From NCBI GenBank assembly GCA_965198225.1, contig CBDAOY010000007.1, positions 990,045 through 1,054,044 of the forward strand: a DNA stretch of 64,000 nt. Direction: 5' to 3'. Made by a program: the position numbers and the translations under genes. This document shows positions 1-64,000 of this stretch, piece by piece. Under the pieces are notes generated by a model that worked only from the letters and a program-made list of their open reading frames with translations, was not told where the DNA came from and did not search any database. How positions within the stretch are numbered: the stretch's first letter is position 1; each line of letters starts with the position of its first letter. This DNA comes from Terriglobia bacterium. Its GTDB lineage: Bacteria; Acidobacteriota; Terriglobia; 20CM-2-55-15.

Positions 1-1669
1 CCCAGTAGTGATCCTCGACGACGACCAACCGGCCCCCTGTTTCCGCGGCTGCACGGATCAGGCCCTCGGCATCGATGGGCTTGACCGAGTATGCGTCGAT
101 GACCCGGATGGAGCAGCCTCGCTCCTTCAGGATGTCGTGTGCCTTCAAGCCTTCGTGGAGCGTGATCCCGGCGCCGACCACCGTGATGTTGTCATCATCG
201 GACTGTCTAAGAGTCTTCGAGCCGCCGATGTCAAAGACCTCGTCGGAGTCATAGATGACCGGTGCTTTCGGGCGGGTCGTGCGCAGATAGGAAATACCAT
301 CTTGATCCGCCAGTCTTGAGACCAGGCGTTCAGTCGAAACCGCGTCGCTCGGATACAGCACCACCGAGTCGGGAATGGCGCGAAACATCGCTATGTCTTC
401 CAAGCCCATCTGGGACGGTCCGTCCTGTCCTATCGAGACGCCGCAGTGGGAACCGACGAAGCGGATGTTCGCCCGGGAAATACGGGCCATCCGGATCTGG
501 TCGAAACTTCTGGTCAGAAAAGCTGCGAACGTCGAAACAAACGGGATCTTGCCGCAGGCGGACATGCCTGCAGCCACACCGACCATGTTCTGTTCCGCGA
601 TGAACATCTCGAAGAACTGATCGGCGTGATCGGCGAGGAGTTTCTGGGAGAATGTCGAGTTCTTCGTGTCGCCGTCGAGCGCAACGACACGCGGATCCTT
701 GTCGGCCAGCTTGACCAGGGCGTCACCGTAGGCCTCCCGCGTCGCGGCCTGATCTCCGCGGTTGCGGGTGACGTCGATGCGGTGTTCGACGTGGGCGGCT
801 TCGATCGGAATGCTCGGTCGCGGAGACGGTTTGTAGCCGTCTGAGCCGAGCGGGGTCGACAACTCCCGGAGTGCCGAGCTGAGTTCGGTCTTCGGTACGG
901 GCTTGCCGTGCCAGCCGTCCTTGTCTTCAAGAAGCGATACGCCTTTGCCCTTGAATGTGCGGGCGACGATCGCGCGGGGCCGATCGCCTCCCTCGGCCCG
1001 ACACTTCTCGAACGCGCCGGTGATCGCCTCGTAGTCGTGCCCGTCGATCGCGAGGGCGTACCATCCGAAAGCCCGGAATCGCTCTGCGTAACGGTCGACG
1101 TCGAAGCCGTACATCGTTCGCTGGCTCTGGCCCATGCCGTTGACATCGACGATGGCATAGAGGTTCTTCGTCTCGTAGAAACTCGCCAGCGCGGCCGCTT
1201 CCCACACCGAGCCCTCGGCGCACTCACCGTCTCCCAGCAGCACGTAAGTATCGTAGGGCGCGTCGTCCATGCGCGCGGCCAGCGCGAGGCCCAGCCCGGC
1301 CGACAGCCCCTGGCCCAGAGATCCCGTTGCCACGTCGACCCACGGGATTCGCGGGGTCGGGTGGCCCTCGAGGTCGCTGTCAAACTTGCGAAGGCTCAGC
1401 GTCGCGTTCTCATCCACAATTCCGGCTTCGGCGTACGCCGCGTACAAGAGCGGTGCCGCGTGGCCTTTCGACAACACGAACCGGTCGTTCGAAGGGTTGT
1501 TCGGCTCCTGCGGGTCGTAATGCATCTGCCGGAAGAATATGACCGAGGCCAGGTCTGCGGCCGACAGGCATGATGAAGGGTGTCCAGAGCCGGCCTCGGT
1601 CGTGGCCTTGATGGAGAGGACGCGCATTCGGCGCGCCTTTTCTTTGAGGACTTCGATGGGCGTGTCCAT
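1..1669 (-). CDS. tkt: Transketolase, N-terminal ~556 codons (3' end lies beyond the window start)
   Basis: Own minus-strand translation from ATG 1669..1667: MDTPIEVLKEKARRMRVLSIKATTEAGSGHPSSCLSAADL..RFVLSKGHAAPLLYAAYAEAG..LLGDGECAEGSVWEAA..FIAEQNMVGVAAGMS. These are classic TPP-dependent transketolase motifs. It is not in the ORF track because there is no stop inside the window. Track ORFs 8..1573 are off-frame shadows of it. Confidence 0.85.
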   Translation of the reverse strand, partial: MDTPIEVLKEKARRMRVLSIKATTEAGSGHPSSCLSAADLASVIFFRQMHYDPQEPNNPSNDRFVLSKGHAAPLLYAAYAEAGIVDENATLSLRKFDSDLEGHPTPRIPWVDVATGSLGQGLSAGLGLALAARMDDAPYDTYVLLGDGECAEGSVWEAAALASFYETKNLYAIVDVNGMGQSQRTMYGFDVDRYAERFRAFGWYALAIDGHDYEAITGAFEKCRAEGGDRPRAIVARTFKGKGVSLLEDKDGWHGKPVPKTELSSALRELSTPLGSDGYKPSPRPSIPIEAAHVEHRIDVTRNRGDQAATREAYGDALVKLADKDPRVVALDGDTKNSTFSQKLLADHADQFFEMFIAEQNMVGVAAGMSACGKIPFVSTFAAFLTRSFDQIRMARISRANIRFVGSHCGVSIGQDGPSQMGLEDIAMFRAIPDSVVLYPSDAVSTERLVSRLADQDGISYLRTTRPKAPVIYDSDEVFDIGGSKTLRQSDDDNITVVGAGITLHEGLKAHDILKERGCSIRVIDAYSVKPIDAEGLIRAAAETGGRLVVVEDHYW

Positions 1670-1925
1670 GATTTCGAACGCTGTTCCTTTTCGAACGGTT
1701 GACGACATGCTAAAGCAGCCCGAGGCCAGGCATCTCCGAGGGAACGCCGGACCGAAATTTGCCTGAGATGAAGTTGTGAATTATACGACACCTCTCGGGC
1801 CAGAAGCGGGGCCTAGAGGCAACGAAAACGGTTGGATGTTCGGCTTAGCCGTATCGCTGGTCCAATGTGATCCAGGTCTCTCCTGGCGGGCAGCCGATTC
1901 TTCTATAAAGACTGTAAAAAATGTA

Positions 1926-1954
1926 TTGACAACAAGATCACGAAAACAGATAAT
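1926..1954 (+). promoter_or_regulatory. Near-consensus sigma-70 promoter (TTGACA-N17-GATAAT)
   Basis: TTGACA at 1926..1931, exactly 17 nt of spacer, GATAAT at 1949..1954. An A/T-rich tract (ctgtaaaaaatgta) lies upstream, in an otherwise GC-rich context. Confidence 0.5.
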
Positions 1955-1960
1955 TCGCGT

Positions 1961-2021
1961 AATCTCATTAATTTGAGCGTTCCCCACACTCCGGGCCCTG
2001 CGCGATGCAGGGCCTTTTTTT
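1961..2021 (+). ncRNA. Candidate ~60-nt small RNA defined by an orphan promoter and an intrinsic terminator
   Basis: The predicted transcription start, about 7 nt after the -10 box, runs directly into the terminator hairpin at 1994..2021. No credible ORF lies between them. I do not recognise the sequence as a known RNA family. Confidence 0.3.
1994..2021 (+). terminator. Rho-independent terminator
   Basis: GGCCCTGC (1994..2001), loop GCGAT, GCAGGGCC (2007..2014), followed by T7 (2015..2021). On the opposite strand no T-tract follows the stem, so it is plus-oriented. Confidence 0.65.
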
Positions 2022-2511
2022 CTGCAGAGACACCGATGATTCTTCACTCTCGGGGCAAACGGGGCGTGCAACCGGGCGTTACCATCTTGCGTGTGCTGTC
2101 GTCGGCGAACTGAGAAACTCGAACCAGCAGCGCCACCGAAACCTGCACGCAGTGGCCGCACTCCGGTTGGGGCTCAAGGTTCGACCAAACCTCGAGGTGA
2201 GCCGTCGCTCGAATCGACAGACGCCAGCACCGATCCGGACGCCGAGGATCGCGGCGTAAAGCACTCCAAGTGATGCCGGCCGTCCTGAGGGACCTACTCG
2301 GTACAGCGACCTTGTCACGAAAGACTTCCCGTTCTTTCTCCATTTCATGTTCCGTTGAGTCGAGTGATGAGCTGGTCTTTTCCCGTCGGTCATAGCATCC
2401 ACGGTATTGCAGCAGTCCAATCCGGTGGGCACGACGAGACCTCCCACCAACAGAATCCCGTCCGATTTTCGACCTGCTTCTCTAGAGCGGAAGTGTCCGC
2501 CAACCGTAATC

Positions 2512-3000
2512 CTAGGCGGTCTTGCCTACATCAAGCCATCTGCGAATCGCTCTGGAGGCGTCGCGCCGGATGATCTCTTCCAAGTACGGCACGAGGCAAG
2601 CATACGGACGCCTCAGCCAGGGCGTGCCCTTCGGATCATCCCCCGCGAAGCCAAAGTCGATCCAATCCTCGCATCCCGCGAAATGTCCGCCCCGGCAGAG
2701 CCGACATATTCGCCAGCGTAGCTTGCTTTTCGCGCCCTGTCCGAGGACTAGGAAAGTCTTTCGTTCGGCCTGCAGCTCCCGAATCTGCCTGAGTTCGTAG
2801 CGAAGAGATTCGGACATCATGTCAATCGTGACAATGACGTGGGACGACAGGCGAACGCACTCGCGGACCAGCTCGCGCCATTTGTCGTCCGGTGCGATTA
2901 GCTTCGGAATTGGCATGGGTCTGGCGGCCAAGTTCAAGGTTGACGAGCCCAAGCCGATAACGGAACACCCTTGACCTCCGGCCACGTAGTTGGGGCGCAC
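2512..3000 (-). CDS. Hypothetical protein (162 aa), family not recognised
   Basis: This is the only ORF of plausible composition in the 1.5-kb gap between tkt and tRNA-Ser. No motif was recognised. Confidence 0.25.
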   Translation of the reverse strand: MRPNYVAGGQGCSVIGLGSSTLNLAARPMPIPKLIAPDDKWRELVRECVRLSSHVIVTIDMMSESLRYELRQIRELQAERKTFLVLGQGAKSKLRWRICRLCRGGHFAGCEDWIDFGFAGDDPKGTPWLRRPYACLVPYLEEIIRRDASRAIRRWLDVGKTA

Positions 3001-3161
3001 CCAACGTCTTGGGCTGGTTCCGTTGCTTGGCAGCGGTGCGAAGATCGAGAACCGGCTGGAGAATCGGGGTAGACCCGTCCAAACTGTGGGGTGAAATGCG
3101 GAGCACAGGACCGACCGTCAATGAATCAACTCTGTTATCAGCAGCTTACAGCTACGGGAAG

Positions 3162-3248
3162 CGGAGAGGGTGGGATTCGAACCCACGGTGGAGTCACCCC
3201 CACACCGGTTTTCGAGACCGGCCTGTTCAACCGCTCCAGCACCTCTCC
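3162..3248 (-). tRNA. tRNA-Ser (anticodon CGA)
   Basis: The reverse complement folds as a cloverleaf: acceptor GGAGAGG/CCTCTCC with discriminator G, anticodon stem CCGGT/ACCGG with loop CUCGAAA (anticodon CGA), a long variable arm (GTGG..CCAC) typical of class II tRNAs, and T arm GTGGG-TTCGAAT-CCCAC. No CCA is encoded. Confidence 0.92.
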
Positions 3249-3402
3249 GTAGTTGATTTTACACCACTTAGCAAGGCCCACCACTTTTCATCGTCAGTCG
3301 ACAGTCCGCCTCCGTGGCAGCGCGGCAAGACAAACGAGGCCCCCCTCGAACATGAAGAAGGACTTGGGGGCCTGGCCTATCGCTGCCCGGGAATCGTGGA
3401 TT

Positions 3403-6400
3403 TCAGTCTTCGCCGCCTTTCCCGGACTTCTTGGACTTATCTGACTTTTCGGATTTGTCCGATTTGCCGGACTTGCCCGACTCCTCAGACTTGTTCGATT
3501 TTCCGGACTTGTCGGACTTACCCGATTTGTCGTCATCGTCGCCTTCGATGTCAGCCTGGATGCGGATCTCTCCCGAGTCGTTGCCGATCGTTAGGTTGAC
3601 CTCGACTGGATTCGAGATACTGTCCAGATTCACGGCCTCCGCCTCGACTCGAAAGTCGAAGGCGTCCGGACCCAGCTCGCGAATCCTCAGCTCCAGCTCG
3701 ATCCCGGCGACCTCGCCTTCAAACTCAAAGATGTCCGCACCACCCTTACGGCGGAACTCCAGCGAACCTGCCGGCAGCGTCAGTTCGAAGACGCCGATGT
3801 TCAGGACAACATCTTCCTGTGACGGGTCGATACCGTCGGAAGCGACGCCCAGCGTGAAAGCTTCCCGGAGGTCGAACTCGCCGTCCGCGCCCGTTTCAAT
3901 CTCAGCGACGGCGGCGAAATCGGCAAATATCTCTGGCTGCGTGTCGCGGATGGTGATCTCCACAGTGTCGTCGACGCAGTCGGAGCGAGAGTTGCAGGCC
4001 CGGAAGGCCGCCGAAACAATGGTATCCGCTCCCACCGACGGTGCGAGGAACGTTGCGCTGGCTCCCGACGTCTCGAAGACGCCGTCGCTGTCTGTGTCCC
4101 ATTCAAGAGTCAGGAACGACACATCGCCCCCTTCCGCGTGGGTAACAGTCCCGTTGAGCGCAATCGACTCTCCTTCGTCGACCTCGTACGGCCCCCCGGC
4201 ATCCGCCGTGATACCGGCGAGATCCTCGTCGCCGAACGTGTCCCCGGGAGCTACTGCTGCTATTTCGTTGCCGTCGGAGTCAACCACCCGAAGTGCAACG
4301 TTGCCCAGATTCTCGACCAGGAACTGTCCCAGCGGGGACTCGGTGACCTTGCCGATCCCGCCCGTCGGGATCGACACGAAGGTGTCAGCGCCGAAGCCGA
4401 CCTCGACTGGCCCACGGAGGACCTCTAAGGTCAGGGACCCGCACAGGAACTTCACGGCATCGTTCTGGTCCAGGTCCACTCCCTGGCCGCACGCCACGAT
4501 GTGCGCCTTTTCGGTCCCGCCCCTGGCGTTGGCGAACAACCCGTTTCCGAACGCGTCCCAAACCGTCACGTGCTGGTCCGCCCGGATCATTATGAAACCG
4601 GAACTAATCCCGTCGCTGAAATCGTCAGAAAAGGTCTGATCGGTGTCCACCTGGTCGATGATCCCGTCGCCGTCCCGGTCTTGCGGACCGATGGCCGTGA
4701 CGCGGCCCCCCACCCCAACGATGGCGCCGACCACCTTGTTCGAAACCGTCCCGTTTTCGTCCACCACCTCGATGACCTGAACGACGGACTCACTGGCCAC
4801 GTAGACCTTCGTCCCGTCCGGACTCACTGTGACGTCACTACCGAACGCCCCCGGCACTGCCGGGACGACGACGTCCTTGACGTTCGTGTCGATAACCGCG
4901 ACTCCAAACGGTCCCATCGCAACGTAGACGAGATGGCCATGGCCGTCTACGGGCTGCGGTGTCACGGCCAGATCGGACGGTACACCTCCAACGCTGATGT
5001 CCTTGACCTTCATGCCGTACTCACTGGTGTTCCTGTCAGCGCCGATGACGGAGACGGTCTTCGCGTTGGCAAAGGTATTCCCCACATAGGCCCACTGACC
5101 GTCGGGCGTCACGAGTACAGGACTGGGCTGGGTACCGACAACGATGTCGAGGGCCTCGGAGGTCTCGGTGTCGATCCGCGTGACCTTTTTCTGTTCGCGC
5201 CGGGTGGCGTAGACCTGAGTGCCGTCCGGGTGCACCGCCACACCGTCGAAGTTTTCCGCTGCTTTACCGGAATGTAAGACGGTCAGACCATGGGTCTCAG
5301 TGTCCATCACGTAGATGTCCGACCTGTTGCCACCCTGGTTGTCATTTTTGTCCTCGTGGACCACGACGAAGAGCTTCGTTCCGTCGGGGCTCACGACCAG
5401 TGCTTCGGGACCTGGTCCAACGACGTCCTCAACGGGGATAGGGACCTTGTGCACCTGTTTGGTGGCCGTGTCGAAGACCACAACGTTTTGGAGGTTGTTA
5501 AGGGAGTCCCGCTCGAGCCCATAGACTTCTGCCCCGTCTGGACGGACTGCGACGGCACCTGGCGCGCGATCAGTCAGGCCCGGCACAAGAGCTCCCGGCA
5601 CCGTTTCGGTGAGCAGGCAGTCATTGGCGGTGTCGATGATGCGGCCGTCGCCGGTATAGGCAAGCGGCCCGCCACCGCCGGTGCACGAAAGGGTGATCTT
5701 CGCGACGAACGCGTCGTTTCCGATTCCAGCGTTTGGCTGCAGCGTATTCCCCTCCTGCGGGAAGTTGGCGGATCCCGTTGTGCCGGCGACATAGACCTCA
5801 CCGAACGGGTTGACCGCGATACCGGAGCCCCTGTCGGCTCCGCTTCCTCCAAGGTAGGTGGAATACACGAGGTCTGTCCCGGAAAGGTTGAACTTGCTGA
5901 TGAAGGCATCGCAGAGCGTGCCATCGTGCAAGTGGGCTACGGGGTCCTCGGGTAGAGGGTCGACGAGTGGGAAACCGGTCATCGGGGCAGTCGTCGAGCA
6001 GCCCTGCCCGGTCACGTAAACGCCCGAGGGGTCTGCCGCGACAGCGTATCCGTAGTCGTCTCCCACGCCGCCCAGGAACGTGGAATACGTGAGATCCGCA
6101 CAGTTGTTGTACTGGACCTGTCCGATCGGGCAGCTCACGAAGGAGGAGTTGCCCGCGGACAGTGCCGCCACAAACACATCGTAAGTCCCACCGCCATGTG
6201 TCTCCTGGTAGGTGCCCGGAAAGCCGAAATTGCTGGAGGAGACAGGGAAGTCCATCGAAATGGTCTCTCCTGTGACCACGATTCCCCACGGACTGAAGGA
6301 TATGCCTCGCGCCAGGTCCCAGCTGGAGCCGCCCAGGTAGGTGGCATACTCCAGACGAGCTATCCCCTGGTTGTTTGTGCCCAGTTCGGCCAGAAAGGCG

Positions 6401-8004
6401 TCGCATCCGCCGCCGTACTGGGTTGAGAAAGGAGTCGCCGAAGGAGGGGTGGGAAAGTCGTCTGAGCAGGTCTGTCCCGTCACGAAGGGGCCGGTCGACT
6501 CGGAGCCGACGATGATTCCCAGACCATCCTCGCTGGACTGGCCCCCAAGGTAGACACCGTAGTCGAAGTCGTGACAGTCGCTGTATTGGATTCCGTTGAT
6601 GTTGCAGGAACTCTCGTTGAAGGGAGTGCTGATATCGAGCTTGACCACGAAGGCGTCCCGGGCAAGCAGCGGATTGTTCACGTCGATGGAGAGCGTGGTC
6701 AGTGCGGATTGGGCGTTGTCGGCAGGGAAGTCCGCCGAGTGGGTTGTGCCGGTAACAAAGACGGAGTTCACGGTGTTCGGTAAGAGCGAGGGTGTCACAG
6801 CCACGCCGAGGGCGAGGTCGTCGCGGCTGCCGCCCAGATAGGTGGAGTACTGGAGTTGCCCGCTGAAGGGCGCGAGCGCAAGCACAAAGCCGTCCAGATC
6901 GGTGCCTCCTAACTTGTTGGGGTCCAATCCCCGGTCAAAGGCGTCGGGAGTCGTGGGGAAGTCCGATGACCTGGTGTGACCTACTACGTACACCGTGCCC
7001 GAGGGCGCCGGGACGATTCCCCTCGCGGACTCGTCGCCTGTCCCTCCGAAGTAGACGGAATAGGCCAGGGCGCCGGAGCTGTCTATCTTGACCACGAAGC
7101 CGTCGTCTCCTGCCGCCGGCGGCACCTGGGTTGCCGGACCGGGCAGTGTGGCGCCCGAGGTGGTCGACCCTGCTACATAAACGTTCCCCTCGCCGTCGAT
7201 GGCGATGCCACGGGCTGAATCCTCGCCCATCCCGCCAAGGTAGCTGGAGTAGCCTAGCTCCAGCACCGGATCGATGACCAGAGTTTTGCTGTCATCGTAT
7301 GCGGCCAGTTGAAAACCGACGACCTGGGATTCTGGATTCAAGAGGTATCCGCCGGGGACCGTTTGCCGCCGACCGTCGATTTCCTGGTAGATGACGGGTT
7401 TTCGAAGTCGAACCTCACCGGTGGAGGTGTCGAGGACGAGGTCCCCGTTCGTGTCGATTTCGACTCTATCCGGACCCTCCAAGGAAACCTTGATGGAGTC
7501 GGGATCAGCCCCGGGCGCAACTATGAAGTCGTGCTCCCAGCGCCGTTGGTTGCCATAGTGAACGAGGTCGATCCCTGGATAGACATTCTGGTATCGGACC
7601 CTTGCGTAGGTTGGGAGGTTGGTGCGCCACTTCTCGGGGTCGCTTCCGATGAAGTAACTGCTCTTGCCTGGCAGCTCCTGGAGGCCGATGATAGCCGATC
7701 CGGAGTCGGCGCCGACGAGCCGCATCCGCACCGCACTTGCCGGGGTTTTGCCGGCGTCGCGCTCACGGAGCAGAAGAACCGCTTCTTCGGAAGTCAGGAA
7801 GAGCGTATAGCCGCTGCCTCGGGAAATGAACCGGACCTCTTCGTCCGCCTGGCCCTGGTTGGGCTCGAAGGCCATCGGTAATTGCACGAAGGTCGCCGGC
7901 AGGCTCTGGTCGACCTTTCCTTCACCCTGGCTGTTGGCCCCCCCGGGGGAAACCACGATTCCGAACAAAAGGCAGACCAAGAAGGCTTTCATCGCCGATC
8001 GCAT
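3403..8004 (-). CDS. Giant secreted beta-propeller repeat protein (SBBP-type and YVTN-type repeats) with a K/S/D-rich C-terminal tail
   Basis: 1533-aa ORF with signal peptide MRSAMKAFLVCLLFGIVVSPGGANSQ. It has many 'YSTYLGGSxxDxxxGIAVxxxGxVYVxGxTxSxDFP' repeats (SBBP beta-propeller signature) and 'VSPDGTKVYVA'-type repeats. The tail is DDDDKSGKSDKSGKSNKSEESGKSGKSDKSEKSDKSKKSGKGGED. Confidence 0.85.
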   Translation of the reverse strand: MRSAMKAFLVCLLFGIVVSPGGANSQGEGKVDQSLPATFVQLPMAFEPNQGQADEEVRFISRGSGYTLFLTSEEAVLLLRERDAGKTPASAVRMRLVGADSGSAIIGLQELPGKSSYFIGSDPEKWRTNLPTYARVRYQNVYPGIDLVHYGNQRRWEHDFIVAPGADPDSIKVSLEGPDRVEIDTNGDLVLDTSTGEVRLRKPVIYQEIDGRRQTVPGGYLLNPESQVVGFQLAAYDDSKTLVIDPVLELGYSSYLGGMGEDSARGIAIDGEGNVYVAGSTTSGATLPGPATQVPPAAGDDGFVVKIDSSGALAYSVYFGGTGDESARGIVPAPSGTVYVVGHTRSSDFPTTPDAFDRGLDPNKLGGTDLDGFVLALAPFSGQLQYSTYLGGSRDDLALGVAVTPSLLPNTVNSVFVTGTTHSADFPADNAQSALTTLSIDVNNPLLARDAFVVKLDISTPFNESSCNINGIQYSDCHDFDYGVYLGGQSSEDGLGIIVGSESTGPFVTGQTCSDDFPTPPSATPFSTQYGGGCDAFLAELGTNNQGIARLEYATYLGGSSWDLARGISFSPWGIVVTGETISMDFPVSSSNFGFPGTYQETHGGGTYDVFVAALSAGNSSFVSCPIGQVQYNNCADLTYSTFLGGVGDDYGYAVAADPSGVYVTGQGCSTTAPMTGFPLVDPLPEDPVAHLHDGTLCDAFISKFNLSGTDLVYSTYLGGSGADRGSGIAVNPFGEVYVAGTTGSANFPQEGNTLQPNAGIGNDAFVAKITLSCTGGGGPLAYTGDGRIIDTANDCLLTETVPGALVPGLTDRAPGAVAVRPDGAEVYGLERDSLNNLQNVVVFDTATKQVHKVPIPVEDVVGPGPEALVVSPDGTKLFVVVHEDKNDNQGGNRSDIYVMDTETHGLTVLHSGKAAENFDGVAVHPDGTQVYATRREQKKVTRIDTETSEALDIVVGTQPSPVLVTPDGQWAYVGNTFANAKTVSVIGADRNTSEYGMKVKDISVGGVPSDLAVTPQPVDGHGHLVYVAMGPFGVAVIDTNVKDVVVPAVPGAFGSDVTVSPDGTKVYVASESVVQVIEVVDENGTVSNKVVGAIVGVGGRVTAIGPQDRDGDGIIDQVDTDQTFSDDFSDGISSGFIMIRADQHVTVWDAFGNGLFANARGGTEKAHIVACGQGVDLDQNDAVKFLCGSLTLEVLRGPVEVGFGADTFVSIPTGGIGKVTESPLGQFLVENLGNVALRVVDSDGNEIAAVAPGDTFGDEDLAGITADAGGPYEVDEGESIALNGTVTHAEGGDVSFLTLEWDTDSDGVFETSGASATFLAPSVGADTIVSAAFRACNSRSDCVDDTVEITIRDTQPEIFADFAAVAEIETGADGEFDLREAFTLGVASDGIDPSQEDVVLNIGVFELTLPAGSLEFRRKGGADIFEFEGEVAGIELELRIRELGPDAFDFRVEAEAVNLDSISNPVEVNLTIGNDSGEIRIQADIEGDDDDKSGKSDKSGKSNKSEESGKSGKSDKSEKSDKSKKSGKGGED

Positions 8005-8081
8005 CTCTTCCCTCCGTTGCCCGGCAGATGTATGAACGCCGGGCTGATTCCATTTCTACGGGAGTGTCGGCGTTGACGGAA

Positions 8082-8102
8082 TCGCATGAACATGCGGTTT
8101 TC
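8082..8102. promoter_or_regulatory. 21-bp motif TCGCATGAACATGCGGTTTTC (core palindrome CGCATG-NN-CATGCG), copy 1
   Basis: Lies about 80 bp upstream of the giant protein start (8004). A near-identical copy sits at 8281..8301. Confidence 0.3.
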
Positions 8103-8280
8103 TCATCTAAGCCGATGGCCGAGACCGCGTATTGAGAACTCGGCAGGGGGACGGTTGCTGGAGCGGCGGTGAATTCTGATGGATGGAAGATGTAAGCCGA
8201 CGTCTCTGATCTATGGACTCAGGCGGCCGAGACCGCCCGTGTATCGCACGGCGCTACGAGCATTTGCAAGCGGGGGAGAC

Positions 8281-8301
8281 TCGCATGAATATGCGGTTTT
8301 C
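8281..8301. promoter_or_regulatory. 21-bp motif TCGCATGAATATGCGGTTTTC, copy 2
   Basis: Matches 8082..8102 at 20 of 21 positions, 199 bp away. GGCCGAGACCGC also occurs next to both copies. Confidence 0.3.
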
Positions 8302-8422
8302 GCTTCGTCCGTAAGAGATCAAATCTGAGAGCCTGGGAAGTGCTGTGATAGCCGCCAGCAAATCAGTAGTCAGTTGCTTTTGGCGCATCCCTAACTGACT
8401 ACCGACTCCTGACTACTAACCA

Positions 8423-9748
8423 TCAATTCTTCCAACTGTCGGCCCACAAAGGCAGGCGCAGCCTGGCCGCACAGCCTTGCCCCTCGCCCCGGTTCTCCAG
8501 TGTCAGGGTACCCTGATGCGCTTCTGCGATCTGTCGGCTCAAAACCAGCCCGATTCCCGAGCCGCCCTTCTTGGTGGTGAAGAAGGGGACGAACAGGTTG
8601 GAGGTGTTCGGCAGGCCCGGGCCTTCGTCTTCAACCCAGATGTGCAGGTGGCCGCCGGAGCGACTCCACCCCGTTCGCACATCACCTCCAGTTTCGAGAG
8701 ACGCGTCGACGGCATTCCGGACCAGGTTGATGAGGAGCTGCTCGATCTGTCCGCCGTCGGCTTCGATCGTGATCGGCGGACCTGGTATCAGGTTGACCGG
8801 CAGGCGCGTCTCCATTCCGACGACTCGACGTACCAGGGTGTCCACATCGACCTCTTCGGGTTTCGGTTGAGGTAGGCGTGCGAGCTTGGAATAGGACTCG
8901 ACGAACTGGATCAGGGAAGCGGATCGGGACGAGATCACCGAGAGACCGTGTTGGACGTCTTCCTCCCAGTCCGCCGGCCGCTGATCGCGCCCGAGCAGGC
9001 TCATGAGACTGCTCGCGATCGAGCTGATCGGTGTCAGGGAGTTGTTCAACTCGTGACCCAGAACGCGCACGATCCTCTGCCAGGTTCGCCTTTCCTCCTC
9101 GCGGAGCGTCCGGCTGAGATCGGACAGAACCAGCAGCTGGTGGGGAAGTCCACCCTGGCGAAAATTTGTCCGGCGGATCTCCCACCGGCCCCCGCCGCCC
9201 GGGAAACCGAACTCGACCAGCCGCGGCGTTTTGCCCTCCAGGCAATGTGCCAGACCCAGTTCGGCGGCGTTCGCGCCGAGCAGGCGTTCCCATGGTCTGT
9301 TCAGGAGGCGTTCGCCGGCACGGTTGACCAGCCGTAGCTTCTGGCCCTCGTCGAAGGAGAGTATCGCGACGTCGATCTCCTCCATGATCTTCTGCAAGAG
9401 CGCGGTTGCCTCGAGCGCGTCCATTCGCTGCCACCGGAGCGTGTCGGCGAGCGCGTTGATTTCTCGCGTCACATCTCCCAGCGCGTCGTCAATTCGGGCA
9501 CTGCTGCCACGGATCGAGTAGTCCCCCTCACGGAGCCCCGCGAGCAGGTTGGAAAGGGTCTGAAGGGGGAAGACCACTTTCTGCCTGGCGCCGAACGCCG
9601 CCCCTAACCAGACCACGAGGATCAACACCGACAGCGTCCACTGGACTTTCGCCGTGTAATCACTGCTCCAGAGGATAATCAGGGAGATGAGCGAGCCGGG
9701 GACCCCGGCGGTGAAGGCGATCCAGAATATGCGCTCTTCGTGTCGCAT
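8423..9748 (-). CDS. Sensor histidine kinase (two TM segments, HAMP, PAS-like, HisKA, HATPase)
   Basis: H-box VLGHELNNSLTPISS. N/G boxes LINLVRNAVDA, VEDEGPGLP, GGSGIGLVLSRQIAEAHQG. N-terminal TM helices. Confidence 0.88.
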   Translation of the reverse strand: MRHEERIFWIAFTAGVPGSLISLIILWSSDYTAKVQWTLSVLILVVWLGAAFGARQKVVFPLQTLSNLLAGLREGDYSIRGSSARIDDALGDVTREINALADTLRWQRMDALEATALLQKIMEEIDVAILSFDEGQKLRLVNRAGERLLNRPWERLLGANAAELGLAHCLEGKTPRLVEFGFPGGGGRWEIRRTNFRQGGLPHQLLVLSDLSRTLREEERRTWQRIVRVLGHELNNSLTPISSIASSLMSLLGRDQRPADWEEDVQHGLSVISSRSASLIQFVESYSKLARLPQPKPEEVDVDTLVRRVVGMETRLPVNLIPGPPITIEADGGQIEQLLINLVRNAVDASLETGGDVRTGWSRSGGHLHIWVEDEGPGLPNTSNLFVPFFTTKKGGSGIGLVLSRQIAEAHQGTLTLENRGEGQGCAARLRLPLWADSWKN

Positions 9749-10246
9749 GGCTCGTTTTAGTTACAAGTAGGCCGTTGTCCGTTATTGTGGCAAATGACTC
9801 GTAGCCGTAAGCTGATCGCTGATGGCCAACTGACCGCCGGCCGGCTGCAGGCCATAGCTATCACCGGCCGCATCGCCGCCACGTGCCACAACAACGGCCT
9901 ACGGATAACGACCTACATCACTCCCACCAACTCATCCTGGCCGGGGACCCGGCGGTGAAGGCAGTCCAGAATATGTAATCGTCGTGTCGCATGGTCCGTT
10001 TCGTTACAAGTAGGCCGTTATCCGTAGGCCGTTATTGTGGTAAATGACTCGTGGCCGGAAGCTGATCGCTGATGGCCGACTTACCCGCCGGCCGGCGGCA
10101 GTCTGGCCACGAGCTATCATCGACCGCTTAGCTGGGACGTGCCACAACAACGGCCTACGGATAACGGCCTACGGCCGCGTCAGCGGCCCAACGGCCTACG
10201 GATAACGACTCACGGCCGCGCCAGCGGCCCAACGGCCTACGCTCAA
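9698..10246. repeat. Two tandem ~245-bp units, each containing a ~150-165-bp palindromic element with ~33-bp GTAGGCCGTTATCCGTAGGCCGTT-type arms, plus two extra 41-bp partial units
   Basis: Unit 1 starts at 9698 and unit 2 at 9943 (GGGGACCC..). The arms are at 9767..9792/9884..9916 and 10010..10042/10140..10172. Unit 1 includes the kinase start codon. Unit 2 carries a diverged decoy copy (MRHDDYIFWTAFTAGSP.. versus MRHEERIFWIAFTAGVPG..). Confidence 0.75.
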
Positions 10247-11617
10247 TCACAACTCGTATCTTTGTATCCGCCTGTACAACGCGCTCCGGCTCAACCCCAG
10301 GGCCTTCGCCGCCTGGCTGACGTTGTTGTCGTACCGCGCGAGAGCCTTGCGGATCAGGAACGCTTCGACCTCCTCCAGGCTCATGTCTTCGACCCGGCCC
10401 GCGGTTTCACGGCCATCGTGCAGACCCAGATCGGCCGAGGTGATCATCTCTCCCTGCGCCATCAGGACGGCCCGCTCGATGGCATGGTCCAGTTCACGAA
10501 CGTTACCCGGCCACGGGTGGTCGACGAGGATCGGCAGTGCTGACGGATCGATACCACGAACCGGCTTGCGATACCGTTTTGCGTAGGTGTTCAAGAAGTG
10601 GATCGCCAGTGGCCGTATATCGTCGCGACGGTCTTTGAGGGAGGGCAGGCGAATCTCGATCGTATTCAGTCGAAACAGCAGGTCCGGGCGGAATCGTCCT
10701 TCGGCAGCTTCCTTGACCAGGTTCGCGTTCGTGGCCGACAGGACACGCACGTTCACGTTGCGTGTCTTGGACGAGCCGACGCGTTCCAACTCCCCGGATT
10801 CCAGGACGCGCAGCAGTTTGGCTTGCTGGGTCAGCGGAACGTTGGCGATCTCGTCGAGAAAGAGCGTTCCGCCGTTGGCCAGCTCAAAGCGCCCGACGCG
10901 GTCGGTCTTGGCATCGGTAAAAGCGCCTTTCACGTGTCCGAACAACTCGCTTTCGAAAACACCTTCCGCAAGTCCGCCGACGTTCACCGTGACCATGGTG
11001 TTCGACGCGCGTTCCGACAGCGCGTGGATGGTGCGTGCGACCACTTCCTTGCCGGTTCCGTGTTCACCTGTGATCAGCACGTTGGCGTCGGAGGGCGCAA
11101 TCCGTGTCATCAACTGGAGCACGGGTTGCATCGTAGCGGACTCGGCGATGAAGCTCGGCCGTCCCTCCGCGCGCAGCAATCGGTTCTCCGCTTCGAGTCG
11201 CTGCTCGTTCCGCAACGTTCGGCAGAGTTCGATCTGCGTGCGCACGATCGCCAGGAGGCGGGGGTTTTCCCACGGCTTCTGGATGAAATCCCGGGCCCCA
11301 CGACGCATTGCCTCGACGGCCAGCTCGATCGTACCCCAGGCCGTCATCACGACCACGGGCAGAGTGCTGTCGATGGTGCTGATTTTGGTCAGCAGGTCGA
11401 GTCCCTCCTGCCCGGAGGTGGTGTCCCTGGCGTAATTGAGATCCACGATCGCGACGTCGAAATCGCGCGCTTCGATCGCACTGAGGATACCCGACGGCGT
11501 CGTCGCGGCCTCGGTTCGATACCCTTCAGCCTTCAACAGAAGCCGCAGGGCCTCGAGGACGTCGGACTGATCATCCGCAATCAAGACCTGGGCCGGGGAA
11601 GCGCTTCGGTTTCTCAT
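10247..11617 (-). CDS. Sigma-54-dependent two-component response regulator (REC + AAA+ + Fis-type HTH)
   Basis: REC domain VLIADDQSDV..DVAIVDLNY. Walker A GEHGTGKE. ESELFGHVKGAFTDA (GAFTGA-type loop). C-terminal HTH AAKALGLSRSALYRRIQRY. Confidence 0.92.
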   Translation of the reverse strand: MRNRSASPAQVLIADDQSDVLEALRLLLKAEGYRTEAATTPSGILSAIEARDFDVAIVDLNYARDTTSGQEGLDLLTKISTIDSTLPVVVMTAWGTIELAVEAMRRGARDFIQKPWENPRLLAIVRTQIELCRTLRNEQRLEAENRLLRAEGRPSFIAESATMQPVLQLMTRIAPSDANVLITGEHGTGKEVVARTIHALSERASNTMVTVNVGGLAEGVFESELFGHVKGAFTDAKTDRVGRFELANGGTLFLDEIANVPLTQQAKLLRVLESGELERVGSSKTRNVNVRVLSATNANLVKEAAEGRFRPDLLFRLNTIEIRLPSLKDRRDDIRPLAIHFLNTYAKRYRKPVRGIDPSALPILVDHPWPGNVRELDHAIERAVLMAQGEMITSADLGLHDGRETAGRVEDMSLEEVEAFLIRKALARYDNNVSQAAKALGLSRSALYRRIQRYEL

Positions 11618-11763
11618 GGTGTCAATCAGGTGATCCTTAAGGTTTCCCGTTTCGGTCGTCGCACGGTGGCTTCCTTTTGTTTAGATTGTATCTCATTGAT
11701 AAGAATGTCCTTAAACTTTCCGGGAGGGAGGGTGCGTCGAGTGGGGTGTTCAGCGACGACAAC

Positions 11764-11785
11764 GGGTGTTCGAAAACGAACACCC
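11764..11785. promoter_or_regulatory. Perfect palindrome GGGTGTTCG-AAAA-CGAACACCC
   Basis: 9-bp arms, lying about 150-170 bp upstream of the response regulator start. It is paired with a second site 35 bp away. Confidence 0.4.
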
Positions 11786-11798
11786 GATCTCGCGTTCT

Positions 11799-11818
11799 CG
11801 TGTTCGAACCCGAACACG
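11799..11818. promoter_or_regulatory. Perfect palindrome CGTGTTCG-AACC-CGAACACG
   Basis: It has the same GTGTTCG-N4-CGAACAC core as 11764..11785. Confidence 0.4.
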
Positions 11819-11873
11819 CTTTGTCTTTAAGGTTGAGAGCCCAATGCAGCAAGATCGGACCGGGCCAGCAGCC

Positions 11874-12536
11874 CTAATCCCGGACCCACCCGTCGAAGAG
11901 CTGGATGATCCGATCGCCGCAGGCCGCGTTGGACTCGGAGTGAGTGACCTGTATGATAGTCGCCCCTTCGTCGTTCAGTTTCTTGAACAGCTCCATGATT
12001 TCGCGGCCCTGGCTGGAGTGCAGGTTGCCAGTTGGCTCGTCGGCGAGGATAACCTTCGGATCGGCGATCACGGCGCGCGCAACGGCGACGAGTTGCTGTT
12101 GACCGCCTGAGAGCTGGTTCGGGAAGAGGTCCTTCTTGCCGACCATCTGAAAACGGTCGAGCGCGTCGGCGACGATGGCCTGGCGTTCGCTACGTTTGAT
12201 GTTCCGGTAGGAGAGGGGAATGTCCAGGTTCTCGGCCACCGTCAGGCTGTCGAGCAGATGGTACTGCTGGAACACGAAGCCGATGTATTGCTTGTTCAGC
12301 TCGACTCGCTGCTTGGGTTTCATGCGGTGGACGGCGTTTTCCAGGAAGAAGAACTCTCCCTGCCAGGAACTGTCGAGCATGCCGAGTATCGCCAGGATCG
12401 TGGACTTGCCGGCCCCGGACGGTCCCATGACCGTCACGAACTCCCCTTGCTTGATGTCCAGATTGATCCGGCGCAGGACGTATGTTCGCCCGGCGCGCGT
12501 GTCGTAGAACTTTTCGAGATTTCGCAGTTGAATCAT
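11874..12536 (-). CDS. ABC transporter ATP-binding protein (MacB/LolD-type ATPase, no fused permease)
   Basis: Walker A GPSGAGKST, signature LSGGQQQLVAVARA, Walker B ILADEPTGNL. 220 aa, ATPase domain only. Confidence 0.9.
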   Translation of the reverse strand: MIQLRNLEKFYDTRAGRTYVLRRINLDIKQGEFVTVMGPSGAGKSTILAILGMLDSSWQGEFFFLENAVHRMKPKQRVELNKQYIGFVFQQYHLLDSLTVAENLDIPLSYRNIKRSERQAIVADALDRFQMVGKKDLFPNQLSGGQQQLVAVARAVIADPKVILADEPTGNLHSSQGREIMELFKKLNDEGATIIQVTHSESNAACGDRIIQLFDGWVRD

Positions 12537-12549
12537 TCAGGGGGCGAAC

Positions 12550-13251
12550 CTACTCGCCCGCACCGATGCTTTCTTCGACGATGGCGCCGTCGAAGAGGTG
12601 GATTTCCCGTTCCGCGTAGCGCGCATACCGCGGGTCGTGCGTCACCATGCAGATCGTCGCGCCTTCCCGGTGGAGGCCGCGCATCAGATCCATGACCGCT
12701 TCACCGTTCTTGGAATCGAGGTTTCCAGTCGGCTCATCCGCCAGCAGGATCGAGGGTGTTCCACCCAAGGCGCGAGCCACCGCGACCCGCTGCTGCTGAC
12801 CACCCGACAACTGCGACGGGTAGTGCTTCATCCGGTGGGCCATCTCGACCTTGTCGAGCGCTTCCTGGACGGCCTTCTTCCGTTCGCTCGAGGGCATCCC
12901 GCGGTAGGTCAGAGGCAGTTCCACGTTTTCATAAACGGTGAGGTCGCCGATGAGGTTGAACGCCTGGAAGATGAAACCGACCTCCCGGTTTCGGATCCGC
13001 GCTCTCTCCGACAGAGACAGGTCAGCGACGGCTTTTCCGCTGAGCCAGTATTCGCCTTCTGTGGGCGAATCCAACAGACCCAGGATCGAAAGCAGCGTCG
13101 ATTTACCACAACCCGACGGGCCGGAAATCGACACGTACTCGCCCTTGTTGATGTTCAGGTGAATCCCCGCCAGCGCGTGAGTCTCCACTTCGTCGGTGTA
13201 GAAGATCTTTTTCACATCCTCCATCTGAATTACCGCTTGCTGCTCTGTCAT
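12550..13251 (-). CDS. ABC transporter ATP-binding protein (MacB/LolD-type ATPase, no fused permease)
   Basis: Walker A GPSGCGKST, signature LSGGQQQRVAVARAL, Walker B LLADEPTGNLD. 233 aa. Confidence 0.9.
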   Translation of the reverse strand: MTEQQAVIQMEDVKKIFYTDEVETHALAGIHLNINKGEYVSISGPSGCGKSTLLSILGLLDSPTEGEYWLSGKAVADLSLSERARIRNREVGFIFQAFNLIGDLTVYENVELPLTYRGMPSSERKKAVQEALDKVEMAHRMKHYPSQLSGGQQQRVAVARALGGTPSILLADEPTGNLDSKNGEAVMDLMRGLHREGATICMVTHDPRYARYAEREIHLFDGAIVEESIGAGE

Positions 13252-13309
13252 TCTTCTCTCCTGCGCTCAATGATGATTTCGATTCTTGTGACGCAACCCT
13301 TTTCTCTGA

Positions 13310-14560
13310 TCAATTCAGTTGGACGCGATCGAACGCATCCCAGGCAGACATGTCGGAGAGGATCACTTCGTCTCCAACGTTGAGCCCCTGGACGATCTCC
13401 ATCGTGCTTACCGACGTCCGGCCCAGCCGGACCTGTGTCCGGACGGCTTCACCGTCAATGCCGAGCCTGAAGATCCCAACCAGGCTGTTTGCCTGTCCGT
13501 ACGCCGGCCGTCCGACGTAGAGGACATCTTCCAGGCGTTCGATCTCGACCGTGCCATCGACACTCAAGTCCGGGCGGGCTCCGCGGGGCAACTCCCCGTC
13601 GAGCCTGACGTCCACTTTGACCGTTCCGTTCAGCACCGCCGGGTCGATCCGGATCACCGTGCCGGGGATGACCCCGTTCCGGGTGTCGATGGAGGCAAAC
13701 TGCCCGACCTGGATGTCCTTGGCCTGAGTCTCTGCGATGTTCAGTTCGGCTTTGAGCTTTCCGGGTTCGGCCACTCGCGCGATCCGGCTGCCCGGCGAGA
13801 GGCGGTCACCGACCTCGATCGGAACCTGTTGCAGCACGCCGTGGATTCCGGCACGTACCCTCAGTTTTTCCAGCTCAGTCAGCCGGAGCTCGTATAGAGC
13901 ATTCAACTGTTCGATGCGGGCTTCCTGCGCTGCCAGCTGAGCTTCGGCGGCCTGCGAAGCGATTTCCAACCGCTGCCCCTCCAGCTTGAGCCGTTCGCTG
14001 AGCTGCTCGGCGTCGACGCGCGACTTGTTCAAGTTCAGTTCCGCGATCAAGCCCTCTTTTGCCAGCTCGGCATCGGCTTCATATTGCAGCCTGGCGCTGT
14101 TGGCCTGGCCTTCGATTGCAGCGGCCCCGGCCCGCTGGGTCAGCAGGTTGCTCTGAAGCTGGACCCGCAGGTTGGCCAGTTCGGCCTCAGCGACGCGGAT
14201 CTGGAGCGCGACGTCCAGCGTGGTCTGTTCCAGGTCGGGGTTGCTCAGCTCAACCACAACCGTCGCCGGGTCGACCGTGACGCCCGGCAGGACGACGATT
14301 CGTTCCACGAGTCCTTCCGTCGTGGCGGCGATCCACCGAATTTCCTCGGGCACGAGTTTGCCGAGTCCCCGAACCTGGCGGAGCATCTCACCTCGTTCCA
14401 CGGTGTCGATGTACACGGTCGCGCGATCGACCCGTGGCGCCGCCGGCTTCAATCGGGACAGACCCAGGGTGATGCCGGAACCGACAAGGATCACCAGCGT
14501 TCCATAGACGATGCGCTTGATCCGCTTCTTTCTGGCTTGAGATGGGCGGGGTTTATCCAT
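13310..14560 (-). CDS. HlyD/MacA-family periplasmic adaptor (membrane fusion protein)
   Basis: N-terminal TM anchor, long coiled-coil hairpin (LQIRVAEAELANLRVQLQ..AQLAAQEARIEQL), and barrel-sandwich/beta-barrel C-terminus. A GGAGG Shine-Dalgarno precedes the ATG. Confidence 0.85.
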   Translation of the reverse strand: MDKPRPSQARKKRIKRIVYGTLVILVGSGITLGLSRLKPAAPRVDRATVYIDTVERGEMLRQVRGLGKLVPEEIRWIAATTEGLVERIVVLPGVTVDPATVVVELSNPDLEQTTLDVALQIRVAEAELANLRVQLQSNLLTQRAGAAAIEGQANSARLQYEADAELAKEGLIAELNLNKSRVDAEQLSERLKLEGQRLEIASQAAEAQLAAQEARIEQLNALYELRLTELEKLRVRAGIHGVLQQVPIEVGDRLSPGSRIARVAEPGKLKAELNIAETQAKDIQVGQFASIDTRNGVIPGTVIRIDPAVLNGTVKVDVRLDGELPRGARPDLSVDGTVEIERLEDVLYVGRPAYGQANSLVGIFRLGIDGEAVRTQVRLGRTSVSTMEIVQGLNVGDEVILSDMSAWDAFDRVQLN

Positions 14561-14723
14561 AAGTCCTCCGATGGTGGATATGCGAATCGCGTTCCAGTCT
14601 GCTGTTTCTGTTAAGTCTATCTGTTTTCATCACTTCCACTTCGTCGAATCCACTAAACCAGGACGCAAGGTGTTCGCTTCTGGGATTGCATTCAGCGAAA
14701 GCGAACGTGTTCACAACCTCGTC

Positions 14724-16436
14724 CTACTGCTGTCCAGCCACTCCCCGGGTTTGCACACTCGCCAGCGAGGGGCGTAACTGCTGCTCGATCTGGATATTGT
14801 TCCGTTCTAGCGTCCGACCCACGGCGCGGTCATAGGACACCACGGCCTTGACGTAATCGACGAGGGACCGGATTTCGGTCGTTTGCGCCTGGGTCAGGTT
14901 CCGCTGCTCCTGCAGCACGAAACGGATCGCCGATGCACCCAATCGGAATTTTCGCTGTTCGGCATCCAGGCGCCGCTCGGCCAGTTCCCTGGCGATCTGC
15001 GCCGCATCGATCCGGGCACGGTTCATCTCGATCTGGTTGTAGGCGTCCCGGACCTCGGTGGCGATCGCCTGCGCGGTTGCGGCCATACGCGATTCGTTGA
15101 GCCGCTTTTGGGTGGTCAACCGCGAATGGTTGGCCTTAGCCGACTTGTTGCTCAACGGAATCTGGAGCGAGAAGCCTACGGAGTAGCCAGTGAAGTCGAA
15201 GCCAAAGATGTCTTCGAACGCACCGCCGATTCCGCCGGGGACCTGTATCACCGAACCCGTGGGTTCTCCGAACACGTTGCCGCGAAGATTCCTCGTTCCG
15301 CCCAATCCGCTCTGAGTGTAGGATGCGCTGACATCCAACTGCGGCAGCAGCTGATTCTTAGCGAACGCGAGGTCGATATCGTTGTTCTGGACCTGCAGGT
15401 CGATCTGTCGCATTTCGGGCCGATTCAGCAGCGCCAGCCGAATCGCCTCCTCGACCGGCAGGATCTGGTCCTCGCGGCGTCCGCGGACATCTTCGATCGG
15501 ATTCAGCGACATCAGGACCAGAGCGGGATCGGGAACCCGGCTGACCATCTTCTTGATGCTGTCCTCGATCCGGGTTTTGGAGTAGTTCGCCAGAACCAGC
15601 CCCTCGCGACGGCTGGCCACCTCCGATTCCGCCTGAACGACTTCGATCGGTGCAAGGGTACCGATCTCGACCTGCTTGCGGTTGTCGTCGAGCGTACGCT
15701 GGGCCAGTTGCAGGGACTCTTGCTGGACCTTGATATCCTCCAGTGAGAAGACGAGGTCCCAGTAGAGGTTGTGAGCCTGGGTTACGAGGTCCATGACCTG
15801 CATTTCAAATTGAATCTCGGAAATATTCAGATTGTTCCGGGCGATCCGAATCTGGTTGGTGTTGTTGAGCCGGCCGAAGTTCCTCAACAGCGGCTGCGAG
15901 AACGAGTACTGCAGGCTGCCGAAGTAGGAGGGGTTTACCGAACTGAACAGGCTGTTGGTCGAACTTCGGTTCATCTGGAACCGCACCTGGTACGACGTTC
16001 CATGTTCGAGGAAGTGGTTGTACGTCACGGCGTAGTTTCCGCCCAGCCTCGAATTGGATGCCGCACCGTCCAGCGCGGATCCTGACGGCGTCGTGTTGCG
16101 GTTTATGTTGCCCGACAGCGTGAGCGTCGGATCAAACCGCCCGTAAAGCGTGTTGATCAGGTATTCCGTGGTCAACGGCGAAAAACGGTTCACACCGATG
16201 TCCATGTTGTTTTCCAGCATGAGCCGGATGACATCGTTCACCGAGAGAGGCAGGCCGCCATCCTGCTGGACCATTGCAACCAGCGATGCCGGTGGCGCGT
16301 CGGTTGTTTCCAGGGCAGCCAGACCGATTTGCGGCGGCCGGTACCGATCCAGGAAACCGGTCACCCAGTTCTGTGCGGAGGCGGTGGAACCCAGCAGCAG
16401 TACCCAGAGGGCGACCAAAGTCACATATTTTTTCAT
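14724..16436 (-). CDS. TolC-family outer membrane efflux protein
   Basis: Signal peptide MKKYVTLVALWVLLLGSTASAQ, reached from the ATG at 16436 that is preceded by AGGAG. It has two OEP-type repeat halves. The track ORF starts 15 codons earlier, at 16481. Confidence 0.85.
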   Translation of the reverse strand: MKKYVTLVALWVLLLGSTASAQNWVTGFLDRYRPPQIGLAALETTDAPPASLVAMVQQDGGLPLSVNDVIRLMLENNMDIGVNRFSPLTTEYLINTLYGRFDPTLTLSGNINRNTTPSGSALDGAASNSRLGGNYAVTYNHFLEHGTSYQVRFQMNRSSTNSLFSSVNPSYFGSLQYSFSQPLLRNFGRLNNTNQIRIARNNLNISEIQFEMQVMDLVTQAHNLYWDLVFSLEDIKVQQESLQLAQRTLDDNRKQVEIGTLAPIEVVQAESEVASRREGLVLANYSKTRIEDSIKKMVSRVPDPALVLMSLNPIEDVRGRREDQILPVEEAIRLALLNRPEMRQIDLQVQNNDIDLAFAKNQLLPQLDVSASYTQSGLGGTRNLRGNVFGEPTGSVIQVPGGIGGAFEDIFGFDFTGYSVGFSLQIPLSNKSAKANHSRLTTQKRLNESRMAATAQAIATEVRDAYNQIEMNRARIDAAQIARELAERRLDAEQRKFRLGASAIRFVLQEQRNLTQAQTTEIRSLVDYVKAVVSYDRAVGRTLERNNIQIEQQLRPSLASVQTRGVAGQQ

Positions 16437-16589
16437 TGAGATACTCCTAGGAACTCGTGCAATAAGGTGCGTCTTAATCAATCATCAAGCTCTTACGCCG
16501 CGGACGGGCGATCCGTTACGTCCGGAGGGCCTATTTAAAAGAAGTTAACAACATTCGCGACCGAATTCCACTGCCCCGGGGGTTTCTCC

Positions 16590-17387
16590 CTACAGGCCAC
16601 TGGACCGGCGCAGCCGGATCGCTCCGTTCACTGTCTTGAGGCGGAGATCCCGTCCGCCGTTTCCGATCGTCCCGTTCAGCCGTCGGCTTCCGAAGCGTCC
16701 CGACACGGTCATCGGGAAATCGCTGGAAATTCCGCCGTTCAGAGTTTCGGCCCGGACGTCTGCGTTGGTGTTGTCTGGGAGTTCAACCGTGATGCGACCG
16801 TTGACGGTTTCGAAAGTCAGGTCGTCCTGCCAGTCGCTCCGTCCCATCGAAACATCGATCGATCCGTTCACGGTCTTTGCCTGAACCAGCCCGGTGGCCG
16901 ATACCTCGACCTGGCCGTTTACGGTGTAGGCCTCGACGTCACCGTCGATCGAGTTGGCCTCGACACCGCCGTTCACGTTGCGTCCGATGAAACGTACACC
17001 CGCCGGAACCCGGACCGTGAAGTCCACTTCCACATCGTTGTCGTGCGTGTTCATGCGGCCGTCTGTGCCGGGTCTGCAATCGTTGGCTCGATCAGAGTTC
17101 CGACTCGGGTATACCGCGCAGATCGTGACGCCGTCGTCGTGCTCTATCGTCTCGATCTGGACAGAGTCGACGTCGCTACGGCGCGAGCTCTTGTTTGCGA
17201 CGACCTGCACCTGATTGCCCGATGCGGATGACGCTTCGACCTTACCGTTGATACCTTTGATTTCGATCGCTTTGCCGGCTGCGATCGTTCCTTCCCATTC
17301 GAAGCGTTCCTGTGCGAACGCGGATGGAATGCCGATGGTGGTGGCCATTCCCAGGACCAGGGCGGTTCGAGTCAGTGTCTGGTACAT
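16590..17387 (-). CDS. DUF4097-type beta-strand repeat protein (secreted)
   Basis: Repeated (V/L)NGxIxV motifs (VNGSIDV, VNGRITV, VNGAIRL). Signal peptide MYQTLTRTALVLGMATTIGIPSAFAQ from the ATG at 17387, preceded by AAGGAGAG. It is a paralog of 37490..38305. Confidence 0.7.
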   Translation of the reverse strand: MYQTLTRTALVLGMATTIGIPSAFAQERFEWEGTIAAGKAIEIKGINGKVEASSASGNQVQVVANKSSRRSDVDSVQIETIEHDDGVTICAVYPSRNSDRANDCRPGTDGRMNTHDNDVEVDFTVRVPAGVRFIGRNVNGGVEANSIDGDVEAYTVNGQVEVSATGLVQAKTVNGSIDVSMGRSDWQDDLTFETVNGRITVELPDNTNADVRAETLNGGISSDFPMTVSGRFGSRRLNGTIGNGGRDLRLKTVNGAIRLRRSSGL

Positions 17388-17705
17388 TTCTCTCTCCTTC
17401 ACGATATTGAGTGCACTTACGGGCAGGGTTACCCGAATGTTCAATACCGTCCACCAGTCCATCGGTTACGCCCGGTTCGGGATTCGCGAGTGCGATCGGT
17501 CGCAAATCGTCGTCCGGTCGCCTGCATGCTCGCATGCGCATCTCCCGTTCCATCGTTCCGATTCACGTAATTCGTTGAAAGCAATACGGCAATGGTTCAC
17601 CCGCGGGTGATGCCCCGCTGTCCCCGTGCCCGTCTGTGGGACGGCCGGTCCGAAAACGAACAGTGGAGTCGAGCAGGGCTGAATTCAGTCTGACGGACGC
17701 GGCGT

Positions 17706-18170
17706 TTACCGGCGCTCGCGAAAAAAGCGCTGCAGGAGATCCCTACATTCGACCCCGCGGACCCCTCCGAGCACTTCAATGCGGTGGTTCAGTCTCGCGT
17801 CGCGGGGCAGGTCGTAGAGCGATCCTGCCGCCCCCGCCTTGGGGTCGGACGCCCCGAACACGAGGCGATCGATCCGGGCGTGCGTCATCGCTCCGGCGCA
17901 CATCGGGCAGGGCTCCAACGTCACATAAAGGATCGTGCGTGCGAGCCGATAGTTGTCCAGCCGGTCGGACGCTTCGCGTATGGCGTTGATTTCGGCATGA
18001 GCCGTAGGATCTTTCAAACCTATCGGACAGTTGCGACCGCGTCCGACGACCTCTCCATCACGAACCACGATGGCGCCGATCGGGACTTCCCCGGCGTTCC
18101 CGGCTTCTTCGGCGAGCCCGAGTGCCAGTCCCATGAAATAGGGGTCATCGGATTGTCGGTCTGGAGGCAT
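17706..18170 (-). CDS. tadA: tRNA-specific adenosine deaminase
   Basis: HAEINAIREA and PCPMCAGA zinc-binding motifs; 154 aa. Confidence 0.9.
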   Translation of the reverse strand: MPPDRQSDDPYFMGLALGLAEEAGNAGEVPIGAIVVRDGEVVGRGRNCPIGLKDPTAHAEINAIREASDRLDNYRLARTILYVTLEPCPMCAGAMTHARIDRLVFGASDPKAGAAGSLYDLPRDARLNHRIEVLGGVRGVECRDLLQRFFRERR

Positions 18171-18191
18171 GATTGCAGTAGAATCTAATCA

Positions 18192-19139
18192 ATGCGTCGT
18201 TTTGTGCTGATGGTAACACTCCTGGTCTTTGCCGCTCCGCTTTCGGCCCAGGGCATCCGGATGACTCCGGATTTTCTGCCCCTGGAAGTCGGAAACGTCT
18301 GGCGCTATGCCGTGACCGACCCGGATGGAGCGACGCTTGACGAGTTCACGATGGAGATCCGACAGCACACCATCGTGGAGGGGAAGAGCCTCTATGTCTT
18401 CACCCAGTTCCCGCTCGCACCCGGAATCGACGGGGGTGTCCCCGTGGGAGTGCGTCACGATCGAAACCTGCGCCAGTACAAGCGTTTTGACGGGGAGCTC
18501 GAAGAAGATCTGTTCCCCTCGGCCGGCGCTTCGACCGAGGTCCTCGAAAGAGACGCAAACGGGTTGCCCTTGAGGGTTGTGTTCGACTTCAGCCCGGGCC
18601 GGCTGACACTGGAGCGGGGCGTCGGCATCGTCGGGGCGGAGGCCGGGCTTCAGGTGATCAAGCTGGTCGGAGCTCGCGTAGGCGCGGTCGCGATCGGCGA
18701 GGTCGTTACGCGATCCCCGGGTCCGCAGGAGACCGCGCGGCCCGATTACCGGGACAACGTCGTCCCGATCACCGAGGAAAACCCGATGCTGGAGGTCGAA
18801 ACCGTCCAGGACGGAGACGGCCATCGCTTTCTGCTCCGGGTCCGGAACACGTCAGACAAGTTGTTGCCTTTTGATTTTTCTTCGAGCCAGAGCTTCGATT
18901 TCGTCGTGGTCGACCCAACCCACGGGCAGGAGATCTGGCGTTGGTCGCGCCGGATGTTCTTTTCCAAGGTCATCCGCAGCGAGGCGATTCGGGCACGTGG
19001 CGAGTGGGTGTTCGAAGCCGTATGGAATCATCGCGACGACAGCATGAACGAAGTCGAGCCCGGTACTTATCAGGTCTTCGCCGTCCTGACTGCTGAAACC
19101 CCTATCGAATCGGAAGCCTTCGACATCGAGGTCCCGTAG
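18192..19139 (+). CDS. Secreted protein with a C-terminal BsuPI-like (proteinase-inhibitor fold) domain
   Basis: Signal peptide MRRFVLMVTLLVFAAPLSAQG. The C-terminus LLRVRNTSDKLLPFDFSSSQSFDFVVVD..GQEIWRWS resembles the BsuPI pattern (from memory, not searched). Confidence 0.55.
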   Translation: MRRFVLMVTLLVFAAPLSAQGIRMTPDFLPLEVGNVWRYAVTDPDGATLDEFTMEIRQHTIVEGKSLYVFTQFPLAPGIDGGVPVGVRHDRNLRQYKRFDGELEEDLFPSAGASTEVLERDANGLPLRVVFDFSPGRLTLERGVGIVGAEAGLQVIKLVGARVGAVAIGEVVTRSPGPQETARPDYRDNVVPITEENPMLEVETVQDGDGHRFLLRVRNTSDKLLPFDFSSSQSFDFVVVDPTHGQEIWRWSRRMFFSKVIRSEAIRARGEWVFEAVWNHRDDSMNEVEPGTYQVFAVLTAETPIESEAFDIEVP

Positions 19140-19314
19140 CCCGGACTCCCAGACAATTGGGACAATTCGGGGACGGAGACCGAATTCGTGGGGTCCGTAA
19201 CCGAACGGTTTAATGGTCCGGGTAATTCGGTCTCCGTCCCCGATCTCAACGCTTCGATCGTGGCCTTGGCGTATTCGGGTGAGAAATGCGCGGCAGCGTC
19301 TATACTGATCGCCG

Positions 19315-20523
19315 ATGAGATCGCCGGATTCGATCGTCACCTCCACCACTGTTCGGTTGCGGCTGCAGCGTCTGCGGTTGGACCCCCGTGTCCAGGCCGC
19401 CATCGAGTTCTTTCGCCGGAACGTTGAGGAGATCGAAGAGGAGCAGGTCCGGATCACCAGGATTCCTGCACCACCGTTCGAGGAAGCCGAGCGGGCTGAC
19501 CACTTCCTCCGACGTCTGACCGATTCCGGCTTTGACGCCACGAGGGACGCCATCGGCAACGTGATTGCGATCTTTGAGGAGTCCGGGTCGGACCCCCTGG
19601 TCGTCGGTGCCCATCTGGACACGGTTTTTCCCCGCGACACCCCCCTGGAACTCGACCGCCGTCCGCCCGTGTTGAGGCTTCCCGGCATCACCGACAACGG
19701 GACGGGTCTGGTGGCGGGAATCTGGCTGTTCCGGGCTGCTCGTGAAGCGGGAATGGAGTTCGAACGGCCTTTGCTGCTCGTCGGTAACGTCGGCGAGGAA
19801 GGGGTCGGCAACCTGAGGGGGATCCGCCATCTGTTTGAGAATCCTCCCTGGTCGGGTGATAGCTGCGAGTTCGTCGCACTCGACGGTGCCGGCCTTCAAC
19901 GCATCACCGTCTGTGGTCTGGGGAGTCGAAGGTTTCGCGTCCGAATGACGGGGCCCGGAGGTCACAGTTGGGCGGACTTCCCCAGGCCGAACCCCATCGA
20001 CGCGCTGGCGGTCGCAATCCAGGATCTGAATCTGGCGCTCCGGGACCCGCCGCCCGGAACCACCCATAATGTCGGCGTCATACACGGTGGCATCTCCGTC
20101 AACGCGATACCGTCAGAGGCGTACATGGAAGTCGATCTCCGTGCAACTTCCGAGACGAACCTCGACGATATGGAGCGTTGCTTCCGCTCTGCTGCGACGC
20201 GCGCCGCCGAGCGGGTCGGCGTAACGTGTGACATCGAGGTGATCGGCAGGCGCCCTTCCGGCGAAACTTCACCGGGAGCGGGCCTGGTACAGACGGCGGT
20301 CGAAGCGACGCGGCTGTGCGGCGTCGAGCCCATCCTGGATATCGGCTCGACCGATGCCAATGTCCCGATGTCTCTGGGTATTCCGGCGTTATCCATCGGA
20401 GGTGGTGGGAGCGGCGGCAACATCCACAGCCTTGAGGAGTGGTTCGACCCGACGGGTCGGCACGTCGGGTTGGAACGCCTTCTGCTGCTGGTCGCTGTCC
20501 TGGCTGGCCTGAAGGCGGCATGA
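19315..20523 (+). CDS. M20-family metallopeptidase (peptidase T / ArgE / DapE-like)
   Basis: IPAPPFEEAERA..GNVIAI..VVGAHLDTVFP..GNVGEEGVGNLRG, with the typical M20 layout. Confidence 0.8.
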   Translation: MRSPDSIVTSTTVRLRLQRLRLDPRVQAAIEFFRRNVEEIEEEQVRITRIPAPPFEEAERADHFLRRLTDSGFDATRDAIGNVIAIFEESGSDPLVVGAHLDTVFPRDTPLELDRRPPVLRLPGITDNGTGLVAGIWLFRAAREAGMEFERPLLLVGNVGEEGVGNLRGIRHLFENPPWSGDSCEFVALDGAGLQRITVCGLGSRRFRVRMTGPGGHSWADFPRPNPIDALAVAIQDLNLALRDPPPGTTHNVGVIHGGISVNAIPSEAYMEVDLRATSETNLDDMERCFRSAATRAAERVGVTCDIEVIGRRPSGETSPGAGLVQTAVEATRLCGVEPILDIGSTDANVPMSLGIPALSIGGGGSGGNIHSLEEWFDPTGRHVGLERLLLLVAVLAGLKAA

Positions 20524-20713
20524 CCGACGTTTCGGAAAGACGAAGCGATTGTGCAACCTCCAGGGCGCGGAGATGCCCGTGACCTTCCCGCCCTGGATCG
20601 GAAAGCGCCCAATCTGAAATCTCAAATCTGCTATTTCGAACTTCCAATATTCCTGGACCGCTCCGTCCTGCCTCGCCATAATCTCAGTTCACCAACTACC
20701 CCAAGGAGACCGA

Positions 20714-22300
20714 ATGATGAAGCGTTCATGGCAAGTACCGTCGCCGCGAGTGTATTTGCCGATCCTGCTTGTCCTCCTGCTGACGTTTCCCATCGCAGCC
20801 CAGATGCAGGAAACCGTGGACCTCGACGCCATTTACCGCATCAAGGACGAAGGGTTCAACCGATCCCAGGTAATGGACATCATGAGTTACCTGACCGACG
20901 TCCACGGGCCGCGGCTGACCGGGTCCCCCAACATCAGGGAAGCGGCAGAGTATGCCAGGAGCAAGCTCATCGAGTGGGAACTGGTCAACGTAGACCTGGA
21001 GAAGTGGGGTCCGTTCGGCCGCGGCTGGACCAACGATCGCTTCTCGGCCCACATGATGACCGGGGGACACGCTTACCCGATCATCGGATACACGAAGGCA
21101 TGGACTCCAGGAACGGACGGGGCCGTCAGTGGTGAAGTCGTGATCGCCGACATCGGGTCGGCCGCGGACTTCGACGAATACCGTGGCCAATTGCGCGGCA
21201 AGTTCGTTCTCATCTCTCCGATGCCGGCCGTTCCGGCGCTTTTTGACCCTCCTGCAGTTCGGCTGACCGACGAAATGCTGACCCAGCGTGCGATGCAGCG
21301 GCAGGCGCGGGGGCGCCGGGGCGGTCGCGGCCGAGGCGGTCGGGGTGGAGCCAGTTTCCGGCAGGAGCGGACACAGTACTTCGTCGATGAAGGCGTGGCG
21401 GCGCTTCTAGAGCCGGGTCGCGGGTCGGGAGGAACCGTGTTTGTCGGCGGCGGCGGTTCGCGCGATCCAGAAGCGGATCCGGTGCCCGTCCAGATCGTGC
21501 TGGCGGTGGAGCATTACGGCCGCATGTACCGGACGCTGCAGAGAAATGTCCCGGTCACGATGCAGATGGATGTCGCCAATACGTTCTACGACGACGACCT
21601 GGATGCCTTCAACGTGATCGGTGAGATACGTGGGGACGACAGGGCCGACGAGGTCGTCATGCTCGGTGCGCACTTCGATTCGTGGCACTCCGGCACCGGC
21701 GCGACCGACAACGCCGCCGGCTCGGCGGTCATGATGGAGGCCGTTCGGATCCTGAAGGAAACAGGACTGCGCATGCGTCGAACTGTCCGGATCGGACTCT
21801 GGACTGGGGAGGAACAGGGGTTGCTCGGTTCCCGGGCCTACGTCGGCGACCACTTCGGGGATCGAAGGACGATGGAGTTGAAGCCCGACCATGAGAAGTT
21901 CTCGGGGTATTTCAATGTCGACAACGGTACCGGCGCCATCCGCGGGGTGTACCTGCAGGGCAACGAGGCGATCGCTCCCGTTTTCGAGGCCTGGATGAAA
22001 CCCTTCGAGAACCTCGGCATGACGACGCTGGCGATTCGCAACACGGGAGGAACCGATCACCTTTCCTTCGACGCGATCGGCCTGCCGGGCTTTCAGTTTA
22101 TCCAGGATCCGGTGGAATACGGCAGCAGGACCCATCATTCCAGCATGGACGTATACGAGCGGATTCAACCCATGGATATGATGAAGAACGCTGTCATCGT
22201 TGCATCGTTCGTCTACCACACGGCCAATCGCGAGGAGCTCCTCCCGCGCAAGCCGCTGCCGCGGCCCCGGGACCGGGGAGGAAGGGGGCGGGGGCAGTAG
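20714..22300 (+). CDS. M28-family aminopeptidase with a PA domain (secreted)
   Basis: Signal peptide. NVIGEIRG..VVMLGAHFDSWHSGTGATDNAAGSAVMMEAVRIL..GLWTGEEQGLLGSRAYV. Confidence 0.85.
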   Translation: MMKRSWQVPSPRVYLPILLVLLLTFPIAAQMQETVDLDAIYRIKDEGFNRSQVMDIMSYLTDVHGPRLTGSPNIREAAEYARSKLIEWELVNVDLEKWGPFGRGWTNDRFSAHMMTGGHAYPIIGYTKAWTPGTDGAVSGEVVIADIGSAADFDEYRGQLRGKFVLISPMPAVPALFDPPAVRLTDEMLTQRAMQRQARGRRGGRGRGGRGGASFRQERTQYFVDEGVAALLEPGRGSGGTVFVGGGGSRDPEADPVPVQIVLAVEHYGRMYRTLQRNVPVTMQMDVANTFYDDDLDAFNVIGEIRGDDRADEVVMLGAHFDSWHSGTGATDNAAGSAVMMEAVRILKETGLRMRRTVRIGLWTGEEQGLLGSRAYVGDHFGDRRTMELKPDHEKFSGYFNVDNGTGAIRGVYLQGNEAIAPVFEAWMKPFENLGMTTLAIRNTGGTDHLSFDAIGLPGFQFIQDPVEYGSRTHHSSMDVYERIQPMDMMKNAVIVASFVYHTANREELLPRKPLPRPRDRGGRGRGQ

Positions 22301-22347
22301 GTCGTAGGCCGTAGGCAGTTGTGCGCGGGGGTCCGTTCAGCTTAACG

Positions 22348-22404
22348 GTCCGCGAGAGAGCCATCGTGAGGGGACAGGGCTAGCCCTGTCCCAGGGTGTT
22401 CGCT
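22348..22404. repeat. Inverted-orientation copy of the GGGGACAGGG..CCCTGTCCCC repeat family
   Basis: gtccgcgagagagccatcgtgaGGGGACAGGGCtaGCCCTGTCCCa aligns with the reverse complement of the units at 32133..32400. Confidence 0.65.
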
Positions 22405-22494
22405 GAGCAGAAAAGTCGGCAAACGACGGAACGCTCTCACGGACAGTTCCGTTATACTGTGATGATAGGCGCCATCTAGAACGGGGAGAAGATC

Positions 22495-23055
22495 ATGAGT
22501 GGTAATCAGGTTGAGGTCACGCGCGATTGTGAGGTAGTCGAAATTCCCGGCGGACAGACGCACCACTTGACGAAGGGAACCGCCGTCGCCATCACGCAGG
22601 CGCTCGGCGGATCCTACACGTTGATGGTGCCTTCACACGGGGGCCTGTTCCGACTGGCAGGGCGCGATGCCGACGCGATCGGCAAGGATCCGACTGAAGA
22701 GTCGACCGAAAGCGGCGCCGCGGCAGAACCTCTGGATTCCGAGCAGCTCGAAACGGAAATCTGGGCGCAGCTCAAAACGTGTTTCGACCCCGAAATCCCG
22801 GTCAACATCGTCGACCTCGGGCTGATCTACGGCATGACAGTGTCTCCTCTCGAAGATGGAGGAAACCACGTTGCGGTTCAGATGACGCTCACGGCTCAAG
22901 GTTGTGGGATGGGTGATTCGATTGCCGCCGACGCCCAGCACAAAATCCGACGCATCCCCCAGGTTGCCACCGCGGACGTGCAGGTGGTATGGGATCCTCC
23001 CTGGACGCCCGATAAGATGTCCTCTGAAGGCAAGGCGATGCTCGGGATCGGCTAG
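22495..23055 (+). CDS. sufT: SufT-like Fe-S cluster assembly protein (DUF59/MIP18 C-terminal domain)
   Basis: The DUF59 core FDPEIPVNIVDLGLIY..TLTAQGCGMG matches well. The N-terminal extension is of the SufT type. Confidence 0.7.
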   Translation: MSGNQVEVTRDCEVVEIPGGQTHHLTKGTAVAITQALGGSYTLMVPSHGGLFRLAGRDADAIGKDPTEESTESGAAAEPLDSEQLETEIWAQLKTCFDPEIPVNIVDLGLIYGMTVSPLEDGGNHVAVQMTLTAQGCGMGDSIAADAQHKIRRIPQVATADVQVVWDPPWTPDKMSSEGKAMLGIG

Positions 23056-23282
23056 CCAGGCCAGCTTCCAACCCAAGAAGGGGGCGGGCGTGACGCGCCC
23101 GCTTCTCCATCAAAGTTTTTGGGATCTTTCGGCAACATAGCGGTCTAATTGCAAACCGCGATATTGACTAATCCGCATTGCATGTTGTTCATTGGAGATT
23201 GCTTCACTTCAAATTTTCGGGAACAAATCTCCCGGGAGTTACCGGCCTTAGCGCTGATCCCGGAACTCCAAGTTTTTCGCTT

Positions 23283-23301
23283 CACTGGTACAGGCCACTA
23301 G
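23283..23301. repeat. Solo copy of the right terminus of the 275-bp MITE-like element
   Basis: CACTGGTACAGGCCACTAG versus the element end CACTGTTACAGGCCACTAG (18 of 19). It directly abuts the ATG at 23302. Confidence 0.5.
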
Positions 23302-25374
23302 ATGACTCGACGAGAGCACGTTGACCTGAACTATCCCGAGTCGAGACGTGTCGATCAGGTCGACGACTATCACGGGCACCCCGTGGCCGATCCCTACCGG
23401 TGGCTCGAAGACATGGATTCGGATGAAACACGCAGCTGGATCGCGGCGCAGAACGAAATCACCGAACAGTTTCTTGATCGGGTGCCCGGAAGGAGCGAGA
23501 TCCTCCAACGCGTGACGGAGCTGTGGAACTTCGAGCGATTCGGGGTTCCGATCAGAGAGGGAGGACGCTACTTCTACTTCCGTAACAGCGGCCTGGAGAA
23601 TCAGGCCGTCCTGTACACGATGGAACAACTGGATGGCGAACCGCGCGTCCTTTTGGATCCGAACACGATGTCGGTGGATGGCACGCTCGCACTTGTGGCA
23701 TACGCGCCCAGCCGTGATGGAAGGTTCCTGGCCTACAGCGTGTCCACCAGCGGGTCCGACTGGCAGCATATACTCGTCCGCGACGTGGCCGGCGGAGCCG
23801 ATCTTGAGGACCGTCTCGATTGGGTCAAATTCTCGGACATTTCATGGACCGCGGACCACGAAGGCTTCTTCTACAGTTGCTACGACGCCCCTTCCGGCGA
23901 CGAATTCGCCGGCGAAAATTATTTCCAGAAGCTCTACTATCACCAGCTTGGAACTTCCCAGTCCGCAGATCGTCTCGTTTACGACAATCCCGACGAGCAG
24001 GAGTGGGGGTTCCTGGGTCACGTGACCGAGGACGGCCGTTACCTGGTCATTCACATCCGCAAAGGCTCGGGACCCAAACACTGCGTCTATTTCAAAGATC
24101 TCGACGAATCCGACGCCATGGACGATTGCGGGATCGTCAAACTGATGGACGGATTCGATGCGCGCTATGAGTTTGTCGGCAACGCTCGAGACGAGTTCTG
24201 GTTCCTTACCGATCGTGACGCTCCCCGTGCGCGGCTCGTGGGGGTCGACCTGGGACGAAGCGATCCGTCCCAGTGGCGGGAGATCATCCCGGAGGGTGAT
24301 GCCACGCTCGAGGCGGTCGTCGCGGCCGGCGAAGGCTTCGTCGCCCGCTTTCTCGAACACGCTCGCAGTCGAGTGGAGCTGTACGGTAGGGACGGCGGGC
24401 ATGTCCGGGAGTTGGAACTCCCCGGCATCGGGTCCGTAGTGGGTTTCTTCGGTAAAGCCGGCGGCACCGAAGCGTTCTACGCGTTTACGGATTTCACCAG
24501 TGCGCCAACCATTTACCGGTACGATGTCGCGACGGGTAAGAACGAGGTTTTCCGGAGTCCTCAGATCGACGTCGTGGGGAGCCGGTTCGAAACCCGACAG
24601 GTCTTCTACCAGAGCAGCGACGGAACGACGGTTCCGATGTTTCTCGTCCACCGGACCGACCTGGAGCTGGACGGGAACAACCCGACCCTGCTCTACGGTT
24701 ACGGCGGCTTCAACATATCGATGACCCCGGCGTTCTCCGTGCGCAACCTTGCCTGGCTCGAGATGGGCGGGGTTTATGCGGTCGCAAACATCCGGGGTGG
24801 CGGCGAATACGGTGAGGAGTGGCACCAGGCCGGAATCCGCCGCAACAAGCAGAACGGGATCGATGATTTCATCGCCGCGGCCGAATGGCTGACATCGAAC
24901 CGCTACACGAGCCCCAACCGCCTCGCGATCCACGGTGGGAGCAACGGCGGAATGCTCGTCGGGGCGTGCATGACGCAGCGACCCGACCTTTTCGCGGCTG
25001 TCGTGTCGGCGGTCGGTGTGATGGACCTGCTGCGTTTCGACAAGTTCACGATCGGATGGGCATGGCGCTCTGATTACGGGTCGCCGGACGATCCGGACGA
25101 CTTCAACATCCTCCGTGCCTGTTCGCCGTACCACAATCTACGAGAAGGAACAGAATACCCGGCGACGATGATCACCACCGGCGACCACGACGACCGTGTC
25201 GTCCCCTGTCACAGTTTCAAGTTCGCGGCAGCACTGCAGTCGGCGCAAGCCGCCAGGAGCGCTGCGGTGATACGGATCGGGGTCTCCGCGGGCCACGGCA
25301 TGGGTAAGCCGACTTCGATGCAGATCGAGGAGGCCGCCGACGTCCTGACCTTCCTCAAGCACTCGGTCATGTGA
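23302..25374 (+). CDS. Prolyl oligopeptidase (S9A family)
   Basis: N-terminus DDYHGHPVADPYRWLED. Catalytic region IHGGSNGGMLVGA and GDHDDRV. Confidence 0.9.
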   Translation: MTRREHVDLNYPESRRVDQVDDYHGHPVADPYRWLEDMDSDETRSWIAAQNEITEQFLDRVPGRSEILQRVTELWNFERFGVPIREGGRYFYFRNSGLENQAVLYTMEQLDGEPRVLLDPNTMSVDGTLALVAYAPSRDGRFLAYSVSTSGSDWQHILVRDVAGGADLEDRLDWVKFSDISWTADHEGFFYSCYDAPSGDEFAGENYFQKLYYHQLGTSQSADRLVYDNPDEQEWGFLGHVTEDGRYLVIHIRKGSGPKHCVYFKDLDESDAMDDCGIVKLMDGFDARYEFVGNARDEFWFLTDRDAPRARLVGVDLGRSDPSQWREIIPEGDATLEAVVAAGEGFVARFLEHARSRVELYGRDGGHVRELELPGIGSVVGFFGKAGGTEAFYAFTDFTSAPTIYRYDVATGKNEVFRSPQIDVVGSRFETRQVFYQSSDGTTVPMFLVHRTDLELDGNNPTLLYGYGGFNISMTPAFSVRNLAWLEMGGVYAVANIRGGGEYGEEWHQAGIRRNKQNGIDDFIAAAEWLTSNRYTSPNRLAIHGGSNGGMLVGACMTQRPDLFAAVVSAVGVMDLLRFDKFTIGWAWRSDYGSPDDPDDFNILRACSPYHNLREGTEYPATMITTGDHDDRVVPCHSFKFAAALQSAQAARSAAVIRIGVSAGHGMGKPTSMQIEEAADVLTFLKHSVM

Positions 25375-25413
25375 CGCTCACGTAGTGGGTCAGCTTGAAT
25401 TCAAACTGAACCA

Positions 25414-25688
25414 CTAGTGACCTGTAACAGTGCTATCGGTACCAGCGTTCGGCGGAACGGCGTCGGATTCTAGGAGTGACGCCCGAGCCAATGCTGTTTC
25501 ATTGCGAGGGCGTTACGACACCGAAGACGGCGCCGTTCCGACGAACCCTTCGGGCCGATGGGGGTTGCGGGCGATCTCTTTGTCGGAAGCCGTCACCGAT
25601 GAAAGAGCATCGCTTTCCGTCTCCCTCCTCGACCTCGCCCGCAAGACCCATCGGCGATGGTGCCGATAGCACTGTTACAGGCCACTAG
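25414..25688 (+). mobile_element. 275-bp MITE-like element with ~30-bp terminal inverted repeats, copy 1
   Basis: CTAGTGACCTGTAACAGTGCTATCGGTACC ... GGTGCCGATAGCACTGTTACAGGCCACTAG (28 of 30 complementary). It has internal long hairpins. It matches 34705..34979 at 271 of 275 positions by eye, in the same orientation. Confidence 0.7.
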
Positions 25689-25760
25689 CACGCTGCCGGC
25701 TGCCTTGATCGAAAGCGTGCTGCGTGATAGTTTTCATCCCGTACGTTACGGAGAATTCCC

Positions 25761-27671
25761 ATGAAAAAGAACCGTCTTCCGGTGCGTTTGCTTACCGTTG
25801 CCGCAGCCACGCTGGCGGTGATCTCTTGCAGCGGCGTTTCAGCCGACAACGAGTTTTTCGGTCGCGTGACACCGCCTGAAGGACAGGTGATGCGCTACAT
25901 TTCGGGATCCGAGCCGGAATCGCTGGATCCGCCGGTATCTTCCGGGCAGCCCGAGGCTCGCCTCTACATGGCGCTGTTCGAGGGGTTGACCGACTACAAC
26001 CCGAAGACCGCCGGTCCGATCCCGGGTGTTGCGGAGAGCTGGGAAGCCAATGCGGACAACTCCGAGTTTGTCTTCCACCTCCGTGAAGATGCCCGTTGGA
26101 GCAATGGCGAACCGGTCAGAGCCGGGGATTTCGTCTACTCCTGGCGTCGTGCGCTATCGCCGGAGCTGGCGTCCAGAAATGCCTACCTCGCCTACGACAT
26201 CAAGTACGCGCAGGCCTACAACGAGGGCGGCGTGTTCGTCCTCGATCCTGAGACCGGGGAATTTCTCCGCGCGGTGGAGACGGCCCAGGGACCGTCCGAT
26301 TCGGAAGAGAACGATGAGTCCACCGGGGACACAGCCTTTCATGTCTTCATCCAGGGACCCACCCGTCTGACGCTCCCCGGGGACGAGGAGAGTCGTCAGG
26401 CGATGTTCGACGAAGATACTGAACTGGCGGGCCGGATGGCTGGGAAGGAATTCGTTCCCGTCCAGGCCGAGAGCATCGGCATCGAAGCCGTCGACGACCA
26501 TACCTTCCGCGCGACTCTGGCTCGACCGGCGCCGTACTTTGTCGGCCTCGTGGCGCACCAGACCTTCATGCCGGTCCTCCAGTGGGTCGTCGAACAGTAC
26601 GGTGAGGCCTGGACAAAGCCGGAAAACATCGTCACGAACGGCGCTTTCAAGCTGGAATCCCGGAAGCCGTACAACGAGATCGTCATGGTTCGGGACCCGA
26701 TGTACTGGGACGCGGACGCAGTGCGTCTCGACAAGCTCATCTTCTACCCGATGGAAGACGCAACGACGATGATGAATCTCTACAAGGCCGGAGAGGTCGA
26801 TGCTGTCTTCAATCATGTCGTTCCGGTGGCCTGGCTGGATCTGATCCGCCCCCTCGCCGACTACATGGATGCGCCCGAGAACGCGGTCGGGTACTACATG
26901 TTCAACGTGACGCGACCTCCTATGGACGACATCCGGGTGCGAAAGGCCTTCAACGCGTCCATCGACAAAGAGGCCCTGGCCCAGTACCGCCGGGTGACCA
27001 AGCCGCTGACTGCCTTCAGCCCCGAGGGAATCTACCCGGGTTACCCCCAGCCGAAGGGAGACCCGTTCGATCGGGAGCGGGCACGGAAGTGGCTCGCCGA
27101 GGCGGGCTACGTCGATGCGGCGGGCAACTACGATCCTTCCACCTTTCCGATTGAAGAGGTCGAACTGACATACAACACTTCGGAAAGCAACCGGCAGGTG
27201 GCGGAGTTCATCCAGGCGCAATGGAAGCAGAACCTGGGCTTGACGGTTCCGCTCAAGAACATGGAATGGAAGACATTCCTGGTTGTACGGGCGGCGCTGG
27301 ACTACAAGGGCATCGGGCGTGCCGGCTGGGTCGGCGACTACATGGATCCGTTTACTTTCCTCAATATCTTCTACACCGCCGGAGGGGACAACGGCACTGG
27401 CTGGTGGGACCCGGAATACGTGCGTTTGCTCGACGAGGCGAACACGACGCTGGATCCGGCGCGACGTTACGAACTGCTCGCTGAAGCCGAAGCATACATG
27501 CTCGCGGCACAGCCGATCATCCCGTTCGAGACCAACGCGACAAACTGGATGAAGAAGCCCTACGTGAAAGGTATGTATCCGAACCCGGGGACCCTCCATG
27601 CCTGGAAGTTCGTCTACATCGAACATGATCCGGCGAAATGGGACAGCGGCGTGCCGGATATGAGTCAGTAG
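25761..27671 (+). CDS. ABC transporter substrate-binding lipoprotein (family 5, peptide/nickel, OppA/DppA-like)
   Basis: Lipobox AVISC. Family-5 substrate-binding layout. First gene of a five-gene importer. Confidence 0.88.
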   Translation: MKKNRLPVRLLTVAAATLAVISCSGVSADNEFFGRVTPPEGQVMRYISGSEPESLDPPVSSGQPEARLYMALFEGLTDYNPKTAGPIPGVAESWEANADNSEFVFHLREDARWSNGEPVRAGDFVYSWRRALSPELASRNAYLAYDIKYAQAYNEGGVFVLDPETGEFLRAVETAQGPSDSEENDESTGDTAFHVFIQGPTRLTLPGDEESRQAMFDEDTELAGRMAGKEFVPVQAESIGIEAVDDHTFRATLARPAPYFVGLVAHQTFMPVLQWVVEQYGEAWTKPENIVTNGAFKLESRKPYNEIVMVRDPMYWDADAVRLDKLIFYPMEDATTMMNLYKAGEVDAVFNHVVPVAWLDLIRPLADYMDAPENAVGYYMFNVTRPPMDDIRVRKAFNASIDKEALAQYRRVTKPLTAFSPEGIYPGYPQPKGDPFDRERARKWLAEAGYVDAAGNYDPSTFPIEEVELTYNTSESNRQVAEFIQAQWKQNLGLTVPLKNMEWKTFLVVRAALDYKGIGRAGWVGDYMDPFTFLNIFYTAGGDNGTGWWDPEYVRLLDEANTTLDPARRYELLAEAEAYMLAAQPIIPFETNATNWMKKPYVKGMYPNPGTLHAWKFVYIEHDPAKWDSGVPDMSQ

Positions 27672-27791
27672 CGTGAGGCCCAATGTCCAAAGTCCGAGGT
27701 TCAAAGTCCGAGGTCCAAAGTCCAAGGTCGAATGTCTGGAGATCAGTTAATGACGTCGGACAGTGGACTTCGGACCGTGGACTGATTCCCG
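27672..27791. repeat. Intercistronic heptamer-phased repeat hairpin (GTCCAAA GTCCGAG GTTCAAA GTCCGAG GTCCAAA GTCCAAG .. inverted GTGGACTTCGGAC)
   Basis: Seven GT-phased 7-mers are followed by an inverted partial copy. It fills the spacer between the binding-protein gene and the first permease gene. Confidence 0.7.
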
Positions 27792-28712
27792 ATGTTGCAT
27801 TTCATAATCCGCCGACTGATGGTGACGCTGCCGATGGTCCTGGTTGTCGTGTCGCTGACCTGGGCTTTGATCCGGCTGGCTCCCGGCAACTTCTACACGG
27901 GCGAGAAGCCGATTCCCCCAGCGATCGAAGCAAACCTCCGCGCCAAGTACGGGCTCGACCAGCCTTGGTACGTCCAGTACGGGAAGATGATCAGCAACAC
28001 GCTGAGGGGGGACTTCGGAAACTCGTTGCGATACCAGGGACAGTCGGTGAACGAGATCCTGGCTGCCTCGCTGCCGGTGTCGGCGGGGATTGGCTTCGCG
28101 GCATACCTGCTGGCCCTTCTCATCGGCGTGCTCGTCGGCACGGTCTCGGCGGTCAAACAGAATTCCAGCATGGACTACACGTCGATGGGCTTTGCCATGG
28201 TCGGCATCTCTGTGCCCAACTTCGTTCTCGGACCGATTCTGGTGCTGGCGTTCGCACTGACGCTGTTCTGGCTGCCTCCGGCCCGGTGGGAAGGCTTTTT
28301 CAGTGTCCATACCATTCTGCCCGTGATCACGCTGTCCGCAGTCTACATGGCCTACATCGCCCGGCTTGCGAGATCGGGAATGCTCGAGGTACTCCGATCC
28401 AACTACATCCGAACCGCGCGGGCCAAGGGTTTGGATGAGAAAACCGTCGTTGTGCGGCATGGCCTGAGGGGTGGACTGCTGCCCGTCGTTTCGTTCTCGG
28501 GTCCGGCTCTGGCCCTGCTCATATCGGGCACCGTAGTCGTCGAGCGCATTTTCGCGCTGCCGGGATTGGGAAACTATTTCATCAACGCCAACCTCAACCG
28601 CGATGAACCGTTGATCATCGGAATCGTCGCGTTTATGTCGATCTCGATCCTGATCTTCAATCTGCTGGTCGACATCGCGTATGGATTCCTGGACCCCAGG
28701 GTGAGGTATTGA
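27792..28712 (+). CDS. ABC transporter permease (OppB/DppB-like)
   Basis: Starts MLHFIIRRL. The EAA-type loop YIRTARAKGL is present. Confidence 0.9.
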   Translation: MLHFIIRRLMVTLPMVLVVVSLTWALIRLAPGNFYTGEKPIPPAIEANLRAKYGLDQPWYVQYGKMISNTLRGDFGNSLRYQGQSVNEILAASLPVSAGIGFAAYLLALLIGVLVGTVSAVKQNSSMDYTSMGFAMVGISVPNFVLGPILVLAFALTLFWLPPARWEGFFSVHTILPVITLSAVYMAYIARLARSGMLEVLRSNYIRTARAKGLDEKTVVVRHGLRGGLLPVVSFSGPALALLISGTVVVERIFALPGLGNYFINANLNRDEPLIIGIVAFMSISILIFNLLVDIAYGFLDPRVRY

Positions 28713-28898
28713 AGAAGTTATGCGTAGGCCGTTATCCGTTGTCGGAAGAGGAGCTACCAACTCACAACGACGTACCAACGGCCTACGGCCTACTGAACCG
28801 AGGAAGTTATGAGTAGTCAGCTGTCAGTAGTCAGTTTTGGGAAAGGGATGGCGTACCGCCCAACGGCCTACGGACAACGGCTTACGACTTATTGACGA
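28713..28898. repeat. Intercistronic repeat cluster (GTAGGCC/GTTATCC and AGTAGTC/AGCTGTC heptamer words with inverted partners)
   Basis: CGTAGGCCGTTATCCGTTGTCGG..CCAACGGCCTACGGCCTAC, then GAGTAGTCAGCTGTCAGTAGTCAGTTTTGG..CCAACGGCCTACGGACAACGGCTTAC. Confidence 0.7.
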
Positions 28899-29837
28899 AT
28901 GTCCCAGGTTACCGAAACCGAAGTTGTGGCCGGAACGTCCTTGTGGCGCGACGCATGGCGCCGCCTGCTTCGCAACAGGTTGGCCGTCATCGGCATGACT
29001 TTCGTCGCCTTGATCGTTCTCGCGTCGATCGTCGGCCCACCGATCATCGAGGCGACAACCGGTTTCACGTACGACTACATACCGGCTGATTCCTCGCAGA
29101 TTCGATCGTTCCCGCCATTCACGGCGCCTGACGGTTCCTTTTCCCTGACTCACCCGATGGGAACCGACGAGGCGGGGCGGGACATCCTCGCGAGAGTTCT
29201 GTTGGGCGGGCGAATCTCTCTCATGGTCGGAAGCATTTCGACGATCGTGTCCCTGCTCATCGGTGTGACATACGGGGCGACGGCCGGTTACGTGGGCGGC
29301 CGGGTCGATGACGGGATGATGCGCATCGTCGACGTGCTCTACGCGATTCCATACATGATGGTTGTGATCGTCCTGCTGGCTTTCTTCGGAGGTCAGTCGC
29401 CGCTGGGTCAGTTGTTTCTGTTGTTCTTCGCTCTCGGCGCCGTGTCGTGGCTGACGATGGCCCGAATCGTGCGGGGACAGGTGATCTCGTTGAAGAACCA
29501 GGAATTCGTCCTCGCCGCGCGCGCCGGGGGCGTGTCGACTCCAAAGATCATCTTCAGGCATCTCGTTCCGAACACGCTCGGACCGGTCGTCGTCTACGCG
29601 ACGTTAACGATCCCGTCCGTCATGCTGCTCGAGGCGTTCCTGTCTTTCCTGGGTCTCGGTGTCCAGGCTCCGCTCGCCTCGTGGGGGAGTCTCGCCGCGG
29701 ACGGCATCCGAAACATCGCCGTCTTCCCGTGGCAGCTGATCTTTCCCGGAGTGACGATGGCCGCGACGCTGTTCTCGTTGAACTTCATGGGTGACGGGCT
29801 CCGGGACGCCTTGGATCCGCAGATGCGAAAGATGTAA
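28899..29837 (+). CDS. ABC transporter permease (OppC/DppC-like)
   Basis: Typical OppC N-terminus (WRDAWRRLLRNRLAV) and permease core. Confidence 0.9.
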   Translation: MSQVTETEVVAGTSLWRDAWRRLLRNRLAVIGMTFVALIVLASIVGPPIIEATTGFTYDYIPADSSQIRSFPPFTAPDGSFSLTHPMGTDEAGRDILARVLLGGRISLMVGSISTIVSLLIGVTYGATAGYVGGRVDDGMMRIVDVLYAIPYMMVVIVLLAFFGGQSPLGQLFLLFFALGAVSWLTMARIVRGQVISLKNQEFVLAARAGGVSTPKIIFRHLVPNTLGPVVVYATLTIPSVMLLEAFLSFLGLGVQAPLASWGSLAADGIRNIAVFPWQLIFPGVTMAATLFSLNFMGDGLRDALDPQMRKM

Positions 29838-29999
29838 GCACGGATTACACGGATGGACTTACACATACAGGAGGAAGACAAGCCACGGATTGCACGGATT
29901 ACACGGACAGGAAGAAGCCCGTGGTCTGCATTCCGAAAAGACTACTCCTAATCCGTTAAATCCGTGTAATCCGTGGCTTAGCAGTCTGAACATCAACGT
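29838..29999. repeat. Intercistronic repeat hairpin (CACGGATT-type direct repeats with an inverted copy AATCCGTGTAATCCGTGGC)
   Basis: gCCACGGATTGCACGGATTACACGG .. CCGTTAAATCCGTGTAATCCGTGGc. Confidence 0.7.
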
Positions 30000-31034
30000 A
30001 TGAACGAGGCTACGCTACTTTCGGTCCGATCACTAAGGACCTACTTCGAAACCGAGGACGGTACCGTCAGGGCGGTCGACGGTATCGATTTCGACCTCGC
30101 CTGCGGACGGACGCTCGGTATCGTCGGAGAATCCGGGTCCGGGAAGTCGGTCACCAACCTTTCGATCATGCGCCTGATCCCGTCGCCACCAGGTCGCATC
30201 GCTTCGGGCGAGATCGACTTCGACGGCCGGGATCTCCTGTCCCTGTCTGAGGAGGACATGCGCGGCGTTCGCGGCGATCGCATCGCGATGATCTTCCAGG
30301 ACCCTATGACTTCGTTGAACCCGTTCATGCGGATCTCGGACCAGCTCATGGAAGTGACCCGCCTCCACCTCGGGCACGGCAGGGCCGAGGCGCTCGAACA
30401 CGCGGTCGGAATGTTGGAGCTGGTCGGTATTCCGGATGCGCGCGAACGCGCGGGGAACTATCCACACGAGTTTTCCGGAGGAATGCGCCAACGCGTGATG
30501 ATAGCGATGGCATTATCGTGCGAGCCGAAACTGCTCATCGCCGACGAGCCAACGACGGCTCTGGACGTCACGATTCAGGCGCAGATTCTCGAACTGATCC
30601 GAAAACTGAAACGGGAGACAGGCACGAGCGTCATCCTGATCACCCACGACCTCGGCGTTGTAGCCGGTATGACCGACGACATCGTGGTCATGTACGCCGG
30701 CAAGGTCTTTGAACAGGCGCCGACACGCAGGCTGTTTGCCAATCCGGCCAATCCGTACACCGAAGGGTTGTTGCGCTCGGTCCCTGGACCGTCGTCGAAC
30801 GGCGGGGAGCTGTACCAGATTCCTGGTCTGCCTCCCGACCTCACGCGGCTCGGACCCGGCTGTCCGTTCGCGCCCCGATGCGACAGGGCGCAAGAGATCT
30901 GCAACAGCGAATTCCCGCCCTTCGTGGAACTCGGGCCCGACCATCACTCGCTGTGTCACTTCGCCGCCGAGGTTTACGCCGCGAACGGCGGGAGACAATA
31001 TGACGCCGGCTCGCCGTCCGAAACCGGTGATTGA
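30000..31034 (+). CDS. ABC transporter ATP-binding protein (OppD/DppD-like)
   Basis: [35 protein letters not shown], and an oligopeptide-type C-terminal extension. Confidence 0.9.
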
Positions 31035-31039
31035 GAGAC

Positions 31040-32122
31040 ATGGCTGAAAGCGCAACAGGACCGGACGTGGCCCACAACGGAACGCTTCTCTCGATCCGGG
31101 ATCTCAAGGTGCATTTCGATCTGGGCGGCGGAACCCTGTGGGATAGGGCCACAGGGGGGAGTCCGGTCCGGCGCGTCGTCAAGGCTGTCGACGGTGTGAC
31201 CATCGACATCCGCGCCGGCGAGACCCTGGGCCTGGTCGGAGAATCCGGATGCGGCAAGTCCACCCTCGGGCGTGCGCTGCTACGTTTGGAAGAGCCGACT
31301 GCCGGCGCGGTCGTTTTTCGCGGAGTGGACCTCCGCGGCCTGGCGCCGGCCGCGATGCGCGAGCAGCGGCGTCATCTGCAGATGATTTTCCAGGATCCGT
31401 ACGCGTCCCTGAACCCGCGCATGACGGTCGGGCAGATCGTCTCGGAGCCGATCGAGACCTTCGGACTGGCATCCGGCGCGGAAAAGGCCGGCCGGGTGAA
31501 TGAGCTGATGGAAACGGTCGGGCTCAGCCAGAGGTTCGTCAAGCGGTACCCGCACGAGTTCTCCGGCGGACAGCAACAGCGCATCGGCATCGCGCGCGCA
31601 CTGGCGGCCAATCCTGATTTCATTGTCGCCGACGAGCCCATATCGGCCCTGGACGTGTCGATCCAGGCGCAGATCATCAACTTGATCGAGCGGTTGCGCC
31701 GGGAACGAAACCTGACATACCTGTTCATCTCACACGATCTCCGCGCTATCCGGCACACTGCCGATCGCGTCGCGGTGATGTATCTGGGAAAGCTCGTCGA
31801 GCTGGGTGACGCCGAGACTCTCTACAACGACCCGCTCATGCCGTACACGAAGGCGCTGATCTCGGCGGTTCCCATTCCCGACCCCGAACGGGAGTTGGCG
31901 CGCGAGCGTGTCGTGCTGGAAGGTGACGTTCCGTCCCCCATCAACCCGCCCTCTGGCTGTCGCTTCCACACCCGCTGTCCTTATGCCATCCACGCTTGCA
32001 GGGAGAACGTGCCTGAGCTCGTCGAAATCAAGCCGGACCACATGGCCGCGTGCATCCGGATCAGTTCCGAGCAGCCCGACATCGACGGGGTTGCGCCTGA
32101 TTCGGCCCCGGGACTTGGTTGA
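31040..32122 (+). CDS. ABC transporter ATP-binding protein (OppF/DppF-like)
   Basis: [37 protein letters not shown] prefer the ATG at 31040 over the TTG at 31031 used by the track. Confidence 0.9.
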
Positions 32123-32132
32123 GAAATTCCTG

Positions 32133-32400
32133 TCTGAAAAGTTTTGGGTAAGTAGACACCCGAGGACAGGGCTATACCCCTGTCCCCCTCACATTGGCTC
32201 TTTCACGGACTTTTCGCGTAGCGACCGGAAAACCCTCTGTGCCTCCGCGCCTTTGCGGTGAGATCGCCGCTCTGAAGAGTTCTGCGTAAGCAGACACCCG
32301 GGGACAGGGCTATACCCCTGTCCCCCTCACATTGGCTCTCTCACGGACATCCCGCGTAACGACAGGAAAACCCTCCGTGCCTCCGCGCCTCCGTGGTTAG
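32133..32400. repeat. Two tandem 138-bp repeat units with a central palindrome GGACAGGG-ctatac-CCCTGTCC
   Basis: The units start at 32133 and 32271 (TCTGAARAGTT..GTAAGYAGACACCC..). The second unit abuts the stop codon of the convergent permease gene. Confidence 0.8.
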
Positions 32401-33713
32401 TCTTCTTTCATCACCAGTGTTTTTGCGTGTTTCGAGCGGAACAGGTAGGCCACGTAGCCGAGGGTGAGCGTGGCGATTCCGGTCAGAGTCGAGATCGGTT
32501 GGGACTGGATGCTCCACACGGTGATCCAGAGGGCAAAGATCGTGAAGATCAGCGGCGGGATGGGGTAGCCGATACAGATGCGGTGAGTGGAGCGGCCGGA
32601 TCGGCGGAGGCGGAACAGGCTGATCACCGTCAGCGCCGCAAAAATGTTCAGAGTGAAACCGATGTAGATCAGCAACGCGGTGAACGACGACGTCAGCGCA
32701 ATCAGCACCGCAAGGGTTGCCTGGAAGAACACGGCGAAACTGGGGACATTCCGATGATTGAGTCTGCCGAAACGCTCGGGAAGAAACCCGTCCCGGGCCA
32801 TGGCCTCGGCGACGCGCGGGCCGGTCAGGAGCATGGCGCTGATCGGAGCGATCAGGGTCACGGCGATCAAGGTCGACACGAGCCGCCCGCCCTCGGGTCC
32901 CCAGACGGTCCTCGCGACGAGGTAGCCGACTTCTTCGACGCCGGAGAGTTCCTCGAGTCCTACGGATCGCAAAAAGGAAAGGTTGACGAGAAAATACAGG
33001 AGCGTGACGCCGCCCGCGCCCCATAGCAAAGAGCGAGGCAGGTTGCGCTCCGGCCGATCGATCTCCGTCCCGATGTATGCCGCAGCATTCCAACCGCTGT
33101 AGGCGAACGAGATGAACACAAGAACGACCGCGAACGACGACGAGGTCCAGAATCCGGGATTGAACGTCAGGGGGGACCCCGACCTGACGTCCGGTCCGGC
33201 GAAGAGGATGCCGAACACGAACGCCAGGAGCAGGAGCACCTTGATGGCGATCATGATGGTCTGTACCCGGCTTCCGAGTTTCAGATCATATGCGTGGAGC
33301 AGGGCGAGCAACAGAATCGTTCCCGCCGCCATCCCCCGGACGGGCCAGTTCGGCAAAATGGTGCCGACGTAGAGATGCATGGCCATGGCCGATGCTGCGA
33401 TCGGGGCGGCAAACCCGACGATCAGGGAAACCCAGCCGGAAATGAAACCTGCGGCCGGGTGGAGAAGCCGGCTCAGATAATGGTATTCGCCGCCCGAGGC
33501 CGGGAAGTGTGCACCGATCTCCCCGTAACAGAGGGCGCCGCACAGGGCGATTGCGCCGCCGACCAGCCACCCGAGGAGAATGTCGCCGCCTTCGGCACCC
33601 ATGGACACCATCAACCCGGTCGTCGTGAAGATGCCGGTGCCGATCATGCTCGAGACGACGATCGCCGAAGCCGGTATCGCGCCCAGAACACGGCGGTTTT
33701 CGGTGTCTCTCAC
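32397..33713 (-). CDS. APC-superfamily amino acid permease
   Basis: 438 aa with about 12 hydrophobic segments. The N-terminus IPASAIVVSSMIGTGIFTTTG is typical of APC transporters. Confidence 0.85.
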   Translation of the reverse strand: MRDTENRRVLGAIPASAIVVSSMIGTGIFTTTGLMVSMGAEGGDILLGWLVGGAIALCGALCYGEIGAHFPASGGEYHYLSRLLHPAAGFISGWVSLIVGFAAPIAASAMAMHLYVGTILPNWPVRGMAAGTILLLALLHAYDLKLGSRVQTIMIAIKVLLLLAFVFGILFAGPDVRSGSPLTFNPGFWTSSSFAVVLVFISFAYSGWNAAAYIGTEIDRPERNLPRSLLWGAGGVTLLYFLVNLSFLRSVGLEELSGVEEVGYLVARTVWGPEGGRLVSTLIAVTLIAPISAMLLTGPRVAEAMARDGFLPERFGRLNHRNVPSFAVFFQATLAVLIALTSSFTALLIYIGFTLNIFAALTVISLFRLRRSGRSTHRICIGYPIPPLIFTIFALWITVWSIQSQPISTLTGIATLTLGYVAYLFRSKHAKTLVMKED

Positions 33714-33783
33714 GTCCAGGGAATCCTACCAGACTTGCCACGCGGGCCAGATGAAATGATGTAATACGAGTGAGGTCTGTTCG

Positions 33784-34683
33784 ATGCGTGTCTGTTACGG
33801 TCCCGGCTACACCATCCCTCTGCCGCACACCCATCCGTTTCCGATGGGCAAGTACGAGGCGCTCTACCGGATTCTGATCGAAGAGGGCTTGATCGTTCCC
33901 GCCGACGCGCACGATCCCGGCGAAGCGGATTGGAGCGACCTGGCCTTGGTGCATACCTACCAGTACCTCGATACGCTCCGCCGAGGCAGTCTCGACAGGG
34001 ATGCTGAACGGCGTCTGGGTCTGCCGTTTTCCGAAGTTCTTCTACGCCGCTCGCGCCTGGCCGTCCAGGGTACGATCGACGCCGGACAGTTTGCCCTCGA
34101 GGAAGGAATCGCAGCCAACCTGGCCGGCGGCACCCACCACGCGTTTCCGGGCCACGGTGAAGGCTACTGCCTGCTGAACGACGTCGCCGTCGCCGTGCGG
34201 GTCTTGAAACGCTCGAAGGCAATCGAGAACACCCTGGTGGTGGATCTGGACGTACATCACGGGAACGGCAGTGCCAGCATCTTTGCCGAGGACCCATCGA
34301 CCTTCACGTTGTCGATCCACGGCGCGAAGAATTACCCGTGGGTGAAACCTCCCTCCTCGATCGATGTGGCGCTTCCGGACGGGACCGGAGACGAAGAATA
34401 TGTCACAGCGCTCGTCAGCCACCTGGATACCGCGGTATCAGAGTCCTGCCCGGACCTGATCTTCTACCTGGCCGGCGTTGACGCCGCGGCCGGAGATCGT
34501 TTCGGCCGGCTCTCGCTCAGTCCGGAAGGCCTGCGTCGGAGGGACCGCTACGTTCTGGATGCTGCGAGACGTCACGGCATTCCGATCACGCTCCTGCTCT
34601 CGGGGGGGTATGCGAAAACGCCGCAGATGACTGCCGAGTTGCATGCCATCGTTCATCGTGAACGGTGCGCCGTCTACGGGTGA
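33784..34683 (+). CDS. Histone deacetylase-family (class II-like/AcuC-like) deacetylase
   Basis: GGTHHAFPGHGEGYCLLNDVAVA and DLDVHHGNG. Confidence 0.85.
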   Translation: MRVCYGPGYTIPLPHTHPFPMGKYEALYRILIEEGLIVPADAHDPGEADWSDLALVHTYQYLDTLRRGSLDRDAERRLGLPFSEVLLRRSRLAVQGTIDAGQFALEEGIAANLAGGTHHAFPGHGEGYCLLNDVAVAVRVLKRSKAIENTLVVDLDVHHGNGSASIFAEDPSTFTLSIHGAKNYPWVKPPSSIDVALPDGTGDEEYVTALVSHLDTAVSESCPDLIFYLAGVDAAAGDRFGRLSLSPEGLRRRDRYVLDAARRHGIPITLLLSGGYAKTPQMTAELHAIVHRERCAVYG

Positions 34684-34704
34684 CCCAGACCGCTGCGGAG
34701 CATC

Positions 34705-34979
34705 CTAGTGACCTGTAACAGTGCTATCGGTACCAGCGTTCGGCGGAACGGCGTCGGATTCTAGGAGTGACGCTCGAGCCAATGCTGTTTCATTGCGAGG
34801 GCGTTGCGACACCGAAGACGGCGCCGTTCCGCCGAACCCTTCGGGCCGATGGGGGTTGCGGGCGATCTCTTTGTCGGAAGCCGTCACCGATGAAAGAGCA
34901 TCGCTTTCCGTCTCCCTCCTCGACCTCGCCCGCAAGACCCATCGGCGATGGTGCCGATAGCACTGCTACAGGCCACTAG
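34705..34979 (+). mobile_element. 275-bp MITE-like element, copy 2
   Basis: Same element as 25414..25688, with four substitutions. It starts 22 bp after the stop codon of the deacetylase gene. Confidence 0.7.
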
Positions 34980-35073
34980 GGTCCTTCTGGTTGTGGTACC
35001 TCGCCGTCCGCTTGCTATAATTGCGACTCTCCAGTCACCCAGAGAAGCGTATGCCGTTCGGCAGGTTGTCAGG

Positions 35074-36888
35074 ATGGAAGAAGAGAAGCTCGACGAAATC
35101 TTGAAAGGACAGGACGAAGCGCCCGTCGTCGAAGAGAAGCTGCGCACGCCGATGACGATTCTCTTCAGCGACATCAAGGGGTCGACCGCGTACTTCGAAC
35201 GGTATGGCGACGTCGAAGGGCTCGCGATGGTCCAGCGCCACAACGATCTCCTGTTTCCCTGCGTCGAGAACAACCACGGTCGGATCATCAAAACGATCGG
35301 CGATGCGATCATGGCGCTTTTCAACAATCCTGTTGATGCCATGAAGGCGGCAGCCGCCATGCAGCGCTCACTGTTCGACGACCGGAGCAACCGGTCGGAA
35401 TCGCAACGGGTCCACATCCGCATCGGCCTTCACACCGGCTTGGGATTGATGCAGGACAACGACGTGTTCGGCGACGTCGTCAACGCCTCGGCCAGGGTAC
35501 AGAGCCAGTCCGAACCCGACCAGATACTGATCACCGACAGCCTGCTGCATGCCGCCGAGACGGCCGGCATGCAGGTGGGTAAGCTCGGGCGGGCCCGGAT
35601 GAAGGGTAAGGATGAGCCGATCGACATCTACGCGGTGGCCTGGTCCGGGTGGGCGACCCAGCAGTTGATCGACGAGCTGCAGAGGAAGTTCGACGGTGCG
35701 TTGAGGGGGGCGAAAGAGAGACACAAGGCCCTGGAGGAAGAATTCGACGCCGCCCGCGACGGGTGGCGTGATGAACGGCGCCGTCTAAACGCCGAAGTCG
35801 AGCGCCTCGAGGAAGGTGCTCTCGACGCGATGGAAACGGCGCGAAACCAGGTATCCGAAGAGTTCCAGAAACAGCACCAGTTCAAGCAGGAAGCGACCGA
35901 CAAGGCCCGCGGGCAGGCCGAGGAGGATCTCAAAGGCACTCAGGAACGATTCGAGGCCGAGCGCGTCTCACTGAAGGCTCAGATCGCCAACCTGGAGGGG
36001 CGCCTCGTCGAAGCGATGGAGCGGAGCAACAACCCTGCGCGGGCTGCGACCCAGATTCGAGAACAGGTTCAAACGCGGTTGGACCAGGCCAAGAAGGAAT
36101 GGCAAGCCCAGTGGGAAGTCGAGCGGAAAAGGCTGGAAGCCGAGATCGAGAATGCAAAGACTGCCGGTCAGCCCAAGGATCCGATGGCCGAGGCGCGCCG
36201 GTTGATGATGGAGAAAATCAAGGCCAAACAGGAGGGCCGGGAGCCGGGCACACCGGGCGCCGAACTGGCCGCTGCGAAGGAAAAAGCGGAGAAAGAGCGT
36301 GACGAACTGCAGGCTCGCGTCGCGGGTCTCGAAAAAGAGGTCCAGAATGCCGAGGAAATAATCCGCCAGGAGGTTTACAACGACCTGCGTCACAAGTACG
36401 ACCAGAAGCTCGAGGCCGCGGATCGGATCAAGAAGCAACTTCAGCACGAAGTCCAGTCGCTCTCCGAGCAGCTCCAGGGCGAACGGGAGTCGCTTTCAGC
36501 GAGAATCAATCAGCTCGAAGCGGATGTGTCCGAGGCTGAGAACGCAGCCCGCGTCCAGGCGTCGGCTGAGGTCCGTTCCGACTACGAAAGCAAACTCGAC
36601 GACGCGGAGCGCGCGCGCTCCCGGCTGGAACGCCGCCGTCAGGAAGCCGTCGAAGAGATGGAACTGGAACGTTCCCGCCTGGAGAAACAGGTGAAGACCC
36701 TCGAGGCCGGCGTGCAGGAGGCCCGTGAAATGGCCTTCAAACGATCAAGCGATCCGACGATCGAGGAGCTCAACCGGTTGAGGCATCACCTGGAAGAAGA
36801 ATTTCGCGAGAAGACCGCTGCGTGGGAAGACGAGAAGCGCCACCTGCTGGAAAAGATTGCCCGCCTCGAAAACCCTGAAGGCGATTGA
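35074..36888 (+). CDS. Class III adenylate/guanylate cyclase domain fused to a ~450-aa coiled coil
   Basis: MTILFSDIKGSTAYFERYGD..IKTIGDAIMALF..RIGLHTG. This is followed by E/R/K/Q-rich heptad-like sequence. I prefer the ATG at 35074, because the track start at 34948 lies inside the MITE-like element. Confidence 0.8.
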   Translation: MEEEKLDEILKGQDEAPVVEEKLRTPMTILFSDIKGSTAYFERYGDVEGLAMVQRHNDLLFPCVENNHGRIIKTIGDAIMALFNNPVDAMKAAAAMQRSLFDDRSNRSESQRVHIRIGLHTGLGLMQDNDVFGDVVNASARVQSQSEPDQILITDSLLHAAETAGMQVGKLGRARMKGKDEPIDIYAVAWSGWATQQLIDELQRKFDGALRGAKERHKALEEEFDAARDGWRDERRRLNAEVERLEEGALDAMETARNQVSEEFQKQHQFKQEATDKARGQAEEDLKGTQERFEAERVSLKAQIANLEGRLVEAMERSNNPARAATQIREQVQTRLDQAKKEWQAQWEVERKRLEAEIENAKTAGQPKDPMAEARRLMMEKIKAKQEGREPGTPGAELAAAKEKAEKERDELQARVAGLEKEVQNAEEIIRQEVYNDLRHKYDQKLEAADRIKKQLQHEVQSLSEQLQGERESLSARINQLEADVSEAENAARVQASAEVRSDYESKLDDAERARSRLERRRQEAVEEMELERSRLEKQVKTLEAGVQEAREMAFKRSSDPTIEELNRLRHHLEEEFREKTAAWEDEKRHLLEKIARLENPEGD

Positions 36889-36963
36889 ATACGACCATCC
36901 GAATCCCTCCTTCGCGCGTCTAACCAGTTGACGCACCAGAAACGGTCAGCCACGGTGAGAGAT

Positions 36964-37194
36964 ATGGTCAAGAATTTCATCCCGAACTGCGACCTGTGCG
37001 GTCGAGAGATTCCCGAAGGGAAGTACCCGCAACGAAGGGTGCCGACGAACGGGATCGAACTGTTGATCGTGCTCCTGGAGAATTCCGATCCGGAACTGGA
37101 ACTGCGGGAAAACGAAGACGGGACCGTCGACCTGGACACGTGTCTGGACTGCTACACGCGGATGGCTTTTTCGCATAGCCACGCGGTGAATTAA
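36964..37194 (+). CDS. Small hypothetical protein with paired CxxC motifs (zinc-ribbon-like)
   Basis: MVKNFIPNCDLCGREIP...LDTCLDCYTRM. It is followed by the hairpin GTGCGCTC-tatat-GAGCGCAC (37200..37220). Confidence 0.35.
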   Translation: MVKNFIPNCDLCGREIPEGKYPQRRVPTNGIELLIVLLENSDPELELRENEDGTVDLDTCLDCYTRMAFSHSHAVN

Positions 37195-37236
37195 GTGTGG
37201 GTGCGCTCTATATGAGCGCACATCGTTTCGGCTCAA

Positions 37237-37486
37237 AGAATGTGCGGTCATAGACCGCAGCTACACCTATCGCAAATTGCGATATTTGAAAGAATCCACA
37301 TTGCAGGTTGCTCATTGGAGATTGTTTCATTTTAGATTTCCGACCAATAAGAAATCGAGCAATTTGCAATCTCCAAATTTCCAATGCGGAATCGTCCAAT
37401 GACCAATCTGCAATAGCTGTCAGACGAGGTCCCAGCCACCTCCCTCGATCGAGTAGAATGTGCGGTCATAGAGCGCACCTACACTT
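37237..37486. repeat. Composite repeat: ~30-bp direct repeats (GAATGTGCGGTCATAGASCGCA..CTACAC) flanking a palindromic CATTGGAGATTG / CAATCTCCAAAT core
   Basis: The direct repeats are at 37237..37266 and 37456..37486. The left half of the core (AATCCACATTGCAGGTTGCTCATTGGAGATTGTTTCA) recurs at about 23170..23215. Confidence 0.6.
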
Positions 37487-37489
37487 CCA

Positions 37490-38305
37490 CTAATTTCCCC
37501 TCCGAATATAAATATTTCCGTTGAACGTGGTGAGCTGGAACTCCGGTCCGCCGCCGTTGATGTTGCCCGTGATCGTCTTGTCGATTCGGATTCGGCTACG
37601 GTCGCCGCGCGATTCGTCGATGACTTCCTGCGTTCCGCCGGACTGCCGCTCGATCTCGAAGTCGCTGTAGATCTCTCCGTTGTCGGTCTTCATCTTGATC
37701 GTGGCGTTGACGTTGCCGGGGAGCGTGACGTCGATTTCACCGTTGAGGGTACTGAAAGACATCGGTGTGTCGGGGGTGACGCTCGTGAACGTGACCACGA
37801 CCTCGCCGTTCAAAGCGTTCGCGATGGCCGATCCGCCGATGTTCGTCAGCCGTACTGCGCCGTTGGTGTTGTCGACCTCGATCTCGCCGCGAACATCGGA
37901 CACCACGATATCGCCTCCGCTGACCGTGTCCAGCTCCAACGAGGTGTCGAAGGGAACCCGGAGCCTCACGTTCGTGACACGGGACATCGCGCTGCTTTCG
38001 ATCGTCATCACGTTGTTCCGTTCTTCTACTTCCAGCCCGGTCGACAGGTTCGGAATTCGTCGCAGGCCGCGTGCCCTGGGAGGTGCCTCTCGCCGCGATT
38101 CAGAATCCTGCCCGGCGGCCTCGATCACGACGTCGGAACCGTCGTAGCCCTCGACGGTGATCCCTCCCATGAGGATATCGGCGACGACGCGTCCCGGACG
38201 TGATGGGTCGGAAAACGGAAGCGTGATCTGTTCCTGCGCCGCTACGGGCAGCGCCGTGGCGAGGAGCAACGGGATGATCACAGTTGCGAGATTGGCTTTG
38301 TTCAT
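37490..38305 (-). CDS. DUF4097-type beta-strand repeat protein (secreted)
   Basis: Signal peptide MNKANLATVIIPLLLATALPVAAQ. Repeats TNGAVRL, LNGEVVV, LNGEIDV, DNGEIYS, FNGNIYI. Confidence 0.7.
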   Translation of the reverse strand: MNKANLATVIIPLLLATALPVAAQEQITLPFSDPSRPGRVVADILMGGITVEGYDGSDVVIEAAGQDSESRREAPPRARGLRRIPNLSTGLEVEERNNVMTIESSAMSRVTNVRLRVPFDTSLELDTVSGGDIVVSDVRGEIEVDNTNGAVRLTNIGGSAIANALNGEVVVTFTSVTPDTPMSFSTLNGEIDVTLPGNVNATIKMKTDNGEIYSDFEIERQSGGTQEVIDESRGDRSRIRIDKTITGNINGGGPEFQLTTFNGNIYIRRGN

Positions 38306-38360
38306 GGTCTTCTTCCTTCGAGGCAGAATCGCCGCATTCTCCTCTAATCGTGACGAGTGA

Positions 38361-39179
38361 TCACAAGTTCAGTTGATCGAGCCCCCACGCGGCGCGTTCG
38401 CGCACGCTTTCATGGACGGCTCCGTTCTGCCTCAGTTGTTCGAAAACCCCGATAGACCGCTGCTCCCGGATGTCGACCAGAAAATTGATCAATGAGATCT
38501 GGACCAGTGGCGACTCCTGCCGGGCCAGGGAATTCAAAACCCCCTCCCGAACGGAGGGCGTGTCGCTGAATTCCACGAGAGCATCGATGACGGCGAGCCT
38601 CACGTTCACGTTGGGGTCGTAGTTCAGCGTGCTCAACAGGGAAGTCAGGATCTCTTGGTTCGGTCGAGCGATTTGCGAAGTCCAGTTCACGCCACGCAGG
38701 CGCTGGCTGGCCGATTGCTGTTCGAGAAGGGAGAGGGCGACGAGCTGTCTGAGGCTCTGGACTTCTCCCTCCAGAGTGCGCAGGTCCCCGTTCGGAGCCT
38801 CTGTCACCATGAACTGCGTACCAACGACGAGTCCGACGACGAGAAGCGTCAGTGCCGAACCGAGCTGAACCAGCGGTTGGCTGGGCCACCATCCCGCTAT
38901 CCACTCATTGAGAGATTCGTGCCATCGCGGTCCTGGATGGGCGTTGGCCAGGCCTTCCTCGTAAGCCTCCAACATGGCTTCGAAACGGGCTCGAACTTTG
39001 GGTGAAGGTTCCTCCGTCGGGATCGAACCGAGCTTCGTCCAGATGCCCCTGAGGCTATCCGCCTCCTGCTGGCATGCCGAGCAGGTGTTCCAGTGAGTCT
39101 GGAGGGCTGTCTTGGAGAGCTCATCCAGACTATCGGTCAGATAATCGGGGAGTTTTTCTCTTACTTTTGCGCATTCCAT
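38361..39179 (-). CDS. Anti-sigma factor (zf-HC2 N-terminus, one TM segment, HEAT-like repeat C-terminus)
   Basis: MECAKVREKLPDYLTD...HWNTCSACQQE (C-x..-H-x3-C-x2-C). TM segment LVQLGSALTLLVVGLVVG. It overlaps the upstream sigma gene by 19 nt. Confidence 0.7.
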   Translation of the reverse strand: MECAKVREKLPDYLTDSLDELSKTALQTHWNTCSACQQEADSLRGIWTKLGSIPTEEPSPKVRARFEAMLEAYEEGLANAHPGPRWHESLNEWIAGWWPSQPLVQLGSALTLLVVGLVVGTQFMVTEAPNGDLRTLEGEVQSLRQLVALSLLEQQSASQRLRGVNWTSQIARPNQEILTSLLSTLNYDPNVNVRLAVIDALVEFSDTPSVREGVLNSLARQESPLVQISLINFLVDIREQRSIGVFEQLRQNGAVHESVRERAAWGLDQLNL

Positions 39180-39745
39180 GACTTTTTCTCACCTGCAATC
39201 CTGAAATAGACCTTCCTCAGTTCCTGCGTTGCCCGGAAGACTCGAACCTTGACGGTTCCGGTGTCGCAGCCCATGACCTCGCCGATCTGATCGTATTTCA
39301 TGTTCTGAAACCGGCTCAGAATCAACACCTCGCGCTTCTCGTCGGGAAGATCCGCCAGAGCCCGTCGCAACAGCGCGGCCTCCTGCTTTTTCCCAAGGTC
39401 CTCGGGCGCGACCGACGGGCTCATCACCTCCAGCAGCGTGTCTTCGAAGTAGTACTCCCGCTTGTGCTTGTTGAGGTGGTCGATCCGGGCGTTCCGCGCG
39501 ATGTGGTACATCCACGTCGTGAACCGGCTGCTGGCTCGAAACGTAGCACGGTACTTCAGAATCCGGAAGAAGACGTCTTGAACGAGATCCTCGCTCACTT
39601 CGCGGCTGCCGGTCATCCGGATGAAGAAGTCGAACAGCTTCCTGTGATTCCGGTCAAACAGCACCCCCAGCTTGGCCACCTGCCCCTTGCTCACGTCGAG
39701 CATCAGGGCATCATCGCTGACGGAACTGACTTCCTGCGCCTTCAT
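39161..39745 (-). CDS. ECF-type sigma-70 family RNA polymerase sigma factor
   Basis: Region 2 DLVQDVFFRILKY..FTTWMYHIARN. Region 4 VLILSRFQNMKYDQIGEVMGCDTGTVKVRVFRA. Confidence 0.85.
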   Translation of the reverse strand: MKAQEVSSVSDDALMLDVSKGQVAKLGVLFDRNHRKLFDFFIRMTGSREVSEDLVQDVFFRILKYRATFRASSRFTTWMYHIARNARIDHLNKHKREYYFEDTLLEVMSPSVAPEDLGKKQEAALLRRALADLPDEKREVLILSRFQNMKYDQIGEVMGCDTGTVKVRVFRATQELRKVYFRIAGEKKSWNAQK

Positions 39746-40342
39746 TCTTCCGATTCCAATCCTGAAAACCGATCGATTGTCAAAAGGTTACAGAAAACCG
39801 CAACCAAAAGGGGCGATGATTTCAGAGTCGGTTTCAGAAGTTGGAGACCAGGGCTTAAAGGATTGATCACAAGCGTCTTATCGCCTGCCGACAGGCAAGA
39901 TTGCGACGACGTGGACGATGTGCCGAATGGAAAGGGACTTCGCAGTTGTGCAGGGAACGGCTCCAGGCCATAACCGACTTCGATCCAGATCCGGCGTTCC
40001 TCGATCGACGTCAGTATCAGGACACCGTTGTCTTCACCCCGCTGCCCGATGCCCCAGCGTTCGAAAAGACGGTTGGCGAAGTCCGCAATCTCCCCGCCCT
40101 GGAGCGACGGCAGCGTGACGACGGCCACCTGCGGACCGGTCTTCTGCTCGAGCTACGCCAGAAACGGTTCCACCTGACCCCGCTCGGCACTCATCACATT
40201 CGCGAAGTCATTGACGTATCCGCCGGGCTCCAGCTGATTGTGGAGCGCATCGCCCGTCTTGGGCCGAGAGCGGGGTCTGGCCGACGCAGACGGTCAGTGA
40301 CAGGAGCAGGGGCAGGAACAGCTTTGTCGTCGGGCGAAGCAT
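39742..40342 (-). pseudogene. Decayed TPM-domain (YgcG-like) protein gene
   Basis: Own translation. The signal peptide MLRPTTKLFLPLLLSLTVCVG from ATG 40342 is out of frame with the TPM core ..YVNDFANVMSAERGQVEPFLA*LEQKTGPQVAVVTLPSLQGGEIADFANRLFERWGIGQRGEDNGVLILTS..IEVGYGLE. That core contains an in-frame TAG (40155..40153). Similarity is lost after GYGLE. Confidence 0.5.
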
Positions 40343-40390
40343 CGCTCTTCCTATTGTATGCGACAGGGGAGGATGTTGTGATTTCTGGAT

Positions 40391-40422
40391 AAAATAGGGA
40401 CAGACTCCTGTGTCCCTATTTT
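40391..40422. promoter_or_regulatory. Perfect 12-bp-arm palindrome AAAATAGGGACA-N8-TGTCCCTATTTT
   Basis: It sits in the ~100-bp divergent spacer between the TPM pseudogene and the glycosyltransferase gene. It could be an operator or a hairpin. It shares GGGACAG/TGTCCC with the 138-bp repeat family. Confidence 0.4.
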
Positions 40423-40448
40423 ATCGGCAACATTTTGAACCACTTAAA

Positions 40449-41150
40449 ATGCCGGCTATGAAGATCTCTGTCATCATCCCAGCCTACAACGAAGCGGACC
40501 AGATCGGGCTGACACTGGACGCCGTCCACGCCGCAGGCCTTGATGACGTTCTGGTGGTCGACGGCGGCAGTGCCGACGAAACGGTTCTGCACGCACAGGC
40601 CGCCCGGGTGACGACGATGGAGGGTCCCCGGGGAAGGGCGAGCCAGATGAACGCCGGCGCGCGAGTCAGCAGCGGGGAGGTCCTGCTGTTTCTCCACGCC
40701 GACACGCGCCTGCCGCCGGACGCGGGCCGGCTTGTCGAGAACGCCCTCGCGGACGATCGCGTCCTCGGTGGTGCCTTCCACCTGCGATTCGACTCCGGCG
40801 GCTGGCTCATGCGTCTGGTGAGCTTCCAGACCAACGTGCGTTCCTACATTCTCGCCCCCTGGGGGGATCAAGCTCTTTTCGTCCGCCGCACCTTCTTCCT
40901 CGAAACCGAAGGCTACCGGCAATGGCGCTTGATGGAGGACGTCGAAATGGCTCATCGCATCAAGAAGAACGGACGATTCACAATGATCCGGACCCCGGTG
41001 GTGACTTCCGGTCGACGATTTCGCGAGCAAGGCTTCATCCGAAACGGAGTCCGCAACCAGATGCTGATGGCGGCATACTATGCAGGCATTGCGCCGGACC
41101 GCCTGGCTCGATTCTATTCCTATGACCGGCGAACAAGAGAGGAACGCTGA
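40449..41150 (+). CDS. Family-2 glycosyltransferase of the 'rSAM/selenodomain-associated transferase 2' type (TIGR04283-like, by recollection)
   Basis: ISVIIPAYNEA..VVDGGSADET..GRASQMNAGA..LLFLHADTRLP..GGAFHLRFD..WGDQALFVRR..MEDVEMAHRIKK..TSGRRF. Confidence 0.75.
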   Translation: MPAMKISVIIPAYNEADQIGLTLDAVHAAGLDDVLVVDGGSADETVLHAQAARVTTMEGPRGRASQMNAGARVSSGEVLLFLHADTRLPPDAGRLVENALADDRVLGGAFHLRFDSGGWLMRLVSFQTNVRSYILAPWGDQALFVRRTFFLETEGYRQWRLMEDVEMAHRIKKNGRFTMIRTPVVTSGRRFREQGFIRNGVRNQMLMAAYYAGIAPDRLARFYSYDRRTREER

Positions 41151-41830
41151 TGAAGGCGCCGCTGGCGACCTCGCTTGTCATCATGGCCAAGGCGCCACGT
41201 GCCGGCCGCACGAAAACGCGCCTGTTTCCCGCTTTGACCCCTGATGAAGCCGCCGGTTTGTATCGGTCGATGTTGCTGGACACGATCGAGCGGCTCCGTT
41301 CGCTGTCCGGGTTCGAGCTCTGGCTGGCATTCACGCCGGAGGACGAACGGGCCTGGTTCGAGACGAACATCGATCCGCCGATCCCGTTGATGCCTCAGCG
41401 GGGCGACGATCTGGGCCAGCGTATGCACCACATCGTCGAAGACAGGTGCTCCGATGGAGCTGAAGCTGTGCTGCTCGTCGGAACCGACCTGCCCACGCTT
41501 CCCGCCGACTATGTGCGTCAGGCGGCGGATTTACTGCACGAGGACGACAGGGTCGTCCTCGGCCCGACCGAAGACGGGGGCTACTACCTGATCGGATTGT
41601 GCGAGCCGGACATCCGTCTGTTCGAACGAATCGAATGGAGCACGGATTCGGTCTTCCAGCAGACCGTCTGTCAGGCCGAGGCGGCAGGAAAGTCCGTCTC
41701 GACGGTTCCGTCCTGGTTCGACATCGACGAGCCTGCCGACCTCGAACGTCTCCGGAGCGCGCTCGAACACAGCGACGAGCAAACCCATCCCCCGCACACC
41801 GCGAACTTTCTGGCGTGTCTCGGAGGCTAG
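41150..41830 (+). CDS. DUF2064-family transferase of the 'rSAM/selenodomain-associated transferase 1' type (TIGR04282-like, by recollection)
   Basis: VIMAKAPRAGRTKTRL..PQRGDDLGQRM..LVGTDLPTLP..VLGPTEDGGYYLIGL..IEWSTDSV. Its ATG overlaps the upstream TGA by 1 nt. Confidence 0.75.
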   Translation: MKAPLATSLVIMAKAPRAGRTKTRLFPALTPDEAAGLYRSMLLDTIERLRSLSGFELWLAFTPEDERAWFETNIDPPIPLMPQRGDDLGQRMHHIVEDRCSDGAEAVLLVGTDLPTLPADYVRQAADLLHEDDRVVLGPTEDGGYYLIGLCEPDIRLFERIEWSTDSVFQQTVCQAEAAGKSVSTVPSWFDIDEPADLERLRSALEHSDEQTHPPHTANFLACLGG

Positions 41831-41869
41831 ACCATTTCGGGCCGTTCGATCGCGCCATAGCTGGCTCGA

Positions 41870-42514
41870 TCACTCCTCCGCTCCCGAATCTCCTTCAGTT
41901 GCGTCCTCCGTGAACTCCGCCAGCGAACGTCGCGCCATCTGTGTCAGCAGCACGGCGACGATCACGGTAGCACCGAGCCCGAACCAATAGAGGACGGTTT
42001 CTCCGGTCGTGGCCTCGCGTTGACCCGACAACATTTCCGCAATGTTGAAAGCGACGGACCCGATGTAGACGTACATCGCGGTGGCAGGGAACATTCCCAG
42101 AAAAGACGCCAATACATAGTCACGCAGGCGGACCCGCGTCAGGCCCAGCGAATAGTTCAGGAAGACGAAAGGAAAGACGGGCGACAGGCGGAGGAGTGTG
42201 ATCAGCTTGAATCCCGATTCTTCCGCGGCCTGGTTCAGCCGGTCGAGGAACGGCTGATTGCGGATCCGCCGCTCTATCCGGTGGCGGAACGCGGTACGAA
42301 CGAGTAGAAACGCGATCGTCGCGGCCAGGACGCTCACGGGAGAAACCAGAGCCGTTCCGAGAATCGGCCCGTATATGAATCCGGCGATCAGCGTCATCGC
42401 AGAGCCTGGAATCAGGGCGATGGTTGCAACTACGTATATAAGTGCGAAAGCGAGGGGACCGATCCAGCCCAGACCCCGGATCGTTTCGACAGCGATTATG
42501 ATCCAGTCGTCCAT
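41870..42514 (-). CDS. TVP38/TMEM64 (DedA-related, VTT domain) membrane protein
   Basis: PLAFALIYVVATIALIPGSAMTLIAGFIYGP..LRLSPVFPFVFLNYSLGLT. The start is uncertain (ATG 42514 or 42574; the track gives 42679). Confidence 0.8.
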   Translation of the reverse strand: MDDWIIIAVETIRGLGWIGPLAFALIYVVATIALIPGSAMTLIAGFIYGPILGTALVSPVSVLAATIAFLLVRTAFRHRIERRIRNQPFLDRLNQAAEESGFKLITLLRLSPVFPFVFLNYSLGLTRVRLRDYVLASFLGMFPATAMYVYIGSVAFNIAEMLSGQREATTGETVLYWFGLGATVIVAVLLTQMARRSLAEFTEDATEGDSGAEE

Positions 42515-42623
42515 GAGTAAGTGGCCACCAGGCCATATCGCGCATGGCTTGCGCACGAACTCGACGTGGGCCATCGGCGTGAAGAAAGCGCCCGGCTCCA
42601 CAAATGTCGCCGGGTGCGGCCTA

Positions 42624-45077
42624 TCAGCAGCACTCGCCGGGTTCGCAACACTCAACGCTGGACAGCGCCGCGTCAGCATCCTTGGCCATCACCAGGAAAG
42701 ATCCCGCGTAAGGCTCTCGCGACAGTTTCGCAGCGGTATCGGTGCACACCTGGACGGGTTCGTTTCGGGGAAAGAGGTGGCCTTCCTCGTCGACGACCGC
42801 CTTCAGCGGGCCCAGATAGACGGCGCGCTGGCCTTCGAAGTTGCACACTCCGTTCTTCCCGAACTTGAAGCCCTGGATGATCAGCGAGTAGAAACGGTAG
42901 CCTTCGATCTCTTTCCAGAAGGTTTTCTCGACGAGCGACAGGCCGTAGAAACCCACCTGCTCGAGCATGGCGAAGTATTCATCTTCGGTCAGTGCTCCCG
43001 AGACGCACTCTCCCCACAGCCGGGGGTTGGCTTTCATGTGGTGGGGAATCTTCGATTCGGACACCGTGTCGGAGATGATCGCGCGGCCGTGATTCTTCAG
43101 AACCCGCCACATCTGCGAAAGTACGCGGCGTTTATCGGGCGAAAGGTTGATCACGCAGTTGGACGTCACGATATCGGCCTTCTGATCCTCCAGCGGAAGC
43201 TGTTCGAGGTATCCGCGCCGGAATTCGACGACGTCGTACCCGAGGGATTCGGCGACGATGCCCCGATTCCGTTCGGCCCGCTCGATCATTTCCGTCGTCA
43301 TGTCGATGCCGATCACACGACCGCTGGACCCGACGCGCTGTGCCGCGATAAAGCAGTCGATACCGCCTCCCGAACCGAGATCGACGTATGTTTCGCCCGG
43401 CTTGATGTCGGCGAACCGAATCGGGCTGCCGCAGCCGTAGGACACCTCGACGACTTCCTTCGGCAGTGCCCGAAGCTCGGCGGGGTCGTAGGCGGTCGGA
43501 CAGCACAGCGCTTCCTGAGGCTCGACGGCCGCCTGGGCGTAGAACTGGCGGACTTTCTCACGCGATCGTTCCAAGTCGACGGAGAGGACGCACGTGGAAC
43601 GGGATGTGGCGATCTCGAACCCCTCCGCTTCAATGGTTTCCATCTCAGAAAGCGATTCACCCATCGCGGCCACGACGGTCGGGGAATCGTATCCGGATGG
43701 GCCCTCATGGCTCTTGTTCTCAGAGGCGATCTGCTCGATCGCTCGGAGCAGCAGCCATTCGTGAACCTTCGAAAACGGGTCTTTTCCAAGGACGGTGCCG
43801 GAGTAGAAGAATGAATGTTCGACGTCACCGCCGCCGCACACGTAGCGCAGGTAGCATTCCTGACAGTCTTCTTTCGCGATGACGCTGGCTCGGCGCAGCG
43901 CGCGCGCGCGCGCGGATGTTTTCCAGATTTCCGCCAGCGGCTGTTCCTCGACGTTGCCCATAAGCAGTTCGGGGACACCGGCCAGCGCCGCGGAAGGATA
44001 GACGGTGCCGTCCGCGTAGACGCAGCAGCTGCTCGTGGCCGCGACCGACAGGTCCATCTTGACCCCGCGTCGGCCCTGAGCCCTTTCCCGGGCGACCTCG
44101 TAGTTGTCGAGCTCGATTCCCTTCGAAGATGCGTTTTCCAGGTATCGTTCCAGCATCTCGATGATGTCGGCGGTGAACGGACTCTGCATCTGGTCGTCTT
44201 CCAGAGCCCTGCCCTGTTTGTGGTCCCACAGCAGGTGATGACGCCGGACGCCGAGTTTGTCCAGGAACTCCGGGAATCGAGGAAGCGTGTCGAGGTTCGA
44301 GCGAGTCACGACAGTGGACACGGTCGGTTCAAACGCGGCGTCCAGCAGGGCGCCGATGCCTTCGACGGTTCGCTCGAACCCGGATCCGCGGATCGCGTGG
44401 TGGGTCTCGCGGTCGGGTCCGTCGATGCTGACCTGTAGGGCCACGTTGCCGTTCGCGGCGGCTTTGAGATTGGCCAGGGTATCGCCCCGGAAGAACATGG
44501 CGTTGGTCAGGATGACGAGTTCGCTGTCGGTGCAGATGGCCCGAACGATGTCGATCAGGTCGCGCCGTAAGAACGGCTCTCCACCGGTGATGTAAAATTG
44601 CCGAACACCCATCTGTTTCGCGTCGTCGACGATCTTCAGCCATCGATCAGTTGGAAGTCCCTCGATCCCTTTCGGGGAAGAATCCACGAGGCAGTGGGCG
44701 CAAGTCAGGTTGCAGCGGTTCGTCAGGTGCAGCCACATCTCTTGCGGCTCGTGGCGCTCGATCAACGCCCCGCGACCCGGATAGGTCGGGTGCTGGAACG
44801 GCTCGCTTCTCAGGAAGTCGGTCCGCAGTGCATGGTTGAGCAGCGTGCTGACGTCGAGCCAGGCTTCGGCCCAGTCCTTGCCCGCGTGGGACCGGTAGCG
44901 GCCCACAAGGTCCGAGACCCTCCGCTGTCCGTCGATCCAGCCGAGTATTTCGACGCCCGCTCGGTTCGTCACGATCCAGTTTGGCGCCTCGGGGTCGAAC
45001 ATCAGTCCGAATTCTCCGATCAGCCGCTCTTCGTAACGTGGGGGCGCGTGAAGTACCTGTTCAGGCAAGATAGTCAT
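42624..45077 (-). CDS. Fusion protein: PqqD-like N-terminus + radical SAM/SPASM domain + complete ArsM-type As(III) S-adenosylmethionine methyltransferase + Cys-rich tail
   Basis: Radical-SAM motif TNRCNLTCAHC. SPASM-like CCVYADGTVYPS..CQECYLRYVCGGG. ArsM hallmarks VRQFYAQAA..ALCCPTAYD..YGCGSP..VDLGSGGGIDCF..NCVINLSPDK..WGECVSGA, with all four As-binding Cys positions present. Tail VECCEPGECC. A GGAG Shine-Dalgarno precedes the ATG. Confidence 0.85.
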   Translation of the reverse strand: MTILPEQVLHAPPRYEERLIGEFGLMFDPEAPNWIVTNRAGVEILGWIDGQRRVSDLVGRYRSHAGKDWAEAWLDVSTLLNHALRTDFLRSEPFQHPTYPGRGALIERHEPQEMWLHLTNRCNLTCAHCLVDSSPKGIEGLPTDRWLKIVDDAKQMGVRQFYITGGEPFLRRDLIDIVRAICTDSELVILTNAMFFRGDTLANLKAAANGNVALQVSIDGPDRETHHAIRGSGFERTVEGIGALLDAAFEPTVSTVVTRSNLDTLPRFPEFLDKLGVRRHHLLWDHKQGRALEDDQMQSPFTADIIEMLERYLENASSKGIELDNYEVARERAQGRRGVKMDLSVAATSSCCVYADGTVYPSAALAGVPELLMGNVEEQPLAEIWKTSARARALRRASVIAKEDCQECYLRYVCGGGDVEHSFFYSGTVLGKDPFSKVHEWLLLRAIEQIASENKSHEGPSGYDSPTVVAAMGESLSEMETIEAEGFEIATSRSTCVLSVDLERSREKVRQFYAQAAVEPQEALCCPTAYDPAELRALPKEVVEVSYGCGSPIRFADIKPGETYVDLGSGGGIDCFIAAQRVGSSGRVIGIDMTTEMIERAERNRGIVAESLGYDVVEFRRGYLEQLPLEDQKADIVTSNCVINLSPDKRRVLSQMWRVLKNHGRAIISDTVSESKIPHHMKANPRLWGECVSGALTEDEYFAMLEQVGFYGLSLVEKTFWKEIEGYRFYSLIIQGFKFGKNGVCNFEGQRAVYLGPLKAVVDEEGHLFPRNEPVQVCTDTAAKLSREPYAGSFLVMAKDADAALSSVECCEPGECC

Positions 45078-45256
45078 GGGGTGTCTCCTGATTCAATGCG
45101 AAGGGCAAGTTCTCCGAACGAATCATTTGATCGACTTTTCTTCAGCCGATATTGTAAGCGAAGTCACCGAGATGGGAAGGGTAGCGTGGATGTCAAAGAC
45201 GAGAGAGGTGAGGGGCGCCGGCAGACGATGACGCGACCTGCCGGCGTCTGCGCCTT

Positions 45257-45915
45257 ATCCCGGGCGTCGACGCATCTCTTCCCGGGTGATGAATCCATCA
45301 TCGTCCGCGTCGAGGCGGTCGAAGGCCTCAGTCGGTCGGGTCCACTCGTCACGAGAAACCTTGCCGTCGCCGTCTTCATCCATCTGGAGCATCGCGGCTC
45401 CCCGGCCACGTCCGCCTCTGCCCGGGCGGGAGTTCTGCATCTCTTCGAGAGTGATGAAGCCGTCGCCATCGGCGTCCATGGTCTCGAACATCTGCGCGGG
45501 ACCCGGAAACTCCTGCTGCGACACGCGTCCATCGCCATCGCTGTCGAGCCCCTGGAAACGGGCTTGAGGGTCTGCGCCTCTTCCGCCTCTATCCCGGGCG
45601 TCGCCATCTCTTCCCGAATCCATCATCGTCCGCGTCGAGGCGGTCGAAGGCCTCAGTCGGTCGGGTCCACTCGTCACGAGAAACCTTGCCGTCGCCGTCT
45701 TCATCCATCTGGAGCATCGCGGCTCCCCGGCCACGTCCGCCTCTGCCCGGGCGGGAGTTCTGCATCTCTTCGAGAGTGATGAAGCCGTCGCCATCGGCGT
45801 CCATGGTCTCGAACATCTGCGCGGGACCCGGAAACTCCTGCTGCGACACGCGTCCATCGCCATCGCTGTCGAGCCCCTGGAAACGGGCTTGAGGGTCTGC
45901 GCCTCTTCCGCCTCT
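45257..45915. repeat. Tandem direct duplication (334 bp + 325 bp) inside the EF-hand coding region
   Basis: 45257..45590 and 45591..45915 are identical by eye except for a roughly 9-10-nt indel cluster at the start of each unit (..GACGCATCTCTTCCCGGGTGATGAATCC versus ..GCCATCTCTTCCCGAATCC). Confidence 0.85.
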
Positions 45916-46746
45916 GCCGCGGCCGCCCCCGAATTGCCGCTGGATTTCGTCACGAGCGAGGAGACCATCATCGTTTCGATCGAGCCGGTCGAACGTCTCG
46001 CCGTCGCCCGTCCACTCTTCCCGTGAGATTGTACCGTCCTCGTTCGTGTCCATGACGCCCATACCGCCCGCAGTCCCGGGCCTCTGCCCCGGCCGAGGGC
46101 GCATACCACGCATGCCGCGGCCGCGACGCTGTCCCTGTTCCTGTCCGTAGGCGGTGATCTCCCCTCTGAGAGCGACCTCGAGCGCTGCCCTGGCTTCGGG
46201 GACATCGAACCCGGCCGGCCCGGGGCGTCCCTTGAAGGCGATGGTGCCGTCGGAGCCCACGACATAGATCCGGTCGGGAAACGCGGCGTACGCATTCGCC
46301 GTCCGGTCGTCGATCTTGTCCAGAATGGTCGGCATCGAGATGTCCAAGGCGGTCGTACAGATGTTGGCTGCTTCCTGGCGCTGCTCGTCGGTTTTGGCTT
46401 GTTCGATCAGGATGCCGTCGATAACATTCGCCGCTCCGAGGTTGCCGTCGGTGGGATGCGCTTCTCGAATGTAGACGAAGAAGAAATTGGCGCGGTCCTT
46501 GTAAGCCTGGTACCAGTTTTCGATGTCCACGACATCGCGGCGGAACGGGCCTCAGGTATAGCTGGCGAAGATCAGCGCGGTCGGTCTGCCCGTCATCTCA
46601 GAAAGCGTAATCTTTTGCTTTCCGTCTTTTGTACTGAGCGTGAAATCAGGCGCCGTATCTCCAGGCGTGGGGCCGCCGCCTCGCCGCTGGGCCGTGGCAG
46701 GGCTCACCAGGACGAGGACCAATAACGCAGACGCGAATGTTCTCAT
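45589..46746 (-). CDS. Candidate selenoprotein: secreted deiodinase-like thioredoxin-fold domain (in-frame TGA = Sec) fused to EF-hand repeats
   Basis: Track ORFs 46552..46788 and 45589..46530 are in one frame. Read through TGA 46554..46552 they give ..TALIFASYT-U-GPFRRDVVDIENWYQAYKDRANFFFVYIREAHPTDG... The ATG at 46746 is preceded by GGAGGAG and is followed by signal peptide MRTFASALLVLVLVSPATAQ. There are five intact EF-hand loops plus one truncated loop. Confidence 0.6.
46521..46537 (-). promoter_or_regulatory. Candidate bacterial SECIS hairpin
   Basis: The RNA CGAUGUC-GUG-GACAUCG starts 14 nt after the UGA. It is a 7-bp perfect stem with G/U in the apical loop. Confidence 0.4.
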
Positions 46747-46845
46747 GGGTTTACTCCTCCGTCGACTATAGACAGGGCGGAGCGGCACGGGTTTAAGAGC
46801 GTTTTCAAATCGAATGAGGACCGCGTCCAGCGGTACGAGCTAGCT

Positions 46846-47016
46846 TCAGCCCCCTCCGCCAAGGAGGAAGCCTCCTGCGGCGCCGCGCGCTGTTCCCGAC
46901 GCCAGGTCTCCCAGGAGCAGACCGCCTATTGCGCCGACAACGGCAAACACCGCGATCGTGCCCATCTTGGCTGCTGCGGACTTCTTAGCGCAGCTTTGTT
47001 CTTCGTTCTCTGTCAC
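46846..47016 (-). CDS. Possible small glycine-zipper membrane protein (56 aa)
   Basis: Own translation from GTG 47016 (GAGG lies 8 nt upstream): VTENEEQSCAKKSAAAKMGTIAVFAVVGAIGGLLLGDLASGTARGAAGGFLLGGGG*. It is below the ORF-track size cutoff. Confidence 0.25.
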   Translation of the reverse strand: MTENEEQSCAKKSAAAKMGTIAVFAVVGAIGGLLLGDLASGTARGAAGGFLLGGGG

Positions 47017-47152
47017 GAAAGAGCCTCAGTTTCCCCGTTCAGTCGATGATACCGGTGTTGTAACGGGATTTCTTCAAAAAAGCCGGGGTCTGCCGGGGCG
47101 TCGCCCGGATGCGGTAACATTAGGCTGACTTGAGTGTGATGGAGGCAGGTTC

Positions 47153-47431
47153 ATGAAAGCAATATGGCAGGGCGCGGTCTTGGCCGAAAGCGAAGATACC
47201 ATCGTCGTGGAAGGGAACCACTACTTCCCACCGGAGTCGACCGACACCTCCCACTTTCGGCAGAGCCGGACCCACACGGTCTGCCCGTGGAAAGGACAGG
47301 CCAGCTACTACGACATCGTCGTCGACGGCGACACCAATAAGGACGCCGCCTGGTTCTACCCCGAGACGAAGGAAGCCGCCGACCAGATTCGCGGTTATGT
47401 CGCGTTCTGGCACGGAGTCGAAATCACCTAA
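47153..47431 (+). CDS. DUF427 domain protein
   Basis: AIWQGAVLAESEDTIVVEGNHYFP..CPWKGQASYYDIVVDG..NKDAAWFYPE..FWHGVEI. The hairpin GGGGGC-aga-GCCCCC follows. Confidence 0.8.
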   Translation: MKAIWQGAVLAESEDTIVVEGNHYFPPESTDTSHFRQSRTHTVCPWKGQASYYDIVVDGDTNKDAAWFYPETKEAADQIRGYVAFWHGVEIT

Positions 47432-47539
47432 AACGGGGGCAGAGCCCCCATTTCCCTCTTTCGTTCTCAACTTATTTCTGTTTTGGGCAGCGTCCGACGA
47501 CGCTTCAAAACGATCTTGAGCTTGACAGAAAGCCACCCT

Positions 47540-47555
47540 ATGTAGAAATCTACAT
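47540..47555. promoter_or_regulatory. PadR-type operator ATGT-N8-ACAT (ATGTAGAAATCTACAT)
   Basis: A perfect 16-bp palindrome 4 bp upstream of the padR ATG and 12 bp downstream of a TTGACA (47522..47527). ATGT-N8-ACAT is the operator pattern reported for PadR-family repressors. Confidence 0.5.
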
Positions 47556-47558
47556 TCG

Positions 47559-47864
47559 ATGCCTCGAAACTACATGACATATCCGTCCGGTCTGGTCCTG
47601 CAGGCAATCGCTTCGGGGCATCGGTATGGTTTCGATGTGATGGATGTGACGGGATTGCCGAGTGGTACGGTTTACCCGGCACTTCGGAAGCTGGAACGAG
47701 AGGGCTATGTCCGTTCCAGGTGGGAAGGCGAAGATGTGGCCCGCCAGGCAGGGCGTCCACCGCGGCGTTACTACGAGGTTAGCGGCCCTGGCTCGGCGGC
47801 CTTGACCCAGCTGCTGAAACGGTTTCCAGGACTGGCCCGGGCCCTTGCCGCGGAGGTCTTGTGA
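47559..47864 (+). CDS. PadR-family transcriptional regulator
   Basis: LVLQAIASGHRYGFDVMDVTGLPSGTVYPALRKLEREGYVRSRWE..GRPPRRYYEVS. Confidence 0.88.
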   Translation: MPRNYMTYPSGLVLQAIASGHRYGFDVMDVTGLPSGTVYPALRKLEREGYVRSRWEGEDVARQAGRPPRRYYEVSGPGSAALTQLLKRFPGLARALAAEVL

Positions 47865-48475
47865 GGTGGGCAGGCGGCGAGCGGTCTCTCCGCGTCTGCC
47901 TGTTGTGGATTCGCGCTCTGTCGTTCCTCGTCCCGCCCCCGGGCCGGGACGAATGGATGCGGGAGTGGCGTGGCGAGCTTCTGCATCACTGGAGTGAGTT
48001 CGAGACAGGAGTTCAAAAGTCCCGTGCTGCAAGATTCGATTTGTTCCTACATTCGATGGGCGCCTTGCCTGATGCACTGTGTCTGCTGCGTCAGGAGTGG
48101 AGACTGGACATGCTGATGCAGGATCTGACCTATGCGGTACGGACGCTCGGCGCTCGACCGGGCTTCACCTTCGTAGTGATTTTCATTCTGGCGCTGGGTA
48201 TCGGGGCCAACACCGTCGTGTTCAGCGTCGTCGATGCCGTCCTGTTTCGACCCCTACCGTTTCCCGAGCCGGAGAGGCTGGTTGCGATCTGGGACGAAAA
48301 CACCCAAAAGTCGATGCTTCGTCAGGGTCCGGCGCCCGGCAATCTGCTGGACTGGCGTGACCAGTCACGGGTGTTCGATGGTATCGGAGCCTGGTACGCG
48401 GGCGAGCCCAGGACTGTGCGCGACGAGTCCAGTGCGGAGAAAGTGTCCGCCACTATAGGATTTTATTATGTCTAA
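47861..48475 (+). pseudogene. ADOP-type (duplicated MacB/FtsX-like) permease gene, truncated after ~197 codons by island insertion
   Basis: MLMQDLTYAVRTLGARPGFTFVVIFILALGIGANTVVFSVVDAVLFRPLPFPEPERLVAIW..NLLDWRDQSRVFDGIG matches the ADOP N-terminus. Similarity ends at ..AEKVSA (about 48451), where AT-rich foreign sequence supplies a stop. Confidence 0.75.
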
Positions 48476-48535
48476 TAATATCCATAAGTCTTATTTATAT
48501 CAACAGTATATCGTCCTAGACAATCCAGCGCCGTC

Positions 48536-48544
48536 TGGTATAAT
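48536..48544 (+). promoter_or_regulatory. Extended -10 element TGGTATAAT upstream of the integrase
   Basis: A TGnTATAAT match about 70 nt upstream of the integrase ATG, within the AT-rich junction. Confidence 0.35.
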
Positions 48545-48613
48545 CCAAGCCTGTTGGGGGATATATTGGGGGAGTGCTGGAGTGCCTCTGCCCCATCGGT
48601 CGAGGGCTCTGCA

Positions 48614-49792
48614 ATGGCCATTCACAAACTCTCCCAACGCAAGGTAGACACCGCCGGTCCCGGCAAATACGAAGACGGCGGCGGGCTCCGCTTGGTGGTG
48701 TCCAATTCAGGCGCCAGGAGATGGGTCCTGCGTTACACCGTCCACGGCAAACGCCGGGAAATGGGTCTGGGCCGTTATCCCGATGTCGGGTTGGCCGATG
48801 CCCGCACGCAAGCGCTACGGCACCGGAGGCAGTTGGCGACGGGCGTAGATCCCATCGCAGCCCGCCGGGCGGCCCCGGAGACGCTACCCACCTTCACCAT
48901 CTGCGCCGCCCGGTATATCCGGGCCCATCGACGGAGTTGGCACAATGCCAAGCACGCGCGGCAATGGGTCCGGAGCCTGAAGACCTATGCCCGGCCCGTC
49001 ATCGGGGCCAAACGGGTCGACGCCATTGAGACTGAAGACATTGTAAAGATACTCTCTTCGATCTGGAACACCAAGACCGAAACGGCCAAGCGCGTGCAGG
49101 GGCGCATCGAAAATGTCCTGGACTTCGCCGCCGCGCACCAATACTGCGGTCCCCTGAACCCGGCCCGCTGGCGGGGCCATCTGGACAAGTTGCTCCCGAA
49201 GCCCTCCCGGGTGAAGCAAGTCACCCACCACCCGGCCATGCCGTATCCCGAGGTGGCGGACTTCCTGCAGGAGCTGTCCGGACACCGGAGTGTATCGGCG
49301 CAGGCGCTGCGGTTTTTGATCCTGACCGCCACGCGCACCAGTGAAGTCTTAGAGGCGCAGTGGCCGGAAATCGATCGGACCGCCGGTATATGGATCCTTC
49401 CCGCCTCCCGGATGAAAGCCCGACGGGAACATCGAGTTCCCTTATCGGATGCGACCCTGGCGGTTCTGGAAGACCTACCCCGCATGGCAGGCCACCCGTA
49501 TGTCTTCGCCGGATCTCGCCACGGACGCCCTCTGTCGAACATGGCCCTACTGAAATTGATGCGAGACATGGGATATTGCGTTGAGGGTTCCCGGGCTCAC
49601 TACGTGCCGCATGGATTTCGCTCCAGTTTTCGGGATTGGTCCGGCGAGGTGTCGAGCTTCCCGCGAGAAGTTGCGGAAATGGCCTTGGCCCACGTGGTGG
49701 AGAACAAGGTGGAAGCGGCCTACCGGCGGGGGGATCTGTTCGCCAAACGGCGCAGCATGATGCAGGCCTGGGCCGACTACCTCAAGAAGTAG
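48614..49792 (+). CDS. Tyrosine recombinase / P4-type integrase (DUF4102 arm-binding N-terminus)
   Basis: MAIHKLSQRKVDTAGPGKYEDGGGLRLVVSNSGARRWVLRY..GRYPDVGLADAR. Catalytic region TATRTSEV, HGFRSSFRDW, AYRRGD. Confidence 0.9.
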   Translation: MAIHKLSQRKVDTAGPGKYEDGGGLRLVVSNSGARRWVLRYTVHGKRREMGLGRYPDVGLADARTQALRHRRQLATGVDPIAARRAAPETLPTFTICAARYIRAHRRSWHNAKHARQWVRSLKTYARPVIGAKRVDAIETEDIVKILSSIWNTKTETAKRVQGRIENVLDFAAAHQYCGPLNPARWRGHLDKLLPKPSRVKQVTHHPAMPYPEVADFLQELSGHRSVSAQALRFLILTATRTSEVLEAQWPEIDRTAGIWILPASRMKARREHRVPLSDATLAVLEDLPRMAGHPYVFAGSRHGRPLSNMALLKLMRDMGYCVEGSRAHYVPHGFRSSFRDWSGEVSSFPREVAEMALAHVVENKVEAAYRRGDLFAKRRSMMQAWADYLKK

Positions 49793-50066
49793 AAGGGCGG
49801 GTGCGCAAGGTCGACGGGCGGCCAACAATTCATGCATTCCGATGATTCCTTGAAGGAGCCCACTGCTTCCGAGGTGTGAAAGAATTCAGGCTGGTGCGGA
49901 TTCGACGCGGAAGTGGTCGGCGGAGTGAAAGGAGATGCGACAGAATCTGAGGATCTACGATTCCCGACCGAACCCCAGTGGGGCTAGTGTAGGCCGTCAC
50001 CAAAGGGCACCGCGGACTCGGTCGATGTGACTTTGATCAGGGAAAATCATGGACGGAACGGGTCCC

Positions 50067-50708
50067 TCAATGGATCGTCGGCTTCTCCACGCCGATGGTG
50101 GACAGTGCGTGTTGGCGGGCTCGCGTGCAGGCAACCACAACGGCATGAAGCTCTTTCTCCGCGATCCGTGAGAGTTCCCGCACGTTCTTGAGGCTCCGCG
50201 CCAGATCCATCTCCGAGCGCGACGATGTTCTCTCCAGACACTCCACCATGCTGTGCATCATGGCGTTGATCTCCCCGAGATTGTCCATGGCTTCGTGAGC
50301 CCGTTCGGGGAGATCCAGCACCTCCTCGGCACCGAACAGGCCGTCGATGAAACCTTCCAGCTCTTCCATGCGGGTGCGGCAGAGGCGACTCAGATCATCG
50401 AGCTCCGCCTTGGCGGCCATCGGTGTCAAACGGAACGGCCGGGTTCCCGATTGATGCTTTGCCAATTCGTTCCAGAGGCCCATGAGAGCCTCAAACAGCT
50501 CGTTGGCGGCAGCGACATCGTCAAACTTCGGCAGTTCTCCTCCCCAGAAAGCTGCTACGGTCGGGAGGGGCGACGCATCAAGATTGGGACTGGCGATGTT
50601 GCCGAGGAAGCGTGTGCGCACGACATGGAATGGAGTCGGACAGGCATAACCGTCCAATAGCCCGCGGACTCGTTCGTCGCCCTGATATCTGTGGGAACGT
50701 TTCTTCAT
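50067..50708 (-). CDS. UPF0149/YecA-like family protein
   Basis: LDGYACPTPF..ASPLPTVAAFWGGELPKFDDVAAANELFEALMGLWNEL resembles the UPF0149 N-terminal pattern (recollection). Confidence 0.45.
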   Translation of the reverse strand: MKKRSHRYQGDERVRGLLDGYACPTPFHVVRTRFLGNIASPNLDASPLPTVAAFWGGELPKFDDVAAANELFEALMGLWNELAKHQSGTRPFRLTPMAAKAELDDLSRLCRTRMEELEGFIDGLFGAEEVLDLPERAHEAMDNLGEINAMMHSMVECLERTSSRSEMDLARSLKNVRELSRIAEKELHAVVVACTRARQHALSTIGVEKPTIH

Positions 50709-50795
50709 GCCCGATTAACTTCCGGCCGGCGTTGTGCCATTTCACCTTGTCCCTGCGGAAGCAGATTAGTCCGAAGAAGTTCGAGAATTTCCCGT

Positions 50796-51380
50796 TTACG
50801 TCCCACAGTTCTGGTAGTCCGAGGCCATACACGTGCGCGCCCACTCAATGGCGCGGCTGATCTGGGCACGGGTCATTTCACGTTCAAGGTTGCCCCGCGA
50901 CTCCTCGGGCCCAACGCCGGCGACGCTGACCCTCCCATTGGCGCTGGCGATATTGAACCACATGTGCGCGAGCACGTCGTCCTCGATGCCGCCCAAGCCG
51001 TTGTAGTACATCAACCCGAGGTTGAACTGCGCGCTCGCGTGCCCCTGCTCGGCCGCCATGCGGTACCATCGCGCCGCTTCCGCATCGTCTTCGATGACAC
51101 CCTCGCCGTGGGCATACATGGTTCCGAGATTGAATTGCGCACGCGCGTCCCCCTGCTCGGCCGCTATGCGGAACCACCGCATTGCTTCACGGTCATCCTC
51201 CATGGCGGCCTCGTCATCGTCGTAGGTGCTCCCGAGGCTGTCCGGCGTATCCGCGTTCCCCTGCTCGTCTTCGGCCTGAAAGCGTCCTGGTTCGTCCTGC
51301 GCCGGAACACATGCCGCGGCCAGCAGCCAGGAGCCGCAGAGCAGTGTCATCGCGATCCATCGGTTACGGTGTTTCTTCAC
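50796..51380 (-). CDS. Sel1-repeat (TPR-like) protein, secreted, possibly a lipoprotein
   Basis: Signal sequence ..LLAAAC. Three Sel1 repeats (AMRWFRIAAEQGDARAQFNLGTMYAHGEGV.., AARWYRMAAEQGHASAQFNLGLMYYNGLG..). Confidence 0.85.
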   Translation of the reverse strand: MKKHRNRWIAMTLLCGSWLLAAACVPAQDEPGRFQAEDEQGNADTPDSLGSTYDDDEAAMEDDREAMRWFRIAAEQGDARAQFNLGTMYAHGEGVIEDDAEAARWYRMAAEQGHASAQFNLGLMYYNGLGGIEDDVLAHMWFNIASANGRVSVAGVGPEESRGNLEREMTRAQISRAIEWARTCMASDYQNCGT

Positions 51381-51620
51381 GGCAGCCTCCCATGTCCTGG
51401 TGATCTTATGCCTTGAGACTGGATCGTCGATTGTAGGCGATCCAGGACGCGACCCTACAAGTACTTGGCGACTCTAGTGTAATGGGATCCGCAGGTTACG
51501 TTGCGTGCCGAACACGGATCACCGCTGGAGTGTGGACACAGCGGAAGGTTCACCGTGCCGACGGACGGGTAAGCCAGCCACCTTGAGCAGGATCATCTTG
51601 GGACGCCATCGGCGGCACAC

Positions 51621-51971
51621 CTAACGTCGGCGGCCGCAGGACACGAATATCTCCACGTCGGCCCTCAGCGCGCGCTCCGTGTTGTGGCTGAAGGCACCCC
51701 GGGCCGCTTTGAAGTAGGCGGCCAGTTGGTCCCCTGCCTCCGCAGCGTATTCAACACGGAACGAGAGCGTTCTCGAGCGGGTTGGTCTGCCCGATCGCCT
51801 TGTGCAGCGTGGCGATGCTGGAGACGTAGCGGCGCACCGTCGCCGGGGCCTTGACGCGCGCCATGTCGTCGATGAAGGCGACCAGGGTGGGGGCGTTGGC
51901 GGGCAACGCCGGCACGACCTGCTGCCGGCAGCCAGGATCTCCATCTCGCATGTCATCTCTGAAATCAGCAT
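51621..51971 (-). pseudogene. Fragments of a tyrosine-recombinase N-terminal (SAM-like) domain, frameshifted and in permuted order
   Basis: The frame A segment ..CRQQVVPALPANAPTLVAFIDDMARVKAPATVRRYVSSIATLHKAIGQTNPLENA is followed by the frame B segment ..AAYFKAARGAFSHNTERALRADVEIFVSC. In intact integrases of this type the B-like segment precedes the A-like segment. Confidence 0.45.
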
Positions 51972-52009
51972 CGGGCGGCCTCCGGTTCAGTCGAAAAAGG
52001 CCGCGAATT

Positions 52010-52041
52010 TTACTCGCGATAATTCCAGTTATCGCGAGTAA
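52010..52041. repeat. Perfect 13-bp-arm palindrome TTACTCGCGATAA-ttccag-TTATCGCGAGTAA
   Basis: Read directly from the sequence. It lies about 40 bp upstream of the integrase fragments. Confidence 0.6.
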
Positions 52042-52611
52042 AGCCCCGAGATAACGCTTTCCTCGCCGTTGATCACACGGCGCGGCGGATTTTTTTCGAT
52101 CCGGCGCCTGCTGCCCATCAGCTCAGGGGGGGCGGGACGCAACGAGGTCTGTCTACCGAACGGGGGAGTTGTGGTGCCTTCTACGGCCCGAATGAGCGCG
52201 ACCAGATATCGCCAGCGAACCGGAGAAAGGGACATCGACTTGGCAGAACACCGTGAAATCGCGGCGTCACGCGTCACAGGGATAGACACGAAAGCGGTGG
52301 CGAAGGACTGAGGTGGCCGTATCGATACGGTCGTGGCGGCGCGCTCACCCGCAGCCGTGGCTGCGCCGATGATTTGTCCATGGGGCGATCCGCCGCGTGA
52401 CCGCAAGCCGCTGGCGATGAGTGCCTGCCCGGTTCACGGAAATCGGGCTATGGGCTCTGCCGTGCAGCGCCGCCCGCCTGTTCCGTGCCGAGCCCGTTGG
52501 CAGGACATGAGCAGTTTCGCCGCCGATACCGTCGATCAACGTGCGACCGTCATCACCGGTCCCCGGGTGTCGGTCCGCGGACGTCAATTCACAAGGGCGA
52601 CGCGCTACCGC

Positions 52612-53751
52612 ATGCGCGTGCTCTCTTTTTCGCTGCAAGGCCTTAAAACCGGGTTATTTCTGCTATTCGCATCACTGCTGGCCGTGTCGGCGCCGATTCA
52701 GGCCAGCGCGCAGGCGAACAGCCCTCCGGCGGTGACGGGGCCAACCAGCGTCGACTACGCCGAGAACAGCGAGGAGACGGTGGCCACGTATATCGCTACG
52801 GACCCGGAGGCCGAAGCAATCGCGTGGAGCGTGTCCGGGACGGACCATGCGCTGTTTTCCATCACTGCGGGTGTCCTGGAGTTCCTGAGCCCGCCGAACT
52901 ACGAGAGGCCTATCGACGAGGGCGAAGACAACGCGTATGAGGTGGGCGTCACGGCCACGGATTCCTCCGGGGCGGCCGCCACCGTTGCGGTCACCGTGAC
53001 GGTAACAGACGTCAACGACCCGAACATCGTCCTCATCATGGCGGACGATGTCGGTTATGAGGCCTTTGGGGCATACGGTAGCGCACAGTACAGAACGCCG
53101 CGAATTGATGAGCTTGCAGCCGCGGGAGTTCGCTTCACGAACGCTTACTCAAACCCGGTATGCACCCCGAGCAGAGTTGCCTTGATGACGGGTAAGAGCA
53201 GTGTCAGGAACTATGTGGATTTCGGAGTTCTACTCCCCGGAGAATACACGATTACTGATCTCTTTAGTGGGGCCGGATACGCAACGGCCATCGCCGGAAA
53301 GTGGCAGCTTCACGGTAGTGTCGTAGGTAGTGACGTAGTGGCTGGTGTCCCTGCCGGAACCGGATTCGACACGTATTCCTTGTGGAATACAGCCAACACG
53401 GGTCGTAGTCGCTACTGGAATCCTTCCATCGAACGCGACGGTGAAATCATCGATCTGGGCAGCGAGGATTACGGGCCCGACATATTCACGAATTTCCTGC
53501 TGGAATTCATAGAGTCCAACAGAGATAAACCGTTTTTCGCCTACTACCCGATGGTGCTTCCTCATGATCCGTTCGGCTCGCCGCCGCAAGCCCAATGCGT
53601 CGATACCGCTGACGGACAGTGCAATTTCGAGGACATGGTCGCGTATCTCGATTACAACGTCGGCCGCATACGCGACAAGCTGGCGGACCTGGAGCTACTC
53701 GACAACACAATCCTCATATTCACCTCCGACAACGGAACTCACGCACGCTGA
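52612..53751 (+). CDS. Signal peptide + cadherin-like domain + sulfatase N-terminal part (continues in the +1 frame; see 53738..58837)
   Basis: MRVLSFSLQGLKTGLFLLFASLLAVSAPIQASA. VTVTDVNDPNIVLIMADDVGY. Formylglycine motif CTPSR. The frame ends ..IFTSDNGTHAR*, in the middle of the sulfatase domain. Confidence 0.8.
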   Translation: MRVLSFSLQGLKTGLFLLFASLLAVSAPIQASAQANSPPAVTGPTSVDYAENSEETVATYIATDPEAEAIAWSVSGTDHALFSITAGVLEFLSPPNYERPIDEGEDNAYEVGVTATDSSGAAATVAVTVTVTDVNDPNIVLIMADDVGYEAFGAYGSAQYRTPRIDELAAAGVRFTNAYSNPVCTPSRVALMTGKSSVRNYVDFGVLLPGEYTITDLFSGAGYATAIAGKWQLHGSVVGSDVVAGVPAGTGFDTYSLWNTANTGRSRYWNPSIERDGEIIDLGSEDYGPDIFTNFLLEFIESNRDKPFFAYYPMVLPHDPFGSPPQAQCVDTADGQCNFEDMVAYLDYNVGRIRDKLADLELLDNTILIFTSDNGTHAR

Positions 53752-56700
53752 TCTGATTTCAGAACTCGGGGGAGAAATGATCCATGGGGATAAGAACATG
53801 CCCAACAATGGCGGCACGCGGGTACCGCTGATAGTCAGCGTTCCAGGAGGTGAGGGGGGACGGGTGTTCGACGACCTGATCGACTTCACCGACTTTCTCC
53901 CGACTCTGGCTGATGCGGCAGGTCTTACGATTCCTGACGTCAATATGCTGGACGGCGTGAGTTTTTGGGACAGGCTTCAAGGCCGAACCGGCCAACCGCG
54001 GGAATGGATATATACCTATTACTTCCCACGTCCGTTCGCCGATAGGTTCGACAATCCGCAACGTCATCCAGAGGCGTCGTATGTCCGAGACAAGCGGTAC
54101 CAGCTCTACGGAACAGGAGAGTTCTTCGACATTTCCGTAGACCCTCACCAAGTGCATCCGTTGCCGAGTGACGATGAAGAGTCCAGCGCCGCCCGTACCA
54201 AGCTGCAAGCGGTTCTCGACTCGATGCCGGGGAGAGGTGAGGAGATTTACCCATATTTGATAGGAACTGTCCCGGACTCTGAGCCGCGCCCGCGATGGCG
54301 GCCCGTCCTGTCGAAAGCAACTGTGAACGGCGGCCAATTGACGCTCACTTACGCCGGAATTCTGGACTCAAGAGAAGCGCCTCCCGCAGATTCCTTCATT
54401 GTGAACGTTGATGGTTCCGAGCGTGCGGTCTCCACAGTTTCGATAAGCAAAACAGCGGTTACGCTTACACTCGCTTCGGCGGTTACAGTTGGCCAGACGG
54501 TGACGTTGAATTACACGCCGGGAACGAATGCGATTCAGCACGCGAACAGGCCATTCGGGCACAAAGCGGCACCCCTGGTTCGCCAAGGGGTGACGAACAA
54601 CACTGTGGACACGACGGCGCCGGCGGTGTTGTCGATCACGAGCGACGCGACGCACCCGACGAAGAACGCTTTCACGGTGACGATAACCTTTTCGGAGGAG
54701 GTGAGGGGACTCACGGCGGGGGAGATCGCGGTCACCAATGGCACGGGCTCGAACTTTGCGGGCACAGGCGCGAGCTACATGCTCGACATCGAACCCAGCG
54801 ACGATATCGAAGCCGACGTGACGGTCCGGGTTCCGGCCGATGCGGCGATGGACGCCGCGAACCTCGGCAACATCGAGGGGATCGAGACCTTCGCGGTGGA
54901 CACCCAGGCGCCGGCGGTGTTGTCGATCACGAGCGACGCGACACACCCGACGAAGGATGCTTTCAGGGTGACGATCACCTTTTCGGAGGCGGTGACGGAG
55001 CTCACGTCGCAGGATATCGCGGTCATGAACGGAGTGGGCTCGAACTTCGCGGGCACGGACGCGCGCTACACGCTCGACATCGAGCCCAGCGCCAATACCG
55101 AAGACGATGTGACGGTCCGGGTTCGGGCCAACGCGGCGGTGGACGGCGTGAACATCGGCAACGTCGAGGGGATCGAAACCTTTGCGGTGGACACCCAGGT
55201 GCCGAGGGTGTTGTCGATCACAAGCGACGCGGCGCACCCGACGAAGGATACTTTCACGGTAACGATCACCTTTTCGGAAGAGGTGACGGGGCTGACGGCG
55301 AGTGAGATCGTGGTCAGCAATGGCCGTGGCTCGAACTTCGCGGGCACGGGCGCACGCTACACGCTCGACATCGCTCCGAACGCCAACCTTGAAGCCGATG
55401 TGACGGTCCGGGTTCGAGCCAACGCGGCGGTGGACGGCGCGAACAACAGCCACGTCGACGAGGGCGAGACCTTCGCTGTGGACACGCGGGCACCGGTGTT
55501 GATGAGCGCTGCGGTGGATGGCGACACGCTGACGCTGAGCTATGGGGAGGCGCTGGGCAACCCGACACCGGAGCCGGGCGATTTCACGATGAATGTGGAG
55601 AGCGCTGGGCGGAGCGTTTCCAGGGTGGCGGTGAGCGGAAGAGCGGTGACTTTGACGCTTGCCTCGGCCGTGGCGCATGGCGAGACGGTGAGAGTGAGCT
55701 ACAGCCCGGGGACGAACCCGATCCAGGACGCGGTGGGCAACCAGGCTCTGGGACTGAGCAACGCGTCGGCCACCAACACTACGGATGCACCCAACACGGA
55801 TCCGATGATCACGAGTCCGGGGCCGTTCAATGTCACTGAGAATCAAGCGCGGGTGACCCGGCTGATGGCGGCCGACGCCGACCCGGGGGACGAGGTCACC
55901 GGCTATACGCTTGTCGGCGGAGCCGATCGGGCCCAGTTCACGGTCGGTGAGGATACCGGAGATCTGGGCTTCCGGGCGGTTCCGAACTTTGAAGCGCCCA
56001 CGGATGCCTTCAGTAACGATCCGCCAAGTGGGGCAGGAGACAACGAGTACATCGTGGTGGTCCAGGTCAGCAGCGGGGCAGGAACGCGGGTGCGGACGGC
56101 GGAACAGACGATTCGCGTGCGGGTGAGTGACGTGGAGGAGCTTCCAGCGGCGCCGGAGGAGCCGACTTTTCCGAGGGCGACGCCGGACAGCCTGACGGTG
56201 GCGTGGACGGAGCCGGACAACACCGGGCCGCCCATCACCGGCTATGACGTGCAATACCGGGAAGGCGTCAGCGGCGGCTTCACGGATGCGCCGCACTCCG
56301 GGACGGCCCAAACCACAACGCTCATGGGGTTGAGCGAGGGCACGGCCTACCAGGTGCAGGTGCGGGCGAGGAACGCGGAAGGAACAGGTGACTGGTCGGA
56401 GCCGGGCGAAGGACGGACCGTGGCCCCGCTGAGGGTTCGGATGACGCCGGAGCTGGAGCCGCCGGTGGAGGGCCCGTTCTCGGTGAGGTTCAGCTTTTCG
56501 GAGACGGTGACGGGTTTCAGCGGAAGCGACATCGAGACGGGTCAGGACCTTGCCTGCATGGACGATCAGAACAACCCGGTGTTCTGCAACCCCGGCTTTG
56601 CGGCATTCGAGACCACGGATAGCCGGGTCTTCACCACCCGCGTGACCCCGAGGACCGGCGGGGTGGCCAATAACTACAAGCTCACGCTCACGGTGCGTGC

Positions 56701-58837
56701 CGGCGGAGTGAGATCGTCTGTCGGCAATAAGCCTAACGAGGAGGCGACGCTTGAGGTGCCGGTGGCGCCGCCGGGGGTGACGGTGCCGATCGGGCCGCTG
56801 GGGCTGACGGCGAGCGGGGGAAACGGCCAGGTGGCGCTCCGGTGGAATGCCCCGGGGGACACCGGGGGCGCCGCGATGGTCCGCTACGAATACCGGGTGG
56901 CGGATGGCGTCGGCGGGGAGTTCGGCGCCTGGATGCGGGTGGATGCGGCGGCGAGGTCCGCGCCGGTCCCCGATCTGACGAACGGCCGGGAATACGTCTT
57001 CGAGCTGAGGGGGGTGAACGCCCTGGGCTACGGCGGGGTGGAGACCGTGCGAGCCACCCCGGTGCGCACCACCACCGGGGACGGAGGAGGCAGAGGAGGC
57101 GGCGGGGGTGGGGGCGCCCTCCGCGGGACAGTGCCGGGCGCGCCGACGAACCTGACGGCTGAGGGCGGGGACGGCCAGGTCGTACTGAGTTGGGACGCCC
57201 CGGAAAGCGACGGCGGGGCGGCGATCACCGATTACGAGTATTGGAACGGCGGGAGTCGGACCTGGACCTCCATCGGTTCCACGAACACCACCCATACGGT
57301 CACCGGCCTCGACAACGGAACGGAATACACCTTCCAGGTGCGGGCGGTCAACCGAAGGGGCCGGAGCCGGGCTTCCAACCGGGCTACGGCGACGCCGGAC
57401 GTGTTTATCCTGGACTTTGCGCATTTCGCCAATGGCGCGTCCATTACCTCCGATCTGGTGCTGGTGAACCCGGGAAGCATCCCGATCCGGCCCGTCGTTT
57501 ATTTCTACGACACCGGGGGCAATCCAATTAACGCCGAATCGGTGGTGGACGTCACCGGTGATCTGACGGTCGCCGAGGACGGTGCCTTGACGGTCCTGGC
57601 GGATATGGAGCCACTCAGAGAACTCACGATTGCGACCCACGGTCGGGGAGCGCTCGTGAGTGGATCGGTGAAGGTTGTCTCTTACGGTCCTGTCGGCGGG
57701 TTCCTGCGCTATAACGTCCCGGATGTCGGCGTGGCCGGTGTGGGAGCGAGCCCGCCCACACGGGATGTCCTTTTCCCGGCCCGCCGCGAGGCGGGAGGCA
57801 TCAATACGGCGGCGGCGATCCAGAACCTGGGAGAGGCACCGCTGGAGGTGAGCTGCCGATTGATGCGCGCGGGCGCGGTGCTGGAAGAGGCGGAGATCGC
57901 TCTTGCGCCCAACGGGCAGTCGAGTGTCTTTATCGACGAACAATTCCCCGCCACCGATACGTCCGACTTCGCGGGGTCGATGCACTGCGACGCCCCAGCG
58001 ACGTTCACCGGTGTGGCGGTCGAGATGGATGCTGTCCACCGCATCTTTACGGCACTGCCGGTGGTTTCCGCGGATCGGCTCAGCGGCGGCAGTGCGACGG
58101 TCCTGGACTTTGCGCATTTCGCCAATGGAGGTTCCATCACCTCCGATCTGGTGTTCGTGAATCTGAAGACCCGTCCGAGCGGGCCCGCGCCCACTCCCTT
58201 TCAGATGGCCATCCCTCCGAGCCGCCCTGCCATCCATTTCTACGACACGGAGGGCAATCCGATGGCGACCGAATCGGTGGTGGACATCACCGGCGATCTG
58301 GAAGTCACCGAAGACGGCGCCCTGACGGTCCGGACGGAGATGGAGCCCTTGGGCGTGCTCACGATTTCGACTCACAGCCGGGGCGATCTGGTGACCGGAT
58401 CGGTGAAGGTGGTCTCGGAGGGTCCCATCGGCGGGATGCTCCGCTTTGACCTCCCCGGCATCGGCGAGGCCGTGGTGGGGGCCAGCGAGCCCCTCAGCGA
58501 CTTCCTCTTCCCGGTGCGCCGCCAGGAGGGAGGCATCAACACGGGGGTCGCGATCCACAACCTGGAATCGAGTCCGGAGTTGGTGCGCTGCGAACTGCTG
58601 CGCGAGGGCGTGCTGCTCGATACCGTGAGCATCCCTCTTGAGGCCAACGGGCAGACCTCCGGGTTCATCGACGGGCGATTCCCCAGCGTCGATACGTCCG
58701 ACTTCGTGGGGTTGGTACGCTGCAATGCAGTCGGTGAGGGGCTCTTCAGTGCCGTCGCCCTGGAACTGGATGCCGCCAACCGCATCTTTACCACACTGCC
58801 AGTGATCCCGCTGCAAGAGACGATGTCTCAGGAATAG
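53738..58837 (+). CDS. Sulfatase C-terminal part + SwmB-like, Ig-like x3, cadherin-like, FN3 x3 and two ~220-aa C-terminal beta domains (giant surface protein)
   Basis: The frame-2 sequence THADLISELGGEMIHGDKNMPNNGGTRVPLIVSVPGG..DFLPTLADAAG continues the sulfatase fold, followed by the repeat domains. The track ORF start at 53564 is upstream filler. Confidence 0.8.
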   Translation, partial: LTHADLISELGGEMIHGDKNMPNNGGTRVPLIVSVPGGEGGRVFDDLIDFTDFLPTLADAAGLTIPDVNMLDGVSFWDRLQGRTGQPREWIYTYYFPRPFADRFDNPQRHPEASYVRDKRYQLYGTGEFFDISVDPHQVHPLPSDDEESSAARTKLQAVLDSMPGRGEEIYPYLIGTVPDSEPRPRWRPVLSKATVNGGQLTLTYAGILDSREAPPADSFIVNVDGSERAVSTVSISKTAVTLTLASAVTVGQTVTLNYTPGTNAIQHANRPFGHKAAPLVRQGVTNNTVDTTAPAVLSITSDATHPTKNAFTVTITFSEEVRGLTAGEIAVTNGTGSNFAGTGASYMLDIEPSDDIEADVTVRVPADAAMDAANLGNIEGIETFAVDTQAPAVLSITSDATHPTKDAFRVTITFSEAVTELTSQDIAVMNGVGSNFAGTDARYTLDIEPSANTEDDVTVRVRANAAVDGVNIGNVEGIETFAVDTQVPRVLSITSDAAHPTKDTFTVTITFSEEVTGLTASEIVVSNGRGSNFAGTGARYTLDIAPNANLEADVTVRVRANAAVDGANNSHVDEGETFAVDTRAPVLMSAAVDGDTLTLSYGEALGNPTPEPGDFTMNVESAGRSVSRVAVSGRAVTLTLASAVAHGETVRVSYSPGTNPIQDAVGNQALGLSNASATNTTDAPNTDPMITSPGPFNVTENQARVTRLMAADADPGDEVTGYTLVGGADRAQFTVGEDTGDLGFRAVPNFEAPTDAFSNDPPSGAGDNEYIVVVQVSSGAGTRVRTAEQTIRVRVSDVEELPAAPEEPTFPRATPDSLTVAWTEPDNTGPPITGYDVQYREGVSGGFTDAPHSGTAQTTTLMGLSEGTAYQVQVRARNAEGTGDWSEPGEGRTVAPLRVRMTPELEPPVEGPFSVRFSFSETVTGFSGSDIETGQDLACMDDQNNPVFCNPGFAAFETTDSRVFTTRVTPRTGGVANNYKLTLTVRAGGVRSSVGNKPNEEATLEVPVAPPGVTVPIGPLGLTASGGNGQVALRWNAPGDTGGAAMVRYEYRVADGVGGEFGAWMRVDAAARSAPVPDLTNGREYVFELRGVNALGYGGVETVRATPVRTTTGDGGGRGGGGGGGALRGTVPGAPTNLTAEGGDGQVVLSWDAPESDGGAAITDYEYWNGGSRTWTSIGSTNTTHTVTGLDNGTEYTFQVRAVNRRGRSRASNRATATPDVFILDFAHFANGASITSDLVLVNPGSIPIRPVVYFYDTGGNPINAESVVDVTGDLTVAEDGALTVLADMEPLRELTIATHGRGALVSGSVKVVSYGPVGGFLRYNVPDVGVAGVGASPPTRDVLFPARREAGGINTAAAIQNLGEAPLEVSCRLMRAGAVLEEAEIALAPNGQSSVFIDEQFPATDTSDFAGSMHCDAPATFTGVAVEMDAVHRIFTALPVVSADRLSGGSATVLDFAHFANGGSITSDLVFVNLKTRPSGPAPTPFQMAIPPSRPAIHFYDTEGNPMATESVVDITGDLEVTEDGALTVRTEMEPLGVLTISTHSRGDLVTGSVKVVSEGPIGGMLRFDLPGIGEAVVGASEPLSDFLFPVRRQEGGINTGVAIHNLESSPELVRCELLREGVLLDTVSIPLEANGQTSGFIDGRFPSVDTSDFVGLVRCNAVGEGLFSAVALELDAANRIFTTLPVIPLQETMSQE
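54605..55477 (+). repeat. Three tandem 291-bp (97-aa) Ig-like domain repeats within the giant CDS
   Basis: Units start at GTGGACAC (54605, 54896, 55187) and the array ends at 55477. The protein repeat is VDTxAPxVLSITSDAxHPTKxxFxVTITFSEEV.. Confidence 0.85.
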
Positions 58838-58873
58838 ACGGACGCGCCTGACAGGCTAGGCGACGGCGTCGCC

Positions 58874-59803
58874 ATGAGCTTCGAACCGGGCGTCGACGCC
58901 CAACGCGGGAGAGCCCGAGTCAGGGGGGCACGGACCACGGCATGCCTGGACGGTTCACGGCGCGCCGGCGGTAGACATCCGATCCGTGGACACCGTGGGC
59001 CGGGGGCGCCCCCGGATGCATACCGGAGGCCGGCGGGGGTCCATCATGCCTGGGATGACTGTGATGTCGATGTTGCCGTGCTCGGTCGCGTGCCTCGTCG
59101 CAGCCGGCATCCGCGGTGTTGCGGAATGGCTCCACGCGTTGAGGCTCGACGACAGCTCGCGCTGGCTGGGCCCATCCTCCGAAAACCTCTGCTATCCGTA
59201 TCGCGAAAGGCGCTGGCCTCCGGCGAGCCGGAAGATCCCCCCGGCTGGGAACGGATCTATGAAGGCTCGTTCCTGGAAGCAGCGCTGGTCACACAGCTTT
59301 CCGGCGACTTTCCCGGCCCGGTGCTGGCCGTGGTTTCGGTGCCCTTTTACTCGGCAGACCGGCAGCGGATTTTAGTCCCGCGAGGGGCGCGAGTCGTGGG
59401 CACGGCTCAGGCCGTGGCGAATCAGGACCAATCGCGCCTTGCCGTCAGTTTCCACCGTTTGATCTATCCGGACGGGCGTTGGGTGTCGCTGGAATTCAAC
59501 GGCCTCAATCAGGTCGGCGAGGGAGCCTTGAAAGATCAGGTCAACCGCCATTACCTATCCACGTTCGCCGCAGTCGGCGCGGTCGGCATCCTGAGCGGGC
59601 TGACCTTGCGCGGCTCCAATCCCTATGGCGGCGGGCAGCAGAGCCTTCAGGCTGGGGCCGGACAAGGGCTCGGCCAGGCCGCGACGCGCATCCTGGATCG
59701 TTTCCTGAATCGTTTGCCCACCCTCACCATTCGGGCCGGGCATCGGCTTCGCGTTTGGTTCACTTCCGACGTGCTGGTTCCCCGGCCCCAACAAGGAGAT
59801 TGA
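58874..59803 (+). CDS. VirB10/TrbI-like protein, C-terminal barrel domain only (N-terminus not credible, probably truncated)
   Basis: GSFLEAALVTQLSGDFPGPVLAVVSVPFYSADRQRILVPRGARVVG..RLAVSFHRLIYPDGRWVSL..LPTLTIRAGHRLRVWFTSDV. No TM or Pro-rich N-terminal region was found. A possible start is the ATG at 59126. Confidence 0.6.
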   Translation: MSFEPGVDAQRGRARVRGARTTACLDGSRRAGGRHPIRGHRGPGAPPDAYRRPAGVHHAWDDCDVDVAVLGRVPRRSRHPRCCGMAPRVEARRQLALAGPILRKPLLSVSRKALASGEPEDPPGWERIYEGSFLEAALVTQLSGDFPGPVLAVVSVPFYSADRQRILVPRGARVVGTAQAVANQDQSRLAVSFHRLIYPDGRWVSLEFNGLNQVGEGALKDQVNRHYLSTFAAVGAVGILSGLTLRGSNPYGGGQQSLQAGAGQGLGQAATRILDRFLNRLPTLTIRAGHRLRVWFTSDVLVPRPQQGD

Positions 59804-59804
59804 A

Positions 59805-60722
59805 ATGAAAATGTACCGAAAAGCCTTCACCGTTGTTGTCATGGTTCCGATCCTCATCATGCTCACCACCACGCCCGCGCATGCCCTCTTCGGCTCGATC
59901 CTTGCGGGCATCCAACGCGCCCAGATGATCGCCAATCAGGGGATCCAGATCTACAAGGACACAATGGCGAAGATCACCCTGGACGGCCAATTGACCCAGA
60001 TGACGGATCAGTTCAACCACCTGCAAGAACAGGCGCTCGGAAGTGTCGGGGCGCTCACCGATCCGTTTACGCAGTTGGCTTCGGTGCCGACGCAGTTCAT
60101 CGGCGTGGGTCTCGCGTGGAAGAACGATTTTACCGGCGTTGCCGCGGAGCTTGTCTCGTCGGTGGAACAGATGGGCGAAACCGGCACGAGCTTTACCGAG
60201 TCGTGGCGTGATCGGCTCACCGCCGCCGACACGGTGACTGAGAGCGACATCATTGGTCTGTACAACTCTCAGCGGCCCGAAATGGCCCAGAGAGCGGCAC
60301 GGGGCTACCTTGCGGCGCGAGAGGAAGGCGAGAAACGCCTGGTCCTCGATCACGCCACGAGCGATGCGGCGGCGAATCTCATGATTGCGGCGCGTGAGGC
60401 TGTGGCCTCCTACGAAGGACTGCGAAACAACACCAATACTTCCAACACCGCGCTCGCTCAATCGCAGGTGGCCGGGACCCTGACCCAGGGGAACCTCACC
60501 GCGGCCATGGCGCAGTTGATGGCGTTCGATACAGCAAAGGCGGCAGCGGAAGATTACGAACGCGAGATCGCCCGGCGCGACGCGCTGGCGGAATGGGTCG
60601 AGGCCCAGCGCCGCGCGCGCGTCACCTTCGACGCGCAACAGGCCGGGCTCGATGCCCGGCGCGATGCGATGCGGGAAGGGTTGCTCTTCCAGATTCATCC
60701 GTTCTATCGCGGCGGGAACTAA
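59805..60722 (+). CDS. VirB5/TrbJ-like type IV secretion protein
   Basis: A signal peptide followed by long helical/coiled sequence, in the position between the VirB10-like and VirB6-like genes. Assignment is by layout and context. Confidence 0.45.
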   Translation: MKMYRKAFTVVVMVPILIMLTTTPAHALFGSILAGIQRAQMIANQGIQIYKDTMAKITLDGQLTQMTDQFNHLQEQALGSVGALTDPFTQLASVPTQFIGVGLAWKNDFTGVAAELVSSVEQMGETGTSFTESWRDRLTAADTVTESDIIGLYNSQRPEMAQRAARGYLAAREEGEKRLVLDHATSDAAANLMIAAREAVASYEGLRNNTNTSNTALAQSQVAGTLTQGNLTAAMAQLMAFDTAKAAAEDYEREIARRDALAEWVEAQRRARVTFDAQQAGLDARRDAMREGLLFQIHPFYRGGN

Positions 60723-60734
60723 CCCGGTACGCCG

Positions 60735-61736
60735 ATGCAAATCCAACTCGACCCGGCGATCCCGGCCCAGGTCCCCCCGGAGCAGCTTCGGGATTTCAAG
60801 TCGTTTCTCGATACCGTTCTCGAGGGAATCATCGGCCCGGCGGCCAACCCTCTGCTGGAGACCGGAAACCTGCTGTGGACAGGGTTAGCCGCAATCGTGG
60901 TGGTGTTGACCGGCGCGAAGATCGCGTACAGCGGGAACATTCAGCCGTGGGACATCGTCCGGCTCGTCATCGGTCTGTGGGTGCCGTGGGTCATGTTGCA
61001 GTTCTACTCGACGCCCATCCCGGGGCTGGTCTTCACGTTCCCGGGGGTCATCACGGCGGGCGGGAATTGGTTGCACAATTTCTTGCTTGCGGACACGGCC
61101 TGGTCCATGCATAGCGAACTCGGAAACCTCGTCACCAACCTCGCGGAGGATCTTCAGGTGCAAGCGAATCAGGGGAGTATTCTCGGCGTGCTCACCGGCG
61201 GCGCTCACGCCGTGCTGACGCTCGTTGCCGGAGCCGTCATCATGCTGTTCGTCGTGACCTGTCTCGTCGTTTTGTTCGCGGTTACCTACGCTCAGGTGAT
61301 CTGGGCCCAGATCGCCCTGGCGATCCTCACGCTCCTGGGTCCGATCTTCATTCCCTGGCTGGTGTTTGAGCCGATGAGCTTCATGTTCTGGGGATGGTTC
61401 CGGGCGATGCTGACGTATTCGCTCTACGCCGTGATCGCCGGGGCCGTCATGCGCGTGTTTTCCGGCGTGGGCCTCGCCTACGTCACGACCCTGGGCACCG
61501 CCCAACTCAACTGGCAGTCCATTGGCGATCTCGGTTTGTGGCTCCTGGCGGTCCTGCCCCTGTTCGTGGCCGGGATCCTGTCATCGCTCAAGTGCGGGGA
61601 GCTCGCCTCGATGCTCGTCACCGGTGCCGGTGCATCGGGAAGCGGGCTCATGGGCATGGCGGGGATGGCGGGAACGGTTGCCACCGGCGCCAGCGTGCGC
61701 GCGGCCGCGAAAGCGGGGGCGGGAGGTCTGAAATGA
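60735..61736 (+). CDS. VirB6/TrbL-family type IV secretion membrane protein
   Basis: A polytopic membrane protein of 333 aa with a Gly/Ala-rich C-terminus (GAGASGSGLMGMAGMAGTVATGA), as in TrbL. Confidence 0.7.
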   Translation: MQIQLDPAIPAQVPPEQLRDFKSFLDTVLEGIIGPAANPLLETGNLLWTGLAAIVVVLTGAKIAYSGNIQPWDIVRLVIGLWVPWVMLQFYSTPIPGLVFTFPGVITAGGNWLHNFLLADTAWSMHSELGNLVTNLAEDLQVQANQGSILGVLTGGAHAVLTLVAGAVIMLFVVTCLVVLFAVTYAQVIWAQIALAILTLLGPIFIPWLVFEPMSFMFWGWFRAMLTYSLYAVIAGAVMRVFSGVGLAYVTTLGTAQLNWQSIGDLGLWLLAVLPLFVAGILSSLKCGELASMLVTGAGASGSGLMGMAGMAGTVATGASVRAAAKAGAGGLK

Positions 61737-62404
61737 GCAAGAAGGAAACCCAAGACGCCGGGGTCGAATACGCCGAAATCTGGGGCGAGGCCATCCACGC
61801 GAACCACCACCTGCGGGTGCTCTCTGTCGGGCTGGGGGCGTTGTGCCTGTTGCTCGTCATCGTCGTCATCCGCATCGTGTCGGTCGCTCCCCCGCGCCCC
61901 ATCGTCGTGCGGGTGGATGAAGTCGGCCGCGCCGAGGCCGTCGCCTATGAAGCGATGGAGGCCCAGGCGGACCCCCTCGACCCCACCACCAAATACTTTC
62001 TCAATCGCTTTATCTATGACTTCTACTCCCGGCGGCGGGCCACGGTCGAAGAGAACTGGTCCCGGAGTCTGCGCTTCCTAACGACGGAACTTGCCGGTGC
62101 CTCGTTCCGGGCCGAGAGCCAGAACATCGCCCTTCTCGCGGCGGGCGCGGCGCGGGATGAACTGCAAGTGGATCGCGTCGTTTTGCGGATTCAAGCCAAC
62201 CCCCGGGAGCCCCACAGCGCGACGGCCGATTTCGATCTGGTGCGGCTGGTGGCGCAGAACGAAGTGGGCCGGGAACGCTGGACCCTCTCGCTTCAATTTC
62301 TGTTCCTCGATGAGATCCCGCCGGACCTGATCGTCCACAACCCGATGGGGATCGTGATCACCTATCTGCAAGGAGATCGGGCGATAGTCAGCGGCGAACC
62401 ATGA
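61733..62404 (+). CDS. VirB8/TrbF-like type IV secretion protein
   Basis: The ATG at 61733 overlaps the upstream TGA, with a GGGAGG Shine-Dalgarno. MSKKETQ.., one TM segment (LSVGLGALCLLLVIVVIRIV), then an NTF2-like region YFLNRFIYDFYSRR.. The track ORF start at 61394 is upstream out-of-gene sequence. Confidence 0.65.
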   Translation: MSKKETQDAGVEYAEIWGEAIHANHHLRVLSVGLGALCLLLVIVVIRIVSVAPPRPIVVRVDEVGRAEAVAYEAMEAQADPLDPTTKYFLNRFIYDFYSRRRATVEENWSRSLRFLTTELAGASFRAESQNIALLAAGAARDELQVDRVVLRIQANPREPHSATADFDLVRLVAQNEVGRERWTLSLQFLFLDEIPPDLIVHNPMGIVITYLQGDRAIVSGEP

Positions 62405-63345
62405 TGATCGAGCATTTGCGGGGGAGGGAGCAAAAACTGGAACCGCTCGGTTGGACAGGGCGCGATGCGGAATGGATCGCGCTGGTGTGTTTGCATAGTG
62501 GCGTTTTCACCCGCGCACAATTCTGTTTCTACTTTGATACCCGCCGCGACCGCGCCCATCGGTTTGTACAGGCATTGGTGAAGCGGAGGTCGGCGGTCGA
62601 AACCGATGCCCTCACCTTCAATGGAGGAGGGAAGACGTGCCGGATATCGAGCAAACCGATCTACCGGGCGCTGGGGGTCGAGAACATCCGCCACCGCCGA
62701 AAAGCCCAACCGCCGGTGGTGATGCGGCGGCTCCTATCGCTGGATTTCGTTCTGGAACATCCGGGCATGAACTGGCTTCCCGCCGAGATGGAAAAGGTCG
62801 AGTTTTTTGACGGGCTCGGCCTCTCGCGGCGGTTGATTCCCCGCCGGATTTATTACGGGGCCGTGGGGGCCCAGAAACGCTACTTTGCGCTCAAACTTCC
62901 CCTTGCCGTGGACGCTCGAACCGTCACCTTCGCCTACGTCGATCCGGGGCACAGTACCGCTTCGGAATTGCACTCCTGGGGAGCCGCGCATGGGCCGCTT
63001 TGGGATGCGCTGCGGAAGACGGGGCGGCAGGTCCGGGTGATCGCCATTGCCGCCGAAAACAAGACGGTCGAGCGGGCGGAGCGGGTGTTGCGCGCATGGG
63101 CGGCGGCGGTCCCAGGGGAGCCCAGCGAGGAGCTGACGGTGAAGCGGGAAATCAAGGCGATTGACGAAGCGATGACCCACAAAGACCGGGAATTTCTGGC
63201 CCGGTACGGGGGATTCGGTGGAGCCATGAAACGGTCCGCGGCGCTCCAAAGTCTGCCCGAAGCGAAGGTGACGGAAGGGGTCTCGATTGACGACTACGGG
63301 ACGTGGTTTGCGGAGCGTTTTGCCGGTCCCGAAGGAATACTGTAA
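62401..63345 (+). CDS. Island protein, possibly of the replication-relaxation family (winged-helix N-terminus)
   Basis: LGWTGRDAEWIALVCLHSGVFTRAQFCFYF..AHRFVQALVKRR resembles that family's N-terminus. This is a weak recollection. Confidence 0.3.
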   Translation: MMIEHLRGREQKLEPLGWTGRDAEWIALVCLHSGVFTRAQFCFYFDTRRDRAHRFVQALVKRRSAVETDALTFNGGGKTCRISSKPIYRALGVENIRHRRKAQPPVVMRRLLSLDFVLEHPGMNWLPAEMEKVEFFDGLGLSRRLIPRRIYYGAVGAQKRYFALKLPLAVDARTVTFAYVDPGHSTASELHSWGAAHGPLWDALRKTGRQVRVIAIAAENKTVERAERVLRAWAAAVPGEPSEELTVKREIKAIDEAMTHKDREFLARYGGFGGAMKRSAALQSLPEAKVTEGVSIDDYGTWFAERFAGPEGIL

Positions 63346-63395
63346 TGGGGTTCAAAAGCAATGGGAAATGTGGCAGGATTCGAGGGATTTTTTCT

Positions 63396-63656
63396 TGCAA
63401 CACCTTCCGATCCAGGATGCAACACCCTCAGAGAGGGGGGTGTTGCAGGATTCGGACAAAAGGTGTTGCAATGCCACATCCTCCTATCTCCTTAATTCTT
63501 TTTTGGTTATCCCATACCAATCGGCCTCCACCGTGCCGATCCAGCGAAATCGGGGAGGACGATAGCGACCCCCCTAAAAAGCGCGGGGTCATGTGGCCCG
63601 GATAGAGGCGAGGTGTTGCACGCCTCTATCCGGCCCCATGAGGGTCGCTATCGTCC
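63396..63656. promoter_or_regulatory. oriT-like non-coding region: five TGCAACACC iterons plus nested perfect inverted repeats
   Basis: Iterons lie at 63396..63404(+), 63418..63427(+), 63438..63447(-), 63462..63470(-) and 63612..63620(-). Outer inverted repeat GGACGATAGCGACCC (63557..63571) / GGGTCGCTATCGTCC (63642..63656). Inner inverted repeat CCGGATAGAGGCG (63598..63610) / CGCCTCTATCCGG (63621..63633), with an iteron in its loop. Confidence 0.5.
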
Positions 63657-64000
63657 TTAATTGATCCCTGCGGGAAGGCTCGGAAAACGCCCCCAACGGG
63701 GGCCTTGACGGAAGGGAGACAGACCTATGAAATGGCGTCGATTCATCCCTCATATCCTTCTGTTTTTCGGCGGTCTCGGCTACGCCGTGTGGAGCTTTGT
63801 CCGGCGTCCCTTCCCCATGCTTGGCCGGGCGCATGAGAAGCGCCTGGAGCCAGGCGTTCTTGAGCATGACGCCCACGGCGCGGGCCAGCGCCGGATTGAT
63901 ACCGGCGGGCATGTTCAACGCCAGCACCTTGCCCCCCTCGATCAGTTCATAGAGTGGGGGCAGATGGCGCGGCCCCTCGATTCGTTCCTCTTCGACCGGC
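63589..64000 (-). CDS. Partial ORF (5' end beyond the window); possibly a fragment of a conjugative coupling/ATPase protein
   Basis: Own translation: ..RIEGPRHLPPLYELIEGGKVLALNMPAGINPALARAVGVMLKNAWLQALLMR.. looks protein-like. The 3' third runs through the inverted-repeat region and is doubtful. A competing plus-strand start (ATG 63727 with GGGAGA, MKWRRFIPHILLFFGGLGYAVW) overlaps it. Confidence 0.3.
   Translation of the reverse strand, partial: PVEEERIEGPRHLPPLYELIEGGKVLALNMPAGINPALARAVGVMLKNAWLQALLMRPAKHGEGTPDKAPHGVAETAEKQKDMRDESTPFHRSVSLPSRPPLGAFSEPSRRDQLRTIATLMGPDRGVQHLASIRAT

Follow-up and report, generated by a model that had tools for sequence, protein, structure and literature searches.

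A short non-coding element of Terriglobia with IS630-like ends and a conserved, covarying interior

The stretch of Terriglobia DNA that was analysed (64,000 nucleotides, referred to below as the window) contains two copies of a unit that is very probably a 269-bp non-coding MITE. It runs from G to C, it would be moved by an IS630-type transposase that is encoded elsewhere, and its interior fold appears to be under selection. The unit is small and non-coding (269–275 bp), is bounded by terminal inverted repeats, is flanked by a target duplication and is present in dispersed, near-identical copies, which are the properties of a MITE. Insertion takes place at TA, with a 2-bp duplication of TA and a preference for CTAG, as is characteristic of the IS630/Tc1/mariner family. 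The element is of an ordinary kind; what is unusual is a conserved, covarying interior that stands behind different ends. An earlier reading of the window, made from the sequence only, had offered a non-autonomous transposon as one of two options, and the many further copies, the polymorphism of the insertion sites and the insertion sequences with similar ends now speak for it.

Mobilisation by an IS630-family transposase is the most likely route, judging from the biology of IS630 and from the similarity of the ends. A DDE transposase (IS630/Tc1/mariner family), encoded elsewhere in the genome, would bind the terminal inverted repeats of about 16–30 bp, excise the element and insert it into TA, preferably within CTAG, whereby the TA would be duplicated. 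Each insertion would rebuild CTAG at both junctions and create two new preferred targets, which would account for the elements, mini-elements and IS630 copies that are found adjoining one another.

The element in the window and its target site

Copy 1, together with its flanking target duplication, lies at 25414–25688 on the plus strand. The element proper (G...C) occupies 25417–25685, the duplicated TA lies at 25415–25416 and 25686–25687, and with the outer C and G added, the target reads CTAG. Copy 2 lies with its flanking CTAG at 34705–34979, also on the plus strand, with the element proper at 34708–34976. As had been described, the 275-bp unit occurs twice in the same orientation with four differing positions in 275 bp, which corresponds to 98.5% identity. 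The terminal inverted repeats, previously put at about 30 bp, are 30-bp arms with 2 mismatches, and they pair to form the terminal stem P1. The left repeat (5' side of P1, 25417–25443, plus strand, GTGACCTGTAACAGTG) is the presumed transposase-binding end, and the right repeat (3' side) spans 25659–25685 on the same strand. A solo right end of 19 nt with one mismatch is located at 23283–23301 (plus strand) and, as the first description had it, directly adjoins the ATG at 23302 of the prolyl oligopeptidase gene. Five occurrences of the terminal 19-mer were counted in the window, compared with 0.01 expected from shuffles. A profile built from the family found no copy in the window beyond the two full ones.

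Both full copies closely follow a stop codon, which agrees with what had been read from the sequence. Copy 1 lies 39 nt 3' of the prolyl oligopeptidase stop codon and 72 nt 5' of the next ATG, and copy 2 lies 21 nt 3' of the stop codon of a deacetylase gene. The window genes that flank the elements (prolyl oligopeptidase, solute-binding protein, deacetylase and cyclase) are mutually unrelated. Promoter and terminator scans found neither a sigma-70-like promoter nor an intrinsic terminator inside the copies. The window had been said to hold no transposase; tblastn with IS630-family transposases found elsewhere as queries detected no relatives in it, so that the statement holds for the IS630 family.

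The target site was defined from about 100 elements with defined ends, nearly all of which read TA/G...C/TA (the slashes mark the element boundaries). When the flanking tetramer is imperfect (CTAA, CTAC, TTAG, cTAt), it is the outer base that varies, and TA remains present on both sides. At empty sites, the target is present once (CTAC or CGAG), as compared with C-TA-element-TA-G when filled. The first and last bases of the element are invariably G and C, and these alone complete CTAG. Because TA is kept while the outer base differs, and because the empty sites are single-copy, the duplication is taken to be TA, the preferred target to be CTAG and the element to run from G to C. This settles a question that the sequence-only reading had posed, namely, whether CTAG is part of the inverted repeat or a 4-bp duplication of the IS5 type. 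The former is wrong, as TA is duplicated within a CTAG target; the latter is unsupported, as the outer base varies and TA is constant. The same behaviour is known from the literature. ISY100 and IS630 duplicate TA on insertion (PMC2170065), and IS630 transposition prefers TA within 5'-CTAG-3' (PMC2170065, citing Tenzen & Ohtsubo 1991).

It is very unlikely that the element is mobilised by an IS5-group transposase with a 4-bp CTAG (YTAR) target duplication. This explanation is opposed by the constancy of TA on both sides of imperfect tetramers while the outer C or G differs, by the invariable terminal G and C, which complete CTAG themselves, and by the terminal repeats, which are like IS630-family ends and unlike the ends of IS1182-like elements (GGAGTCTGCGCGG). 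It can draw on the fact that CTAG flanks both ends in most copies, on a CTAG-flanked IS1182/IS5-like element (DDE_Tnp_1 + DUF772) in a related MAG (L003:5479-7023) and on one related family (GTACTCAC...) with 3-bp TNA flanks (TNA in CTNAG). Flanks of the TNA type are a feature of some IS5-family groups.

CTAG itself is scarce in the window. It occurs 24 times vs. 226 expected from the base composition, an approximately 9-fold depletion, and 7 of these 24 belong to elements. When an element that runs from G to C enters C-TA-G, CTAG is rebuilt at both junctions, and consequently a TAG stop codon that is used as a target stays intact. All 96 independent placed insertions are intergenic, and in 22 of the 96, a flanking predicted gene uses the TAG of the junction as its stop codon (genes predicted with our own ORF caller in both cases). 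In a CTAG-poor genome, a considerable part of the preferred targets consists of rebuilt junctions, in agreement with the occurrence of abutting elements. The IS630 copies in L141, L182 and L231-L233 adjoin MITEs, with the CTAG in common, and 17-bp mini-palindromes that consist of two ends adjoin full copies in L043 and L045 (one stands alone in L059). The regeneration of CTAG would be a simple way to spare TAG stops and to seed the element's own insertion hot spots where CTAG is avoided.

Mobility and candidate transposases

The element is mobile: its presence and absence are observed at orthologous sites, in both directions. The relatives used for this comparison are roughly 90% identical to the window in DNA. 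The window does not belong to the Terriglobia MAG CBDAPB01: orthologous stretches of the two are 89–96% identical in DNA, and the flanking proteins of the window and its relatives are 85% and 93% identical. The site of copy 1 is empty in three relatives (L235, L236 and L237), which have a single CTAC there and an intergenic region of 116 bp vs. 386 bp in the window. The site of copy 2 is empty in L240 and L241, with the flanks joined as gagcatcCTGCCgtccttctgg; this site is less clean than the others and reads CTGCC, without TA, in the relatives. The opposite situation is found at 38340–38360 (no strand assigned), an unoccupied target site in the window at which a related MAG has a diverged copy (L105:6849-7123). 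Near position 38350, the window reads GAC-GA-G-TGATCAC, in which the dinucleotide is GA and not TA, vs. gac-TA-element-TA-g-tgatcac in the MAG. A second filled site in L105 was left out of the comparison because of an extra indel relative to the window.

The nature of the solo end is also clarified by the relatives. At exactly this position, next to the same ATG, L235 and L236 have a full element. Its counterpart in the window has lost the interior between two CACT microhomologies (…gcttCACT/agtgacc … atagCACT/gttacagg…, with slashes after the repeated motif). The full element at the same site in L235 and L236 identifies the solo end as a decayed old insertion with no functional bracketing role. 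The suggestion that the prolyl oligopeptidase gene is bracketed by element ends must be abandoned, since one of these ends is what remains of an older, independent insertion.

The distribution of the family was studied with a genome scan that covered one genome per species and used a 16-base pattern from the terminal repeat. It yielded at least 110 matches, most of which are due to chance; the genuine family was found in three Terriglobia MAGs, and only those loci are real among the matches listed. MAG CBDAPB01 has at least 17 copies with 97–99.6% identity on 13 contigs, so that the further genome-wide copies on which the transposon option had been made to depend do exist. The same MAG also has two diverged copies (79% and 83%), shortened copies and solo ends.

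The earlier note had held out a simple local duplication of an intergenic segment, without mobility, as the outcome if no further copies were found, and the window taken alone, with only two copies within 10 kb in the same orientation, would suit it. The probability of this is now negligible. Related genomes have dozens of copies at loci that are unrelated to one another, metagenomes contain more than 100 related elements, and the presence or absence at orthologous sites is precise and accompanied by target duplication. The dispersal of the copies and the polymorphism of orthologous sites together exclude a local duplication. The element marks recent transposition in an uncultured lineage of Terriglobia.

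Candidate partners were found among IS630-family insertion sequences. The one at L141:157-1365 measures 1209 bp and has one ORF of 363 aa with DDE_3 (E = 2.4e-24) and HTH_32/29/23 domains. It is flanked by CTAG, and its ends read C-TA-GTGTCCTGTATCAG… and …CTGATACAGGACAC-TA-G. Its transposase has at least 8000 relatives, some of which are named IS630 family transposase and belong to Thermoanaerobaculia or Acidobacteria. Three copies of a relative of this insertion sequence are present in L231-L233, with the left end GTCTCCTGTATCAGAAATAAC and the right end GTCTCCTGTAACAGTGGTTCG. The left repeat of the MITE resembles the right ends of these IS630-family elements, i.e., that in L231-L233 and GTGTCCTGTATCAGTGATTCG in L141. 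Of the first 18 bases, 15–16 match between the MITE end GTGACCTGTAACAGTGCTATCG and these right ends, which come from Acidobacteriota-type metagenomes. For the left end of the insertion sequence, 18 of 21 bases agree with the repeats (GTGTCCTGAGTCAGAAATAGC) of a different MITE family, which belongs to the superfamily described below. The ends of a further IS630 copy, in L210, resemble two more MITE families, and those of an IS630 copy in a related Terriglobia MAG (L041) are more distant from the MITE ends.

A transposase with exactly matching ends (GTGRCCTGTAACAGTG next to TA) was found neither in the window nor in 280 kb of related MAG sequence; the matches at 15–16 of 18 bases are from other organisms. 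The search for a full-length element that has the ends of family A found only solo ends (L024, L080 and L029). No similarity exists between the core of the MITE and the interiors of the IS630 copies, and for this reason, the MITE is not a simple deletion derivative of those insertion sequences.

The fold and the shared core

Two long internal hairpins in a branched fold had been read from the sequence. The MFE fold of the window element has this form and consists of a terminal stem of 30 bp, from which two hairpin arms, each of approximately 100 nt, branch off. The MFE is -167.7 kcal/mol (z = -12.9) on the plus strand and -162.6 kcal/mol (z = -12.5) on the minus strand. Arm 1 (25447–25546, plus strand) is closed by conserved GTT/AAC pairs in the MFE fold and carries the conserved motifs GGAT.C.AGG and CGAGG. 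In the consensus fold, 17 of the 21 pairs of its main helix have changes on both sides. Arm 2 (25556–25654, plus strand, GGGGGTTGCGG...GATG-loop-CATC...CGCAAGACCC) is the best conserved part of the superfamily. The invariant linker AACCCTYCGGGC (25544–25555) contains a mini-hairpin, CC-TTCG-GG (25547–25554, plus strand), which can be read as a UNCG tetraloop on the plus strand or as a C-GNA-G triloop on the minus strand. The Y position of the mini-hairpin is T in 93 copies and C in 53. In DNA, C-GNA-G triloops are stable.

The core is common to a larger group of elements. Weak arm 2 matches led to a second family in the MAG, which has other terminal repeats (CAGCCCGTGGCAGAAGTCTGATGG) and the same architecture, linker and arm 2 motifs. 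A scan of metagenome assemblies, from JGI and other sources, with the shared linker pattern AACCCTYCGGGCNNNNGGGGGTTGC found the core in at least 120 metagenome stretches from soil and marine metagenomes; the core pattern had no match in viral contigs. The common layout is TA, a variable terminal repeat, GCGTT, arm 1, the linker, arm 2, the repeat and TA. At least seven types of terminal repeat stand behind the same core, and the matches without detectable repeats lie at contig ends or are deletion variants. Many copies are located at contig ends. The elements explain contig breaks in soil and marine metagenome assemblies. A literature search found no description of the element family, and the superfamily is widespread and apparently undescribed.

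Covariation was evaluated in an alignment of 34 diverse members, with 500 shuffles and slid-partner controls. The consensus fold of these members has the same Y shape. Standard pairs are formed by 93.9% of the cells, compared with 73.1% in shuffles and 35–43% with slid partners, and 65 of the 88 pairs changed on both sides vs. 45.6 in shuffles. None of the 500 shuffles reached any of these measures. In the terminal stem P1, 28 of the 30 pairs changed on both sides (family alignment). The covariation across copies that the sequence-only reading had proposed as a test of the fold is thus strong.

The Rfam scan that had been proposed with it found no family that matches the element. For the whole window, the only match at the gathering score was a tRNA at 3162–3248; the element had only chance miRNA-type matches at E <= 10, and twenty loci with diverse family members had no match at E <= 1. 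The unit had been described as lacking a credible ORF, and indeed no ORF is conserved across the families, as frames and starts differ. A minus-strand ORF (M..HRRRR..PATP.RPKG.GG) was considered as a gene and rejected, since it recurs only where indels happen to be absent and family A lacks it. A pseudoknot-type pairing between the arms was also rejected; its consensus is approximately 77% complementary, but only one column pair covaries.

The flanks have a mean pairwise identity of 27%; the corresponding values are 51% for the terminal repeats, 64–66% for arm 1 and 64–76% for arm 2. In MITEs, it is usually the terminal repeats that are conserved, and the interior is filler. The present case is unusual because the interior is better conserved than the terminal repeats, the sole part that the transposase is known to need. 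All families have large internal loops in which the sequence is conserved and non-complementary (e.g., TCGTCGTCG opposite CCTCCTCCTCG in arm 2), and those of arm 1 are purine-rich. At several loci, there are deletion variants in which one arm (1 or 2) has lost its tip, which indicates that the whole fold is not needed for persistence.

Possible roles of the fold and comparison with known elements

One possible interpretation of the covariation is that the core is a functional structured RNA (a mobile ncRNA gene or a cis-acting RNA) set on IS630-type ends, with the stem and arms as RNA helices. This is quite improbable. All helices covary very strongly, there is asymmetry in the conserved internal loops, and the core is better conserved than the terminal repeats, all of which would suit an RNA. 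One conserved G.U pair, G181.U259, is present in 18 of the 34 sequences. On the plus strand, the invariant linker can be taken for a UUCG/UCCG tetraloop, but on the other strand it can equally be read as a C-GNA-G mini-hairpin of DNA. The consensus folds equally well on both strands (alifold -256.6 vs. -252.5), and the orientation relative to co-directional flanking genes is unbiased (16 in the same vs. 21 in the opposite direction, according to our own crude ORF caller). The apical loops are free to vary and are not enriched in GNRA or UNCG on either strand (3 vs. 2 of 21). Moreover, the element has no sigma-70-like promoter or intrinsic terminator, and no Rfam family was found even at E <= 10. 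As to the second option of the sequence-only reading, a transcribed structured RNA, the structure is strongly supported by covariation, but no bias of strand or orientation, promoter, terminator or Rfam family accompanies it. The G.U excess of the plus strand in the RNAalifold structure was tried as a strand signal and rejected, as it is largely gone on pairs common to both strands; the pairs predicted on both strands include 82 G.U on the plus strand vs. 58 A.C. The element will show up as a false “structured RNA” in covariation screens.

The fold might also be functionless. In that case, a mutational process that acts on quasi-palindromic DNA, such as template switching or hairpin-templated correction, would preserve the helices together with the young age of the families, and the common core would reflect common descent with repeated swaps of the terminal repeats. 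This deserves consideration, although on the whole it is unlikely. An equally good fold on both strands is what is expected of DNA palindromes, the identity of 97–99% between copies within a genome points to recent spread, variants with deleted arms persist, and paired and unpaired columns of the core are about equally conserved. On the other hand, the conserved, non-complementary internal loops occur in all families, and template switching should either perfect or erase them. It is also difficult to reconcile with an interior that is better conserved than the only part that the transposase is known to need.

The preferred reading remains a MITE moved by an IS630-type transposase, with an interior fold under selection. 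As to what is selected, it may tentatively be proposed, with low confidence, that the lineage of elements has been selected to keep a compact, strand-symmetric fold that aids mobilisation or makes insertions harmless. Insertions may be rendered harmless in that a transcript reading through the element, from whichever direction, would acquire a stable and self-contained structure. Alternatively, the fold may promote mobilisation. ISY100 needs only its 24-bp repeats in vitro (PMC2170065), and accordingly no known feature of IS630 transposition requires an internal structure. If the fold does promote mobilisation or make insertions harmless, the element would offer a clear example from bacteria of selection tuning the interior of a MITE. 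A bolder proposal, which is rather unlikely, is that the Y-shaped core has a function of its own as a structured nucleic acid (an RNA or a module of single-stranded or cruciform DNA) and boosts its own mobilisation or acts on the expression of the transposase or of host genes. Different IS630-type ends, and perhaps a 3-bp-duplicating transposase as well, would have captured it time and again, and the conserved unit of selection would be the cargo and not the terminal repeats.

There are several known groups of small repeats with which the element can be compared. REP/REPIN sequences are likewise abundant intergenic palindromic repeats that are often located just 3' of genes. REPs are palindromes of 20–40 nt with a conserved tetranucleotide head and no target duplication, and they depend on an IS200/IS605-like tyrosine transposase (RAYT). 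Membership of the REP/REPIN-RAYT group was considered and rejected, since 30-bp terminal inverted repeats, a TA duplication and IS630-like ends are incompatible with that architecture.

RUP, which is mobilised by IS630-Spn1 in pneumococcus, is a non-coding MITE that inserts at TA and has IS630-like repeats; it is intergenic and tends to land beside or within other mobile elements (PMC2229807). In these respects, it is similar to the present element. However, RUP measures 107 bp and has short repeats, with no reported internal structure or functional motif, whereas the element has 269 bp, 30-bp repeats and a branched, covarying interior that is common to families with different repeats. IS630 and ISY100 share with the element the TA duplication, the preference for CTAG in the case of IS630 (PMC2170065) and ends that begin right after TA, but the element has no transposase gene, and its interior is dissimilar.

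The Correia/NEMIS elements of Neisseria and the ERIC elements of enterobacteria are also small, TA-flanked and bounded by terminal inverted repeats (PMC2229807). Their transcripts form long stem-loops, which can affect mRNA processing or stability when they are co-transcribed with neighbouring genes (PMC2229807). In contrast to the present element, they are single hairpins of 100–155 bp, each type is confined to one bacterial group, and their sequences are not similar to its own. The element, for its part, has a Y-shaped fold, and the same core is found behind many terminal repeats in soil and marine metagenomes.

MITE families with a common core

A second MITE family, family B, was found in the related Terriglobia MAG, with copies at fetched loci (L-numbers) L043:2161-2443(-), L059:2134-2409, L082:~4310-4600, L053:7351-7638, L078:6177-6448 and L080:6924-7200(-). 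Its terminal repeats, CAGCCCGTGGCAGAAGTCTGATGG, are very unlike those of family A, the 275-bp MITE of the window, and its CTAG flanks and core (a Y-shaped interior of arm 1, linker and arm 2) are identical in kind to those of family A. The search of the 64-kb window returned no copy of family B. Two family B terminal repeats are spaced 1708 bp apart at L087:5087-6794, with a frameshifted IS256-like gene (Transposase_mut) between them; they probably belong to one family B copy that an IS256-type insertion has broken up.

The smallest related structures are 17-bp palindromes, TGRCCTGTAACAGGYCA, in which both outermost element ends are joined and CTAG is found on the flanks (L059:4875-4900, L043:2805-2830, L045:1285-1304). 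One is solitary, and two adjoin full copies with a common CTAG. Such palindromes could be minimal elements or the remnants of internal deletion or excision.

The superfamily core is also present in a MITE family with the ends GTACTCACTTTCATAAATAC (L113, L129, L167, L184, L204, L218 and others), yet its flanks are 3-bp TNA repeats. The flanking pairs are TAA/TAA in three cases and TTA/TTA in two, the second of which (L113) was read by eye, and the remaining pairs are one base apart. These flanks imply the target CTNAG. IS630-type elements, the presumed mobilisers, would not normally duplicate 3 bp, yet the GTACTCACTTTCATAAATAC ends are similar to those of an IS630 copy in L210.

Within the core, the purine-rich internal loop of arm 1 and the pyrimidine-rich internal loop of arm 2 are approximately 77% complementary in the alignment of diverse superfamily members (A2), where columns 85-93 would pair with 190-198 and columns 115-123 with 242-250. 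The geometry of this putative pairing is crossing, of the pseudoknot type, and covariation is limited to one column pair, 91/192 (A-T vs. C-G). Rfam matches the window at a single place, a tRNA gene at 3162-3248 (-), with 57.9 bits.

CTAG sites and adjoining insertion sequences

CTAG is approximately 9-fold rarer than expected in the whole window (24 observed vs. 226 expected; for comparison, there are 529 GATC and 620 TCGA), and the majority of its sites lie between genes or at stop codons. Arm 1 of family A contains an internal CTAG (25470-25473 and 34761-34764, in GGATTCTAGGAG) at a position where most other families have GGATGCAAGG; it could serve as a target for nested insertion.

Of the eight IS630-family copies observed, five adjoin a MITE directly, with CTAG in common (L141:1366-1640; L182:215-453/455-; L231-L233 around 1420 and 2625), and the copy in L233 has MITE ends to both left and right. 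CTAG also flanks a 1545-bp IS1182/IS5-like element at L003:5479-7023, which has the ends GGAGTCTGCGCGGCAGA, carries a 441-aa ORF (DDE_Tnp_1 and DUF772) and begins exactly at a diverged MITE copy's junction. In L041, an IS630 copy is followed by an end, GGAGCCTGCGCCG, resembling GGAGTCTGCGCGGCAGA.

Gene starts at element boundaries

In the relatives L235 and L236 (~2720-3000), the closing CTAG of a full element directly abuts the prolyl oligopeptidase ATG, so any ribosome-binding site for this gene would lie inside the terminal repeat; the matching site in the window is 23283-23304. Among the candidate start positions of the cyclase gene (window 34948-35077), the one that gives the longest ORF is ATG 34948, within MITE copy 2. 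The sequence around ATG 35077 (…caggATGgaagaaga…) is kept in relatives without this copy, and the ATG at 35052 is missing from the MAG relative L240, so the true cyclase start is probably 35077. A TATAAT-like box is located at about 35017.

Follow-up and report, generated by a model that had tools for sequence, protein, structure and literature searches.

The 64-kb window (the whole stretch of DNA analysed here) comes from a soil Acidobacteriota MAG and contains an operon of five plus-strand genes of the peptide-transporter type (Table 1). The first four genes are separated by spacers of 120, 186 and 162 nt, as an earlier note on this DNA had claimed, and gene calls confirmed their coordinates. 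The repeat words that the note had quoted were all found, no more than 1-2 nt from where it had placed them (GTCCAAA begins at 27685, GTAGGCC at 28724, CACGGATT at 29839), and each spacer does have words of its own. That such genes are normally tightly coupled is borne out by nine related or more distant Acidobacteriota loci, in which the same three junctions measure 0-43 nt, the one exception being L009, with its best match to the binding protein 5 kb upstream. An assembly artefact is excluded, because spacers 1 and 3 are identical across three independent assemblies from different samples.

Table 1. Genes, spacers and repeat features of the operon and of the remainder of the window.
Feature	Positions	Strand	Length	Evidence
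Binding-protein gene (SBP_bac_5)	25761-27671	+		
First permease gene	27792-28712	+		
Second permease gene, oppC (OppC_N)	28899-29837	+		
First ATPase gene (oppD)	30000-31034	+		
Second ATPase gene	31031-32122	+		
Spacer 1	27672-27791		120 nt	
Spacer 2	28713-28898		186 nt	
Spacer 3	29838-29999		162 nt	
Spacer 1 5' arm, ~7 heptamers of GTCCAAA/GTCCGAG type, 14-nt dimer period	27685-27736	+		TRF period 7/14; family D1; inverted pair I2; MFE stem
Spacer 1 3' arm, complementary array GACGTCGGACAGTGGACTTCGGACCGTGGAC	27752-27783	+		TRF, repeat families, MFE fold
Spacer 2 5' arm, GTAGGCC/GTTATCC hairpin	28723-28745	+		Inverted pairs I3, I4, I9, I14; fold
Spacer 2 first GTAGGCC-type 3' arm copy, CCAACGGCCTACGGCCTAC	28775-28793	+		Family D2; pairs I9, I14
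Segment present in window, missing from conspecific contig L003	28777-28857	+	81 nt	Contig comparison
Spacer 2 AGTAGTC/AGCTGTC heptamer array, partnerless 5' arm	28812-28834	+		TRF
Spacer 2 second GTAGGCC-type 3' arm, CCAACGGCCTACGGACAACGGCTTACGAC	28860-28888	+		Inverted pairs, fold
Solitary extra copy of CACGGATTA word, directly 3' of stop codon	29838-29853	+		Family D3
Spacer 3 hairpin, 9-nt CACGGATTR units	29876-29987	+		Pair I1; TRF period 9; fold
AGTAGTC...ACTGACT heptamer hairpin	8361-8417	not assigned		TRF, repeat search
Two ~150-nt MITE-like elements (9767-9915, 10010-10176) with extra AACGGCCTACGG units to 10246	9767-10246	not assigned		TRF, repeat search

Periodicity was assessed by comparing autocorrelation lags with those of 1000 dinucleotide shuffles per spacer, a check that the earlier note had itself proposed, and all three spacers are periodic far beyond shuffled sequence. 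The 7-nt period described there applies to spacers 1 and 2 (7/14 nt) and fails for spacer 3. In spacer 1, lags 7 and 14 reach z = 6.4 and z = 8.1, and the observed best lag was matched by none of 1000 shuffles; the same is true of spacer 2, with z = 7.3 at lag 7. In spacer 3 the period is 9 nt instead of 7, since lag 9 is enriched (z = 4.3, matched by 3/1000 shuffles) and lag 7 is not. Folding gave a divided result for the hairpins that had been proposed at every junction. Spacers 1 and 3 form long stems, with RNA folds of -47.5 kcal/mol (z = -3.7) and -60.6 kcal/mol (z = -6.3), respectively; spacer 2 as a whole is not significant against shuffles (z = -1.3). The stems begin 13, 10 and 38 nt past the stop codons in spacers 1, 2 and 3. 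The 3' arm of spacer 1 ends 8-9 nt 5' of the permease ATG at 27792, and the arms of spacer 3 (29880-29907 and 29952-29979) are 28 nt long, 89% complementary and joined by a 44-nt loop, with the next ATG at 30000. The CACGGATTA unit may resemble the CsrA binding consensus. An AGGAGG is located 2 nt 5' of the spacer 3 stem (29869-29874), and GAGG-like sequences precede others; a Shine-Dalgarno sequence bridged across the stem would be speculative, given the excessive spacing in spacer 2.

Spacer 2 is a composite in which a hairpin of the GTAGGCC type is joined by one additional 3' arm and by an array of AGTAGTC words without a partner. Its second GTAGGCC-type 3' arm pairs with the 5' arm at 28723-28745 and ends ~10 nt 5' of the ATG at 28899. 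The AGTAGTC hairpin is complete in a close relative (L004), and its 3' partner is missing in the window. Compared with the same relative, the GTAGGCC module has a copy of GAAGTTATG on either side (28714-28722 and 28803-28811), possibly a 9-bp duplication. The segment that is missing from one conspecific contig is bounded by a direct repeat, CGTACC (28771-28776 and 28852-28857). Two conspecific contigs carry an IS4-like element inserted after 28830, in opposite orientations, with genes bearing DUF4372 and DDE_Tnp_1.

Rfam covariance models gave no match at E<=1 in 27600-30050, and the sole match in the whole window was a tRNA. Terminator-like sites (stem plus U-tract) on the plus strand are absent from all three spacers, their regional count being no higher than in shuffles, and a promoter scan of the spacer region yielded nothing exceeding shuffles. 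Within the DNA examined, the GTCC and CACGGATT words are confined to this operon. The spacer 2 word GTAGGCC occurs at four or more sites in the 64 kb and forms the terminal inverted repeats of both ~150-nt elements, which share an interior, have GTAGGCCGTT/AACGGCCTAC ends and sit between two co-directional minus-strand genes. MITE features, namely inverted ends and a conserved interior, are seen in part in these two elements; the loops of spacers 1 and 3 are unique. The AGTAGTC...ACTGACT hairpin lies 5 nt downstream of a histidine-kinase-like gene (8423-9748, minus strand), and a further heptamer-type copy is present at 22293-22316. A period-9/18 array at 3434-3531 was rejected as part of the phenomenon, as it is coding and specifies a KSGKSD-type C-terminal tail.

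Comparison of the operon in relatives, which the earlier note had called for, revealed sister species without hairpins: they are absent from the four related species L005, L006, L008 and L009, whose junctions, like those of more distant loci, measure 0-43 nt. Even where hairpins occur, their words change. The L004 locus, with 97% permease identity, has words that differ from those of the window at two of the three junctions, its hairpin being of the AGTAGTC type at B-C and of the GTCCGAG type at C-D, where the window has GTAGGCC and CACGGATT, respectively; its spacer 1 5' arm is without exactly 21 nt (3 x 7) that are present in the window. Junctions in L007 contain the related words AGTGGTC and GTCCGAG. 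Five protein identities place L007 ambiguously relative to L005 and L006, and the hairpins may have been either gained once or lost in both of the latter. Variation extends to conspecific contigs, which differ by the 81-nt indel and by IS insertions within the heptamer array. The hairpins are not conserved parts of the operon.

Heptamer-type hairpins are common and fast-changing across the phylum Acidobacteriota. Tandem-plus-inverted arrays number 134 in 1.35 Mb of Acidobacteriota loci, compared to 12 in shuffled DNA. Among the 72 loci with oppC and oppD, the spacer between these genes is >=45 nt in 37, and in 30 of these 37 the best period is 7; a heptamer hairpin occupies this junction in at least 22 loci, mostly of Pyrinomonadaceae, with drifting words. 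At 44 co-directional junctions, the hairpin starts at a median of 4 nt past the stop and ends at a median of 8 nt 5' of the start. Hairpins are found at every junction type and not solely 3' of the binding-protein gene; they occur beside unrelated genes, as well as at 14 convergent and 4 divergent pairs. Arm polarity is strict, with a G-rich 5' arm that is phased on AGT and contains many stop codons; most 5' arms have stops in all three frames, and each heptamer unit shifts the frame. The idea that arrays were seeded from the stop codon of the upstream gene is not supported, the natural stop usually lying 4-5 nt outside the array and often differing in type (flanks judged by eye). Neighbouring hairpins mostly use unrelated words, with six words in 6 kb in one locus (L022); mean word similarity within a locus is low, yet above the between-locus value.

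Based on these data, the three spacers are best explained, with a probability of about 0.6, as STRR-type repeat hairpins of Acidobacteriota, non-coding elements composed of a tandem unit and its reverse-complement array that are tolerated, or used, as mRNA stem-loops. The unit usually measures 7 nt, in many cases arranged as a 14-nt alternating dimer, and 9 nt in spacer 3; because the array is followed by its reverse complement, DNA and RNA of either strand can fold into a stem of 20-35 bp. The hairpins would have arisen at formerly tight gene junctions. Subsequent change proceeds by gain or loss of whole units, as documented by the 21-nt difference between relatives, and by nested insertion and recombination between repeats, as documented by the 81-nt polymorphism and by close relatives that carry differing words at one and the same junction; at least the GTAGGCC family also has the behaviour of a small dispersed MITE-like element. 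Presumably transcribed within the operon mRNA, the stem is predicted to loop out nearly the whole spacer, which would bring the upstream stop and downstream start to ~12 nt of each other in space. A terminating ribosome could then open the stem from its base and free the start region of the following gene, so that translational coupling would be preserved, and the long stem may act as a barrier to 3' exonucleases or as a target for RNase III cleavage. Such a looped-out geometry would explain why insertions at these junctions are tolerated. On this reading the elements do not constitute a conserved regulatory device particular to this operon. Several observations fit this explanation less well. 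Sense and antisense RNA folding energies are alike, spacer 2 as a whole folds no better than its shuffles, the geometry in the window (13, 10 and 38 nt) is looser than the phylum median of 4 nt, and simple slippage does not predict the strict polarity of the arms. Mirroring of variant units between the arms is modestly higher in register (66%) than after a slide of 7 nt (42-59%), a weak effect that is biased by the choice of register.

Alternatively, the hairpins may be mobile miniature elements of a REPIN- or MITE-like nature, inserted by a transposase encoded elsewhere and with the heptamers as terminal repeats. This possibility appears rather unlikely. In its favour, GTAGGCC recurs at several sites in 64 kb, including the two ~150-nt copies with a shared interior. 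GTAGGCC and AGTAGTC both contain GTAG, the duplicated GAAGTTATG flanks the spacer 2 module, and presence/absence polymorphism and nesting are observed. One word is also reused at two sites in L034, L050 and L072, and AGTAGTC hairpins at different Pyrinomonadaceae loci have a common loop start, GCTCCGCG. In contrast, the unrelated words of most neighbouring hairpins, the unrelated loops found in the window lineage among copies of one word, and length changes in multiples of 7 argue against insertion of mobile units, as do GTCCRRR arrays in metagenomes, of which 96 out of 126 are plain tandem repeats lacking an inverted partner. Among the 40 window ORFs scanned, no Y1/IS200-type, RAYT or other matching transposase was found, and the five operon genes have family assignments of their own.

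The earlier note had suggested a role in differential mRNA stability. By analogy with the malE-malF REP, the hairpins would be selected regulatory elements of the transporter operon that set mRNA stability or translation of the binding-protein gene apart from those of the membrane and ATPase genes. One hairpin does lie directly 3' of the binding-protein gene, the oppC-oppD hairpin persists while its words drift, which suggests that structure is kept, and stems of >=20 bp are a classical RNase III substrate and 3'-exonuclease barrier. Nevertheless, sister species run the same operon with junctions of 0-43 nt, the word differs even in the 97% relative, and the elements are polymorphic within the species. 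Hairpins also occupy the junction of the two permease genes and that of permease and ATPase genes, whose products are needed in equal amounts, and they are seen beside unrelated genes as well as at convergent and divergent pairs. The spacers lack U-tract terminators, and sense and antisense RNA folding energies did not differ across 35 in-operon hairpins (Wilcoxon p=0.19), a symmetry that leaves nothing to point to RNA-level selection over selection on DNA palindromes. Overall, such regulation is improbable, and differential mRNA stability in its specific form is not favoured. It is highly improbable that the spacers encode mini-cistrons relaying translation, as proposed for mycobacterial MIRUs, from short ORFs that begin at an internal ATG behind an SD-like GAGGAAG and terminate shortly ahead of the following gene: GAAGTTATG occurs twice in spacer 2, the second ATG opens a 27-codon frame whose TGA lies 4 nt before the oppC ATG, and L004 has a similar frame starting MSSQL, but in the conspecific contig L003 the frame opened by the first ATG enters oppC out of frame, no such frames exist in spacers 1 and 3, the repeats shift frame, and most 5' arms are stop-bearing in all frames.

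More generally, heptamer hairpins might belong to a single class that obeys one rule in Acidobacteriota, and probably also in Cyanobacteria and other groups, with a fixed polarity, a G-rich 5' arm with stops in three frames, and exact stop-to-start placement. We regard this generalization as a long shot; the proposed polarity, 5'-(AGTNNNN)n, loop, (NNNNACT)n-3', may be the same on both strands. If true, the rule would point to a dedicated generating mechanism or to selection for insulating or coupling translation, in which the hairpin would stop stray ribosomes, hide the next start until the upstream ribosome arrives and spare C-rich RNA from Rho. The oppC-oppD junction, where the hairpin is kept and the words drift, would provide a natural series for testing it. 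Relatives with and without hairpins at the same junctions, polymorphism within the species and the word change at oppC-oppD, where dozens of genomes retain a hairpin, together with the strict polarity and stop-to-start placement, make both the origin of the elements and a role in coupling or mRNA decay directly testable. As hot spots, the hairpins attract IS insertion and rearrangement. They also inflate 'intergenic' gaps in operons, and predictions of operons and promoters can be led astray by them.

Several known repeat systems share features with the spacers. MIRUs are tandem units of 40-100 bp in operon intercistronic gaps. They differ in that small ORFs overlapping neighbouring stop and start codons are proposed to lie in them, and they are not heptamer hairpins; the mini-ORF reading fails here. 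Heptamers, according to a 2007 survey, are the most abundant long simple repeat class in most prokaryotic genomes examined and were attributed to polymerase slippage (Mrazek 2007 via PMC4679880). The GGGAATC repeats of Xanthomonas and GGGGAYT repeats of Nostoc are likewise intergenic heptamer arrays with some inverted pairs, and at the same junctions they vary between close relatives in length and sequence (PMC4692102); in contrast to the present elements, they contain G-quadruplex G-runs, use one word per genome and form hairpins only as the exception. The TAACTGA repeats of marine Beggiatoaceae, some Cyanobacteria and Bacteroidetes (MacGregor 2015) resemble the spacers in that the arrays end a few nt 5' of starts, have stops in three frames and often no Shine-Dalgarno sequence, and in the AGT phase of the reverse complement, AGTTATC. 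They consist, however, essentially of one word in direct orientation only (1 inverted in 170 sets), and their stop-rich orientation faces the start, whereas here it follows the upstream stop.

The comparison with REP/BIME elements made in the earlier note stands insofar as both are extragenic palindromes; it does not extend to the arms, which here are tandem arrays, to the words, as most sites have their own, or to a REP-associated transposase, of which there is none among the 40 window ORFs scanned. REPs are targets of some insertion sequences, and an IS sits inside an array here as well. As with REP, BIME and REPIN elements, the palindromes lie mostly just 3' of stops, at co-directional or convergent genes, are also found within operons and differ from strain to strain. 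A REP is a single palindrome of 20-40 nt with a stem of 5-13 bp, belongs to one of a few conserved families per genome and is RAYT-linked, and a GTAG tetranucleotide tags the RAYT-type REPs (PMC3733652); stems here reach 20-35 bp and nearly every site has its own word. GTAG is found within the GTAGGCC and AGTAGTC units, where it is base-paired, and is missing from the GTCC and CACGGATT words; the terminal tag of REPs (GTAG or CGTC), which lies outside their stem, was not seen in the window words.

In cyanobacteria, knowledge of heptamer repeats dates back to 1990. Mazel et al. reportedly described in that year STRR1 as CCCCAGT and STRR3 as CAACAGT, both with an AGT phase. The window words presumably differ from canonical STRR1-3, and only ACTGACT matches a Nostoc repeat. 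The likeness to STRRs suggested in the earlier note is nevertheless supported, in that cyanobacterial STRRs are 7-nt repeats with reported hairpins between cistrons, among them hupS and hupL, where roles in 'transcript stability or translation coupling' have been suggested (PMC2670836). ACTGACTACTGAC, an ACTGACT-type word and the reverse complement of AGTAGTC, is among the dispersed intergenic repeats of Nostoc PCC 7120 (PMC2408588, Table 3) and is common to that genome and the window. In both systems, tandem 7-nt units occupy intergenic or intercistronic DNA with many words per genome, are capable of forming hairpins and are dispersed at many intergenic sites, as the window copies and the census illustrate. 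The elements described here differ in their occurrence in Acidobacteriota, in the regularity of both arms, in filling the whole stop-to-start gap, in the frequency of 14-nt alternating dimers, and in the 9-nt unit of one of the three. Judged by their sequence, the spacers are of the STRR kind, whose general features they share, yet stand outside the named cyanobacterial families, since they come from an Acidobacteriota MAG and their words presumably differ from STRR1-3; the same kind of element is now seen in the Acidobacteriota, a dominant soil phylum.

A five-gene operon for an Opp/Dpp-type ABC transporter lies on the plus strand of the window, and three spacers in it separate the genes for the binding protein (A), two permeases (B and C, the latter oppC), and the first ATPase (D, oppD). 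The spacer lengths reported in the earlier note (120, 186, and 162 nt) were confirmed, and the words quoted from them are present in the sequence. Periodicity at 7 nt, as described in the note, exceeds 1000 dinucleotide-preserving shuffles in spacer 1 (7 nt, z = 6.4; 14 nt, z = 8.1) and spacer 2 (7 nt, z = 7.3), but not in spacer 3, where the period is corrected to 9 nt (z = 4.3). Likewise, RNA folding supports the proposed hairpin in spacer 1 (-47.5 kcal/mol, z = -3.7) and spacer 3 (-60.6 kcal/mol, z = -6.3), but not in spacer 2 taken whole, which folds no better than shuffled sequence (z = -1.3) because it is composite. The spacers have no match in Rfam and contain no terminator-like sites on the plus strand, and the region shows no excess of promoter- or terminator-like sites over shuffles.

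Features of the window discussed in the text
Feature	Position	Strand	Remark
Family-5 binding protein	25761-27671	+	Operon gene 1
Permease	27792-28712	+	Operon gene 2
Permease	28899-29837	+	Operon gene 3
ATPase	30000-31034	+	Operon gene 4
ATPase	31031-32122	+	Operon gene 5; start overlaps preceding stop
GTAGGCC/GTTATCC 5′ arm	28723-28745		Spacer 2
Matching 3′ arm, copy 1	28775-28793		Spacer 2
AGTAGTC array without partner	28812-28834		Spacer 2, between the 3′ arm copies
Matching 3′ arm, copy 2	28860-28888		Spacer 2
AGTAGTC hairpin	8361-8417		Another copy in the window
Two ~150-nt elements	9767-10176		GTAGGCCGTT/AACGGCCTAC ends, common interior
Partial array	22293-22316
~270-nt MITE-like repeat	25410-25700, 34700-34950		Inverted ends CACTAGTGACCTGTAACAGTGCTATCGG/CCGATAGCACTGTTACAGGCCACTAG
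138-nt tandem duplicate	32133-32390		90% identity; follows final operon gene
325-nt unit, 1.9 copies	45291-45915		100% identity
EF-hand and thioredoxin-like ORFs	45164-46530	-	Spanned by 325-nt repeat
Phage-type integrase	48554-49792
291-nt tandem repeats	54605-55496		Within 1758-aa ORF
TrbI	58874-59803		Conjugation gene
TrbL	60735-61736		Conjugation gene
~40-nt motif	23176-23215, 37297-37335		Intergenic
Non-periodic long hairpin	19165-19245		GGGGACGGAGACCGAATT...AATTCGGTCTCCGTCCCC
Period-9/18 repeat	3434-3531		Coding
DUF7948/beta-propeller protein	3403-8004	-	1533 aa
tRNA gene	3162-3248	-	Adjoins period-9/18 repeat

Three long-read metagenome contigs, assembled from different samples, encode an identical permease protein and also share the sequence of spacers 1 and 3; the genomes nearest to the window are Acidobacteriota MAGs labelled 'Terriglobia bacterium'. 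That these genes are normally tightly coupled is borne out by related Acidobacteriota loci (L005, L006, L008, L009) and more distant Vicinamibacterales-type loci, where the three junctions measure only 0-43 nt (TGA-CG-ATG between permease genes, for example). Among the relatives compared, expanded junctions occur only in L004 and L007, whose permeases are 97% and 90% identical to that of the window. L004 retains a GTCC-type hairpin at A-B, has a full AGTAGTC hairpin without the GTAGGCC element at B-C, and carries at C-D a GTCCGAG-type hairpin, in whose loop the CACGGATT word of the window recurs in degenerate form; the words in L007 are GTCCGAA, AGTGGTC, and GTCCGAG. Comparing spacer 1 between the window and L004 shows a difference of exactly three units (21 nt) in the 5′ arm and a further difference of 9 nt in the loop. 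In comparison with L004, duplicated GAAGTTATG also lies on either side of the GTAGGCC module.

Spacer 2 also varies within the species. One conspecific contig (L003) lacks 81 nt, equivalent to window 28777-28857 and edged by CGTACC repeats. In two others, an IS4-like insertion sequence (DUF4372 plus DDE_Tnp_1) lies in opposite orientations within the AGTAGTCAGCTGTCAGTAG (AGTAGTC) array (L001:10921-12524 and L002:8725-10258; after 28830 in the window). These insertions may reflect a preference for the heptamer array as a target, or decay of the operon in some members of the population; in L002, a second insertion sequence interrupts the binding-protein gene. The three spacers are thus young and unstable.

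The hairpins belong to a phylum-wide class. A census of the window and 80 Acidobacteriota loci (1.35 Mb; periods 7, 8, 9, 14, 16, and 18; inverted partner at most 220 nt away) returned 134 arrays with an inverted partner, compared with 12 in Markov-shuffled copies. The oppC-oppD spacer is at least 45 nt long in 37 of the 72 loci having both genes, with 7 the strongest period (range 5-11) in 30 of these 37 and a clear hairpin in at least 22 loci; its words are related yet drifting (AGTGACA, AGTGATG, AGTGAAG, GGTGATA, GTAAATG, and others). Most neighboring hairpins of one genome use unrelated words, as in one locus (L022) with six within 6 kb, yet word reuse inside a locus exceeds chance (permutation p about 0.006). 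In several Pyrinomonadaceae genomes, AGTAGTC/AGTAGAC hairpins fill the junctions between genes, and CGCAAAG hairpins of period 8 are present in L004, L007, and L071.

A metagenome scan for GTCCRRR (at least 3.5 units) matched at least 120 contigs, and the wide range of these contigs indicates that the word is not restricted to the window's lineage. Among the matches listed, 126 arrays were not cut by a contig end: 30 have a complementary array downstream, none has one upstream, and 96 are plain tandem arrays. Long arrays lacking an inverted partner occur in L087 (GTCCGGG, up to about 18 units), L094, L096, and L105-L107.

Placement and polarity are constrained. At 44 co-directional gene pairs, the hairpin starts a median of 4 nt past the stop codon (IQR 0-5) and ends a median of 8 nt ahead of the next start (IQR 6-12); hairpins also lie between convergent genes (14) and divergent genes (4). 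Across 69 hairpins of period 7 or 14, phased AGT is found in 37 of the 5′ arms and no 3′ arm, and its reverse counterpart ACT in 35 of the 3′ arms and no 5′ arm. Of 62 informative cases, 58 have more G than C in the 5′ arm (p = 3e-13), and stops occur in all three frames in 36/61 5′ arms, compared with 5/61 3′ arms and 5/61 shuffled 5′ arms. This polarity is invariant under reverse complementation and therefore independent of the orientation of the loci. The window's three elements obey it only loosely, with few stops and a G content no lower than that of C. Stability does not differ between sense and antisense RNA folds (p = 0.19).

The structure, its turnover, its changes by entire units, and its placement are shown directly. 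In the most likely model, the arrays would grow by slippage, their arm complementarity being maintained by selection or intrastrand templating, and some words may occasionally spread in the form of MITE-like copies. In RNA, the stem would loop out the inserted DNA, leaving stop and start codons near each other, and a terminating ribosome would open its base; coupling of once overlapping or adjacent genes would therefore be preserved. Stems of at least 20 bp could also stall 3′ exonucleases or serve as RNase III substrates. The data do not favor the more specific suggestion that the hairpins adjust the binding protein relative to the membrane components: they are missing from sister species, present at every junction type, and variable within the species. 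The original observation is confirmed and its interpretation partly supported.

Several other features of the window were recorded. One ~270-nt repeat lies immediately 5′ of the binding-protein gene and the other 5′ of an adenylate/guanylate cyclase gene. Each 138-nt copy contains both a GGACAGGGCTATACCCCTGTCC hairpin and a tail of the CCTCCGTG type; further sites are 22372-22391 and L004:14440-14575. L004 has a single copy, and before it stands a CGCAAAG hairpin of period 8 for which the window has no counterpart. A hairpin similar to that of the 138-nt unit (GGGGACAGG...CCTGTCCCC) occupies the short A-B junction of L005 and L006. The 325-nt repeat reflects very recent duplication, unless it is an assembly artefact. 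The region 48554-61736 looks like an integrated conjugative element, and no heptamer hairpins were detected in it. The ~40-nt motif, CATTGCA(T/G)GTTG(T/C)TCATTGGAGATTG(C/T)TTCA, could be a regulatory site or small RNA; one site lies 5′ of a prolyl oligopeptidase gene, the other within a 600-nt gap past the cyclase gene. The non-periodic hairpin, preceded by GGGACAATTGGGACAATTCGG direct repeats, separates a BsuPI-domain gene from an M20 peptidase gene. The period-9/18 repeat was rejected as a candidate, since it encodes the KSGKSDKSE-type low-complexity C-terminal tail of the DUF7948 protein.

Of the two likenesses drawn in the earlier note, that to REP/BIME elements extends to position and variability; the architecture differs from that of REP/REPIN elements, and no cognate transposase was seen within the window. 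TAACTGA arrays lie directly upstream of start codons in Beggiatoaceae. As summarized in PMC4679880, most of the prokaryotic genomes examined have heptamers as their most abundant class of long simple repeats; the proposed cause is polymerase slippage. At fixed junctions, the G-rich heptamers of Xanthomonas and Nostoc differ from one close relative to another (PMC4692102), and dispersed intergenic repeats of Nostoc PCC 7120 include ccactgactactgac, ttgtcagttgtcag, and similar words (PMC2408588). Full-text literature searches naming Acidobacteria yielded no account of hairpins of this kind from the phylum. The closest known kind, as the note had suggested, is the cyanobacterial STRR, a 7-nt tandem repeat that in some cases forms intercistronic hairpins, for example between hupS and hupL; a contribution to transcript stability or to translational coupling has been suggested (PMC2670836). 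With the rule of polarity and placement, the long-standing question of what heptamer repeats do could become testable; the spacers themselves are of this already known, STRR-like heptamer-repeat kind, now in a new phylum.

Follow-up and report, generated by a model that had tools for sequence, protein, structure and literature searches.

A widespread RRE-radical-SAM-ArsM fusion protein near TIGR04283/TIGR04282 transferases as a candidate organoarsenical synthase

The locus lies in a 64-kb stretch of DNA from a soil bacterium of the Terriglobia, analysed as a whole and referred to here as the window. Every open reading frame (ORF) named in the initial annotation was recovered with its coordinates. 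The genes, and the modules of the largest protein, are as follows.

40449..41150, plus strand: GT2 protein, member of TIGR04283
41150..41830, plus strand: DUF2064 protein with a CofC-like nucleotidyltransferase fold, member of TIGR04282
41870..42679, minus strand: VTT/DedA (TVP38-type) membrane protein (PF09335 VTT_dom, 97.7 bits)
42624..45077, minus strand: fusion protein of 817 aa, with RRE, radical SAM, partial SPASM and ArsM-type methyltransferase with Cys tail
44778..45077, minus strand: fusion aa 1–100, RRE/PqqD-fold domain of β3-α3 topology, motif DPEAPNW
44073..44765, minus strand: fusion aa 105–335, radical-SAM core, C122-x3-C126-x2-C129 and TGGEPF SAM motif
43698..44060, minus strand: fusion aa 340–460, partial SPASM/twitch, C352 and C405-x2-C408-x5-C414, then invariant GGGDxEH
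42678..43580, minus strand: fusion aa 500–800, ArsM-type As(III) SAM methyltransferase, C525/C526, C549, C641 and C691, with ArsM-specific C-terminal domain
42627..42677, minus strand: fusion aa 801–817, disordered Cys-rich tail ending in VECCEPGECC

Both transferases belong to the families proposed for them, each scoring above the curated cut-off. The GT2 protein reaches 239.1 bits with TIGR04283 (cut-off 182), covering profile positions 1–221 of 221, and 67 bits with PF00535; the DUF2064 protein reaches 195.6 bits with TIGR04282 (cut-off 134) and 117 bits with PF09837. The longest GT2 reading frame begins at a GTG at 40410, and the ATG at 40449 agrees with the profile start. The DUF2064 ORF shares one base with the GT2 stop codon. 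The pair and the fusion gene converge and are thus on separate transcripts. The membrane protein placed after the fusion is indeed of the TVP38/DedA type, and its gene lies downstream in the same direction; it is probably translated from an ATG further in, at 42574 or 42514, and would then no longer share 56 nt with the fusion gene. The stop codon of the fusion gene is genuine rather than a selenocysteine (Sec) codon, and the gene contains no Sec codon. A selenoprotein gene is located immediately upstream in the window. A canonical ArsS had been noted as missing, and the window encodes none, since among its ORFs of 150 aa or more, across all 64 kb, the fusion alone carries CX3CX2C.

Modules of the fusion protein

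The proposed three-part architecture was confirmed, module by module, by sequence and fold, and all of the motifs on which it was based (CNLTCAHC, CC, GCG, NCVINL, GECVSGA and the tail VECCEPGECC) are present. An AF2 model of the full protein has a pLDDT of 87.4 and a pTM of 0.87, and the latter indicates a compact multidomain enzyme, as predicted.

The PqqD/RRE-like N-terminus stands as a fold, whereas by sequence PF05402 remains below threshold (17.3 vs 23.4 bits). In a Foldseek search, the AF2 model of residues 1–104 (pLDDT 91.8) best matches TbiB1 bound to its leader peptide (5v1v; E 5.7e-4, TMt 0.73), and also PqqD (5sxy; TM 0.72, rmsd 2.7 Å), lasso B1 and the PbtF RRE. At the level of the predicted structure, the RRE fold is confirmed. 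Its DPEAPNW motif is highly conserved among homologues, suggesting an invariant binding partner.

The radical-SAM domain passes PF04055 (79.5 bits). CX3CX2C occurs in 73/73 homologues that have the radical-SAM region, and the motifs that a catalytically competent enzyme needs for SAM and cluster binding are invariant in the family. The nearest relatives of this half are PqqE and SkfB by sequence and CteB, SuiB and anSME by fold; its best NCBIfam match is the sactipeptide maturase StsB. TIGR04167 (ArsS) is not among its best 25 NCBIfam matches, and by sequence comparison it appears related to ArsS at the superfamily level only. The Cys-rich region that follows passes PF13186 (32.5 bits) and is SPASM-like as described, but it is not a complete SPASM domain: canonical cysteines 2 and 7 are missing. 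Of 77 homologues, 42 keep the Cys triad and 35 (45%) lack all of it, none being intermediate.

The methyltransferase half is an ArsM and not a generic UbiE-type enzyme, as sequence searches of the PDB, Foldseek and NCBIfam agree. Its PDB sequence matches are CrArsM (8.6e-40), human AS3MT (2.4e-36) and CmArsM (3.7e-31), against only about 1e-9 for generic methyltransferases; ArsM structures likewise rank first in Foldseek (5evj, E 2.6e-22), and ArsM-type NCBIfam models score 150–245 bits vs 53 for UbiE. It misses all curated ArsM cut-offs, that of NF008823 narrowly (244.9 bits vs 263). The set of four As(III)-binding cysteines is complete, as had been claimed: the positions align with those of 5evj, 8xt7 and 4fr0 (1e-40 to 1e-31) and are kept in 77/77 homologues. 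Further invariant cysteines are C496, C745, C778 and the terminal CC. The tail is predicted to be disordered (residues 803–817, pLDDT <50), and its final CC is near-invariant (75–76 of 77 homologues).

Distribution and gene neighbourhood

The fusion is an uncharacterised but widespread enzyme. At least 397 relatives are found in the database, of which the best 120 are all about 815–866 aa long, and the family, conserved at ∼820 aa, spans at least 12 phylum-level lineages. Hosts are non-phototrophs from the Acidobacteriota, Nitrospirota, Gemmatimonadota, Planctomycetota and other groups, mostly from anoxic or micro-oxic habitats as judged from record titles. The protein does not belong to an already characterised family: it stays below the cut-off of every NCBIfam model, the relatives bear only generic database names, and a full-text literature search found no description of the fusion.

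Of 81 loci, 60 carry at least one of PiT, VTT, TIGR04283, TIGR04282, MerA-like flavoprotein and DUF547 beside the fusion. Because the same partner families recur in these loci from many phyla, the arrangement is not due to chance. Transporters of the PiT/PHO4 family are the most frequent neighbours. GT2 or DUF2064 genes are found near the fusion in 31/81 loci from at least 12 phylum-level lineages, and the transferases accompany only about 30–40% of loci; they are absent from a locus whose fusion is 79% identical (L002) and from many Nitrospirota loci. In 24 loci a VTT gene is found no more than 5 kb away, and in 13 it directly adjoins the fusion on the same strand. Complete co-directional operons occur at L030/L066, L018, L027 and L063, and the window, with fusion, VTT/DedA, TIGR04282 and TIGR04283, is a reduced version of this gene set conserved in many phyla. 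No ArsS-type gene was found in any of 80 loci, nor, in 78 loci searched to 1.5 kb from the fusion, any conserved precursor peptide or other conserved small ORF. The ars resistance genes (arsR, arsC and acr3) are not among recurrent neighbours; MerA-like flavoproteins, MerR regulators and an MbdU-like metal-binding domain are found among the relatives.

The same radical-SAM clade occurs in other architectures. These include radical SAM-ArsM (P0247), the same order with a DUF5714/MbdU-like metal-binding domain (P0267, P0276 and P0288), the reverse order ArsM-radical SAM-SPASM with CC/GCG/SNCV motifs (P0271 and P0273; NF008823, 213 and 234 bits), and stand-alone enzymes unfused to ArsM. One reverse-order fusion lies in the operon TIGR04282-YdjY-VTT-flippase-like-TIGR04283-fusion-thioredoxin (L088), and one unfused enzyme is directly followed by TIGR04283 and TIGR04282 (L087). 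The initial reading is strengthened because both fusion orders occur and the neighbourhood is kept across three architectures. The 'arsenosugar' label of the two transferase families is the curators' inference, and the role is putative, since the pair is also seen without radical-SAM or ArsM genes nearby, or beside a KamA-like radical-SAM enzyme. At a cyanobacterial-like locus (L085), TIGR04282 and TIGR04283 are linked to ArsR, a PstS-like protein and an ArsM-like methyltransferase.

Proposed function

We propose, with a probability of about 0.5, that the fusion is a bifunctional organoarsenical synthase combining ArsM activity with radical-SAM C–As bond formation, a chemistry that we infer. 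Its recurrence beside the two transferases suggests that non-photosynthetic bacteria have an as yet undescribed way of making complex organoarsenicals. The initial annotation had suggested an undescribed organoarsenical pathway variant, and this is supported by the ArsM affinity of the methyltransferase half, the family membership of both transferases and the novelty of the fusion. Every known bacterial C–As bond is made by SAM enzymes, and arsS and arsM are co-transcribed. From its strong homology, the ArsM module would bind As(III) via the four conserved cysteines and methylate it with SAM. The flexible CC...CC tail may then ferry the trivalent arsenical between active sites, by analogy with ArsL, which holds As(III) by a C-terminal RCCLKC motif. 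By analogy with ArsS, which attaches an adenosyl group to DMAs(III), and ArsL, which attaches an aminocarboxypropyl group to As(III), each genetically paired with an ArsM, the radical-SAM module would cleave a second SAM and add the resulting radical to the trivalent arsenical, giving a further C–As bond. ArsM and an ArsS-like activity would thereby reside in one polypeptide. TIGR04283, TIGR04282 and VTT/DedA proteins may convert or translocate the product to yield a glycosylated, possibly lipid-linked organoarsenical; at other loci, PiT transporters, MerA-like flavoproteins, DUF547 and flippase-like proteins may also participate. Against this reading stand the remote relation of the radical-SAM half to ArsS, the missed ArsM cut-offs, the limited share of loci with transferases, the separate transcripts in the window and the putative role of the transferase families. 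The nearest structures (CteB, SuiB and SkfB) are, moreover, RRE-bearing peptide maturases, a kinship that would ordinarily suggest a peptide as substrate.

It is unlikely that the fusion is merely a detoxifying arsenite methyltransferase for anoxic habitats, its radical-SAM/Fe-S half giving electrons or extra methylation or demethylation and the transferase pair of the window being unrelated. The separate transcripts in the window, the loci that lack transferases, the unrelated contexts of the pair and the mostly anoxic or micro-oxic hosts are consistent with such a role. However, the transferases are tied to the radical-SAM clade in three independent architectures and at least 12 lineages, well beyond chance for two families within 10 kb. 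The invariant motifs of a competent radical-SAM enzyme and the lack of recurrent arsR, arsC and acr3 likewise argue against simple detoxification, and the adjacent PiT/PHO4 transporter, from an uptake family, would fit acquisition rather than export.

ArsM-type enzymes can act on Sb, Se or Te too, and the same architecture and logic might serve one of these elements as native substrate, which we judge slightly less likely again. Related ArsM-type domains form selenoprotein families (ArsM_AhpD_UU, ArsM_DUF2284_UU and MTase_UXPK_star; 149–171 bits with the ArsM half), the transferases carry the older JGI name 'rSAM/selenodomain-associated', and the selenoprotein gene of the window and the MerA-, MerR- and MbdU-like proteins among relatives point the same way. 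The fusion itself lacks a Sec codon, however, and its best matches, down to the four As-binding cysteines, are experimentally characterised As(III) methyltransferases. PiT/PHO4 transporters carry arsenate, a phosphate analogue, and at L085 an ArsR-type regulator and an ArsM-like gene accompany the transferases.

Least probable is an N-terminal RiPP or protein maturase whose RRE would bind a peptide from another locus, or part of the enzyme itself or of a partner, for radical-SAM modification and methylation or metalloid loading by the ArsM-like module: the leader-bound RRE matches, the superposition of the N-terminal 480 residues on CteB, SuiB and SkfB, the StsB match and the conserved DPEAPNW favour it, but no small ORF is conserved nearby, transferases, transporters and a flavoprotein stand beside the gene in place of RiPP-typical proteases and exporters, 35 of 77 members have entirely lost the auxiliary-cluster cysteines on which peptide cross-linking maturases usually depend, the As(III)-binding cysteines are invariant, and AhbD, NirJ and BlsE are small-molecule examples of the same radical-SAM class.

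Comparison with known systems

RRE-containing RiPP maturases (CteB, SuiB, SkfB and PqqE/PqqD) share the N-terminal order RRE, radical SAM, SPASM/twitch; CteB aligns over 481 columns in Foldseek (E 1.3e-17, target-normalised TM 0.70), and PqqD and TbiB1 match the RRE fold. Unlike these enzymes, the fusion has neither a nearby precursor-peptide gene nor RiPP-type neighbours, its SPASM motif is incomplete and often lost, and the module is covalently joined to an ArsM-type methyltransferase. Stand-alone ArsM/AS3MT enzymes (NF008823; 4FR0, 5EVJ and 8XT7) share the fold, SAM-binding motif, four catalytic cysteines and C-terminal domain, but lack the about 490 additional N-terminal residues and extra invariant cysteines of the fusion, which scores just under their curated cut-off.

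In the arsinothricin system (arsQML), the non-canonical radical-SAM enzyme ArsL uses a 3-amino-3-carboxypropyl radical to make a C–As bond on trivalent arsenic at its C-terminal RCCLKC, and ArsM methylates the product. The near-invariant CCxPxxCC tail of the fusion could have the same As-binding role, and the AST-type ArsM model aligns with its C-terminal domain up to profile position 355 of 356. Unlike the fusion, ArsL is a separate protein without RRE or SPASM; the AST ArsM model gives 216 bits vs a cut-off of 500, and an ArsQ-type permease is not among fusion neighbours.

In the cyanobacterial arsenosugar pathway, ArsS adds a 5′-deoxyadenosyl radical to DMAs(III) to form the C–As bond. ArsM and ArsS resemble the fusion in coupling an As(III) SAM methyltransferase to a radical-SAM enzyme, in a Cys-rich C-terminal region, and in their partners: TIGR04283 and TIGR04282 are by family definition, in NCBI/JGI names, associates of the radical-SAM family TIGR04167. 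The fusion differs in its RRE-SPASM/twitch-class radical-SAM module (nearest PqqE, SkfB, CteB and AhbD) in place of the radical SAM/Cys-rich type of ArsS, in its score with the arsenosugar ArsM model (175 bits vs a cut-off of 400), in its non-phototrophic hosts, and in carrying both activities in one polypeptide.

The transferase pair and the fusion gene

An ORF check of the window recovered the four ORFs of the central cluster where the initial annotation had placed them. They are given here with the neighboring features.

Features of the window (position, strand where assigned, description)
34948-36888, + strand: adenylate/guanylate cyclase with a coiled-coil tail of ∼400 aa
37490-39745, - strand: trio of ECF sigma factor, zf-HC2/HEAT anti-sigma factor and DUF4097 genes
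39742-40128: TPM-domain fragment
40449-41150, + strand: GT2 glycosyltransferase, TIGR04283 (239.1 bits, cut-off 182; profile positions 1-221 of 221)
41150-41830, + strand: DUF2064/CofC-like protein, TIGR04282 (195.6 bits, cut-off 134; PF09837, 117 bits)
41870-42679, - strand: VTT/DedA membrane protein, downstream of the fusion (PF09335, 97.7 bits, gathering threshold 33.9)
45077 to 42624, - strand: fusion ORF (817 aa), convergent with the transferase pair
45589-46746, - strand: probable selenoprotein gene with an in-frame TGA at 46552-46554, immediately upstream of the fusion and co-directional with it
47559-47864: PadR regulator, before the integrase
47861-48475: short permease-like ORF, before the integrase
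48554-49792: P4-type tyrosine integrase with Arm-DNA-bind_3, Phage_int_M and Phage_integrase domains

The two transferases had been assigned to TIGR04283 and TIGR04282 from their motifs. Both exceed the curated NCBIfam cut-offs and Pfam agrees with both assignments; by sequence, they are ordinary members of known families of functionally unproven role. Their genes are adjacent on one strand with a one-base overlap at 41150, and the pair also occurs together at a further fusion locus (L030), at two loci of relatives (L087 and L088) and elsewhere. The protein that follows the fusion is of the proposed TVP38/DedA type. The reported absence of a canonical ArsS also stands: because the 64-kb window contains no second ORF of at least 150 aa with a CX3CX2C motif, it holds no ArsS, and a TIGR04167 (ArsS-type) neighbor of the pair is absent from both the window and the 80 fusion loci. 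The place of ArsS beside the transferase pair is taken by the rSAM-ArsM fusion. The closest genomic relative of the window, a Terriglobia MAG (L001), shares 95% identity and an identical gene order. A promoter/terminator scan returned near-background matches only.

The gene directly upstream of the fusion is probably a selenoprotein gene, judging from its sequence. It encodes a signal peptide, a T4_deiodinase-like thioredoxin fold (PF00837, 85.5 bits) and C-terminal EF-hands, and the motif at the TGA reads ALIFASYT-U-GPFR. The TGA and both flanks are kept in L001 (91% identity) and in a second fusion locus, L002 (61% identity), and a hairpin begins 17 nt past the UGA. A prokaryotic selenoprotein family of deiodinase-like proteins has been predicted before; the present one adjoins the rSAM-ArsM gene at a conserved position in Terriglobia. 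Its EF-hand region contains a tandem duplication (45291-45915; 325-bp unit, 1.9 copies, 100% identical), which could be a very recent event or an assembly artefact. Since 325 is not a multiple of 3, the duplication shifts the frame and gives overlapping ORFs (45255-46295 and 45589-46530) with repeated protein sequence.

Farther along the window, the integrase region (47559-49792; 56000-58000) may be an integrated element. No tRNA lies at the integrase junction, the only one in the window being a tRNA-Ser at 3161-3248. GC content reaches 0.675 at 56-58 kb, within a 1757-aa ORF (53564-58837). The cyclase, the sigma-factor trio and the TPM fragment appear to have no connection to the fusion or the transferases.

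Domain architecture of the fusion protein

An AF2 model of the fusion, built from 60 homologues, has a pLDDT of 87.4 and a pTM of 0.87, with disorder limited to the last 15 residues and a short linker. Foldseek searches with this model return ArsM structures at the top, followed by the RRE-containing maturases CteB, SuiB and SkfB; the CteB match spans 481 aligned columns with a target-normalised TM of 0.70.

The N-terminus had been read as PqqD/RRE-like. The Pfam score alone gives no support to this reading (PF05402, 17.3 bits against a gathering threshold of 23.4), but the fold does. Residues 1-104 are modelled as a winged-helix β3-α3 RRE fold (pLDDT 91.8) with TbiB1, PqqD, lasso B1 and the PbtF RRE, among them RREs that bind leader peptides, as top PDB matches (target-normalised TM 0.68–0.73), and this structural match settles the PqqD-like assignment. 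Several homologues pass PF05402 (e.g., P0247, a relative of the rSAM half, at 33.3 bits).

The expected radical-SAM domain scores 79.5 bits on PF04055 (threshold 29.5), with its CX3CX2C motif at C122, C126 and C129. By sequence, the N-terminal half is closest to PqqE and SkfB. Among the 25 best NCBIfam families for residues 1-479, StsB, Rv1681, AhbD and NirJ2 score best and the lowest listed reaches 64 bits; TIGR04167 (ArsS) is not among these 25. The Cys-rich region described as SPASM-like passes PF13186 (32.5 bits against 21.5) but retains only four of the seven canonical cysteines that hold two auxiliary 4Fe-4S clusters (C352, C405, C408 and C414), a twitch-like pattern.

The C-terminal half is a complete ArsM-type methyltransferase, in line with the initial annotation. 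Residues 480–817 match solved ArsM/AS3MT structures at 8.6e-40 to 3.7e-31, as against ∼1e-9 for generic methyltransferases. Cysteines C525/526, C549, C641 and C691, corresponding to the four As(III)-binding positions, align on the catalytic cysteines of CrArsM and human AS3MT, and the SAM-binding motif DLGSGGGID is present. The alignments cover the ArsM-specific C-terminal domain, with the phmmer alignment extending to residue 318 of 338, and Foldseek matches to 5evj, 4fs8 and 8xt7 (E 2.6e-22 to 1e-20, ∼300 aligned columns) correspond to the ArsM three-domain fold. All top NCBIfam matches of this half are ArsM-type models. The best-scoring family, NF008823 (ArsM), is a near miss: against a cut-off of 263, the full-length protein scores 241.8 bits and its C-terminal half 244.9 bits. 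UbiE reaches 53 bits, so this half is not a generic UbiE-type methyltransferase. The arsenosugar ArsM model NF038099 (174.5 against 400 bits) and the arsinothricin ArsM model NF040538 (215.7 against 500 bits) both fall below their cut-offs. The stop codon after the terminal CC is genuine and sometimes doubled, with nothing conserved beyond it, and we reject a selenocysteine in place of the terminal CC.

Judged by these profile scores, the fusion belongs to no ArsS, curated ArsM subfamily or curated rSAM family. Our literature search likewise found no description of it, and it does not correspond to a characterised family.

Conservation, gene linkage and related architectures

Relatives of the fusion form at least 397 clusters at 90% identity. 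The best 120 of these are all full length (815–866 aa) and carry generic names only. The fusion occurs in 80 GTDB species representatives from the Acidobacteriota, Nitrospirota, Gemmatimonadota, Planctomycetota (including Scalindua), Elusimicrobiota, Chloroflexota, Myxococcota and other phyla; Ca. Manganitrophus is another carrier. Across 77 family members, C496 and the four ArsM cysteines are invariant (77/77), as is the rSAM triad C122/C126/C129 in the 73 members having that region (73/73), while the C-terminal -CC is kept in 75–76. The SPASM-type triad C405/C408/C414 is all-or-none, complete in 42 members and absent in 35. Since only four of the seven SPASM cysteines are found even where the triad is present, there would be at most a single auxiliary cluster, dispensable in nearly half of the family.

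To define the gene context, all ORFs of the 80 loci and the window were clustered and antisense shadows discarded. Six neighbor families recur, with identities confirmed on L030 and further loci.

Recurrent neighbor families of the fusion
PiT/PHO4-family transporter: 29 loci
VTT/DedA: 25 loci
TIGR04283-type GT2: 22 loci
MerA-like FAD oxidoreductase (NF004991): 19 loci
DUF2064: 18 loci
DUF547: 15 loci

At least one of these families is present at 60 of the 81 loci. GT2 or DUF2064 occurs at 31 of the 81, in at least 12 phylum-level lineages and both SPASM subclades. When the count is restricted to loci flanked by 8 kb or more on each side (n=28), transferases are found in 12 and at least one partner in 21. 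Some loci have complete co-directional operons, such as PiT-fusion-TIGR04283-TIGR04282-DUF547-VTT-flavoprotein in L030. The set in the window is smaller (fusion, VTT, TIGR04282 and TIGR04283), and PiT, DUF547 and the MerA-like flavoprotein have no homologue there. The DUF2064 genes immediately upstream of the fusion in four Thermoanaerobaculia-type loci (L024, L032, L036 and L038) score 55–115 bits on TIGR04282 and, against its cut-off of 134, represent a diverged subgroup.

A search for ArsS elsewhere in the 80 fusion loci found extra rSAM genes of other kinds only. These encode MoaA, a MiaB-like protein and, in Vicinamibacterales alone, a Tes-like lipid synthase; the remainder are pieces of the fusion itself, broken up by frameshifts. 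In the Vicinamibacterales loci (L055, L057, L058, L062 and L064) the fusion is followed 3.5–6 kb downstream by a Tes homologue of ∼700 aa (NF045702, 306 bits, short of the 450-bit cut-off) and by a MoaA gene (e.g., L064:15963-18008 and L064:18151-19173). The occurrence of a Tes-like rSAM in Acidobacteriota is noteworthy with regard to how membrane-spanning lipids are made.

The rSAM clade also occurs in other architectures. The rSAM half, used as query in an exhaustive HMMER search, recovered 164 representatives at E 1e-30 or better, arranged as rSAM-ArsM, ArsM-rSAM-SPASM, rSAM-ArsM-DUF5714/MbdU-like, stand-alone enzymes and one fusion to a UbiG-like methyltransferase. The two domains are thus fused in both orders. 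The reverse-order proteins P0271 and P0273 (∼680–705 aa) score 213 and 234 bits on NF008823, have recognisable CC, GCG, SNCV and SSC motifs and carry a complete CX2CX5CX3C SPASM motif. The triple fusions P0267, P0276 and P0288 (∼1,000–1,080 aa) add a DUF5714/MbdU-like metal-binding domain. The operon of P0273 (L088) reads TIGR04282-YdjY-?-VTT-flippase-like-C_GCAxxG-TIGR04283-fusion-thioredoxin. The stand-alone P0257 (L087) has a flippase-like membrane protein upstream, and TIGR04283 and then TIGR04282 directly downstream. Together with the fusion loci, these contexts couple the rSAM clade to ArsM-type methyltransferases and the transferase pair in three independent arrangements.

The names of the transferases call for caution. 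NCBI lists an ‘arsenosugar biosynthesis glycosyltransferase’ and JGI an ‘rSAM/selenodomain-associated transferase’. We found no paper tying TIGR04282 or TIGR04283 to arsenosugar chemistry, and nothing relevant on TIGR04282, TIGR04283, TIGR04167 or a glycosyltransferase role in arsenosugar synthesis; the ‘arsenosugar’ label is the curators' inference. We also sampled five TIGR04283 contexts outside the fusion family. Two or three (Coleofasciculus, Binatia and locus L086) lack any partner, one (Nitrospira) has a KamA-like rSAM alongside, and one (L085) has an ArsM-like gene and no rSAM. Strict linkage of the transferases to ArsS is therefore rejected, and given this heterogeneity we do not take ‘arsenosugar’ as an established function. 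The cyanobacterial-like cluster of L085 (L085:5373-10696) encodes an ArsR-type regulator, a phosphate-binding (PstS)-like protein, an ArsM-like methyltransferase (403 aa; NF040538, 320 bits, under the cut-off), TIGR04282 and TIGR04283; rSAM genes are absent up to a distance of 10 kb. The cluster provides an independent tie of the transferase pair to an ArsM-like enzyme.

Some features hint that the transferase product may be a lipid-linked glycoconjugate. The GT2 is weakly similar to polyprenyl-phosphate glycosyltransferases; L057:7132-8634 fuses a TIGR04283 domain to a second GT2 resembling AglJ and dolichyl-phosphate hexose transferases; and VTT/DedA and MprF-type flippase-like proteins recur in the neighborhoods.

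A proposed route to organoarsenicals

Known bacterial C-As bonds all come from SAM enzymes. ArsS, whose gene is co-transcribed with arsM, adds a 5′-deoxyadenosyl radical to DMAs(III). ArsL, the rSAM of the arsinothricin pathway, transfers a 3-amino-3-carboxypropyl radical instead, and the acceptor is As(III) bound at the C-terminal RCCLKC motif of ArsL. By analogy, we infer that the substrate of the fusion is arsenic. The ArsM module would methylate cysteine-bound As(III), the disordered CC...CC tail would shuttle the trivalent arsenical, and the rSAM module would form a further C-As bond by addition of a putative radical. We consider this the most likely mechanism, with a probability of about 0.5. 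Domain architecture, conserved catalytic residues, both fusion orders and gene linkage are direct observations; the arsenic substrate, the function of the tail, the identity of the added radical and the final product are proposals. The fusion would then be a one-protein equivalent of ArsM plus ArsS, or of ArsL plus ArsM, and the rSAM partner for the TIGR04282/TIGR04283 pair.

Three alternatives merit discussion. The same chemistry may act on a different metalloid (Sb, Se or Te). The fusion may also be a purely detoxifying, anaerobically adapted ArsM with the transferase pair as an unrelated neighbor; this view fits the convergence of pair and fusion in the window and the absence of transferases from many loci, but linkage in three architectures argues against it. 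The RRE and the CteB-like fold point to a genuine peptide or protein substrate, but the neighbors are of non-RiPP type, the auxiliary cluster is lost in 45% of members, and in 78 loci no conserved precursor ORF of 20–90 aa lies up to 1.5 kb from the fusion. Recurring small ORFs there are all out-of-frame or antisense shadows of neighboring genes, and an adjacent RiPP precursor is therefore rejected.

Extending the C-As bond mechanism, we tentatively conjecture that the fusion is a third, hitherto unrecognised class of C-As bond-forming rSAM, in which an RRE-SPASM-type rSAM is hard-wired to ArsM. With TIGR04283, TIGR04282, VTT/DedA or flippase-like proteins and PiT, it might produce a glycosylated or lipid-linked organoarsenical (an arsenosugar, an arsenolipid or a new scaffold). 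Such compounds would come from non-phototrophic bacteria that abound in soil, groundwater and sediment (Acidobacteriota, Nitrospirota, Gemmatimonadota, anammox Planctomycetota and Elusimicrobiota). In this scheme, a repurposed RRE would bind the Cys tail of the fusion itself, or a carrier, in place of the leader of a RiPP. We rate this larger scheme as possible but somewhat against the odds.

Complex organoarsenicals such as arsenosugars and arsenolipids rank among the major forms of arsenic in food chains and the wider environment. To our knowledge, the cyanobacterial ArsS reaction is the only defined step past methylation in the biosynthesis of complex organoarsenicals. If our proposal is true, the fusion would offer a testable genetic marker of organoarsenical synthesis outside phototrophs, widespread in phyla that dominate soil, groundwater and sediment. 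The few catalysts known to form C-As bonds (ArsM, ArsS and ArsL) would gain a further enzyme class, and the functions of the TIGR04282, TIGR04283, DUF547 and VTT/DedA partners would become more accessible to study. The fusion is also unusual in carrying an RRE domain while apparently having no peptide substrate. In its proposed working principle, the fusion resembles the known rSAM and ArsM pairs; it differs from them in its rSAM class, the covalent link between the two enzymes, the presence of an RRE domain and its taxonomic range.
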